From NCBI RefSeq assembly GCF_009914755.1, contig NC_060925.1: a DNA stretch of 64,000 bases; one strand, given 5' to 3'. Below, piece by piece: positions 1 through 64,000 of the stretch (the stretch's first letter is position 1; every line of letters begins with the position of its first letter). The position numbers and the translations under genes were made by a program. This stretch comes from the human T2T-CHM13v2.0 reference genome, Homo sapiens. The notes under the pieces are model-generated. The model made no database searches. It was not told the DNA's origin and was given only the letters and a program-made list of their open reading frames with translations.

Positions 1-819
1 GTACCTCAATTACAAATGTTGATACTAAAATGCCAAATAAAATACAAATAATATCCAACAATATTTGAAACAATTAGACAAGAAATTGGCAAAAAAAAAA
101 AAAAAATCCACCTTCGGGATGAAAGTGTGTTTCCAAATTTGGTAATCCAGTAATATTAATAATCATATTGATTAGCCCAAATTAAAAATAAATAGGGGAT
201 TCTCAGTACATGCTATAATATATTTGTTAAAAGGCAATATTCATGTCTTTAAAGATTTTAAATGCTATAAAGAGTCTGATATTCTATATGCAAACATGTG
301 TATGTCCATTAGAAGAAGAGAGGCCTGATTTTCATATGTTACTACATAGAGATAGAGAAGTGGATACATTAATTTGCATATGCATAGAGAAAGCATAACA
401 TAGAAATTGACTATCATATTAAAAGAATTTTAATTCAACAATAAAATAATTCAAAGGTAAAATTTTAGATATTTTTAACAGGTACATTATTAGTATTAGA
501 TAATATTTATAATAATTGTGAAAATACTCAGCGCTAAAATAAGATACAATGTCTAAACATCAGTAATAATACTAGTATAAATATTTGCTTGTTTATACAA
601 GGAAAATTCAAGCTCGACCTAAAATTATAAGGGAAATAAAAGAAAAATATTAAGGGAGCTCTTTCACGACATAAACATATATATATAAACACACACATAT
701 AACATGTATATATGTTATATGGGATAGATATAGATTTAGCAGGTTATATCTATATTTGTATCTGTAACTACAGCTGTATGTATCCACATTTCTACATATT
801 TACTCAGTGATATAAATAT

Positions 820-1450
820 AGACTGGAATAAATATAAAGACATATATGATTCTTGGATAAAAAGGATTTAGTATCATAAAGACAAATTCTTTCCAAATTC
901 ACTTATGAATTCACAACAATATACAGTTTCATTAGTATAATTTAATATTTCTAAATAAATTTCAAGATTCATTTAAAGGAATATAAATGTATACAAGCAG
1001 TCAAGAAAGAAGCAAGAGGGCACTAAACTAACTTGCTATTAAAATACATTTTTAAACTTAGTCACTAAAACCGAGCAGTACTGATTTGGAGTACTGGAAT
1101 TTAGGTGTATGGGATCTCAAAAGCACAGAGCTCAAAGGAGACCCCTGTATGCACGAGAGCTTAGGATGTGCTTTAGAAGGCATTACCAAACCACGGGCAA
1201 AGTTACCTTAGTGTCTTAGTCTTACTAGGTTTGAAAAGCCAGAGAAAAGACTCAAGACCACCATATAAGAGCAAAACAAAAGGACAGGGAGAGAATGTGA
1301 AGATACTGAAACATTTTACATAAAGTTGTATAAAACATATTTTAAAGAAAATATAAAGTTTTGGATATACATCAAAATCAGCAGAGCCACTAAATAAATA
1401 AATAGGCATTGTAAAATAACAAGAGAAAATTTAAACGGATTTCTAAAAAC
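820..1450 (+). mobile_element. Highly degenerate old LINE-1 (L1M-type) ORF2 3' fragment; boundaries approximate
   Basis: 'gactggaataaatataaagacatatatgattcttggata...ttctttccaaattcacttatgaattcacaacaat' resembles the decayed L1 ORF2 NKWKDIPCSW...ILPKLIYRFNAI region. Confidence 0.5.
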
Positions 1451-1899
1451 ATTGACACCTATGATTTTTAAAATATGTTTAAGAAATCCCATATTTCACA
1501 GGGCAGCCTTTCACAACACAGATATGTTAGGACATAAAGGTCCTTCTGTTTTTAATTTACTAGTGTTTATAGGGTTACAAATGTCTTCTACCCTTGTCTT
1601 TTGTCTGATGGTGCAAAAATTTTTCATAAGCATGTATTTCTGAATGCCTGATGGATTGACATATATAATATGTTGCTAGTATTAAAATATGAGATGGAAA
1701 ACGCATCCAATCTTCTCACTGTTTACAGAAATTCTAGGTTTCTCCTATTTACCTCAAGCACATATGGAGCGAATTCTTACCTTTTAATATTGCCATGGCA
1801 TTCACATTGAACATAAGTTGAACTCTCTCATATGGTAGCTGGGTTCGGATTCTCTTGACAATTTCCAGTTCTAACCCTCACACTTCCTCAGTGTGGTTG

Positions 1900-2700
1900 G
1901 CCCAGATATTGACCCTACACAGTTATCTCCTCGTGGTGACTACCAGCTATGGAACCGTTGGATACAACCTACCTGACTCACCCCACAGACCTCACAGCGC
2001 ACATGGACAGCCCCCACACGCCACAGTAACCTGCTCGCTTGCAGCGGGAGTCAAGAAATGTGCCTGCTGGCACTCACCCCACCGACTAGTGCCCCGTGGA
2101 AAACTTATTTGGGTAATGTTCTGGGCCAAATATGGCTGGAGTCCCACAGACCCCTTTTCTCTCTCCTGCTCCCCACTCATCTTCCCCATTTTGTTCAGCC
2201 CTATGAGGTGTGCTACTGTATTAGTCCATTTTCACACCGCCGGTAAAGACATGCCCAAGACTGGGTAATTTCCAGAAGAAAGAGGTTTAATAGACGAACA
2301 GTTCCACATGGCTGGGTAGGCCTCACAATCATGGTGCAAGCTGAAAGGCACGTCTCACATGGCAGCAGACAAGAAAAGAGAGCTTGTGCAGGGAAACTCC
2401 CCTTTATAAAACCATCAGATCTTGTGAGACTTATTCACTATCAGAAGAACAGCATGGGAAAGACCTGCCCCCATGATTCAATTACCTCCCACCTGTTCCC
2501 TCCCACAACATGTGGGAATTCAAGATGAGATTTGGCTGGGGACACAGCTAAACCCTCTTCTCAGCTACCCTCTTCTCTCTGGATCTGTGAGTAATAAACC
2601 TACTTCTGTGATTTCCCATGTTTGGTTCTGTGGCCTCCATGTGTCTGAGCTGACCTACACTAGAACCTAACTCTCCTCCTGGCCAGGGTCTCTGAGAGTG
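1900..2700 (+). mobile_element. Old LTR of unassigned family, interrupted by THE1; boundaries approximate
   Basis: LTR-like composition with AATAAA near 2593; the sequence is continuous across the THE1 insertion (5-bp duplication GCTAC). Confidence 0.4.
2217..2563 (-). mobile_element. THE1 (MaLR) solo LTR
   Basis: Runs tgtattagtccattttcac...gatgagatttggctggggacacagctaaacc, the reverse complement of THE1; 5-bp TSD GCTAC at 2212-2216 and 2564-2568. Confidence 0.92.
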
Positions 2701-4114
2701 GCTCTTGTCAGAAATACACAGGACACAGGTCAGGCAACAGTCACCAGGCATCTCCTAGTCTCAACAGATGTTCTGTGAGAGGGAGGCCTGGTCGTGGGAT
2801 GCACACCTGGCCACCACTGGGGTAAGGAAGTGTCCTGTGAAAGGCACATGTTAAGCATCCACAACCCCCTGACCAGAACCCCAGAAAGGCAGGGATCCAA
2901 TTGACAGTCACTCTCCAGAGACAAACCTGAAGCCCTAACTGGAGGAAAAGACAACAATGTAAAAAGTTGAATTTATCTTACTATTTCAATGATCCAGTAA
3001 AGACATTCTATGCCTGTACACCACATATTTTCTTCGATTGTGGATTTATTTTAGATAGAATTTTAGGTCTGGCTTTCACTTTAGCCTGGTCCCTACCTCA
3101 AGCATAAGGTAAAGATTTTCCATGGGTTCTTTTCTGGTACTACTACCTGCCAGTGTGGGGTCATGTCCTAGTCTATCTTGAGGGAATCCCCCTGTTCATT
3201 ATTGTCAGAGTGAGACTGTTAAGTCTTGATTTCCCTGGACAACTTCACTGCATGACTTTTAATATGATTTTTTAATATACCCTTTACTGGACAATAAATT
3301 CTATAGTTATCTGAGTAAGAGATATGCTCAGGAAGAGGCATTGCCTCATTCAGCTTTTCTCTTTGGTGAACTCGCATATGTTCTCCTCACCCGCCAGTCA
3401 CCCCTAAACCGTATTGTTCCAAGACAACAAACAGAACTCGAGTGTTTATCTTTCACCACTGGATTTGTGTTTGCTCCATAAAGCTTCATGCTTAACAGAG
3501 TTTCTGTTAGCATTTTCTCTATTTATTTTCCCATAAAATATCACAGGCCTTCTTCTTATGGAATTATGGGTGATTTCCTTCAATCTGCATCATATCAAGT
3601 TGAGGTTCATGTTGATGAAAAGTAAAACATACGTTGAAAATATCAGTAAGGATGTTTTCCCCTCCTTTTTAGCACCTGTGCTTGTGATACAAGCACATTT
3701 TAATACAATTGTAGTCTCATGCTTTGATCATTCCTATGATGAAAATAACATTTTTAGATAAAATATCTGAGTTTTATGAGGCCTTTAGTATGTGATGTGA
3801 TAGAATATCAGAAGACCATACTTTTTTCTAGTTGTCCGTGCAATTCTATCATTGTTTCATCTTTACTCCTACCAGAGTAATTTTCCAAAATAGATATCTT
3901 GTCATTCTTCCTGTTGTTATCAGTAAATAAGTGAAATGAAAAGCTAGATTATATAATTTATCTAGAACAAGAAAGTAGAATTGAATCTATATTCATTAAT
4001 GAGACTAGTCAATTACACAGACAGGCATTTTACATTTTGAAGATCATATGGACCCATTGTCAGAAATATTATTATTTATGTCTATATGGACATCACCTGT
4101 GCATATTTACATAG

Positions 4115-4441
<327 letters not shown>

Positions 4442-5424
4442 GGAAGCTGATTTTTAAAATACTGAGATCATATAGATGACAGCATCTGAAAAATAGACAA
4501 CACCAAGTTTTACGTTAAAAGGTGTGAGGGTAGCAATATGGTTGTGGCTATTGGGGAGGAAACCATTAGTAAAACCAGTAAGTTAAAGCTCTTGCTTTAA
4601 ACTTTGGCTATAATTTAACAAATGTTCTATGGAGTGACAGTATGTATGTAACCATGCTATACCCATTCACAGATGCAGTAGAGGGAAGAATTTCTCAAAG
4701 ACAACTGTTCTAAGACTCAAATTAAACCGTCCTGGGTTTGAAAAGAGAAAGTCCAGGAATTACCAAATATTTTAGATATCAGATACAAGAGAATGCCAGG
4801 TATGCGATGATAATCAGCAATGGTTGTTCACACAATACATCAAATCAGTATTTGAATTAGCTTCTGAATTACAAGGACAAATGGATCAAGTCTAGACTCT
4901 TTAGTAGAGAAATCTTATCAGGCTGAGATGTGTTTTCCCCTGTTTTTCCACAAGGAGATTACTAATTTGGAAACCTCAGCTGCTCTTATTTTATGCTCTC
5001 ACCAAGCCAAAAGCTGAAGTTCATCAATCAGTGTGTCTAAGTGTTCACTGGTTATATACCATTTTGTAGTTTCAGCTATCTTTCCAACTTCCTAAATCAT
5101 CACCTTCATTTGATCTTGTTTTTTTCCACTATCACTTCTTTATTGACCATATAAAGAATATAAGTAAGTTCTTATTTTGTTATTGTTCATTTTAGTCTAA
5201 TTTCATCAAAAGATCACAATCTTTTAATTTCATTTTAATTTCAAAGATTAAATGAAACCTACATAGAAATGAGTGTAAGATTTGCATTTGCATTATTTTG
5301 GCATCAATTTGCTATCCTCCCTCATGCACATAGAGATCATTTCCATGTATGTGATTTCAAACATCCAAGGGCAGTATTAAAAGCAGTTGTAAATTATGGT
5401 TCTCATTTTCATGATACAATTACA

Positions 5425-6239
5425 ATATAAACTTCCTCTTGCTGCTGTAACCAATTACCACAAACTTCATATATTACAATAAAGTGACCGTTAATCCAAC
5501 AGTTCTGTAGTACAGAAGCCTTAAATGAAACTAGCAGGGCTAACATCAAGTTTTGGGTAGGGCTGCAGTCTTTCTGAGGGCTATGTGGCATAATCTATTA
5601 CTTGATATTTTTCAGCATCCAGAGGCCACCTTTATTCTTTGGAACATGACCTCATTCTTATATCCTATTTTTCTTTTTTTTTTTTCAGATGGAGTCTCCT
5701 TCTGTCACCAAGGCTGTAGTGCAGTGGCACGATCTCAGCTCACTGCAACCTCTGCCTCCCGGGTTCAAGTGATTCTTCTGACTCAGCTTCCTGAGTAGCT
5801 TGGACTACAGACACTTGCCACCACACCCAGTTAATTTTTTGTATTTTTAGTAGGGATGGGGTTTCACCATGTTAGCCAGGATGGTCTCGATCTCCTGACC
5901 TCGGGATAAACCCACCCTAGCCTCCCAAAGTGCTGGGATTAGGCGTAAGCCACCCCACTGGGTCCTCATTCTTGTATCTTAAAAGTCAGTGATGTTGAGT
6001 AATTTCTCATGCCACCACCTCCAAGGTTGCCTTTCTTCTGCCTTCTTCTTTCACTTAAAAGGAAGTTTGTGATTTCATTGATCCCACCCATTTAAGACAA
6101 TCTCTCTATCGTTTTTCTGCAACCTTAATTTCACTTGAAATCTAATTTCACACTGCCGTGCAACCTAACATATTTGTATGTTAGACTCTGGGAATTAGGA
6201 CATGAAAATTTTTGGGAGGCCATTCTTTGGCCTACAGCA
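5425..6239 (-). mobile_element. MLT1 (MaLR) LTR split by an Alu
   Basis: gctgctgtaaccaattaccacaaact...ggaattaggacatg...ttttgggaggccattctttggcctacagca are MLT1 hallmarks. Confidence 0.75.
5667..5964 (-). mobile_element. AluS-type SINE with TSD
   Basis: Full antisense Alu; TSD ctcattctt(a/g)tatc(c/t)t at 5651-5666 and 5965-5980; TT/AAGA endonuclease-type site. Confidence 0.93.
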
Positions 6240-6324
6240 GACATAATCTATTTACCTGCAGATTAAAGCTTTCTATATGTTTCTGACTCCCTCTCTTAAT
6301 TTTCTAAAATAATATTAATTGCAA

Positions 6325-6897
6325 TAAAGAGAAAGAAAGAAAAGAAAACAAAGAAAGAAAAAGATGGAAGGAAAGAAGGAAGGAAGGAATAAAGAAAGAA
6401 AGAGAAAAGAAGGAGGAAATGAGGGAAGGATGGGAGGGAGGGAGGAAGGGAGAAAGGCAGGAAGGGAGAAAACAGAAAACATGAACACAAGAAAGAAAGA
6501 AGGAAAGGAAGGGAGGAAGGAAAGGAGGAAGAGAGAATGGTAAAAGGGAGGAAGGCAAAGAAACAAAGAAAAGAAACAGGCGAAGGAAGGAAAGAAAAAG
6601 AGGAAAGGAAGGGAGGGAGGAAGGAAGAAAAAAGGAAAGAAAGCAAGAACGTGAGAAAGAAAGAAAGAATATGAGAAAAGAAGGAAGAAAAGGGAGGGAG
6701 AAAGGAAGGGAGGGATTAGGGAAGGAAGAATAAGAGGAAAGAAACAAAGAAGGAAAGAAGGAAGGAAGGAGAAAAAAAGAAGGAAAAGAAAGAAAGGAAA
6801 AGAAAAAAGAAAAGGAAGAGGAAAAGAAGAAAGGAAGGAAGAAGGCAAGTGAAGGGAAGAGAAGAGAAAGGAAGATGGAAAGAAGTAAGGAAGAACG
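6325..6897 (+). repeat. ~570-bp (GAAA/GGAA)n polypurine low-complexity tract
   Basis: Almost exclusively A/G on the + strand. Confidence 0.97.
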
Positions 6898-6959
6898 CTA
6901 ATGTTATAAATTCTGGGTTTGTTAGAGAATATGCCATATTGTTTTTTTTTCACTAGAAA

Positions 6960-7760
6960 GGAAAGATTATCTGCCATTGAAGATTGGATGTCTTGTTGGT
7001 GATATTGTTGTTCTTAACTTCCACATGATTATTGAGTTTGTGCCTTGTCTTTCCATTACTAAGACAAAAGTGTTGAAGTCTGCAAATATAATTTTGATTT
7101 TTTCTAGTTCACCTTTGATTTCTTTCTTGTTTTACCTCATGTATTTGGAGGTTCTGTTGTTAGCTGCATACCCTAATTAGTAGGATGTTTACATCTTCTT
7201 GTATGTAATTGATGATTCTATTATGTATTATCTCTCATCTCTGATACTATTTCTTGTTCCGAACTCTGTTGTGGCTAATATCGATGTAGTCCTTCCACAG
7301 CCTTATTTTAGTGTTTCCATGATATGGCTTTCTCCATATCTTGATGATAACCTATTTATATCTCTATATATTTGGAGCAAGATATAAAATTTAGACCTGA
7401 CTTTTTAAAGATTTTTCAAGATGTAATTCTTATTTCTTTTTGTTCTATTTGACATTCTCTGAGTTTCCTATATTTGAAGTTTGATTTTCTGTCACTTCTT
7501 TTACAATATTTTTGGCAGTTATTTTGAAAAATATTTCTTTTGCTCCATTATTTTTCCCTCTTTTCTTTTTGGGATTTCAATCATAACTAGAGTAGGTAAT
7601 TTGATCTCAGTCTTATGCAGGTACTTTTTCTCAGGGTCTCAGGAATGTAACCTTCTCACACTTCTGTTCTTTTCCTGGCTGTGTTGGTGAGCTCAGTGAT
7701 ATTCCTCCTTCACCTTCTAGAGCAGGTTTGTTTTGTTTTTCTTGTTTTCATACTCCCAGC
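6960..7760 (-). mobile_element. Degenerate L1M fragments; boundaries approximate
   Basis: T-rich antisense L1-like motifs (gtgttgaagtctgcaaatataatt, atgtatttggaggttctgttgttagctgcata). Confidence 0.6.
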
Positions 7761-7818
7761 ATCAGGAGTATTCTAAGTGTGGCAGTTTTTGTTGCCTTCC
7801 CCTACATATTAAGTGGAA

Positions 7819-8096
7819 TATCTTGCTCTATTTGGACTCTTATAACAAAATAACATAAACTGAGTGACTAAAAAGCAACAGATTTTTTTTTCACACTTCT
7901 TGAGGCTGTAAGATCTCAGGTCAAGATGCTCACAAATTCAGTGTTGATGAGAGCCCATTTCATGGTTCATAGATAGTGCCTTCTTTCTATGTCCTCACGT
8001 AGTGGAAGGCACACAAGAACTCCATTGAGCTTCTTTTATAAAGACACTAATCCCATTCATATGGGCTCGACCCCCAAGACCTGGTCACCTCCGAAG
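7819..8096 (-). mobile_element. MLT1A/MST-type MaLR LTR fragment
   Basis: ataacaaaataacataaactgagtgac...tcttttataaagacactaatcccattcat. Confidence 0.75.
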
Positions 8097-8465
8097 TGTT
8101 CTGCTCTCCCTGATCTGTGTCATATACAGACTCTCTTGAATTCCTTACCAATTGCTTGAGAGATCGCATTGAGTTTGTGGGGAAAATGTTTTCAAGATGG
8201 TGGATCTTTCCCAACTTCTGCAGCTGTCAGCGGTCTCCCAATCTCACCAGCCCCACTTTGTCTTTAGGAATTTATTGATTATTCCAGCTTTACTTGTCAT
8301 AGTGGTGTCTATACGCATCTGTCCTATGTAAGTGCGTCTGTCCTTTTTCTCCTTGCAGGTGCAAGTACTCAGGAGTACACTGTTGTTACTAATTACTCAG
8401 TATTGGTTGGTACATTGTCAAAGACCAAAGAACATTTTTAAAGATAAAAAAAAGTCTTGGAGGTT

Positions 8466-9085
8466 GTGTAATGAAGGGTTAATTCTGCAGACATGGCTTT
8501 CCAAAATCTTGCGCATTCCAAAGGTCTTCAGGACTGGCCCTTGACAAGCTCCTGGGAGATGTTAACCTATGAGCCCTTGGTATATGTTGCCTGATGTGAG
8601 TCTTTGCATACATGAAAACGTAGGTCATATCAAATAGCTGATGCTAACAACGTGATTTCTTGTGAGCACCTGTTTCTGTATGCCTATGACTTTGTGTAAT
8701 GCCATATTAATATGACCTCTCTTAACGCATAGGGAGGTTGGGAACTGAGTAGCTATGTTCAGTCACAGGACGCTTGATGCATATGTGGCGGAATCCTAAT
8801 AAAAACCCTGGACTCAAGACTGACTGAGCTTCCCTAGTTGGTAATAAGTTCACACATGTCTCACACCATTGTAAAGAAAATTAGTCAGTGTGAAGTCCCC
8901 ACTATGAAAGGACACCTGTAAGCTCACATCTGGTTTGTCCTGGACTCAACTTTATGTGCTTTTATGCTTCTGATTATTTTAATCTGGTTTCTTTCACTGT
9001 TAGAAACTATAACCACAAAAAAAAATCAGCTTTCTTGGGTTATGTGAATCATTAAGCCAAAGGGGGACTTGGGGACCCCCAATAA
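8466..9085 (+). mobile_element. MER21/MER68/MER77-group solo LTR
   Basis: Starts tgtgtaatgaagggttaa; contains aataaaaaccctggactc and gagcttccctagttgg; ends ggacttggggacccc. Confidence 0.65.
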
Positions 9086-10619
9086 AATGTATATATATTC
9101 TTAAAAAGAAAAAGTAAACTGGCTATAGCAGATATTGCTGATGACTTGTCTTCTATGTCCTGGACTCAATGTGTTCATCTGAAATTCACCTGATTCCAGC
9201 TAACTGAGAGCTCCCCACATCATGCCTGTCTTTCTGATTTTTGGGCCTGCCTGCAAGCTTCTTGAGGCTAACCAGTGCTTCTCAACCACACATAGGAACA
9301 AAGAAGGAGTTAGGGGTGGAGAGTTAATGATTCTAAGGCAATCCTTAAGCAATAAGAGATGGGGATTCCAGCATCCCCATCTCTTTGTAAAGTTATTTTG
9401 ACACAATCTCCATACCTCCATCATTACTGAGCACACAGTAGTAACTACTCATTGACACTGGCTTCGTGTTCTGTTTCATTTTCTCCACTTCTGTGCTTTC
9501 TCACTCAATTTCTGATTAAAGTATCTGACCCCAGATATTTGTTTCATAGTCTATTTTTGAGGGAATCCAGAGCCAAGACAATAACAATGGGAGCTTTGCA
9601 ATGAGGGAGGGTGAGTATAATCATCAGAAGGTTACCTACCTCACTGGGAACATGGAGGCCTGGAGAGCTTGCTGTTTCAATGAGAGAAACATGTTGAATC
9701 TCAGTTCAATACATATATATATATGTGCAATAAGACGTGCCCTTTATTTATATCAAAGGAAAGTGCTCTTTACCTCTCTTTGTTGTTGTGTTTTTATCAC
9801 TATTGCCTACACAAGCAGAATATCATACCCAGGATTTAAAGCCCTCTCTGCAGGATTTTCAAGCTCATGTTTTTATCATAAGTCACTCTGCTTCCATGTG
9901 TTTTCAATCTAATCCTCATTCCTCTGCTTTTACACCAGAGAATTCATCACTGACTTATTTTTGACTGACCTTCTTATAGAGCTGTCAAGTACACAATTTC
10001 TGCTGTGACCTTTCTCTTAGAGTTCAGTCATATAGCCTCTCACTAGATATCATTTCCTCTTATCTTTCCTAATAATGAATTGTCAGTTAAAACTCAACAT
10101 TTTTAAGATTGAGCTTACCATCTGCACACACACACACACACCATTATTGGTGTATTCTCATAGCCTTGAAACACTAATGTCACCTTGATGTCTGCCTTTT
10201 CTCTCTCTGCTACCTCATTCCTCATCCTTAGATTGTTCTAAAAGATTCAATTAGATCAAATTGGCTAATTATATTTTTAAGATCCTCTCTACCCTTCCCA
10301 ACATTTCGTTTAACAAAATTTAAAAATTTCTGGCAGGAGACTGTTGAAATCCCCATGGATGACTATGGTTTTACTATTTTACCTTTCAGTTTTAATAGGT
10401 TTTATATTAAGTATTTTGAAGTAATGCTATTGTGTGCATACATATTTCTTATTTACATGACTTCTTGGTGTATTTTCCCCTTTTTCATTTTGAAATGTTA
10501 TTCTTCATCCCCAGTGATATTTCCTGTTCTGATGTCTACTTTCCTCATCACAGTTTTAGGGAGTTTTGGTTTGTTTGTTTTTCTATTGTTTGGTTCAAGT
10601 AAGTTTCTTATAAATCTCT

Positions 10620-13280
10620 TCGATTCCATTCAATGATTCCATTTGTTTCCATTCGAAGATTCCACTCGATTCCATTCGATGATGATTCCATTCGAGTCCA
10701 TTCAATGATTCCATTCGAGTCCATTCGATGACGATTCCATTAGAGTCCATTCGATGATTCAATTCGATTCCATTTGATTCCATTTGATGATGATTCCATT
10801 AGAGTCCATTCGATGATTCCATTCGAGTCCATTTGATGATTCCATCCGATTCCATTCAATGATGACACAATTCAAGTCCCTTCATTGATTCCATTCAATT
10901 CCATTCTATGATGACTGCATTCGGTTCCATACGATGATGATTCCAACGGATTCCATTCAATTTCTCCATTCGATTCCATTCCTTGCTGATTCCATTCAAT
11001 TCCATTAGATGATAACTCCACTAGATTCCTTTCAATGTTGATTTCATTAGATTCTATTCGATGATGATCCAATTTGATTCTGTTCAATGATGATTCTATT
11101 TGATTCCGTTCAATAATTTCATTCAATTCCATTCGAAGATTCCATTCGTTTCCATTCGATGGTGATTCCATTCCTGTCCAATCGTTTATTCCATTCGATT
11201 CCATTCGATGATGATTACATGTGAGTCCATTCGATGATTCCATTTGATTCCATGCGATGATGATTCCATTGAGTCCATTCGATGATTTCATTTGATTCCA
11301 TTAGATGAGGACTGCAATCGGTTCCATTCGATGATGATTCTAACGGACTCCATTTGAAGACTCCATTCGATTCCATTCATTGATGATTCTATTTGATTCC
11401 ATTTGATGATGATTCCTTTCGATTCTATTCGATGATTATTCCATTCGATTCCATTCGATGATGATTTCATTCGAGTCCATTCGGTGATTCCATTTGATTC
11501 CATTCAATGATGATTCCATTCAAGTCCATTCGAGGATTGTATTCGAATCCATCTGATGATTGCTTTTGATTATATTCGACGATGATTCCACTCGAGTCTA
11601 TTCGATGATTCCATTCGATTCCATTCGATGATGATTCCATTCGAGTCCATTTGATGATTCCATTTGATTCTATTCTCCGATGATTACATTCGAGTACATT
11701 CAATGATTCCACTTGATTCCATACAATGATGATTTCGTTCAATTCCATTCGATGATTCCATTCTATTCCATTCAATGATGATTCCATTCAGGTCAATTAG
11801 ATGATTCCATTCGATTCCATTCGATGATTATTCCATTCGAGTCCATTCGATGATCCCATTTGATTCCATTTTATGATGATTCCATTTGGGTACAATAGAT
11901 GATTCCATTCGATGATGTTTCTATTGCAGTCCACTAGATGATTCCATTCGATTCCATTTGATTATGATTCCATTCGAGTCCATTCAGTGATTCCATTCGA
12001 TTCCATTTGATGATGATTCCATTCGATTCCATTCGATGATGATTTCACTCGAGTCCATTTGATGATTCCATTTGATTCCGTTAGATGATGATTCCATTCA
12101 ATTCCATTCAATGATTCTATTCTAATCCATTTGATGATTGCTTTTGATTATATTCGATGATGATTCCACTCGAGCCCATTCGATGATTCCATTCGATGAT
12201 GATTCCATTCGAGTCCATTTGATGATTCCATTTGATTCCATTCTCCGATGATTAAGTTCGAGTCCATTCGATGATTCCACTTGATTCCATACAATGATGA
12301 TTCCGTTCAATTCCATTCAATGATTCCATTCTATTCCATTCAATGATAATTCCATTCGAGTACATTAGATGATTCCATTCGATTCCATTCGATGATGATT
12401 CTATTCTTCCCCATTAGATGATTCCACACGATTCCATTCGATGATGATTCTATTTGAGTCCATTCGATGATTCCATTCGATTCCATTTGATGATGACCGC
12501 ATTCCATTCCATTCATTGGTGATTCCATTCAATTCCATTCATTGATTCCATTACATTCCATTCAACAATGATTCCATTTGATTCCATTCGATGATTACAC
12601 TTGATTCCACTTGACGATGACTCCACTTGATTCCATTCGATGATTCCATTTGATTCTATTTGATGATAATTCCATTCGATTCCATTCGATGAGGATTGCA
12701 TTCAATTACATTCAAAGATTCCATTCGATTCCATTTGATGATGATTCCATTCGATTCCATTTGATGATTCCATTTGATTCCATTTGAGGATTCCACTCTA
12801 TTCCATTCGATGATCATTCCATTCGAGTCCATTCAATGATTCCATTCCAGTCCATTTGATGATTCCATTTGATTCCATTCGATGATGATTCCATTTCATT
12901 CCATTCAATGATTCCATTCGATTCCATTCGATGATTCCATATGAGTCCTTTCGATTATTCCAGTCGAGTCCATTCGATGATCCCATTTGATACCATTCGA
13001 TGATAATTCCATTGGAGTCCATTTGATGATGATTCCATTCGATTCAATTGCATAATTCCGTTCGATTCCATTCGATGATTCCCTCAGAATCCTTTCGATG
13101 ATGATTCCATTCGATTCCATTCGATGATGATTCCATTTAATTCCATTCGATGTTGATTCCATTCGATTCCATTCGATGATGATTCCTTTCGATTCCATTC
13201 AATGATGATTCCATTCTATTCCATTCGATGATTCCACTCAATTGCATTCGATGATGATTCCATTTGTGTCCATTCGATGA
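10620..13280 (+). repeat. Human satellite II (HSATII/HSat2) island, ~2.7 kb
   Basis: Diverged (CATTC)n with the HSat2 signature CATTCGATTCCATTCGATGATGATTC and CATTCGAGTC. Confidence 0.97.
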
Positions 13281-13330
13281 CACAATATATAATTAATTAA
13301 TTAATATATATAAAATATGTCCCTAGATAA

Positions 13331-13741
<411 letters not shown>

Positions 13742-13892
13742 TAAATACCTCCTATGGCTTATGTGCCAGAATTCAGCTTGGGGGAGTTCCTTAGAGATGT
13801 TCTCATAGAAATCTCTACAGAAGCCCCCATAACTCCATAACTTAGCATCCATTCTTTCCATACTTACTCTTTCCTCTTCTGTCCTGCATTAG

Positions 13893-14128
13893 GAAATATG
13901 ATTCCCTGATTCAGGATCAGGCCTGGGAACTGTCTCACCTATGGCAAAAAATATGAGAAGGGAGAGGTATTTGTTATCTTATCACCTGGCATGCAAAAGA
14001 TACAGTAAAATCTTCTGAGGATCTCCTAAGGAGCAATGACATTGACTACTACTTGGGACAGAGCTTCTGGGAGCAACTCGCCCAGGGAAGCCAGCTGACA
14101 GAGAGGCTCACCAGCAAACTCAGCACCA
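13893..14128 (+). pseudogene. PDE4DIP: PDE4DIP-like exon A (NBPF coiled-coil-homologous), premature stop
   Basis: AG/GT bounded; KYDSLIQDQAWELSHLWQKI*EGRGICYL...TSKLST; TGA at 13954-13956. Confidence 0.93.
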
Positions 14129-15135
14129 GTAAGTTGGCCACAGGGCTTTGGAATACTCTCAGTCACCCCCATAGTTCCAGCCCCTGGTGGCCACCACATC
14201 TCCACTGTAACTTTTTAACCTAGGATCCTGTTTCTATTTCATTTCCTGGGGCTAATATAGAATGAAGACTGCTCAGTGGGGAGCATGGAGAGGAACACAC
14301 AGGGCTGGAGATGCCATGGTTACAACTATAGAAACTTCACCACTCATGGAATGTGACCTGTGGGGCAGGGGCAGCATCTATCTGATGCTAAGAGGGAGTA
14401 GGGGACATGAGATGGAAGGGCCTTGTTATAGGAGGAAGAGCCCCGAGCTAAGAATTGCAAGACCCAAGCTCTAGCCTGGATGCTGCCACCAACTTGCTAA
14501 ATGCCTTATCCTTGTGGTGCCTCCATTTATGGCATGGCAATGTACGTGAAGGTACTCCATATATGGATAAAGCGCCATGCTCTTTTATACATGGTTTAGG
14601 CACTGGCTGCAGTAGTTCAAGGGCTACATTGGTTATTATTGGGGTCCTCTACTCAGAATTTCCAGAGAATATCCAAAGGAGTAAAGTAGGATCAGACTTG
14701 GGAGCCACCTAGCCCACCTCCTGGTGGCAGATGCAGAGGTGGGGCAGGGCTTCTTGTCATCTCCTCAGAGACCAGTGCAGGTTCTGCATGAAAGCTGTGG
14801 TGGGACATATGCATTGGAGAGCTAGTCTGCACCAGGACTCGGAGGCTGGAGTGTCCCACAGGGCATCTGGGCAAGGGCCTCATGGTTAATGGAACAAAAG
14901 ACATTTTAAATGTTTTACCCTGATTTAGGGCAGAGGAAGTCATGATGGTGACCAGCAGGTCAGGGACAGTGAGGTCACTTCTCTAGAGACACAAGCTGAG
15001 GTCTCCCAGAATAACTGTTCTGGATGCACACATGAAATGCTCACTACTCTGTCTCCAGATAGGCTCCTGCATTTGTAATGCGGGAAGTGGGACCAGCCTA
15101 ATTTCTTATTGTTTCTTTCTAAATTTGGTTTGCTG

Positions 15136-15187
15136 AGGATCATAAAAGTGAGAAAGATCAAGCTGGACTTGAGCCACTGGTCCTCAG
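15136..15187 (+). pseudogene. PDE4DIP: PDE4DIP-like exon B (52 nt, small Olduvai/DUF1220 exon), acceptor lost
   Basis: KDHKSEKDQAGLEPLVLR; phase requires a start at AG-GAT but this is preceded by 'ctg', not 'ag'; donor GTAAT intact. Confidence 0.88.
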
Positions 15188-16274
15188 GTAATTCAGAGGG
15201 GAATCTGGGAAAGAGATTGGGACTAAGGCCCAAAGGGTCAAGGGTGGCGGCAACTCCACAAATCAAGGGGAATAAAGGAAAGTGCTAAATGTATTGAATT
15301 CATGCATTCATTGAACACCTCACTGTTGTTTTTAACTAAATTATTCCTTCCCTTTTGGTTTAATCACATTGGCACATTAATTCTCCAGGCTTAGTAACCT
15401 AGAAACAGTCTGAGCTAAAAGTGAACTAACTAGGTTTCAAGAGTCTTCTGCCCCACTAAGGGTCACGCTTTCCTGCTGTGTGTTTAATAAGTAGAATGAG
15501 CTTTTTGCAAAGTTGGCCTGCCCCAAGTTGGGTTGACAGCTAGTTTAATAGTCACTCAATTGCCCTGGGGGAAAAAAGGAATCATATAACAGGACCTGGT
15601 GAAAGAGGCCTAGATGGTGTAGATCACAAGAAGGCTGCAGTGCCTCAGGACCCAGTTCTCAGTGAGTTGCTTCATATAATGATCAATGAAATATGGGCTC
15701 AGAGTCCATTGTAGCCACTAGTTGGGGTTCTTTGTGTCATGCTTGTGTCTCAGACTACATAAATGCTTCTGAAAATATCTGTAGTGAAGGACACAGTGCT
15801 GTTTTTTGTTTTGTTTTGTTTTTATTTCTAATCCATCATAGAAACATACATGGTCTGAATTCACTTAACTATATGATTCCATTTATCATGCTCTTGGATG
15901 CTGGAACAATGGTTTGCTCTGCGTTTCTCAATGCTTGCTTTCAATTTTTATAATTGTCTTGTTGGAGATGGTAACAAACAGTTCGCAGGCTGCAACTGTT
16001 CCAGGGATCATACATTAAGCAGCAGTGCCTTAAAAGGAGGGCTAGCTATGTCTTTGCTTGTCTTCGGCATATTATGTGGCCAGAGCACTGGGTAGCTATT
16101 CTTTCTCCATCTACACCCCACCTACGCTCCATCCCTAAGCAGAGGTGGGTTATTTCTATTATTCTCTGCAGGCATGGTCCCCTTGGCTTACTTGGCTTTT
16201 CCTATGAGCCACAGTCAGGACAGGTTGGTTTGGGCGACCCTGGTTTTACCTGTTGTCCCCCTTCTCCCCACCAG

Positions 16275-16498
16275 GCTCAGCAGGGAGCTGCAGGAGAAGG
16301 AGAAAGTGATTGAAGTCCTGCAGGCCAAGGTGGATGCTCGGTCCCTCACACCCTCCAGCAGCCATGCTTTGTCTGACTCCCACTGCTTTCCCAGCAGCAC
16401 CTTTTTCCTGTCTGATGAGCTGGAAGCCTGCTCTGACATGGACATAGCCAGCGAGTACACACACTATGAAGAGAAGAAAGCTTCTCCCGCTCACTCAG
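16275..16498 (+). pseudogene. PDE4DIP: PDE4DIP-like exon C (Olduvai/DUF1220 precursor domain)
   Basis: RLSRELQEKEKVIEVLQAKVDARSLTPSS...EEKKASPAHS; cag/gt; frame open. Confidence 0.93.
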
Positions 16499-16603
16499 GT
16501 AGCCTCCACTTTCTGGGTGGTACCATCTTTGTCTAGACTGAGTGGAGAACTCAGGAAACAGGACTTATAGCTCCATTATGGTGTGTATCAGGCTGAACAT
16601 GGC

Positions 16604-18690
16604 TGTGGGGCCAAGTGTCATGCACAAGCACCAGTGGATCAGGATCTTTGCTCTAATCCTGACTCTACAAGTTACCCCTGTCACCCTGGCCTCCATGGGC
16701 TTGTACATGCTGTTGGGCACAAGGTGAGCCATTGTGGGGAGAGTGAGAAGATCACAGCCGACTCTTCTTCCTCGGCGACTCTGTCAGACAGATCTTCTTT
16801 AAGATGGAAAACCTCCTTCACCTCTCCTACAATGATCTTGCTACTTATTCCTGAGCAGTGTTCCCTAAACATATGTGGGTGTACACAAATGCTGCTAGTC
16901 TTGCCTGATAATTTTGGAGTTGTCGTTTTCATGTTCCAGAGCTCAGAGCACCACTGTCGTCCCTAAGGTGGTTTACCTCACTATAGGGTCTGTCTGCAAG
17001 AAAGAAAATGAACACTGCTAACAGTGCTTGTGCTTGGTTCTTTCCCTGAAAGCAAGACTCTAGCCCTGGTACCCCTGGCTAAATATAAGGCCAGGATTCC
17101 AGTTCTCTGTAGAACATCAAACGTTTTCTTTCATTCATGGGTTTTATAGATTCCATCCATCATTTGAGTCATTCTGCTGTATTGTCTTCTAAACCGTCAT
17201 CAACCAGTGCATCTCTGGGGGCTAAGGCCAAATCCAGCAGCAACCCCATCAGCTTGCCAACTCCCCAGAATCCCCCCAAGGAGGCCGACCAGGCCCATTC
17301 AGGTATGCAACAGCCAATGGGGCAGAAGCTTCATCTCCTCTTTGATTTTTCTTCAAGGACAGAGGTTTGGACTGTTAGGGGCGTAAATTCATCAAAACCT
17401 AGACAGAATCAAGAAACCACCCTCATTCACCAATTGTGTCTGATTTAAGAAAATATTTTAGAAAATAAGTAATCCACATCAGGTTTTGATCCGCACACCA
17501 GCTTTGACCAGTAGTTGGCTGACCATTTAAAAAGAAACATTTTTATTGGTTTTCTCTCATTTTATCCTGGGAGGAAAGAGGAAAAATGTTTCTCCCAGGA
17601 TTACAACAGCCATAGGATGAAAAGAAATTCACATCTACTGATCCACTGTATGTGTTACCCATTAAATCTGCATGGAGATCCTCCCCAAGAGACAGTGCTA
17701 CTTATTTCATAGCCAAGGACGCTGAGAACAGCCTCAGACAAGGTTCTGTTCATAGTACATTACCATTAATGGAGGTATGAATGGATTGGCAGTCCTTGAT
17801 ATGTACGTAGTGCATATCTTGGGGGCAGTTAAAAGGGTGCATTTCATTTACAAGTCCAGCTTAGTTGCCAGAGGGTACACTGCTCATTCACAGCCCTGTA
17901 CCAGGGGTGGCAAGGAAAAGGCAAACCTTGTCTTCACCTCCTACCTCCCACCATAGCTGGCTGGCTGCCTTCAGTATGGTTTGTTGTGAGGTTTGACTTG
18001 AGTAGAGGTGCTCCCAGAAAGCACAGTGCTTTCTTCTGCTGCCCTCATTTCCCTGAAGGCAATTCAACCAAAATCTTAAAGAAGAGGAAGTGTTCCAATG
18101 CTTCCTGAGCCTGGTTTCAAAGTTTCTAGGCCAGAGTGGGCAGCAGCTGGACCAGAATCATGAAGTAAAGCTTTGCTTCCAGAATTGTAGACATCTGCTT
18201 AAATGTTTTGGGTTCAAACAGAGCAGAAGATGAAGAATGGAGGATTTAAAAATCAGAATGCCTCCTCAAAGAATGTCTGGGCTGTGTTACCTGGCAATTT
18301 GAGTGTATTTGCAGTTTTGATCTGAAATGGTGTCAGCACTGTTGGGTTGTGTTTTAGGATGTAATCATTGTCTTCTACATTAGACATTCTCTATGGGTCA
18401 GCCTTGGTTTCTGCCCCCCACCATTGGCTACCTGCCCTTTAATTGCTTTTAGGGAAGAGGAAACAATTTTAAACATTGAAACTTGACAGGGCTTCTAAAG
18501 ATCTATCTGACAGAGTAACCAAGGAAGAAGAGTCTGCTGTGATCTTCTCACTCTCCCCACAATGGCTCACCTTGTGCCCCACAGCATGTACATGCCCATG
18601 GAGGCCAGGGTGACAGAGGTAACTTGTAGAGTCAGGAGCAGAGCAAAGATCCTGATCCACTGGTGCTTGTGCATGGCACTTGGACCCACA
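16604..18690. repeat. 193-bp inverted repeat; arms 16604-16796 and 18498-18690
   Basis: Manual ungapped alignment of arm 1 with the reverse complement of arm 2 gives about 12 mismatches in 193 bp. Confidence 0.95.
17150..17302 (+). pseudogene. PDE4DIP: PDE4DIP-like exon D (153 nt, phase 1-1)
   Basis: DSIHHLSHSAVLSSKPSS...EADQAHS; tag/gtatg. Confidence 0.92.
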
Positions 18691-19467
18691 AGGTCTCTAA
18701 AAACTTGTCTGTAGGTGGGCTGCCTAAAGATCACCAGGGAAGACTTTTTTTAATACAAATTTCCTGTTCCAAGAATTTATAATTCTGTAAGTCTACATTA
18801 ATGCCTAGACAGAATCAAGAAGGCCTAAAGAATCTACATATATTAAGAGTTTTTGCTATGTGATTTAAATGCCCAGAAGGGTTTGCAAGCCATTTTGTCT
18901 AAGCCACTCTACCAAGGCATCTATTTTTAATTTGGTGATTGAACACGTTGATTTGGAATTCTGAAGTTTGTTTCCATCAGAGTCCTCAACTGCATGCACT
19001 AGTAATGAAAATTTCCCCACAGCCTTTGTTCATCTCTCTCCTACTCAGGATGGGACCTGATGCCATCAGAGAGGAGTTCTAGGTGGAGAAAGAGTCTTGT
19101 CCCAAGGCCAAGGACTGATACATGCTGGGAGCAGAGCCCCAGGGGCCCTTGAGAGCATTCAGGCTCTCTGACTTTTCCATGCCCAGGATTGCTGGCGTGG
19201 GGCTCAATAATGCCACCTTACCTTGTTTAGCCAATTGCTTTCAAGATGAACACAGAGGTTGTATGCAGGATAGCCCTGACAGGGGAAAAGAGGGAAGGTC
19301 AGCCAGGCCAGATTCTCTGGTAGCAATGGTCACTCTTGGCTGTCTCATCCTGTACCACACTAGGTAATAGCCACTCTGCAGGGTGATGTCTGGTTCTCAA
19401 TCTTTTGCTCATTCTTTTCTCTCATTTTGATGATGTGTCTCTTTTCTCCCTAACTTTCTGTTTCTAG

Positions 19468-19649
19468 GCATTTTCACTCCATACCCAAGCTGACTAGACT
19501 TCCTCAGGCACCATTGCCCTCAGCTCCATCCAGTTTCCTGCCTTTCAGGCCCACTGGCCCTCCCCTCCTTGGCTGCTGTGAGACACCGGTGGTCTCCTTG
19601 GCTGAGGCTCAGCAGGAGCTGCAGATGCTGCAGAAGCAGTTGGGAGAAA
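19468..19649 (+). pseudogene. PDE4DIP: PDE4DIP-like exon E, frameshifted at its 5' end
   Basis: HFHSIPKLTRLPQAPLPSAPSSF...LQKQLGE; starts gcattttcac, 4 nt shorter than the recalled GFHFH reading needs. Confidence 0.88.
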
Positions 19650-20375
19650 GTGAGCACTTCTGCATTTGTGTGCTTGTGAATGGCAGCCCCACACTGTGTT
19701 GCTCTGCATGGATCGGGCTGGATGGCAGAGTTCAAAGAAACAATATGGGGACATGTTACAAATGGAAGACTGAGGGAAAGCTCTGCTTGCTTATTTTTTG
19801 GAAATGTATTTCCTGTTATTTCTCTGATGTGTGTCTCATCAGTTAACAGGTAGATATGTTCAAGAGGCTCTAGACCTGGTGCTTTCACACTGTAGATAGT
19901 GTAGGATATCACCAAGTATGCTGAATCCCTGACAGACTGGTGGACTGCTCATTGGTAGGGGATGGGAGGAGATGTTATGCTTTGCCTATGCAGGATGAAG
20001 TGGCCAAGAAAAAGAGGGCCACATTCAGTGGGCTCCTTTGTGTGGCTATTACACTTTTCTGCTGTGAAATGCTGTTAATCAAGTTCAGTTCCTGACATCA
20101 TTAGGTTGGAGCAAAAAGGGTAATGGTACCACAGTGTCAGCTATGGCATCTGACTGTGAATCCTATCTTCTGACTCCCAAAGATAATTGACCTTATATAG
20201 TTATGTAGACTGTGGACAGTCACCTTTTAGAAAATGCTAGATATATTTGTAGGCTGGATGCTCATCATAAATTTAGTATGCTGGTGGTCATTGATAGCTT
20301 AAAAAAAAAGACAAACCTTCACATGAATTTGCTCTCTCGTAGCACCTTAAGCACAACAGTTAGAAAGCAGTTTGA

Positions 20376-21032
<657 letters not shown>

Positions 21033-22996
21033 TAGGATGGCTTTGTCACCATCCTGCTTAGAGTATGGGGCTGAGATCAGCTGATCAAACTCTGGGGAAT
21101 CCTTGCAACAATTTTTTTCCTCTCTTTAGAGACCAGTAGGAGGTGCTGGTGTTTCTGACCCAAAACTTGTTACTTTAGCAGTTGTGGCACCAGCAATGGG
21201 TGGGCAAAAATGTCCCCCAAGACAAATGGCAAGAGTATTTTCTAGTTTCCATTTCTTCCTCTTGCCTCCTTTTCCTTTATCTATCCACATTTGTCCATTT
21301 GTCTTTGCCCAAAGGGAAGGATGGAAGGAGAGCACTGTCCATGAAAAAGGGTCTATTGTTTTGGGTTAAATTGGAATTACGTCAAGTCTGAGGTCATTGA
21401 CTGGAGATCAAATGGTCCCAGCCTAGATGAGGAAGATTGTAGCCCTTTCTTTCTCCACCTGAAGTCAAGGTCCTCTCCAAGGGCCATTGCTTATCCAAGC
21501 TCACTGTTTGCGTTGAGCCAATTTTCCGTGTGGACAGTGGTGCATGGCGGCCTCTCAGGTCCCTGGGTTAAAATCTTGTGCAAGAGTCTGTATGGTATCT
21601 TTGCATGGTTTAGAGCATGTACTGTGTATTGTGTGGCCAATGGACTGGAACATGAGAATACTGATCATTGTTACTGATAGACTTAAAACCTCACATGGCC
21701 TTGATTAAAAAGTAAGCTGACTATCTACAACCACTGATTTCTCCCTTTGCCTTGTGTTTGGATGGGGTTGAAGGCAGTTTGAAAGAGGCAGGAAATCACG
21801 TATTTGTTGCATCCCTTCAAAAATGTAGGTGCTTAAATTTTTAATCTTCTTCCTTAACTAAGTGATCCTGATGAATATCTAGTATTTTGCAAATTGGAGG
21901 AGAGACTCATCACAAGACTTCTCAAACTTCTGCCTGTTAGAATCACCTCAGTATATGTTTCCATACTTTCTCAGATGATTCCAATATGTACCAACATTTG
22001 AGAACCAGCTACAAATGGGGCTAAAAGCTGGCAACTGGCAATTACACTAACCCCTCCGAGGAGTTTGGCTTGGTTGGAAGAAACAATGACCTCACTCCTG
22101 TTGCTTAGGAGGAGCTACCTGTCTATTCTGCTGCCCATGTTCATAATCCCTGAAAGAAAGCAGGCTTCTGAATTTTCTCCTAAATTGCACTTCTGCCCAC
22201 CTCTTTCCCTATCTCCTCTATGCTGGGCTTCTTTTTACAGAGAAGTGGAGATGAAGGGGCTCAAGGGAAAGGCCTATGATTTCAAAGGGTCTATGAAAGT
22301 ATCAGCCTATGAAATGAAAGTCCTACCTGCCTCTGTGGAATAGTATTCAATGATTCTTTAGACAGGAGTGATGACATTTTGCAGCTCTTTGAGTCATGTT
22401 GGATGGGATCCAAATAAATACTTGCTTTACATAGGCCCTTCCCCAGCCTCAGCAAAGAGTTCTTCATTCTGGAGGAATTAGGGCCATCATATCCAGCTTG
22501 ACTTCATGTCCCCTTTCTCTTCTGAAAAACTCCAAGGTGGAACTGACATATTGACCGGTTAGTTTCAGGGGAAGGCAAGTACATGTAGACAAACAAACAT
22601 TCATGTTCACAGGTAAGCTCAATCCTGTATGCCGCTGCACTCACAACTTGTAACTGTGGGAGTGAATCCTACTTTTAGAACTTTCCTTGGAGTCTGTCAT
22701 GAAGGATTGTAGTAGGAGCCAGGAGCAGGGCCACTGGACTTTTCCATTGTGTATACTGATGACTTTAAGATACTTTATTCTCTACCTCTTGTGTCTCCTG
22801 CTAGGAAATACAAAGGGTGAGAATTACAACCTCTAGGTTACAAGCCTTAGTCTAATTGGTATACCACAGTGAACTGTGATCTCTGACATTCCACAGGTCT
22901 CCTTTTAGTCTCTATTCTTAGTAATCACACACTTCCTTGAAAATCCTTCCCTTCTGACACCGCATTTGCTTCTTACTCATGTTTCTTTCTGCCCAG

Positions 22997-23248
22997 GTGC
23001 CAGCACTATTCCTCCTGCTTCCACAGCTACATTGCTGAGCAAAGACTTGGAAGCTGGCTCTTCCCACTACCTCAACTCTGCCCAGCCTGACTCTCCTCCA
23101 AGAGGCACCATAGAACTGGGAAGAATCCTGGAGCCTGGGTACCAGGGCAGCAGTGGCCAGTGGGACATGATGAGTCCTCAGAAAGGGAGTGTATCCGGGG
23201 ACCTATCCTCAGGCTCCTCTGTGTACCAGCTTAACTCCAAACCCAGAG
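22997..23248 (+). pseudogene. PDE4DIP: PDE4DIP-like exon F
   Basis: ASTIPPASTATLLSKDLE...VYQLNSKPR; cag/gtaaa. Confidence 0.92.
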
Positions 23249-24466
23249 GTAAAGCACAAAGTGGAGATGGCAGCCTTTGAAAAGAAGTCTCATTCAGAGT
23301 CTATTCTTTTCCTACCCAGGCAGGACTGTTTCATTCCTCCTCCATCCCTGGCTCACAGAGTGGGGGGTATAAAATGAAAGACCTGTATCAGGGCTCAATC
23401 CTTTCCAAGTACGTTCTTCATTCTCCTGCCCAGGGCCTCAGAGCTCTGTAGGGATATGGGAAAGTCGGGGACCCACCTCTTGTGCTCTCATACTCATGTC
23501 CTTCCATCTCTCTGCAGCCTGGACTCTTTGCAGCCCAGCCTCTTTGCAGCCCACTCTCTTAGACCCCTCTAGAATGCCAGGCATAGATGGGACTTTCTTC
23601 CATCAGTCAGGAGTTGTCACAGGAAAGGGTGCAAGGGTGCAGCTCCCCAACCCTGCACATATATCCTGTGAACAAAATTCAGTCACAGCAAGTGGAGAGG
23701 TATAGCTAAGCTCATAAATGCTGGGATGCTACTCAGTTCCAACAGTAAGACAATCGTAATTTTCAGGAAAAGACTGAGCCCAAAGCAAAATGGTTCAGTT
23801 AATATCCGACGTGAGCATCCCTCTGACTTTTCTGCATCTTTTTCCTTTGTTTGGCTGGGGGAGGGGGGTGGTGTCATCCCCTCTCTAATCTGCCCTCAGA
23901 TCTCTAGATCCTTCCAGGCTATTCTTTCATCTTCTATATTAAAAGTGATTTCAGGGAAGCATTCAGTGTCAGTCATTAACTGCATAGGGTGAGTGTAAGA
24001 TCACATACTTTTACTTTAGGCCTTCTTTCTAAGGGTGGGAGGAAGGGCTTTGTCCCTTGCTAAAGAATGCTCACTCATGTGTCAGTAAGAAGAAAGGTAG
24101 AGTGAGGTCTCACCTATCATCCTCATAGTCACACCCAGGAGGTGGCCATACCTTTCCAGATGCTAGGCAGGCCTTGTCCAGAGCCCTCAGTTATTTTTCT
24201 AAAACATGTGGAACTCTCATAAGACCCCTGTGTGGGAGGAGGCCCATGGAGATGTTTTAGCAAGTGACTGTTATGTGTTTGAAAGCACATTGACTGTTTA
24301 AACAAACTACCATTCCTTTGGGTGTCCGTGTGACAGCACACAGTTGGCAGAAGACTAGTGATATTTACAGGTCTTGCTGCAAGGCCCCTGGCTAGGCCCC
24401 ACACCCACCAGTAACCAGGATTCTCCATCTCTCACCTCTCTCCATGTCCTGTTGGTTTGGCTACAG

Positions 24467-24598
24467 GGACTGCCCTGGTGGAAGAGCATCTTGGTGAAAT
24501 CCAGAACTTGCGCCAGCACCTAGAGGAATCCATCTGCATCAGTGACCACCTACGGGAGCAACTGGAACACCAGCTGGGCTCTACTGCCCATGGAAGTG
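24467..24598 (+). pseudogene. PDE4DIP: PDE4DIP-like exon G
   Basis: GTALVEEHLGEIQNLRQHLEESICISDHLREQLEHQL; cag/gtagg. Confidence 0.92.
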
Positions 24599-25265
24599 GT
24601 AGGAGAGGCCAAGACCTTCCTGTTTCTGGCTCTATTTAGGGACCTTTAGGCAGAGCTTCACAGATATTCTTTACTTCACTTGCTCCTTATAAATAGTCCA
24701 ACAAGGGAGGTGGGCAAGTACTGTTATCCCTACTTTCTGAATATATCTGAGTTTAGAGAGTAACTCTCTTTAAGGCAGAACTAGATCTGGTCCCCAGAAT
24801 CACCTGACATCTCACCCCATACTTAATCTGCTTATATACTGCCTGCTGATGTATGTGCCTTTGTTGCGTGATTGATAAGTGGTGGAGCCAGGTCTGTAAG
24901 GGTCCTCCCAACTCCACCCCTGGCCACTTTACCAAGGTGGCCTTTCTCCTTACACTCTCCTTCCAAGCTACTGTCACATGGAGGCCAGTCTTTCCATATG
25001 TTTTTATCTTGCCTATACCATAGCAGCAGCTGTTTAGGGAGACTGAGACTCTTGCACCATTGCAGTTACGGCATGTGATGATGCACGCAAAGAATCCACT
25101 GAGAAGAGGCACACAGAAAACATGTACCCAGACCCCCATGCTTCATTCAGGGCCAGGCCTTGAGTCCTTGGGGTTTTCTGCTGGGTTGGGGCAGTATCTT
25201 TGAGAGATAAAGAATGGGAAACTTTTGGAAGCTTCTGTTACCCAAAAGTATACTTTCTGGGACAG

Positions 25266-25385
25266 GATCCACTTCTAACTTCTACAGTCAGGGCCTGGAG
25301 TCCATACCTCAGCTCTGCAATGAGAGCAGAGTCCTCAGGGAAGAAAATTGAAGACTTCAGGCTCAGCTGAGTCATATTTCCAAAG
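25266..25385 (+). pseudogene. PDE4DIP: PDE4DIP-like exon H, premature stop
   Basis: STSNFYSQGLESIPQLCNESRVLREEN*RLQAQLSH; TGA at 25349-25351. Confidence 0.92.
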
Positions 25386-26349
25386 GTACATGGTCAAAAC
25401 CCACAAACTGTGGTCACTCTTAAGTTTCGTTCTTCCCTGGCCACACTAATCACCAACTGGAGAAGCAAATAGAAGAAGGTAGAGATAACAGAGCTACTCA
25501 GATCCACCAACCCAAACTCACAGCTATTCTCAGTCTAGAGAAGGCTGCTTTCTAAGATGTGCCAACTATGGGCCCCTCAGACTCCTAGTCCCCAGGAGTG
25601 AAGAGCTCTAGGAAATCCATCATTTCTGTACAACCCACCTGCATATATCCAGAGTCACCAGCTATCAATCTGGATACCAGTCTGGTATCTGTTCTACCTC
25701 CCTTCACTCACAACTGATTTGGAACCAATAAAGGAGGGAGTGCAAATGCCTATCTTCCCTCTCAACTTTCTCCAGACTTTATTGCAGCAGCATGTGTTGC
25801 TCCTGGCCCTGCTCTGCCATACCTCTGCCTCCTCACCACATCCCTCACTCATAGACTCAGGGCTCCTCTCTGGCCAGTACTCCTATGACTCCATGCCAAG
25901 TGGCACCAGCAAATGCCCCCCAGCACTTTCCCAGCCCTAGCCAGGGGGCACTCACAGGTGGGCATCATTTCTCGTGTGGCTGGGAGACAGCTGACCTTGG
26001 TGTTCGTCTACTTGATCAAATCAATGTATTATCGATAACAAAGTATTTTTATTCACAAATATTTATTGAACTGCCATAAAAAGACTGAGAGTAGTATCCA
26101 AAAGGATTAAGCCCAGAATGAAGGAATGCTTGTGGAAAAGGAAAACGCCACCAAGAGATATTTCTAAATTAGCCACCTAAATTAATTAATTAATTAAATT
26201 AATTGATTTCTATATTAGCAAGAAAATTTGAGAGGAAATGTCACTGCTGGGGGACGATAACAAAAGTTAACAGATAAGAAAGAGGGCAGAACTACTAAGC
26301 TACCATTGCATGCTTGGAGAGAATAGAAGAGACCTCACAGGTGAGAAGA

Positions 26350-26690
26350 CAGTAAGAGATTTAAATGAATACAGTTTGTCAGGCTCAGGTGAATCCTTCC
26401 CCAGAGGACTTACTGAGCCCGCAGCTGTATTTTTAGAGTGTCTTCAATAATCTTTGACAACTTGTGAAGATCAGAGAAGTGCTGCAAGTTCAAAAAAGAA
26501 CAAATATCCCAGTTTTCAAAATAATGAAAGTGATATATTCCAAAAAGAAATCTTGATGTTGATCTTTGTCAAAATTCAAGAATGGATTATTGAACAGATG
26601 GTATGTGAGCACTTGGAAAATGGTGAACATTAGAAACCAGAATTTCTCTAAAAGCAAGGTAGGACAGATTAAGTGGGACGAAAGGTTTTG
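26350..26690 (+). mobile_element. L3/CR1 LINE remnant; boundaries approximate
   Basis: Degenerate CR1 RT-region motifs (aataatctttgacaac, caaatatcccagttttcaaaa). Confidence 0.45.
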
Positions 26691-26876
26691 CAGAGAGAGA
26701 GATGCACCATTCTCCAGGCTGCGGTGGGTGTTGAGCCAGCATGCTCTTCCCCACCAACATAGGGCCTTCCTTCCCTGCTCCTTAGCTGTTTGTCAGGGCA
26801 GATGTGCTTGGGGTCATCTTCCTGCTGAGCTCTGACCCCATGATAATAAATCAATCCTCCGTGTTCCTCTCACCAG

Positions 26877-27066
26877 AGCACTCCCAGGAAATGGAAAGCC
26901 TGAGGGAGGCTCTGCTGTCCTCTCAATCCCACCTTCAATAGCTGGAAAAGGAGCTGGAGCACCAGAAGATGGAAAGGCAGCAACTTTTGGAAGACTTGAG
27001 GGAGAAGCAGCAAGAGTTCTTGCATTTCAGGGAGGATCGTCTTTCCCTCCAGGAAAATGACTCCAG
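26877..27066 (+). pseudogene. PDE4DIP: PDE4DIP-like exon I, premature stop
   Basis: EHSQEMESLREALLSSQSHLQ*LEKELEHQK...LQENDS; TAG at 26939-26941. Confidence 0.92.
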
Positions 27067-27754
27067 GTAAGAGGGGACCCATTGACACAGAAGGTAGCAT
27101 TCTTCATTCTTACATTCATTCTTACATTAGAAGAAGGGATATTGGTAAGACAATTGGTGTCCTCTTTTGGAAACCTCAATGTTCCCTCTGCTATTCCTGA
27201 TTTTTGTGTGTCAGTTGTTGGATAGGAAGGCGCTTTGAGCAGAAGAAAGTACTTCTCTGGGAATGCCTTGTCACTCCCAAGTTGAGAGAGTAAAACTCTG
27301 TTATAGAAATCTTCAGTATATCAGAGACATGACAAGGAAGGGTTCCCATGCTTCCAATTAGGTATAGGACATTAGTCTCACCATCGCCTAGGAAGCTTCT
27401 ATACTGGCTGTGATGCTAGGTCCCATCATAAGCCTTGTAACTGCTTGTCAGAATGAAAAGAGCACTGTAGGAGCAGTAAGGAGACTGTGCTGGTGTATCT
27501 GTTCTGCTCTGAACTAATGTAGGTAATGGTGTGTTTTCAAGCAAAGTTACTTGACCTCCCTCAGCCACCATTTCCACATCTGCAAAATAAAAGTGATGGT
27601 CTTCATGACCCCCTGAGTTGACATCTGGGGCTCAGATGTAACCCTACCCATAAACCTTTATGACCCTCTGAGTTGACATCTGGCTCTCAGCCTGTTGCTC
27701 TGGTGTGGCTGAGTGGCTCTGCCATTTCAGTGGGCCTTGCCGCTCCCTGGTCAG

Positions 27755-27879
27755 ACTGCAGCACAAGCTGGTCCTCCTGCAGCAACAATGTGAAGAGAAA
27801 CAGCAGCTCTTTGAGTCCCTCCAGTCAGAGCTACAAATCCACAAGGCACTTTATGGCAATTCCAAGAAGGGGCTGAAAG
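27755..27879 (+). pseudogene. PDE4DIP: PDE4DIP-like exon J (in-frame alternative acceptor at 27731)
   Basis: RLQHKLVLLQQQCEEKQQLFESLQSELQIHKALYGNSKKGLK. Confidence 0.92.
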
Positions 27880-28084
27880 GTTTGTGTTCTTCTCCCCTTA
27901 CCCCATGAACTTTTTGCTCTTGCATAAGATGCTAGTGAGGTCTTTCCTTTGGGAGTTGTGGAGATCATGGGAAGCTACAGAGTTCTGTCTCAGAAACCCC
28001 ACCCAAGCCTGGGGCTCCCAGTAGGAACTCTCATGCACAAAGCCCAAGGTGACAGGTTGGTAGCACGAGCAAGATCCAGCCTGA

Positions 28085-28455
<371 letters not shown>

Positions 28456-28636
28456 GATTATAACATTTTTTAAAGCAAAAGAACAGTCCTAATGATATCA
28501 TTTGAAAAGGCCTCTAATATTGTCAGTGATACATACTGACAACCCATTCAGCCCAATGTAGCAGGCAGTCTGCTCCCACCCTGACCCTTTCCCTAGTGAC
28601 ATCTGGCTCTCAGCTTATTGCCCTTTCATTTAATTT

Positions 28637-29685
28637 TCATAAATCCTGATTTAGTTTCCTGATTTTCTAAAGAGAAGGTGAACTGGAATTTGAAGAAATA
28701 CAGGGGCTTACCAGGCTCGGTGAATAGCTTAAGTTCAAAGTCATGGTGAGTGTTGAGTCAGTGGGGACCAGCCTGCCCACAGGAGAAAATTAAAAGACAT
28801 GAAAACAAAAAAACTTCATAGAAATACCACTAATAAGACCTAAATTTCAATCCTGGATTTAAATATTAAGGACATTTTTTGAAGACTTTGCTTCCTACTG
28901 AAATAATAATCTAATATTTGAGAATTTTGATATATTTCTTCATTCTTCTTTAAATGGAGGAGAGTACTCAAAACATAACGTTAATAAGTCACAGCAGGCT
29001 GGGACAGAGGGCTGACATCAATGTCATGAAATTTAGCAAAGATTAAAAGCAAAATCCTGAGCTCGATTAAAAGTATCAGTGGTAGAAATATAGGATGAGC
29101 ATAGAAATATAGGACAGGCAGCCATTCATGGACTTCAGGGTTTGGGGTTTGGTAGAAACATGTTCACACAAGAATGGCATAGGCAAAAGGATGCTAGAAA
29201 TACCAGCTCAAAATAACACTACAGTAGTGTAAGTGTGATGTTCACCTGTGGAGACCATGTCTAAAATATTGTTAGATTATGGGGCACCATCTTTGAAAAG
29301 GGCATTGACACACTAGGGAACATAATGAAGACAGGGCGCACAATGGTGTGTACCAGACATCTTGAACTGGTCAAAGAAACTAAAGAAATTTAGGCTTTCA
29401 AAAGATCTTGAGGACATGAGAACTGGCTTCAGATATTTGAAGAACTGTCAAGGTGAAAAAGAACTCATGTATTTTATGTCCCTCCAGAGGGCTAAACAAA
29501 GAGTGAAGGGCAGTGGAATTTAGATTGGAATTATCATAAATCCTGATTTAGTTTCCTGATTTTCTAAAGAGAAGGTGAACTGGAACTTGAAGAAATACAG
29601 AGGGGCTCACCAGGCTGGGAGAATAGCTTAAGTACAAAGTCATGGTGAGTGTTGGGTCAGAGGGACCAGCCTGCCCACAGGAGAA
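28637..29685 (+). repeat. ~150-bp direct repeat; copies 28637-28787 and 29534-29685
   Basis: tcataaatcctgatttagtttcctgattttctaaagagaaggtgaactggaa...gcctgcccacaggagaa occurs twice. Confidence 0.93.
28990..29500 (+). mobile_element. L3/CR1 3' remnant; boundaries approximate
   Basis: ggggcaccatctttgaaaagggcattgacacact and ttcagatatttgaagaactgtca are typical of L3. Confidence 0.55.
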
Positions 29686-30440
29686 GCTTGGGGTTTGGGG
29701 AGTGAGAAGTCAGGATGGTGGAGCAGAGTCATCAAATCTTGAAAGCCCACAGGTCAGGGGGAAAGTTGACATTCTGTACAGTAGATAATGAAACTAAGTC
29801 TGTTCTTTTTCAAAGAAGATAAGTATATGATGAAAACAGAGCTTTCAGATGCTAAGTCTCAGGGGATGTCCTGGAGTTGGGAGACGTTAGAATCTGGGAA
29901 ACCTATTGGATGGGTCTAGTGATATTCTGGCACATTAAGAGATGACAGTCTAATATAAGGTGCTATTGGGAAGATGAAAGGGTATAGATAGATTTAAAAA
30001 CATCTCTTTAAAAAATAAGCAAAATTTAATGAGAACTTGGATTGAGAAAGAGAGAGAGCAACATCACAAAACTTTGGGCAAAATTCAAGAGTAGATTATT
30101 TACCAAAGTCTCTAAAACTAATTCATCCTGAGCTACCTTTCCTTTCATGCTTTTCTCCCTGCCTTTTAGGACTCATTTCAGAGCTACAACCACTAAAGCT
30201 CCATAATCTCTTTTTTTTTTTTTTTTAATTATACTTTAAGTTTTAGGGTACATGTGCACATTGTACAGGTTAGTTACATATGTATACATGTGCCATGCTG
30301 GTGCGCTGCACCCACTAACTCGTCATCTAGCATTAGGTATATCTCCCAATGCTATCCCTCCCCCCTCCCCCCTCCCCACCACAGTCCCCAGAGTGTGATA
30401 TTCCCCTTCCTGTGTCCATGCGATCTCATTGTTCAATTGT

Positions 30441-34291
<3,851 letters not shown>

Positions 34292-34327
34292 TTAGTTGAT
34301 GCAGTTTCTTCCTAGTCTCGATGGTCT

Positions 34328-35344
34328 TTACATTTTGGCATGATTTTGCAGCGGCTGGTACTGGTTGTTCCTTTCCACGTTTAGCGCTTCCTTCAGGAGC
34401 TCTTTTAGGGCAGGCCTGGTGGTGACAAAATCTCTCACCATTTGCTTGTCTGTAAAGTATTTTATTTCTCCTTCACTTATGAAGCTTAGTTTGGCTGGAT
34501 ATGAAATTCTGGGTTGAAAATTCTTTTCTTTAAGAATGTTGAATATTGGCCCCCACTCTCTTCTGGTTTGTAGGGTTTCTGCTGAGAGATCCGCTGTTAG
34601 TCTGATGGGCTTCCCTTTGAGGGTAACCCGACCTTTCTCTCTGGCTGCCCTTAACATTTTTTCCTTCATTTCAACTTTGGTGAATCTGACAATTATGTGT
34701 CTTGGAGTTGCTCTTCTCGAGGAGTATCTTTGTGGCGTTCTCTGTATTTCCTGAATCTGAACGTTGGCCTGCCTTGCTAGATTGGGGAAGTTCTCCTGGA
34801 TAATATCCTGCAGAGTGTTTTCCAACTTGATTCCATTCTCCGCATCACTTTCAGGTACACCAATCAGACGTAGATTTGGTCTTTTCACATAGTCCCTTAT
34901 TTCTTGGAGGCTTTGCTCATTTCTTTTTATTCTTTTGTCTCTAAACTTCCCTTCTCACTTCATTTCATTCATTTCATCTTCCATTGCTGATACCCTTTCT
35001 TCCAGTTGATCGCATCGGCTCCTGAGGCTTCTGCATTCTTCACGTAGTTCTTGAGCCTTGGTTTTCAGCTCCATCAGCTCCTTTAAGCACTTCTCTGTAT
35101 TGGTTATTCTAGTTATACATTCTTCTAAATTTTTTTCGAAGTTTTCAACTTCTTTGCCTTTGGTTTGAATGTCCTCCCATAGCTTAGAGTAATTTGATCA
35201 TCTGAAGCCTTCTTCTCTCAGCTCGTCAAAATCATTCTCCATCCAGCTTTGTTCCGTTGCTGGTGAGGAACTGCGTTCCTTTGGAGGAGGAGAGGCACTC
35301 TGCGTTTTAGAATTTCCAGTTTTTCTGTTCTGTTTTTTCCCCAT
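34328..35344 (-). pseudogene. L1 ORF1p, disrupted
   Basis: 1017-nt span; TGA stops at codon 49 (35200-35198) and codon 130 (34957-34955), both at Arg CGA positions. Confidence 0.93.
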
Positions 35345-36248
35345 CTTTGTGGTTTTATCTACTTTGGGTCTTTGATGATGGTGATGTACAGATGGGTTTT
35401 CGGTGTGGATGTCCTTTCTGTTTGTTAGTTTTCCTTCTAACAGACAGGACCCTCAGCTGCAGGTCTGTTGGAATTCCCTGCCGTGTGAGGTGTCAGTGTG
35501 CCCCTGCTGGGGGGTGCCTCCCAGTTAGGCTGCTCGGGGGTCAGGGGTCAGGGACCCACTTGAGAAGGCAGTCTGCCCGTTCTCAGATCTCCAGCTGCGT
35601 GCTGGGAGAACCACTGCTCTCTTCAAAGCTGTCAGACAGGGACATTTAAGTCTGCAGAGGTTACTGCTGTCTTTTTGTTTGTCTGTGCCCTGCCCCCAGA
35701 GGTGGAGCCTACAGAAGCAGGCAGGCCTCCTTGAGCTGTGATGGGCTCCACCCAGTTCGAGCTTCCCCGCTGCTTTGTTTACCTAAACAAGCCTGGGCAA
35801 TGGCGGGCGCCCCTCCCCCAGCCTCGCTGCCGCCTTGCAGTTTGATCTCAGACTGCTGTGCTAGCAGTCAGCGAGATTCCGTGGGCTTAGGACCCTCCAA
35901 GCCAGGTGTGGGATATAGTCTCGTGGTGCGCTGTTTTTTCAGCCGGTCTGAAAAGCGCAATATTCGGGTGGGAGTGACCCAATTTTCCAGGTGCGTCCGT
36001 CACCCCTTTCTTTGACTCGGAAAGGGAACTCCCTGACCCCTTGTGCTTCCCAGGTGAGGCAATGCCTCGCCCTGCTTCAGCTCACGCACGGTGCGCGCAC
36101 CCACTGGCCTGCGCCCACTGTCTGGCACTCCCTAGTGAGATGAACCCGGTACCTCAGATGGAAATGCAGAAATCACCCTTCTTCTGCGTCGCTCACGCTG
36201 TGAGCTGTAGACCGGAGCTGTTCCTATTCGGCCATCTTGGCTCCTCTC
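35345..36248. promoter_or_regulatory. L1 5'UTR bidirectional promoter; the antisense promoter fires on the + strand
   Basis: Complete CpG-rich L1PA 5'UTR with the YY1 site (gccatcttg on +) near 36231-36239. Confidence 0.8.
35800..36015 (+). CDS. LINE-1 ORF0 (71 aa), intact; expression unknown
   Basis: MAGAPPPASLPPCSLISDCCASSQRDSVGLGPSKPGVGYSLVVRCFFSRSEKRNIRVGVTQFSRCVRHPFL*; strong Kozak gcaATGg; donors CAG|GTGTG after 35905 and CAG|GTGCG after 35990. Confidence 0.8.
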   Translation: MAGAPPPASLPPCSLISDCCASSQRDSVGLGPSKPGVGYSLVVRCFFSRSEKRNIRVGVTQFSRCVRHPFL

Positions 36249-36565
36249 AAGCTCCATAATCTCTTATCTGTAATTTCAAAATCCAGTAAGATCTCCAAAT
36301 TAAATTTTTCAAATAGTCATTTAGTGACAAAATCTAGATGAACTGACAAGAAGATATTCATAAGTCTTTATTTATCTACTTAGAATGTTCACATAGCTCA
36401 TTGCAGAAATAGTTATATGTTTGATTAAGGATTGTGGCTCACCTGCAACTGGGTACATGTTATATACGATATATGCACCCTGTTGCCTTGCTAAAAACTA
36501 AAACAAAATTTACTTTTTGAGATACATTTGGCCTTAAGGTTTTCAGATAAGGGATTGTGGACTTG
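36249..36565. mobile_element. TA-flanked MITE/DNA transposon (MER96B-like); its left TIR is the L1 target site
   Basis: Left TIR aagctccataatctcttatctg matches the reverse complement of right TIR cagataagggattgtggacttg at 17/22; TA at 30194-30195 and 36566-36567. Confidence 0.7.
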
Positions 36566-36632
36566 TAGAATATTTCTTAGATCTCTTCATCCCCAGTACA
36601 AAGAAATAAACTACATGTGGTGAATGGAGGTA

Positions 36633-36935
36633 AATATATATACACATATATATTTTTATATATGCATATATATTTATATATACGCGTATATATTCATATA
36701 TACATGTATATATTTATATATACATGTGTGTATATGTGTGTACATATATATGTACATATATTTCATATATACACATATATAGTATGTATATGCACACAAC
36801 ATATATACACACTATATATAGGTGTATATATGTACACACGTACATATATACATATATACATGTATACACATATACATATATACTGTATACATATATACAT
36901 ATATATACACACAGAGAGAGAGAGAGAGAGAGAGA
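36633..36935. repeat. (TA/CA/TG)n low-complexity tract followed by (GA)n
   Basis: Direct reading. Confidence 0.95.
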
Positions 36936-37425
36936 AGTTGAAAAACTCACTTAGTTATAATCCCTCGTCTAAGTTGCCGAACTCATATCCTCACATGCTA
37001 CCAAAAGGCCTCCTCCTTCTCCTCTTTCATTTTTGAGAGTGAAGACTGTCAAATCTCTTTCTCCTTCATCCCCTACCCTTCTCTAGCTCAGTGCTGACCT
37101 TCTACCTTGGAGGATCCTATACTTTAGCCTACAGGACTAAGGTTACTATGGAGATGAAATATGGACTTATCCTTATCTGCCAATCAAATGCTCTATAGGT
37201 GCATGTGTGTAACTTAAACCACAAAGAAGTTTCAGACTGGATGTGTGCCAGCTCAGTGCCATCCCCAGGCCACACACAGAAATGATGACATGTCCATCAT
37301 AGATGGGTTGCATGAGACTCAGATGATAGTGGGGTCCTTGGCAGAAAAGAGTGTCACAGAGGAGGGTTCTGACAAGTGCTTGGAAATACTTGGGTCAATG
37401 TTACCAGACTCCTCTTCTCTCTTAG

Positions 37426-37665
37426 GTTACAGCCTGGATGCTTGTCACCAAATCCCTTTGAGCAGTGTCCTGAGCCACCTGGTGAGAGAGGTACGAGGTC
37501 TGAGAGGGCAGCTGGAGCAAAGCATTCAGGGGAACAATTGTCTGTGACTGCAGCTGCGACAGCAGCTGGATAGCGGTGCTGGCAAAGCCAGCCTCAGCCC
37601 CTTCTCCATTAACAAGAACTTCCCAGCCAGCACTGACCCTGGAAACAAACAGCTGCTCCTCCAAG
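37426..37665 (+). pseudogene. PDE4DIP: PDE4DIP-like exon K (240 nt, phase 1-1), premature stop
   Basis: YSLDACHQIPLSSVLSHLV...GNNCL*LQLRQQL...KQLLLQ; TGA at 37545-37547. Confidence 0.92.
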
Positions 37666-37814
37666 GTAGGAAGGAAAAGGGACTTAGAAAGCTCTCAGCC
37701 AGTGGGGAGATCACCAGGATGTCTGCAGCAGAAGGTGCAATCTGCCTGGTCTATGCTCCTTAGGGTCAGGTTGAAATCAGAGATGCTCTAGTCTAGCAGC
37801 CTGAGTGAAAGTGT

Positions 37815-38250
37815 GGGATTTAGGCCAGGCCAGGCTCCAGATTCTGAGTTTACCACTTAAAGATCATTTGATTTGGGCAAGGTGTTTAAAGTATCAGAGG
37901 TTTAGGCCTTAGTTTCCTTATATTTAGGATAATAATAATATATACCTTATATGATTTTGAGCATTACATGAAATCATTTACAAATGCTTGGCACACTAAG
38001 AATTGCTCAATAATTAGTAGCTGTATATGTTCATATCTTTTTCTTGGATTTGCTTAGTGCTTTAGTATTAGCGAAGTGTTTTCACATATAGAATTTCATC
38101 TGTAGTAAAGCAGGTTTTGCTGTCTCTATTTCACACAAGAAAACTTAGGTCTTGAGATATTAACAGACAAGCAAGGGTTTAGAGAAGTTATAGACAAAGC
38201 CAGGATCAGAACCAGATGTTGTGATTTTCAGTCTGTGTTCCTTCCAGCTC
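37815..38250. mobile_element. Two MIR fragments in opposite orientation; boundaries approximate
   Basis: gatttgggcaaggtgtttaa..ccttagtttccttatatt and aagaaaacttaggtcttgagatattaac..gccaggatcagaaccag. Confidence 0.6.
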
Positions 38251-39676
38251 ATTGTGTTCTGTCTCAGTATTGCCGACCTTCCCAGATTCTCTAGTCCCCC
38301 TTTCCCTCACAGGTGGGGAACTCAGTGTGTGGCAAAATGTTCCTGCCCTTAAGGAAACAGGGCTCTGGGGAAGTTCTGGACGGTGGGCAATTTATTTCGG
38401 GTGGCCATCATTCACTCTCTACCCCTCCCCTTGCCTGCCTTTTCAGATAGGCGTGTTTGACCAGGACCCCCTTCTCTTCTCGATATCCCCCATCAATCTC
38501 ACTTCTCCCAGTTTTAACTGAAATGTCAATGGTGTCCCCCTAGTCTTAAATCATTCAATTTCTACTTCCTCTGTCTTTTTTTCCTTTTGATACACCATTT
38601 AGTACACCATCTCCACTCACCTCCATGGCCATACCTTCAATTTTATTCAAATCAGGAACCACTGTTTGGTTTCGCTAAAGCTGAGCTTTCACTCTCCTGC
38701 CAGCTATTTCTGGGTCATGTTAATCTTCATTTTTCTCTGGTTCTTGTAGATGCTTGTTTATCTGACAGTAACCTTATTTGTCAAATGAAGGTGACAATAA
38801 CATGATTACGCTGCGTTGGCAATTCAGTGAAAAAACACATGTGGGCCGCCATGCAAACCGCCTGGCTGCCAGGAACTTCTCAGCTTACATTAGGTGGATG
38901 CCTTGCCCTCCTCTGGGCTGCGCTGATAGTTGTGGTGTTCAGTTATGTCTCCAACTCTTCCTTCTAAACAGGCCTTCCCCTCTCACTGGCTTCCCATACA
39001 GCAGCCAAGAAGCCCCACTGGCACAGTCCCTGCCTCTCTTTCTCTAGCACTCCCGAGGCCTGAGCCAGAAAGCAGGCACTGGGCAACACTTGCCTGAGCA
39101 GGACCTTTTCTACCTTCTTTGTGATATTTTCCTATTCCTCTACCATAGGGTTGCTTTTTAGTCTCCAGCAAGACAATGTTAACCCACCAAGACTTCCATC
39201 TCCGTTCTTTAGACACAAGTACATTTTTTTCAGTATTACCCTCATCAGAATGATGGCTAGAAAGTTGAGTTTAGTCCCCCATGAATCCTTTTATTATTTG
39301 ATTCTACATTTTAATATGTACTATGTATATTTATACATATTACATTTAGTTACAGGGCATCGTATTAGATACCACACAGAGATTATACTCAAGACTTGGT
39401 TTATAAAAATACACCTAATAATTTTTCAAACTAGAGGTTACTTTCTCATGGAACATCCCTCAATTAAAGGAATATCTTTTTGTTCTGAAGAATGGAAACA
39501 TTCTGAACTCAGTGACTCGTGGGATTTTGCTTTTCTTTTGCTTGTGGCGTGCGCATAATTCTGTAAGAGGAGAGTCCTGCCACCTTAGGCCTCAGTGGGG
39601 ATGGCTAGGTGTGCATGTGCTTCATGTGCAGTGTGTTCCAGGGCTCCTGAAAACTGTGGTTGCCTTTACTCCCCAG

Positions 39677-39793
39677 ATTCAGCTGTGTCCCCTCCAGTCT
39701 GGGATGTTGGTATGAATTCCCCAGCTCTGGTCCTCCCCAGCTCTGTTTCCTCTACTCCTGGCTCAGAAACAGCCATAATCAACAGAACAAATG
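39677..39793 (+). pseudogene. PDE4DIP: PDE4DIP-like exon L, donor lost
   Basis: DSAVSPPVWDVGMNSPALV...IINRTN; followed by CTAAAT instead of GT. Confidence 0.9.
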
Positions 39794-40361
39794 CTAAATA
39801 TGGCAACTAAAGGGCCCAGGGACTGATGATGGAAAGTGATTAACGCAAACAACCTTTTTTTGTCTCTAAACATATTATCTGTATTTAGAGAGTTTTCTCT
39901 GCATGCCCCAAGGCCTTTAGCCCTACTCACTGCACCTTCTGTGGCTGGCTTTCTTGCCATTATTCATCCTCCAATAGTTTTCCTATTGCTGTTTTTGCTT
40001 CATTGCACCATAATCTCTCCATTCTTGAAAATGTTCTCTGTATCCAGCTTGATTTCCTTGTCTGTGTCTTCTCTACCCAGAAACTTATTATTTATTATGA
40101 TTTGTCCTATTTCATTAGCCAATAAGGAAAAAATTGTCTCCTGGAAAATTTATCTTTAAGACATAATGTAAGAAAGATTATAAAAATATAGAAGCCAGAA
40201 GATCTCTATGGACTTTGCCCCAGCCTTGCACATTCCAAGGCTTCCTTTCTTGCTCCAAGCCTCTTCCTTTTCTTGTTCCCTGCCTCTTTTGAGTTGGAGC
40301 AAACTGAGGATATCATTATGAATAACAGAAGATTCCATTGTGTTGTCATTTTCTTTTTCAG

Positions 40362-40588
40362 GCTTGGGTTTGGATACTTCTCCAGTAATGAAGACCGCTC
40401 CCAAGCTGGAGAGTGATGCTACTGATGGCCCCTTTGCCAATAAGAATGGCCGCCATGTCATTGGCCACATTGATGACTACAGTGCCCTAAGACAGCAGGT
40501 TGCAGAAGGCAAGCTGCTGGTCAAAAAGATAGTGTCTCTTGTGAGATCAGCATGCAGCTTCCCTGGCCTTGAAGCCCAAGGCACAGAG
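40362..40588 (+). pseudogene. PDE4DIP: PDE4DIP-like exon M (phase 1-0), open
   Basis: GLGLDTSPVMKTAPKLE...NGRHVIGHIDDYSALRQQ...EAQGTE; cag/gtaat. Confidence 0.93.
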
Positions 40589-41508
40589 GTAATCACACCT
40601 GTAGGTTTAGGTGCACTCTTTCCCTGTGCCCTTTCTTCCTTTGATGTTAACTGCTTCACCCACAATTTTTGTTTTTTTCTTTTTTTCATGCTTTGCCTTC
40701 CTCTTCCATGTATAGCAGCCAGGCCCTTTCTTCTCTATCTCCTATTTTCACTCTGAGTTCTGCTCTGTTCCAGATGTAGCTGACTGGATATTTCCCCTCA
40801 GCCCCACAGAAACACGTGGCATTGCCTAGCAGCCTTTGGTAGCTTATTATCTACTGCAGTCATGCAGGCACATGACCATCTGTGGGCACAGTCGACTCAA
40901 TGGGATGGACAGAAACTGAAGGATTTGCAGGTATATGGCCCCCATATGTGGAAGGGGTGAGAAGTCTGGCAGCCATGGCATTTCCTTGTGCAGACTGCAT
41001 AGGGAGAGGGAAGGCAGGCAGCAAAGCTTGTCAGAGCACCTTGCCAGTGAGAGAGACCAGGCACCATGGCTGTGCTGTCTGAGCTGCTGGAGACCCATGA
41101 ATGCATAGGAGCAGCCCTGTCTCCACGGAACCCCCACACTAGAGGACAAGACACACACCCAAGTAGATAAGCACAGTAAGGGGCTACAGGCACAGTATGA
41201 GAAGTCATCCCTATGCTGTGAGAGCGCCGATGCAAATGTGGTCATTTATCTCAGGCGAGGAAGGTAACAGGTTCATAGAGGACACAGCAAGTGGGGTGAG
41301 TTTTGAAAGCCTTGTGGGTTCTGCAGGTGGAGAAAGGCATACCTGGTAAAGGGAGCAGCACCTTAGTTCTGAGTGCTGCAAATGGTTGTGAGAGGGCTTC
41401 ACAGGTTCAAGCAGGCCCATGTTCTGTGCCTCACTCACAAAGGAAACTTGAGCCCATGCAGGGGGAAGAAAGTAATCTCTCCACTTCTGTGGTGTTACCT
41501 TTCCCCAG

Positions 41509-41652
41509 GAGCTTGGCAGCAAAGGCATTCATGAGCTTCAGAGCAGCACCAGTGCCCTGCACCATGCCCTAGAGGAGTTGGCTTCCCTCCTCACCATGTT
41601 CTGGAGAGCAGCCCTGCCAAGGACCCACATCCCTGTGATGCCTGGCAAAGTG
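41509..41652 (+). pseudogene. PDE4DIP: PDE4DIP-like exon N (phase 0-0), donor lost
   Basis: ELGSKGIHELQSSTSALHHALEELASLLTMFWRAALP...PGKV; followed by GAAAGA instead of GT. Confidence 0.9.
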
Positions 41653-42739
41653 GAAAGATGCCAGTGTCCTTTCTTGGTTCAAACCCAGTTCTCCTGCCCT
41701 CTAATACTGTTCTTTCTCCTCAATGTCACAGCTTTTCCAGAAAATCAGGAGCCACATAGTAAGTTGGGATAGACAGAAACTTAGAGGAGTGTCCCTGGAG
41801 GGACATCTCTGGCCCATGGTGGCTGCTTTCATTGCAGCTCTAAATACATCCCATTCCCTGCCAGCCCCCTGGCCCCTGGATAAGAAATCAAAGAAGAATA
41901 GGAAGGGGTGTGGAGAAGGCAGAGACATCATAACCCTGGCAATCCATAAATGTTCAGTTTCTTTACCTCTCTGAAATTTGGCTGAGATGAAATTAAGTGA
42001 AAGCTTCAGCACCCATCTCCCACCCCTCAGGTCCCATGGTCAAATGATCACAGAATGCCCCCATGAGACTGAGCCTTTTTAGCCACTGCCTGGAATCCCT
42101 GCATATCACTTAAGCTGGCCTCTCTGGACCAGGCCTGGGGAAAGTCAGCCACCCCTCAGGATCTGTTCAGAGCTCAGGCTAACTCTGATTGGCAGACCCT
42201 CATGTAGGCAGGTTTCAGGATCCCCTCCCCAGGGATTCTAACTCCAGATCAATGTCACCAATACCTTTTGGATCCAACTATGCTAATTCCAGGGAGACGG
42301 TGTTTTGCCATCTTCATGTTGGCACAAATATTTACAAACTTGCAAACTTGCCTGAGTCCAGATCTCTCTCTCCAGCATAACATTTCTGAACTCTCAATCT
42401 TACCTGTGAAGGGAGAGTGACAGAACTGATATCAGGACTAAAGCAAGGTCCTCTTCAGATTTGGGAGCTTTATACCAGCCTGAAGTGAGGTTCTCTTAAG
42501 CTAAAGGTGTGTAGGCCTGTGCTAGTCTGCATGGGGAATTCCAGAGTCTCAATACTCCTGCCTAATGGCCTCATCCGAAACTGTCCTCAGCTGGAAGTAT
42601 TCGAGGCTGTGAAGGAGGAAATCCATTTCAGGAGAGTGGAGAAGATTGTAGAATCCTTCTTTGAATTGGAAAGAGCCACAAAGCACAGGGTGCTTTAGGC
42701 CTTCTGCCTGTTCAGTAAGAGTCTGTACCTCTTATCAAG

Positions 42740-42878
42740 GGAGAATTGACAGAAAGGGAACTTCTGGAACTGAGAACCAAAGTATCCAAACAGGAGTGGC
42801 TCCTTCAAAGCATAGCTGAGCATCTGAAGACCGCCAACCAGCAGAAGGAGAGCATGGAGCAGTTCATCATCAGCCAGC
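42740..42878 (+). pseudogene. PDE4DIP: PDE4DIP-like exon O (CM2 motif, N-terminal part), open
   Basis: GELTERELLELRTKVSKQE...NQQKESMEQFIISQ; aag/gtagg. Confidence 0.92.
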
Positions 42879-43181
42879 GTAGGTTCCCTGAGAGGGAATG
42901 GGGGAAGAAACAGGCAGTCTTCCCGATGCCCCACTTGTGCTGCAGATGAGCAGTGACCAGGGGGGCTTGGGGATGTTGGGAGTTGAGACTGATTTGATGT
43001 CCCCAAACCTCCTGTGCCATGAGCAATTGTGGATGCAGAGGAGAGGAGGATGGGGTGGATAGCAGGAGACTCCAAGCTGAATGGCCAGAAAGAAATAAAT
43101 GCTTTAGAATTCTCATGCTAAGCAAGTAGGGTTAATTTTTGCTGGTGATTTCTACTCTGTGGTGCTCTTTTGTTGTTTCAG

Positions 43182-43228
43182 TAACCAGAACACATGATGT
43201 TTTAAAGAAGGCAAGCACTAACTTAGAG
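43182..43228 (+). pseudogene. PDE4DIP: PDE4DIP-like exon P (CM2 core), open
   Basis: LTRTHDVLKKASTNLE; cag/gtaag. Confidence 0.92.
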
Positions 43229-44905
43229 GTAAGGAAACTACTGCAGCAGTCAGAGGCACCAAGCCTGTCCCCAACCCATTGCCATCCGTTAGCATATCTT
43301 GTAGGTGACCCTTGGCCTGCTTTGGCCTTCCAGGAGAAGATTTTGGGTCCACTTGCAAGATCACAGGTCCTCAGTGAGCATCCTGCTAATTTCTGTTCCC
43401 ATCACTCTCTCACCCTGTCAGCTCCTGCCCCAGTATTTTGGTTCACTCTCACATTGTCGTCATCTCTCCTTTTTACTCCAATTTTTCTTCTTTGATGCCA
43501 AGTCAGGAGACTGGAGAAATGCAATTCAGCTCACTCTCAAAGTCATTAGACATCCGGAAGTCTGCCTCTGAATGAGCTTTTGGTAGAGGGATCTTGAGGC
43601 CAGTTATGTGGTCTAGTCTTCATGAAAAAGTAAAAGCAATTTGCAACCTAATAAACTGATTTCACTGCACACTCCTGTGTTAAGAACAGCAATTTGATTT
43701 TGATATATCTTTAAGAAACATGACAAAAGAGATCTGTTGGGTCTCATTGGTCTAAAAGAGAATTTGTTAATAAATAACAACTGAATCTTAAGGGGAAAAA
43801 TGTTATATATGTACCACATATTCTCTACATTTACTTAAAACACTAAGTGTTAACCGTTCCCTAGGAAGTGCTTTGAAGAAAAACTTGAGGTATATGAATG
43901 GTTTAAAAATCAGAAACTAAACCTTTTAACGTGGACTTCAAAGCTTTGCCATAAGCAATTGAGCATATTCCTAGAAATATTTCTAAACTGTAACCTGAGA
44001 GAATGTTGATCTCCATAGTGTGAAAATAGTGTGAAAATGACTTGGGCCAGTTTAACTTGCTCTTTTTTTTTTTTTTTTTTTCACTAACTCCCTTTTGTTT
44101 TTCTCTGATAATTCTTCTCTTTCCTAGGCCTCTTTAGAGCAACACTTACAGGATTGCCTCTGTAAAGCCTTATTCCTGTCCCAGGAAAGGTAACCCAAAA
44201 AGTCTCTTGTATCCACTAAAAGGTAACCCAAAAGTCTCTAGTATCCACTGGCTTTCTCCAGTGTGGAAGCTTTCCCCTCCACCTCCCATAGATCACTGGA
44301 AAGGACCCGAGGCCTCGGTTCTAATCCCTGGCTTATCACTAACTGCTGTGTGGCCTTGGCTTGTCCTTTAATCTCTATGAGACTGCTGCACCCTTATCTG
44401 TCAAAGATGGAACTGGACTTAGTTGAGCTCTGAGGTCCCTGTGGACTTGGCCCCTCCACACCCTCATTGTGGCAACTGGACATAAACTTAACAGAGGACC
44501 CCCCTGCAAAATGTCCTCTTCTTTCTACAACAGGCTGTTTCTGTATGTGCATGTTTCATGCTAAGCACTTCTTTCTTGGGTGGACTTGGCAAAGCCCTCT
44601 TTCTGCTGAGACAGTGATTTGGAGAGTCACCTGGCCCCTGAAGAGGGAGTGGTAGGATCCAGCCACCCAGTGTGCAGTGAATCGGAGCAGGGATCTCAGC
44701 ACACAGGGAGGTGGGGAGGCTCCCCCTAACCTCAGGCACCTGTTGTTCTTCGAGACTGCAACGCATGCTCTTAGCTCATCCTCTTAACTGGCTCTCACCG
44801 TGCTCCTGTCTTTAGTCACCCCATAGCTCTCACTCCAGCTTCAGGTAGCCATCAGTAGGGCCTGGCAATATACACTGATTTGGTTTGTTTTATTTTTGTC
44901 TGCAG

Positions 44906-45975
44906 GTGAAATCCCTAAGAGCTCTGCCATGTACTCCTTGTGACCCTTGCCTTCCAGGAACCATGCAAGAAGCGCAGCCACCAGAAGTCCTTAAAACAGC
45001 AGGAAACGTGGGCCTGTCCCCCTTTTGTGCAGCTACCTATCTGCTGAGGAGCTTCTGGGCCTCATTCCTCCAAGTCCACGGGAGGGTCCAGAAGAGGGGG
45101 TCAGAGATGTATCCTGGTGGAGCTGGGAGAAAACCAGAAAGCCTTTCTGACAGCTATGGAATACCGTTAGCCAAGGTCCACTTGGCCCAGCACTAAGCAA
45201 AAGATGCGTAGTTTGCATAGAAGGTTTTGTGATACTGCTTCCCAACAGCCCCAGCAGCTTGGGAACTAGCAACAACACATTTCTTGCCTCATCAGCTGTC
45301 CTGAGATGGAAAACTCAGTGGATATAGGACCCTGATTACGATGAATGGGGCACATGGTCCCAATGCTGGAGCTCCTCTGGCAGGTTCTAAAAGCACACTA
45401 CTGAGCAGCGGTGCCCTGCTGGACACTGCTGGCAGGGGCTCAGTGAGCACTACTCACAGATCCACACCTGACCCTGTTGGGTCCAGTCAGACTGGGCCTT
45501 GGTCTGCACTGTAGCACCTGTGTTCTTTGAGTTCACATCATGAATGTGACTTCCCAGATACCATTTCAGGCTTAACCTAGCACATCCTATTTCTTTTCTT
45601 CTATGATATCCAAATTGGACTGACCTCACTTCAAATACTCTGTCCCATTTTGTCACCCTGTCTTACCTCAGGGAAATTGGGGACTGATGGCCAGACCAAT
45701 TCTGTTGAAATTCTTGCATAGAGCAAACCTGTGCTGATTTTTAAGTGGCATGGGAGAGGCCCCCAGCCACAGTAAAGCCTAGTCTGTGTCTTCACAGTGT
45801 TGATAGAATCTGCTTGTGTGTATAAATGTATGATATAGATTTACATATGTTGCTATCGCCATATATTGAAGGCCAACATAACTGGTGGACAGGGTAGGTG
45901 AGAGAAAATGAAAGTCTTTTTGGTGATTATTAAAGCAAAATGTGTATAAAGAAATAAATAGTTTTTCTTTCACTG
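44906..45975 (+). pseudogene. PDE4DIP: PDE4DIP-like terminal exon and 3'UTR (alternative acceptor at 44958)
   Basis: VKSLRALPCTP then a frameshift; the alternative acceptor gives EPCKKRSHQKSLKQQETWACPPFVQLPIC* (44958-45047). Confidence 0.88.
45953..45958 (+). terminator. Polyadenylation signal AATAAA of the PDE4DIP copy
   Basis: AATAAA followed by T-rich sequence at the end of the 3'UTR-like region; ATTAAA at 45929 as well. Confidence 0.75.
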
Positions 45976-46152
45976 CTTTGTTTCCCATTTCTGCACCAAT
46001 CCCTTGACAGTATAAAGAACTGGAAAGAGAAAATGGGAAAGACAAACTGTGTTTAAGAAGTGCATAGTCTAATGCTTGAACTCTGACTTTAAAAGATTAA
46101 GGTTTTCCTTCTTTGTCATTTTGTAAGAATCCTCAGTCTGAAAATATGAAAG

Positions 46153-46337
46153 AATGGTTCTTAAACTTGGTGTACCTTAGAAGCAGCTGTGAAGATTACA
46201 GGAACTACCTCCTGGTCTCCAATCCCAGGAGATTTAGTTGGTGTGAGCCCTAGAATCTGCATTTTTTAAATATAAGCACCCCAGGTGATTCCATTACATG
46301 TGGGCTGCAGATCACAGTTTAAAAAAACAGTGTTCTA
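46153..46337. mobile_element. MER5-type hAT MITE
   Basis: tggttcttaaacttgg...agaatctgcattttttaa..ccccaggtgattc..cacagtttaaaaaaacagtg. Confidence 0.7.
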
Positions 46338-46529
46338 TAACATTGAATCAAAACTAAAACTACATTTAAGGACCTTGAATCAAAAAGTATGTCATTCCAT
46401 TAATATTTGTATAAAAATTTTAAAATATTCCTTGGGAAAAGTCCCTAGCTACATGCTTTTGATCCCCAAGATTAAAATAAAGCTATCACTTCACAATTAT
46501 TTACTAGAAGCATTTAAAAAATAAACAGG

Positions 46530-49390
46530 TAGAAGGTGGAGTAAGATGGTAGAATAGAATTCTCCAGCAATGGTGTCTCTGAAGGAACATCAAATTGAAC
46601 AACTATCTATGTAAGAAAACAATTTCACAAAGGCTAATCAGGTGAGAGATCATAGCAGCTGGTTTTAACATGATAACAAGAAAAGATGCATTGAAGAAGG
46701 GAGGACGGACACTTTTCCATTGCCTATGACACCTCTCCCCCAACCACAGGAAATGCATCTCCGAGAGAGAATCTAATGGCTTGGGGACAAGGAGGAAAGT
46801 GTGGGACTTTATATTGAAACTTAGTACCAGTCTTGCCATAGTGACACATGGCACTGGACAAAACCCCACAGCACTTGATTCCAGGCTGGTGCCCACAAAA
46901 GAAGCATTTAGACCCACTCTGGGCCACAAGGGAATCAGATGCCCCAGCAGGAAGAACCCACCAAAGTTCTGGCCGGCTTTATCTCTGGAAATTTATTGGG
47001 CTACAAATAAATTTCAGTGGCAGCCAGGCTGTAGTTCAGAGGTGACAGCATGCTGGCAGCCCTCACAGCCCTCGCTCACTCTCGGTGCCTCCTCGGCCTC
47101 GGTGCCCATTCTGGCCGCACTTGAGGAGCCCTTCGGCCCGCCACTACACCACGGGAGCCCTTCTCTGGGCTGGCTGAGGCAGGAGCCGGCTCCGTCGGCT
47201 TGTGGGGAGGTGTGAAGGGAGAGGCATGGGTGGAAACCGGGCTGTGTGAGACACTTGGGGGCTAGCTGGAGTTCCGGGTGGGCATGGGCTTGGCGGCCCC
47301 GCAATCGGAGCGGGACTTAGCACCCTGGGCAGCAGCTGCGGAGGGTGCGCCGGGTGCCCCAGCAGTGCTGGCCCACCAGTGCTGTGCTCGATTTCTCCCT
47401 GGGCCTTAGCTGCCTCCCTGCGGGGCAGGGCTCCGGACCTGCAGCCCGCCATGCCTCAGTCCCCCACAGTGGGCTCCTGCACGGCCTGAGCCTCCCCAAG
47501 GAGCGCCGCCTCCTGCTCCATGGCTCCAGGTCCCATCAACCGCCCAAGGGCTGAGGAGTGCGGGTGCATGGCGTGGGACTGGCAGGCAGCTCCACCTGCG
47601 GCCCTGGTGCGAGATCCACTGGGCGAAGCCAGCTGGGCTCCTCAGTCTAGTGGGGACTTGGGAGAAACTTTATGTCTAGCTAAGGGATTATGAATACACC
47701 AGTCAGCACTCTGTATCTAGCTCAAGGTTTGTAAATGCACCAATCAGCATCCTGTGTCTAGCTCAGGGTTTGTGGATGCACTCTGTATCTAGCTAATCTG
47801 GTGGGGACTTGGAGAATCTTTATGTCTAGCTAAGGGATTGTGAATGCACCAATTGGCACTCTGTATCTAGCTCAAGGTTTGTAAATGCACCAATCAGCAC
47901 TCTGTGTCTAGCTCAGGGTTTGTAAATACACCAATCAACACTCTGTATCTAGCTTATCTAGTGGGGACGTGGATAACTTTTGTGTCTAGCTCAGGGATTG
48001 TAAAGGCACCAGTCAGCACCCTGTCAAAACAAACCAATCAGCTCTCTGTAAAACAGACCAATTGGTTCTCTGTAAAATGGACCAATCAGCAGGATGTGGG
48101 TGGGGCCAGATAAGGGACTAAAAGCAGGCTGCCCAGCCAGAAGCGGCAACCTGCTCAGGTCCCCTTCCACGCTGTGGAAAGTTTGTTCTTTTGCTCTTTG
48201 CAATAAATCTAGCTGCTGCTCACTCTTTCGGTCCACACTGCCTTTATGAGCTGTGACACTCACTGCGAAGGTCTGCAGCTTCACTCCTGAGCCAGTGAGA
48301 CCACCAACCCACGAGAAGGAAGAAACCCCGAAGACATCCGAACATCAGAAGGAAAAAACTCTGGACACGCCACCTTTAAGAACTGTAATACCCACCGTGA
48401 GGGTCCGTGGCTTCATTCTTGAAGTCAGTGAGACCAAGAACCCACCAATTCCAGACACATAGTGACTGCAGTCCTTGGGCAAGCCCTGAAGCTGCATAGG
48501 TCTGGAAGACCCTAGACTTGAGGTGTAAGCCAGTACGACAGCAGCAGGGCAGCAGCTATGGGAATGTCTGTATCACCCCTCCTCACACTCCAGGCAGTGC
48601 AGCCTGAAGAGAGATTCCTTTTGCTTGGGGGAAAGAAAGGGAAGTAAGCTAGAGGCTTTACCTAGGAATGTAGAGAACAATCCCTGAACTTCCCCAAGTC
48701 CACAGGGCTGGGGACCTAGGAATCTATAAGAATTGCAGTGTACCTGGGCTTTGAATGCCCTGTAGTATAAGAATGGCTGCAGTGATCACTGGCTTAGGGA
48801 ACTCGTCAGCCCACTTTGAATTCCTGGAAGGTCCTCTGAAGGACAGGTACAAACAAGACCTGACTGCAAAGGCTGGAATAAATACCATATTCTCCAATGC
48901 CCAGATATTGACCAACATCTACAGTATCAATAACATTTAAGTCAATATGACCTCAACAAATGGACCAAGTAAGGCACCCAGTGACCAACCCTGGAGAGGT
49001 GGAGATGTGTAACCTCTCAGGGAATTCAGAATAGCTATTTTGAGAAAGCTCAATGAACTTCAGGGAAACACAGAGAAGCAATTCAGAAATATATCAGAAA
49101 TTTAACAAGGATACTGAAGTAATAGAAAAAAATCAAACAAATCCTGGGCTGGAAAATGCATTAGTGGGTCTCAGTAGAACTGATCAAGCAGCAGAAAGAA
49201 TTAGTGAGCATGAAAACAAGCTATTTGAAAATACAGTCAGAGGAGAAAAAAGAAAAGAAGAACGAGAAGGAACACAGAATGCTTAAGAGATCTAGAAGAG
49301 GGCCTCAAAAGAGAAAATCAAAGATTCATTGGCCTTAAAGAGACGGTTGAGAAGGAGCAAAGAGTAGAACCCTTATTCAAAGAAATAATC
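46530..49390 (+). mobile_element. Old L1 (L1M/L1MA-type) 5'UTR and ORF1 fragment hosting LTR12
   Basis: ggagtaagatgg 5' end; degenerate ORF1 (gaattcagaatagctattttgagaaagctcaatgaac...cttattcaaagaaataat). Confidence 0.7.
47036..48459 (+). mobile_element. LTR12 (HERV9) solo LTR, LTR12C/D-like
   Basis: t(c)agaggtgacagc...cccaccaattccagacaca; tandem CCAAT-containing U3 repeats 47680-48090; AATAAA at 48202; 4-bp TSD TAGT at 47032-47035 and 48460-48463. Confidence 0.95.
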
Positions 49391-55560
<6,170 letters not shown>

Positions 55561-55563
55561 GTC

Positions 55564-55651
55564 TTTTTTTTTTTTTTTTTTTTTTGTATTTTTGGTAGTG
55601 ACAGGGTTTCACCATATTGCCCAGGCTGCGTTTCAAACTCCTGAGGTCAAG
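55564..55651 (-). mobile_element. Alu fragment (linker plus part of the left monomer)
   Basis: tttttgtatttttggtagtgacagggtttcaccatattgcccaggctg...ctcctgaggtcaag. Confidence 0.8.
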
Positions 55652-55664
55652 CCATTCATTAAAA

Positions 55665-56034
55665 CAAACCTATATTTGTTTTATCTGAGTTCCTTCCTCA
55701 GGAAAGGACCCTCAGGCCTCTCAGAAAGCATCATAGACCTGAAACTCAGCTGATCACAGCCTCTAGACAACTAGATGCCAGAACCCTCACTCAACATGAG
55801 TGCTTCCTCACCACTCCCTAGTTCCTCTTTTCCCACACACAGTTACATTTCTTCCCTGCTATATAAGCCCCCAACTTTAGTCAATCAGGGAGATAGATTT
55901 GAGACTAACCTCCCATCTCCGCAGCCACAGCACCGATCAAAGCCTTCTTCCTCAGCAATACTCAATGTCTCAATGATTGGCTTTCTGTGTGCTGAGCAGC
56001 AGGGCCTACACTGAACCCCTGGGGTTTTGGTAAA
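55665..56034 (+). mobile_element. Solo LTR, LTR47-like
   Basis: gttttatctgagttccttcctcaggaaagg...gctatataagccc...ctgaacccctggggttttggtaa. Confidence 0.6.
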
Positions 56035-56824
56035 AATACATGTACCCTTTCAAAAACCGCAATTAATGGGTTGTGGCATATTGAGGAATTGGAATGGCGT
56101 CAACTTGGCCGATTCTGAGAAAACACACTGTGCTTAAGTGTCAGGGCCCTGCCTCCTGACCTTGGCAGTTTATGGTTGATTTTGAGGCACAGCAGGGGTG
56201 TGTGGCCTGGTTTGAGTGTTTTATAGAAATGTAAAATATGACTGATTTATTTGTATTTTAAATTCAACAAATCTCCATTTCTGGTGAGAAAATCTTGCCA
56301 AAACCAACTAAACAAAGGCATAGACGTATATGAAGAAGAAAATAAAAGACTCCTTGCCTCCCAATCCCACTTGCTTGGTGTCAGCCATTATTTATTACAT
56401 GGAGGAAGGGGACAAGGCACCCAGGAAGTCCCAAGTCCTGTTCTGACAATCATGTGGCCTCACTGGACAAAGGGAAAAGAGGGAAGGCAAAAAGAATGTA
56501 ACACTACAGTTTGCAGAAATTTCCCTTTGGTAGAGGAAACACTGGTAAGCTGAGAGAGTATGTTTTCCAGGAGGGAGGCCTCAAAGGGCTCTTCTCTGGC
56601 CCTAAGCCCAAACTGGATTTTGCCTCATTTTCTGAGGTGCAAATGAAATGATAAAAGTTGATCAAAGGAGAGGGCAGAGAGAAAGAAAGAGGACAACTCC
56701 TCTCTCGCAGGTCCACCTTCCTTGGTGCTGCTTGAGGGATCAGAAGAAATGCCTTAACATAGGTGCATGAGAACTATGGCTGCTAAATATGAACTTAGTT
56801 ACCTCCAGTTACAAGCTAGTGTGA

Positions 56825-56896
56825 GGTTCCATGGTGTAATGGTGAGGGCTTTGGACTCTGACTACAGTGATCAGAGTTCAAGTCTCAGTGGGACCT
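56825..56896 (+). tRNA. tRNA-Gln(CTG), degenerate, probably a pseudogene
   Basis: GGTTCCATGGTGTAATGGTGAG...GACTCTGA...GAGTTCAAGTCTC..GGGACCT, 72 nt; anticodon CTG at 56858-56860; mismatches in several stems. Confidence 0.88.
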
Positions 56897-59468
56897 TTCT
56901 GTATAATTCCAGTGAGGTTCCTCTCTATTGCTCCCGAGTGGAATGGGGGAAATTGCCGCAATCGTGGTCATGGACCCTCCAGGCCACTGGCTATATGCAA
57001 TTGGAGTCCTGGACCCAGTGACCCAGCAAGACCCCTCCCCTCTCAGGGTGACCCTGGGCTTCCAGGTCAGAGGTCTCCTCCACTAAAAAGGCTGCCTTCC
57101 CTCAATCCTAGACCCCGAGTTTTCTTTTACTCATGTCATCGGGCCGCTGCCCTGTGTCTCTTTGGAAGAAATTACCTACGTGAAAAACTTTACTTTCAGG
57201 ATTCCCTAATTCCTTCATCCCATAGGATGGTGAAGTTTTTAATTCCTGATATTGGGTCAAGTTCTAATGCGCACATTGCTTTTTGTTTTCATGGGATCCC
57301 TTCCAACCAGCTACCAGTGGATTTCTGTCTTGGGGTCTCTGTGGATGGCAACTAGATGCTGCTCTTGTCTGAACTCCTGACACCTCTCTGCAGGGAATTG
57401 CCTCCCTTAGCCTCCTAAATCAGTCAACATTTAGATTTGAGCCTGGAATCCCAGCATCTGTGGAGAACAGAGGTTCCTGATCCCTGGCCAGCTCTCCCTC
57501 AGTGAAGGGGGGAGGAAGAGAGCAGCTGTAAGGTGCAAGTCTGGGGCCCTGGGCAACCCCCTTCTTCCTGCCCAGACTCTGCTCCAAGGAGAAGTTGCCT
57601 TAGGACCAGATCAGATGGAAACTCTTTTGTTCTCTTCTCATCAACAGAAAAATTTAGACAAGAACTCTGGAGGACCTTCCTAGCTTATACAAATGGTGTG
57701 GCCAAATCTCTCCAGTTTTGGAAATGTCCAAGTTTACCAAGTGTTTTGAGGGCTCACTTTGGAGCCTCTGAAAAGGAGGGGTGAGGGCCCACGGAAGGTA
57801 CCTGAGGGATGCAGGGGAGAGAGGGGAAAAAGCAGACAGAAGGGAGGAGAGAAGGAGGGAGGGGGAGAAAGGGTGTGTGAGGGCCAGGAGCCAGGATTCA
57901 ACCTGACAGTTCAGTGACTGCTCCCTGCCCCCAAGGTTCCCACTGTGGCACCTTCCAGCAGGTGGTTTCCATCTCTTATTGATATCCTAAGAACTTGGTC
58001 CTACGGAACAGTCCCACCCTATTTGTCTGGCATGAGTCCTGGCAGTTTCTTTTCATCTTTTGGGGGATCAGATGGGGGTATATAGGTTTGCAAGTGACAA
58101 GGAGCTAAGTCAGGACCTTGTGAAGCTGCTCAGAGTTAACTGTCAAGCAGCCTCCTTTCCCCCTTCCCCTGAAGGATGATTGCCTGCAAGACAGGGCCTG
58201 GAGGAGGCCAGGGCACCCAAGGCCACAGAAATGCCCTGGGATGAGTCCCGGCAGGAGATGCCTTGGCTGAGCTGACTGTGCACTTCCAGGGCTCACAGGG
58301 GTCTGGCCAGGAGACTGAGCAAGGGGACCAGGGAGGTTATGCAGAGGCTTCTGCACAGCAAGGCAGACATTCTTCTTGGAGCCCCCAACCCAAATCAGGT
58401 CTTCCACCTCCTCTTCCTAAAGACCCTTTACTGCAGCTATTCTTTTACTAGAACTACAAGTTTATAGGACATAGATTTCAGTGCCCTCATCTGGCCAACC
58501 ATCTTCAGCTGCCAATGCCCAGGGTAACCTCCCTCCCTACCAAGACCTGACTCAGGACCTTACCTTAAGGAGAAGATGTCCTGTTCTTTCTTTCCCACAA
58601 GAACTGCCCTAGCTCAGACCCCATTTCTGTCTGGTGACCAGGACAGTCCCCTCACCAGTCTCGCAGGTTGGGGAGGGCAGATTCTCCTCAGCTCCCTGCC
58701 CCTGAGAGACCCCAAGAGTCTTGTGTGGCTCCAGCCCACAGAGGGATATCCATGGCCCATATCTCTCAAAACTCTCCCCTCCCACTCTGAATCCACCCTC
58801 TACTGCATGCTCCCCTCACAGAACAGACACTTTTTTTTTGTTTTTTGTTTTTTTTTGGCCTATCCTTTTTTTGCCTACCCGCATCCCAGATTGACTTTTC
58901 TGTCTTAGAACTACCTTTCCCTCTTTGGACAGTGTTTTTCTGGTATACACATGAAGATGTCCCACTCTCCCCTGCTCAAGAAGAGAGTGCCTGACCTAAG
59001 CTGGGCCCATCAGATCCAGTACTTACCTGGAATAGGAAAAAGACGGGGAGGGTGACCAAAGATTACAAAAATCTCTGAAGCTTATCCACTTGAGAAAGAG
59101 TCCCTGAAGATACTGGCCTTTCATTCCTGCTATGTATATCCAATGTGACTGAACTCTGAATAAAATATACAAGTTATAACAATGTAGTAATTGACCCAGC
59201 AAACTAGGACATAAACATGTTAGAGGGTAAGGTAGTGAGAGGCATGTTTGGGGGTGGTGGTGATGAGCAAGTATGTGAAGGAGAGATAGTGCCTAAACTT
59301 GAAAATCAAAAAGTAATAATATATATTTAGACATAAGGAGATAAATAACTAATAATTGTTTCTATGTGATGAAACTCTGGGAGTATACAAAGGGACTGCT
59401 GTTGTACTAAACAAATTTTCTAGTATAAATAACTTTGACAAAGTATCCAAATAAAAAAATCCTTTCTC

Positions 59469-59543
<75 letters not shown>

Positions 59544-59546
59544 TAT
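59469..59546. repeat. Compound (TG)n(TA)n(CA)n palindromic microsatellite
   Basis: Direct reading; perfect palindrome 59478-59533. Confidence 0.95.
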
Positions 59547-60532
59547 TTGCATTCTTTGCATTTTGAATATAAATTTTTATACAGTCATGTTAATCCCTCT
59601 TTTCTTTTAAGGATTTGAGTTTGATGTCATGCATACAATGTGATCCCACTGTATGACTACAGAAATGTTAGCAAAGTAAGTTCAGAAGACATGGTAGGAA
59701 AATACTTCCCAGTTTTGGCCAGAAGATGGAGAAAAAAAGAATTCTCATAAAATGTTAAAAGTATGACTTGTTATATCTTCTTTTCACAGTAATTTAGACA
59801 GAAATTAGCAAAATCAGAAAGGTATACATACTTTGGTCTGACAGTTCCATCTCCAGGTGTCTACGGAGAAATAGACAAGCGATGCATGACAGATACATGT
59901 GTCAGTCTGGTCCCTGCAGTTGTATTTGTAATAATACACATTGGAGCAATTTCATGGCCATTGGTTACAGAATGTTTGAAGAATGATCCATTCATATCAA
60001 GAAGGATATTTCGAAGATCTAAGCCTGATGGAAATGCTGGAGGCCATGACACTGATAGGAGCTCATGCGTGTTGACCAATTACTACGTGACAGGCATTGG
60101 CTCCACGCTCATTTAAATTTTGGACAACCTACGTGTTCTGATTTAGCCTATTGGACAGCAAATTTGACAGAAATGGAGGCACAGAAAATTAATGTGTTTA
60201 ACTTCAAACTCTGGTAGATTAGGTTTTTCACCCAGAGCCTGTGGCTTCACCATAGTTGTGATTCAGGTTCTGTCATTTTCCACTTCAGGAATTTCCAGTA
60301 TTCCAAATATGAGAAGCTGAGAAAACAAACAAACCAACTCAAAACCCTAAAAGCCAGGATAAGTAAGGGTAGATGTTTGTTGGGTGTGGATTAAAAATGG
60401 ACTTTTTTTTGCCTCAAACAACAAAGAGGCACGTCGGAAAATAGACAAGAGACAAGAAGAAGAGATTTAAGAGATATTTGGTCCAAGGAAGAGACTCTTC
60501 AGATGGAAGGTCATGTCAGCTAGAAACATTAA

Positions 60533-60604
60533 TGTGACTGGATGGGCTCAAACCACTGACTTTTCAGTCAACATCTGACAGCACTAACCTAATGTTTCAG
60601 AGAC
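60533..60604 (-). pseudogene. Decayed tRNA-Asn(GTT) pseudogene
   Basis: ctggatgggctcaaaccactgacttttcagtcaacatctgacagcactaacc...cagagac aligns to the reverse complement of tRNA-Asn GTCTCTGTGGCGCAATCGGTTAGCGC...GGTGGTTCGAGCCCACCCAGG. Confidence 0.75.
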
Positions 60605-61101
60605 ACTGCTTGTTAAACAGTGAAAGCTGTTGCTCAATTGTGTCATCCATAATTGTCAAATATTGCCATTTAGTAGCATAAGGAAGTATTCTCTGTTGCC
60701 AGGCTAGAGTACCCGTAACTCTTCTGTTTTGTTGAACATTCTTCCCCACCACAAACCCTCTTTAGAAGACTGGGGGCTCCTAAAACATTGAGGCTAAGAG
60801 TCCTGTCCTTGTGCATGTTTGGGCATTGACCCAGGGCCAAATCAGTGGTAGACTCCTCCATGCATATGCCAGGTCCCCAGGTGACAACTGCAGTCTCTGG
60901 ATCTGAGGTCATCCACTTTCCCATTCCTAGCTCACCTCGCCCATTGTGAAGCCTGGTTAGTATTGCCAGAGACCCGAGTGGACAGGTGCCCCCACCAAGG
61001 ACAGAACCTGCCATGTGCCCATCTTGCTGATCCCTCCATCCTTCTAGACAAAGGCTTCATGAGCCAGGGACCTTGGGTTTGCTCACAAGACAGCCCCTCA
61101 C

Positions 61102-61134
61102 CTAGTATGCATTAGCTCATTATGTGTATGTATG

Positions 61135-61183
<49 letters not shown>

Positions 61184-61207
61184 ATGTGTATGTGTGTATG
61201 TATATGT
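61102..61207. repeat. (TATATG)n microsatellite
   Basis: Direct reading. Confidence 0.93.
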
Positions 61208-61403
61208 CCTCAGGTTGTATTCCTTAAATATATATATGTAATTCCTTAAATATATAATTTTAATATGAAATTTTAAAAAGGTTCCTTTAATAAACATTTA
61301 CAATAACATCAAGAAATATAAACTATATAGCAAAGATGTGAAAGCCAGCCAGGCTCTCAATAGCATCAAGAAATATAAACTACATAGGAAAGACATGAAA
61401 GCC

Positions 61404-61692
61404 AGCCAGGCTTGGCTTCAAATCCCAACACTTTGGAAGGCTGTGGCAGGATGGTCACTTGAGCTCAGAAGCTTGAAACTATCCTAGGCAACATAGTGAG
61501 AACTCATTTGTATTGAAAATCAGAAAAATTATCCCGGTGTGGTGGTGTGAGCCTGTAGTCCCAGGAACTCAGTGGATGAGGCCCTAGGATGTCATAGGCC
61601 TGAGAATTCCATGCTACAGTGAGCTGTGATCATGCCACTGTACTCCAGCCTGAGTGAGTAAGATCGTGTCTAGAAACAAAAGAAGAAAAAGA
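61404..61692 (+). mobile_element. AluJ-type SINE with TSD
   Basis: Sense Alu; TSD aaaga(tg/ca)tgaaagcc at 61389-61403 and 61693-61707. Confidence 0.88.
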
Positions 61693-61839
61693 AAAGATGT
61701 GAAAGCCTATATATTGAAGACTACCAAGTATTGCTGAGAGCAGTTAAAGACATTTGGAATAGAGAATGCTCCTTCTTACATTTCAAGATTGCTTTTGTTT
61801 TGGGGGGACACTTGCTATTTTTTGAGAATATGAAGTTCT

Positions 61840-63335
<1,496 letters not shown>

Positions 63336-63639
63336 GGCTGCTTGATATTCTAAGATTTGATGCTGCAGCTTTGGTGTCAATGCTCAAAAGTGCCCAAAGA
63401 CACCACTTGACCTCAGTGTCTATGCACACCCAAGCTTTTGCAACAGGACAGGTAGAGAGGGCAGAGATGAGTGTGCTACAACATGCTGGTAGAGGGCACC
63501 TCAATTTTGCTTGGGGCTTTCCTATGTTTCATAGAAAAATGTGTTTTCCTTAATTTTTCCCATAAGAACCACCCTACTTCATGCCCTGTCTCTCTGTCCA
63601 AACACCAGGACAGTCCTCTCACCAGTCTCAACCACCCAA

Positions 63640-64000
63640 TGGATTGACAAATGTCCAAATATGATTCAGTGGAGAAGGCATTCTCTTGTCAACAAATTGT
63701 GTAGAAACAACTGGACATGCATATTCCCAAAGGAAAAAAATTCACCTGAACCTCAATACTGACTCAAAAACTAACTCAAAAAGGATTATGCAACTAAATA
63801 TAAACTATAAAACTAGAAAAAGTATAGCAGAAAATGTAAGACAAAATCTTCATGACACAGAGTTAGGCAAGGTGTTCTTTGTTTTCAATAAACACAAACC
63901 ATTAAAGAAAACATTGATAACTTCAACTTTATAAAAATTAAAAGTTTTTGCTCAACACAAGACAGTAATAAGAGAACAAATATAAGCTGCAGATTGGGAG
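63640..64000 (+). mobile_element. Old L1M ORF2 3' fragment
   Basis: attcagtggagaagg..tcttgtcaacaaattgtg..aactataaaactagaaaa..aaaatcttcatgac. Confidence 0.7.

What the first reader, a model, noticed from the sequence alone, without database searches (positions are those of the whole stretch)
35345..45958. Possible revival of a headless pseudogene: L1 antisense promoter and intact ORF0 are in splice phase with the myomegalin C-terminal (CM2) exons
Seen: the PDE4DIP copy has no promoter or 5' exons. The intronic L1PA2-type element is on the minus strand, so its antisense promoter and ORF0 (ATG 35800, strong Kozak, 71 aa, intact although ORF1/ORF2 are dead) point along the remaining exons. ORF0 donor 1 (CAG|GTGTG after 35905) leaves 106 coding nt (phase 1), and the next three acceptors (37426, 39677, 40362) are all phase 1. 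Splicing to 37426 gives a 75-aa fusion ending at TGA 37545. The path 35905>40362-40588>42740-42878>43182-43228>44958 skips the damaged exons K, L and N in frame and gives a stop-free 202-aa ORF0::myomegalin protein with the CM2 motif, ending before AATAAA 45953. The 44906 acceptor would give 269 aa. Established: ORF0 is known to splice into downstream host exons to form fusion proteins, and CM2 is the C-terminal targeting motif of the Cnn/CDK5RAP2/myomegalin family. Inference: a CM2-only protein could compete with myomegalin. Expression is not shown, and the nearest acceptor gives the short, probably NMD-sensitive product.
Basis: partly seen in the sequence, partly recalled or inferred. Interest (0 to 1): 0.85.

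Follow-up and report, generated by a model that had tools for sequence, protein, structure and literature searches.

The report
L1 ORF0 beside myomegalin pseudogene exons
A young L1 jumping gene sits inside an old, decaying partial copy of the myomegalin gene so that its small antisense gene could in principle splice in frame onto the leftover exons, but this looks like a chance arrangement and nothing shows the fusion protein is made.

Summary
Every coordinate and number in the finding reproduces. These are the intact 71-aa ORF0 (35800-36015), donors after 35905 and 35990, AG acceptors at all the named positions, and the 75-, 202- and 269-aa products.

The context argues against a revival:
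- The L1 (30211-36248, minus strand, 16-nt target-site duplication) is a private insertion. It is absent from the 4 paralogs that keep this intron.
- The host is the most diverged of six PDE4DIP 3' copies. Its exons have diverged exactly as much as its introns, 5.25% each.
- Exons K, L and N are multiples of 3, so the "three phase-1 acceptors" are a single coincidence of about 1 in 3.
- Intact ORF0 is the norm: 150 of 150 scored genomic copies are open.
- Every path that includes K, the nearest strong acceptor, stops at 75 aa. Only 10 of 256 enumerated paths reach the native C-terminus, and all of them skip K.

- a private upstream ATG at 35741, found in 0 of 20 other L1 copies;
- a weakened exon-O acceptor, AAG against CAG in 5 of 5 paralogs;
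- loss of an Arg that myomegalin and CDK5RAP2 share in the CM2 region.

No expression data could be examined.

Verdict: the geometry is real, it is probably coincidental, and function is unlikely.

The parts
30211..36248 (-). Full-length young L1 (L1PA2 grade) with a 16-nt A tail (30211-30226). The 5'UTR spans 35345-36248 and ORF1 starts at 35344.
   Evidence: An ORF2 piece is 99% identical to 39 of 39 other scored copies. The 3'UTR diagnostic triplet reads GAG. ORF1 has 2 in-frame stops; ORF2 has a frameshift and a stop.
30196..30211 (.). Left target-site duplication, AAGCTCCATAATCTCT.
   Evidence: The same 16-mer occurs at 36249-36264. The empty site is contiguous in 4 paralogs.
36249..36264 (.). 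Right target-site duplication.
35741..35845 (+). Private upstream ATG with G at -3 and G at +4. It opens a 34-codon uORF in another frame that overlaps the ORF0 start.
   Evidence: One search lists the ORF. One search shows 0 of 20 other L1 copies with ATG here (19 GTG, 1 variant).
35800..36015 (+). L1 ORF0, 71 codons, intact.
   Evidence: It is 92-93% identical in protein to most other genomic copies.
35903..35911 (+). ORF0 splice donor 1, CAG|GTGTGG (exon end 35905, phase 1).
   Evidence: The same 9-mer occurs in 18 of 20 other L1 copies.
35988..35996 (+). ORF0 splice donor 2, CAG|GTGCGT (exon end 35990, phase 2).
   Evidence: None of the 128 paths from this donor reaches the native C-terminus.
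37426..37665 (+). Pseudogene exon K (240 nt) with a strong acceptor and an in-frame TGA at 37543-37545.
   Evidence: The parent and the 120.50 copy read CGA. The TGA is shared with the 144.63 and 146.71 copies.
39677..39709 (+). Exon L (33 nt), open, with both splice sites present.
40362..40588 (+). Exon M (227 nt), open, entered in phase 1.
   Evidence: tblastn against the CDK5RAP2 C-terminal region gives E 8.5e-9.
41509..41654 (+). Exon N (41509-41652, 144 nt), open. Its donor dinucleotide at 41653-41654 reads GA instead of GT.
   Evidence: GT is present in 5 of 5 paralogs.
42740..42878 (+). Exon O (139 nt), the first part of the CM2 region. Its acceptor is AAG|G in this copy.
   Evidence: 5 of 5 paralogs read CAG|G. 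The RefSeq model LOC112268273 starts inside this exon at 42811 (hub table).
43182..43228 (+). Exon P (47 nt), the second part of the CM2 region. The window reads ...KKASTNLE.
   Evidence: The parent reads KKARTNLE and CDK5RAP2 reads RKARGNLE.
44958..45958 (+). Terminal exon Q: native-frame stop at 45045-45047, 3'UTR, ATTAAA at 45929 and AATAAA at 45953. An alternative acceptor lies at 44906.

Best explanation
This is a chance juxtaposition, not a revived gene.

**The host.** It is an old, unprocessed, 5'-truncated duplicate of the PDE4DIP (myomegalin) 3' end. The duplicate spans window 13403 onward and is the most diverged of six copies. It has been decaying neutrally.

**The insertion.** Much later, an L1PA2-grade L1 inserted by target-primed reverse transcription. 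It entered the intron upstream of exon K, antisense to the pseudogene. As a result its 5'UTR antisense promoter, ORF0 and two donors point down the remaining exons.

**The phase match.** SD1 is in phase 1 and so are exons K, L and M. This is one coincidence of about 1 in 3.

**Most likely products (inferred).** If the antisense promoter fires at all, for example in hypomethylated cells, I expect two main RNAs:
- an unspliced RNA encoding the ordinary 71-aa ORF0 peptide, which could end at the poly(A) signals just beyond the L1 (36299, 36605);
- an SD1/SD2-to-K chimera that stops at 75 aa with junctions downstream, making it a likely target of nonsense-mediated decay.

The K-skipping isoforms of 202 or 213 aa would be minor at best. 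They would also be poorly translated and carry a degraded CM2 region. No function as a competitor of myomegalin is expected.

**Shown:** the anatomy, the privacy of the insertion, the neutral divergence and the lesions.
**Inferred:** splicing preferences, decay of the chimera and silencing of the promoter.
For: - **Private insertion.** 4 of the 5 paralogs examined have the empty site with flanks contiguous. The fifth (147.78) lacks this region altogether. The L1 has a 16-nt target-site duplication and an A tail.
- **Young L1.** An ORF2 piece is 99% identical to 39 of 39 other scored copies. The 3'UTR triplet reads GAG.
- **Old host.** The host shows 5.3-6.1% substitutions against every other copy. 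Those copies differ from each other by 0.9-4.7%.
- **Neutral decay.**
  - Exon divergence is 5.25% and intron divergence is 5.25%.
  - There are 0 exon indels, against 0.93 expected if only one lineage contributes, giving P0 = 0.39.
  - P(no new stop in L-Q) is 0.35-0.58.
  - K has a nonsense codon and N has lost its donor.
- **ORF0 intactness is ordinary.** 150 of 150 scored copies are open, out of 8642 candidates.
- **The K block.** Of 256 enumerated paths, every one that includes K ends at 75 aa with the stop far upstream of the last junction. Only 10 reach the native C-terminus, and all 10 use SD1 and skip K.
- **Handicaps specific to this copy.**
  - The upstream ATG at 35741 is present in 0 of 20 other L1s.
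  - The exon-O acceptor is AAG against CAG in 5 of 5 paralogs.
  - The Arg in KAR.NLE is replaced by Ser.
  - 7 of 62 residues encoded by O+P differ from the parent.
- **Base rate.** ORF0-exon fusions were seen at 57 of about 3200 ORF0 loci (passage in Criscione 2016).
Against: - Every element needed for an ORF0 fusion is physically intact. The ATG context, SD1 and SD2 match 17-18 of 20 other L1 copies.
- L, M, N, O, P and Q are all open in the native frame.
- Loss of the N donor would favour clean in-frame skipping of N.
- The stop of the 202- and 213-aa isoforms lies in the last exon, so they would escape nonsense-mediated decay.
- RefSeq predicts a spliced lncRNA (LOC112268273) that uses the O donor, exon P and the 44958 acceptor. 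Its 5' end is truncated inside exon O (hub table). Some transcription through these exons may therefore exist, and its promoter is unknown.
- dN/dS against the parent is 0.45-0.52. This does not by itself prove full neutrality.
- The joint chance of L-Q staying open (about 0.06-0.23) is lowish.
- No RNA, CAGE, methylation or proteomic data were available to me.
Confidence: 0.8

Rival explanations
1. The L1 antisense promoter is the real promoter of a low-level chimeric non-coding RNA at this locus. The predicted lncRNA LOC112268273 (O-P-Q) would be its 3' part. The RNA is spliced from SD1 or SD2 through K and the later exons and has no protein function.
For: - The RefSeq model begins inside exon O at 42811, so it is 5'-incomplete (hub table).
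- The copy has no promoter of its own. Homology starts at 13403, and the parent's CM1 exon lies far upstream of the matching point.
- L1PA2-8 antisense promoters do drive spliced chimeras with neighbouring exons (passages in Criscione 2016).
- The donors are intact.
Against: - No read joins the L1 to any exon in anything I could see.
- The model is predicted, and it could rest on reads from the 95%-identical paralogs.
- LOC112268273 occurs in 0 papers of the library.
- Upstream pseudogene exons (13403-30200), or read-through from elsewhere, could supply the transcript instead.
Confidence: 0.15
2. In hypomethylated cells the antisense promoter produces an ORF0::myomegalin C-terminal protein of 202 or 213 aa. 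Its CM2 region takes it to the Golgi or centrosome, where it competes with myomegalin.
For: - The in-frame paths exist and end in the last exon.
- N skipping is favoured by the loss of its donor.
- The C-terminal part of the long myomegalin isoform localises to the centrosome and Golgi (passages in Roubin 2012).
- ORF0 fusions are documented in principle (passages).
Against: - K must be skipped although its sites look strong.
- The exon-O acceptor is weakened to AAG.
- The private uORF overlaps the ORF0 start.
- The conserved Arg is lost, and 7 of 62 residues encoded by O+P have changed.
- The 48 residues of N, just upstream of the CM2 region, would be missing.
- Exons diverge as fast as introns.
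- The insertion is private and recent, and the phase match is a 1-in-3 event.
- The locus is pericentromeric.
Confidence: 0.04

Closest known systems
L1 ORF0-host exon fusion loci (Denli et al. 2015, Cell 163:583). The paper is not held. It is known here only through passages in Criscione 2016, Honda 2020 and Hancks & Kazazian 2016.
   Same: A primate L1 5'UTR with an intact antisense ORF0 of 71 codons and two donors inside ORF0. A same-strand downstream exon lies in a compatible phase.
   Different: No transcript, footprint or peptide is shown for this locus. The target is a decaying pseudogene, not a gene. The nearest exon carries a stop. A private upstream ATG precedes ORF0.
L1 antisense-promoter chimeric transcripts (Speek 2001, not held; the Criscione 2016 catalogue of 988).
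   Same: An intronic L1PA2-8/L1HS 5'UTR whose antisense promoter points along host exons.
   Different: This L1 is not in that catalogue. Its supplements list only one PDE4DIP entry, an EST from an L1PB1 at other coordinates. The catalogue was built on hg19, where this pericentromeric copy may not be represented.
CM2-bearing C-terminus of myomegalin/CDK5RAP2/Cnn (Wang 2010, recalled and cited within Roubin 2012; Roubin 2012 passages).
   Same: Exons K, M, N and P are collinear with C-terminal exons of CDK5RAP2 (E 1.5e-5, 8.5e-9, 0.037 and 0.012). They are about 95% identical in DNA to the parent copy, which is fully open to its stop.
   Different: The window copy has a nonsense codon in K, no N donor, and Ser in place of an Arg shared by both paralogs. 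Exon O alone gave no significant match to CDK5RAP2. No Pfam or PDB model of CM2 was hit.
Unprocessed (duplicated) pseudogenes of the 1q21/1p11 segmental duplications (PDE4DIPP family).
   Same: Introns are retained, the copy is 5'-truncated, it carries disabling lesions, and its divergence matches that of its introns.
   Different: It carries a private young L1 that adds a potential promoter and start codon.

Membership tests
L1 ORF0 fusion locus | Young primate L1 5'UTR with an intact ORF0 (ATG, about 71 codons, stop). | tested here: met
   The protein is 92-93% identical to most other genomic ORF0 copies.
L1 ORF0 fusion locus | The two splice donors inside ORF0 are intact. | tested here: met
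   Both 9-mers are identical to 18 of 20 other copies.
L1 ORF0 fusion locus | A downstream same-strand exon whose acceptor phase continues an open frame. | tested here: met
   SD1 enters K, L or M in the native frame. The frame through K stops after 39 further codons. SD2 never gives the native frame (0 of 128 paths).
L1 ORF0 fusion locus | An observed chimeric RNA, or translation of the fusion. | not testable with these tools
   No RNA, CAGE, Ribo-seq or MS data were available. There are 0 papers for LOC112268273, and the locus is not in the Criscione supplements.
CM2-containing Cnn/CDK5RAP2/myomegalin C-terminus | Homology to the C-terminal exons of myomegalin and CDK5RAP2. | tested here: met
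CM2-containing Cnn/CDK5RAP2/myomegalin C-terminus | Conserved CM2 residues are retained. | tested here: inconclusive
   7 of 62 residues encoded by O+P differ from the parent. The Arg shared by the parent and CDK5RAP2 in KAR.NLE is Ser here. No CM2 profile was available.
CM2-containing Cnn/CDK5RAP2/myomegalin C-terminus | Targeting to the Golgi or centrosome. | not testable with these tools
   This needs cell biology.
Unprocessed duplicated pseudogene | Introns retained, truncated, carrying disabling lesions, with exons diverging like introns. | tested here: met
L1PA2 subfamily | Very low divergence from other young copies, and a non-Ta/pre-Ta 3'UTR triplet. The rule for this diagnostic is recalled, not taken from a call. 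| tested here: met
   No repeat library was available, so L1PA3 is not formally excluded.

The most novel reading that the evidence does not exclude
A hominid-specific L1PA2 insertion has given a 20-million-year-old headless myomegalin fragment a promoter, a start codon and an in-frame donor. In hypomethylated cells (early embryo, germline, tumours) it would then make a small ORF0::CM2 protein that docks at the Golgi or centrosome and modulates myomegalin/AKAP450-dependent microtubule nucleation.
Probability: 0.04. Interest if true: 0.6.

Novelty: new member of a known kind. Interest (0 to 1): 0.25.

Why it matters
If the fusion were made, it would be a clean example of a transposon reviving a dead gene fragment. 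It would sit in the 1q21/pericentromeric duplication zone, which has already yielded human-specific genes. On the evidence here, it is better used as a worked example of how easily such in-frame geometries arise by chance, and of which checks deflate them:
- whether the insertion is private to the copy;
- whether the intervening exons are multiples of 3;
- whether exons and introns have diverged equally;
- whether the nearest acceptor leads to a stop;
- whether a private upstream ATG is present.

Tried and rejected
- **Pfam.** A scan of ORF0 and of exons K, M, N and O gave no family above its cut-off.
- **PDB.** A sequence search with exon O gave only designed-repeat hits at E = 1.3.
- **ESM Atlas.** A search with exon M was uninformative, with recognition below the threshold.
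- **Own genome.** A protein search with exon O found the six chr1 copies only, and not CDK5RAP2. I then ran a local tblastn on 80 kb of chr9. K, M, N and P matched collinearly. O did not match significantly (E = 81-188).
- **dN/dS against the parent.** The result, 0.45-0.52, is inconclusive because it mixes two lineages and rests on about 43 substitutions.
- **Literature.**
  - 'PDE4DIP' plus 'L1 antisense promoter' gave 0 papers.
  - 'L1 ASP' plus 'transcription initiation sites' plus 'antisense' gave 0 papers.
  - LOC112268273 gave 0 occurrences. PDE4DIPP names appear only in expression lists that I did not open.
  - Denli 2015 and Speek 2001 are not held. The positions of antisense start sites therefore rest on Criscione's passages: within the first 600 bp, with the primary site at about 400 bp. 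If most starts lie near L1 position 400, many transcripts would lack the ORF0 ATG, which is at position 449 of this copy.
- **Considered and rejected.**
  - That the L1 was inherited from the parent gene. The empty sites rule this out.
  - That ORF0 intactness signals selection. It is expected by chance.
- **Not done.** Splice sites were not scored with a trained model, because none was available.

Full report
**1. The observation**

- ORF0 runs from ATG 35800 to TGA 36013-36015. It has 71 codons, with G at -3 and G at +4.
- CAG|GTGTGG follows 35905, which gives 106 coding nt and phase 1. CAG|GTGCGT follows 35990, which gives phase 2.
- An AG precedes each of 37426, 39677, 40362, 42740, 43182, 44906 and 44958.
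- In-silico splicing reproduces the 75-aa product (stop 37543-37545). It also reproduces the 202-aa product (stop 45045-45047, in the last exon) and the 269-aa product through 44906.
- ATTAAA at 45929 and AATAAA at 45953 follow.
- On the minus strand, L1 ORF1 has two in-frame stops. ORF2 has at least one frameshift and one in-frame stop.

**2. What the L1 is**

- It spans 30211-36248 on the minus strand. It has a 16-nt A tail and a perfect 16-nt target-site duplication at 30196-30211 and 36249-36264.
- A 1.2-kb ORF2 piece is 99% identical to 39 of 39 other scored genomic copies. Forty copies were scored, including the window's own, out of 6408 first-look candidates.
- The triplet after the motif at 30322-30337 reads GAG. 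By a rule I recall rather than tested, that excludes the human-specific Ta and pre-Ta groups. 'L1PA2-type' is therefore reasonable, although no repeat library was available.
- The 5'UTR still has 33 CpGs, with an observed/expected ratio of 0.46.

**3. What the host is**

The window's own genome holds six close copies of exon M on chr1. Exon K has five copies and exon O has six.

Only the copy at 145.69 Mb is open through K-L-M-N-O-P-Q to a stop. It also has a Pfam Cnn_1N (CM1) exon 138 kb upstream on the same strand. I take this copy to be the functional PDE4DIP. No tool returned the name.

The other copies are damaged:
- The 120.50 copy has a nonsense codon near its end.
- The 144.63 and 146.71 copies share the K stop and carry a 1-nt deletion.
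- The 146.71 and 147.78 copies have lost the donor of exon P.
- The 147.78 copy lacks K and everything upstream of it.

Exons K, M, N and P of the window match the C-terminal exons of CDK5RAP2 on chr9 in collinear order (E 1.5e-5, 8.5e-9, 0.037 and 0.012 in an 80-kb target). Exon O did not match significantly. Passages of Roubin 2012 place CM2 at the C-terminus of the three long myomegalin isoforms. They also report that the C-terminal part localises to the centrosome and Golgi.

The window's homology to the parent locus starts at 13403 (blast rows under 400 nt were dropped). 'Headless' is therefore correct.

**4. History**

- The L1 is absent from 4 of the 5 paralogs examined. In those four, the flanks are contiguous across the empty site. 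The fifth lacks the region altogether (rows under 200 nt were dropped). The insertion is therefore private to this copy.
- Over 5.4 kb common to all six copies, the window copy differs from each other copy by 5.3-6.1%. The other copies differ among themselves by 0.9-4.7%. At a recalled primate substitution rate, this makes the duplicate roughly 20-25 Myr old, far older than an L1PA2-grade insertion.
- The phase match was therefore never part of the parent gene. It arose when the L1 landed.

**5. Is it more than chance?**

- K (240 nt), L (33 nt) and N (144 nt) are multiples of 3. The 'three phase-1 acceptors' are therefore one coincidence of about 1 in 3.
- An intact ORF0 beside dead ORF1 and ORF2 is expected. 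Four disabling lesions in about 4.8 kb predict 0.18 lesions in 216 nt, so P(0) is about 0.84 (my arithmetic).
- 150 of 150 scored genomic ORF0 copies are open. These are the top-scoring of 8642 candidates, so the sample is biased towards good copies.
- Between the window and the parent, exon divergence (31 of 590 nt, 5.25%) equals intron divergence (250 of 4761 nt, 5.25%).
- The absence of exon indels has P = 0.39 if only one lineage contributes and P = 0.16 at the full rate.
- Random placement of the observed 32 substitutions leaves L-Q stop-free in 35% of trials. With half that number of substitutions the figure is 58%.
- dN/dS is 0.45-0.52. It is uninformative, because the parent lineage is under constraint.
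- Overall, the host behaves as a neutrally decaying pseudogene.

**6. Which products are likely?**

I enumerated 2 donors x 64 subsets of the internal exons K-P x 2 terminal acceptors, which gives 256 paths.
- 48 paths put the stop in or near the last exon.
- 10 paths end with the native C-terminus. All 10 use SD1 and all skip K.
- 0 of the 128 SD2 paths end with the native C-terminus.
- Every path that contains K stops at 75 aa with junctions downstream.

K is the nearest acceptor, 1.5 kb away. Its splice sites look strong: a pyrimidine-rich tract followed by TAG|G, and the donor AAG|GTAGGA.

SD1-L-M-O-P-Q therefore gives 213 aa and is as good a route as the 202-aa one. N is open but its donor is GA where 5 of 5 paralogs have GT.

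Other features count against the long products.
- The exon-O acceptor is AAG|G here, against CAG|G in 5 of 5 paralogs.
- Poly(A) signals at 36299 and 36605, just beyond the L1, could end unspliced ORF0 RNAs.

**7. Handicaps in the L1 leader and in CM2**

I compared the window with 20 other L1 5'UTRs. These were the ten best rows plus ten that I picked from the block of equal-scoring rows, so it is not a random sample.
- The window shares the ATG context with 17 of 20, SD1 with 18 of 20, SD2 with 18 of 20 and the stop with 20 of 20.
- It has 9 private sites in 35600-36249.
- One private site creates an ATG at 35741, present in 0 of 20 other copies. It has G at -3 and G at +4. It opens a 34-codon uORF in another frame that ends at 35845, beyond the ORF0 ATG.
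- Transcripts that start upstream of 35741 would therefore initiate ORF0 poorly.
- Passages of Criscione 2016 place antisense start sites within the first 600 bp, with the primary site near 400 bp. A start near 400 would lie downstream of the ORF0 ATG, which is at L1 position 449 in this copy. That start site is EST-based, and ESTs are often 5'-truncated.

In the protein:
- M differs from the parent at 5 of 76 residues.
- O+P differ at 7 of 62 residues.
- Q differs at 1 of 29 residues.
- In exon P, the window reads KKASTNLE, the parent reads KKARTNLE and CDK5RAP2 reads RKARGNLE. An Arg shared by both human paralogs has been lost.

**8. Expression**

I had no RNA, CAGE, methylation or proteomic data.
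- The hub table lists a predicted lncRNA, LOC112268273. It uses the O donor, exon P and the 44958 acceptor, and it starts inside exon O at 42811. It shows neither a link to the L1 nor the absence of one.
- LOC112268273 occurs in no paper of the library.
- The Criscione supplements contain one PDE4DIP entry, an EST from an L1PB1 at other hg19 coordinates. They do not contain this element.
- The same paper's text reports that ORF0-exon fusions were observed at 57 of about 3200 ORF0 loci.
- Denli 2015 and its supplementary tables could not be read. They may bear on whether this locus was seen.

**9. Verdict**

The geometry is real and correctly described.

The best-supported reading, at confidence 0.8, has three parts:
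- This is a chance juxtaposition of a private L1PA2-grade insertion with a neutrally decaying, headless PDE4DIP 3' duplicate.
- Any antisense transcripts mostly give the ordinary ORF0 peptide, or a K-containing chimera that is prone to nonsense-mediated decay.
- A functional ORF0::CM2 protein is unlikely, at about 0.04.

At most it is a new, unproven member of the known class of ORF0 / L1-antisense-promoter fusion loci.

Noticed in passing
window 35741-35845 (+): A private G-to-A change in the L1 5'UTR creates an upstream ATG in good context. The 34-codon uORF it opens overlaps the ORF0 start. 0 of 20 other L1 copies have this ATG.
   Followed up: yes
G000 chr1 145556551(+) / 145898046(-) and 120291181(+) / 120633562(-): There are four CM1 (Pfam Cnn_1N) exons on chr1. 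They form two inverted pairs with equal scores within each pair, which suggests large palindromic duplications of the PDE4DIP 5' part in 1q21 and 1p11.
   Followed up: no
paralogs at chr1 146.71 Mb and 147.78 Mb (L017/L018, L009/L010): Both have the exon-P donor changed from GT to TT. The 147.78 copy also lacks exon K and everything upstream of about window 39585.
   Followed up: partly
paralog at chr1 120.50 Mb (L015/L016): It differs from the presumed functional copy by only 0.9%. It carries a nonsense codon (W to stop) 11 codons before the normal end of the last exon.
   Followed up: partly
window 44906-44957: The window copy lacks 4 nt (CCAG) that are present in all 5 paralogs, inside the alternative 5' extension of the last exon. 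The 269-aa frame through the 44906 acceptor is therefore specific to this copy.
   Followed up: partly
window 36626-36942: A long (TA)/(CA)-rich simple repeat, ending in a (GA) run, lies between the L1 and exon K, within the would-be first intron.
   Followed up: no
window 48460-55554: A second L1-like element lies downstream of the pseudogene. It is collinear with an element at the parent locus (87.9% identity), so it predates the duplication, unlike the L1 at 30211-36248.
   Followed up: no
G000 chr1 148346535, 143594036, 120420359, 145768964, 119848806, 147706779 and chr3 36617428: There are distant matches (67-72% identity) to exon M elsewhere. They may be NBPF-type or older PDE4DIP-derived exons. 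I did not examine them.
   Followed up: no
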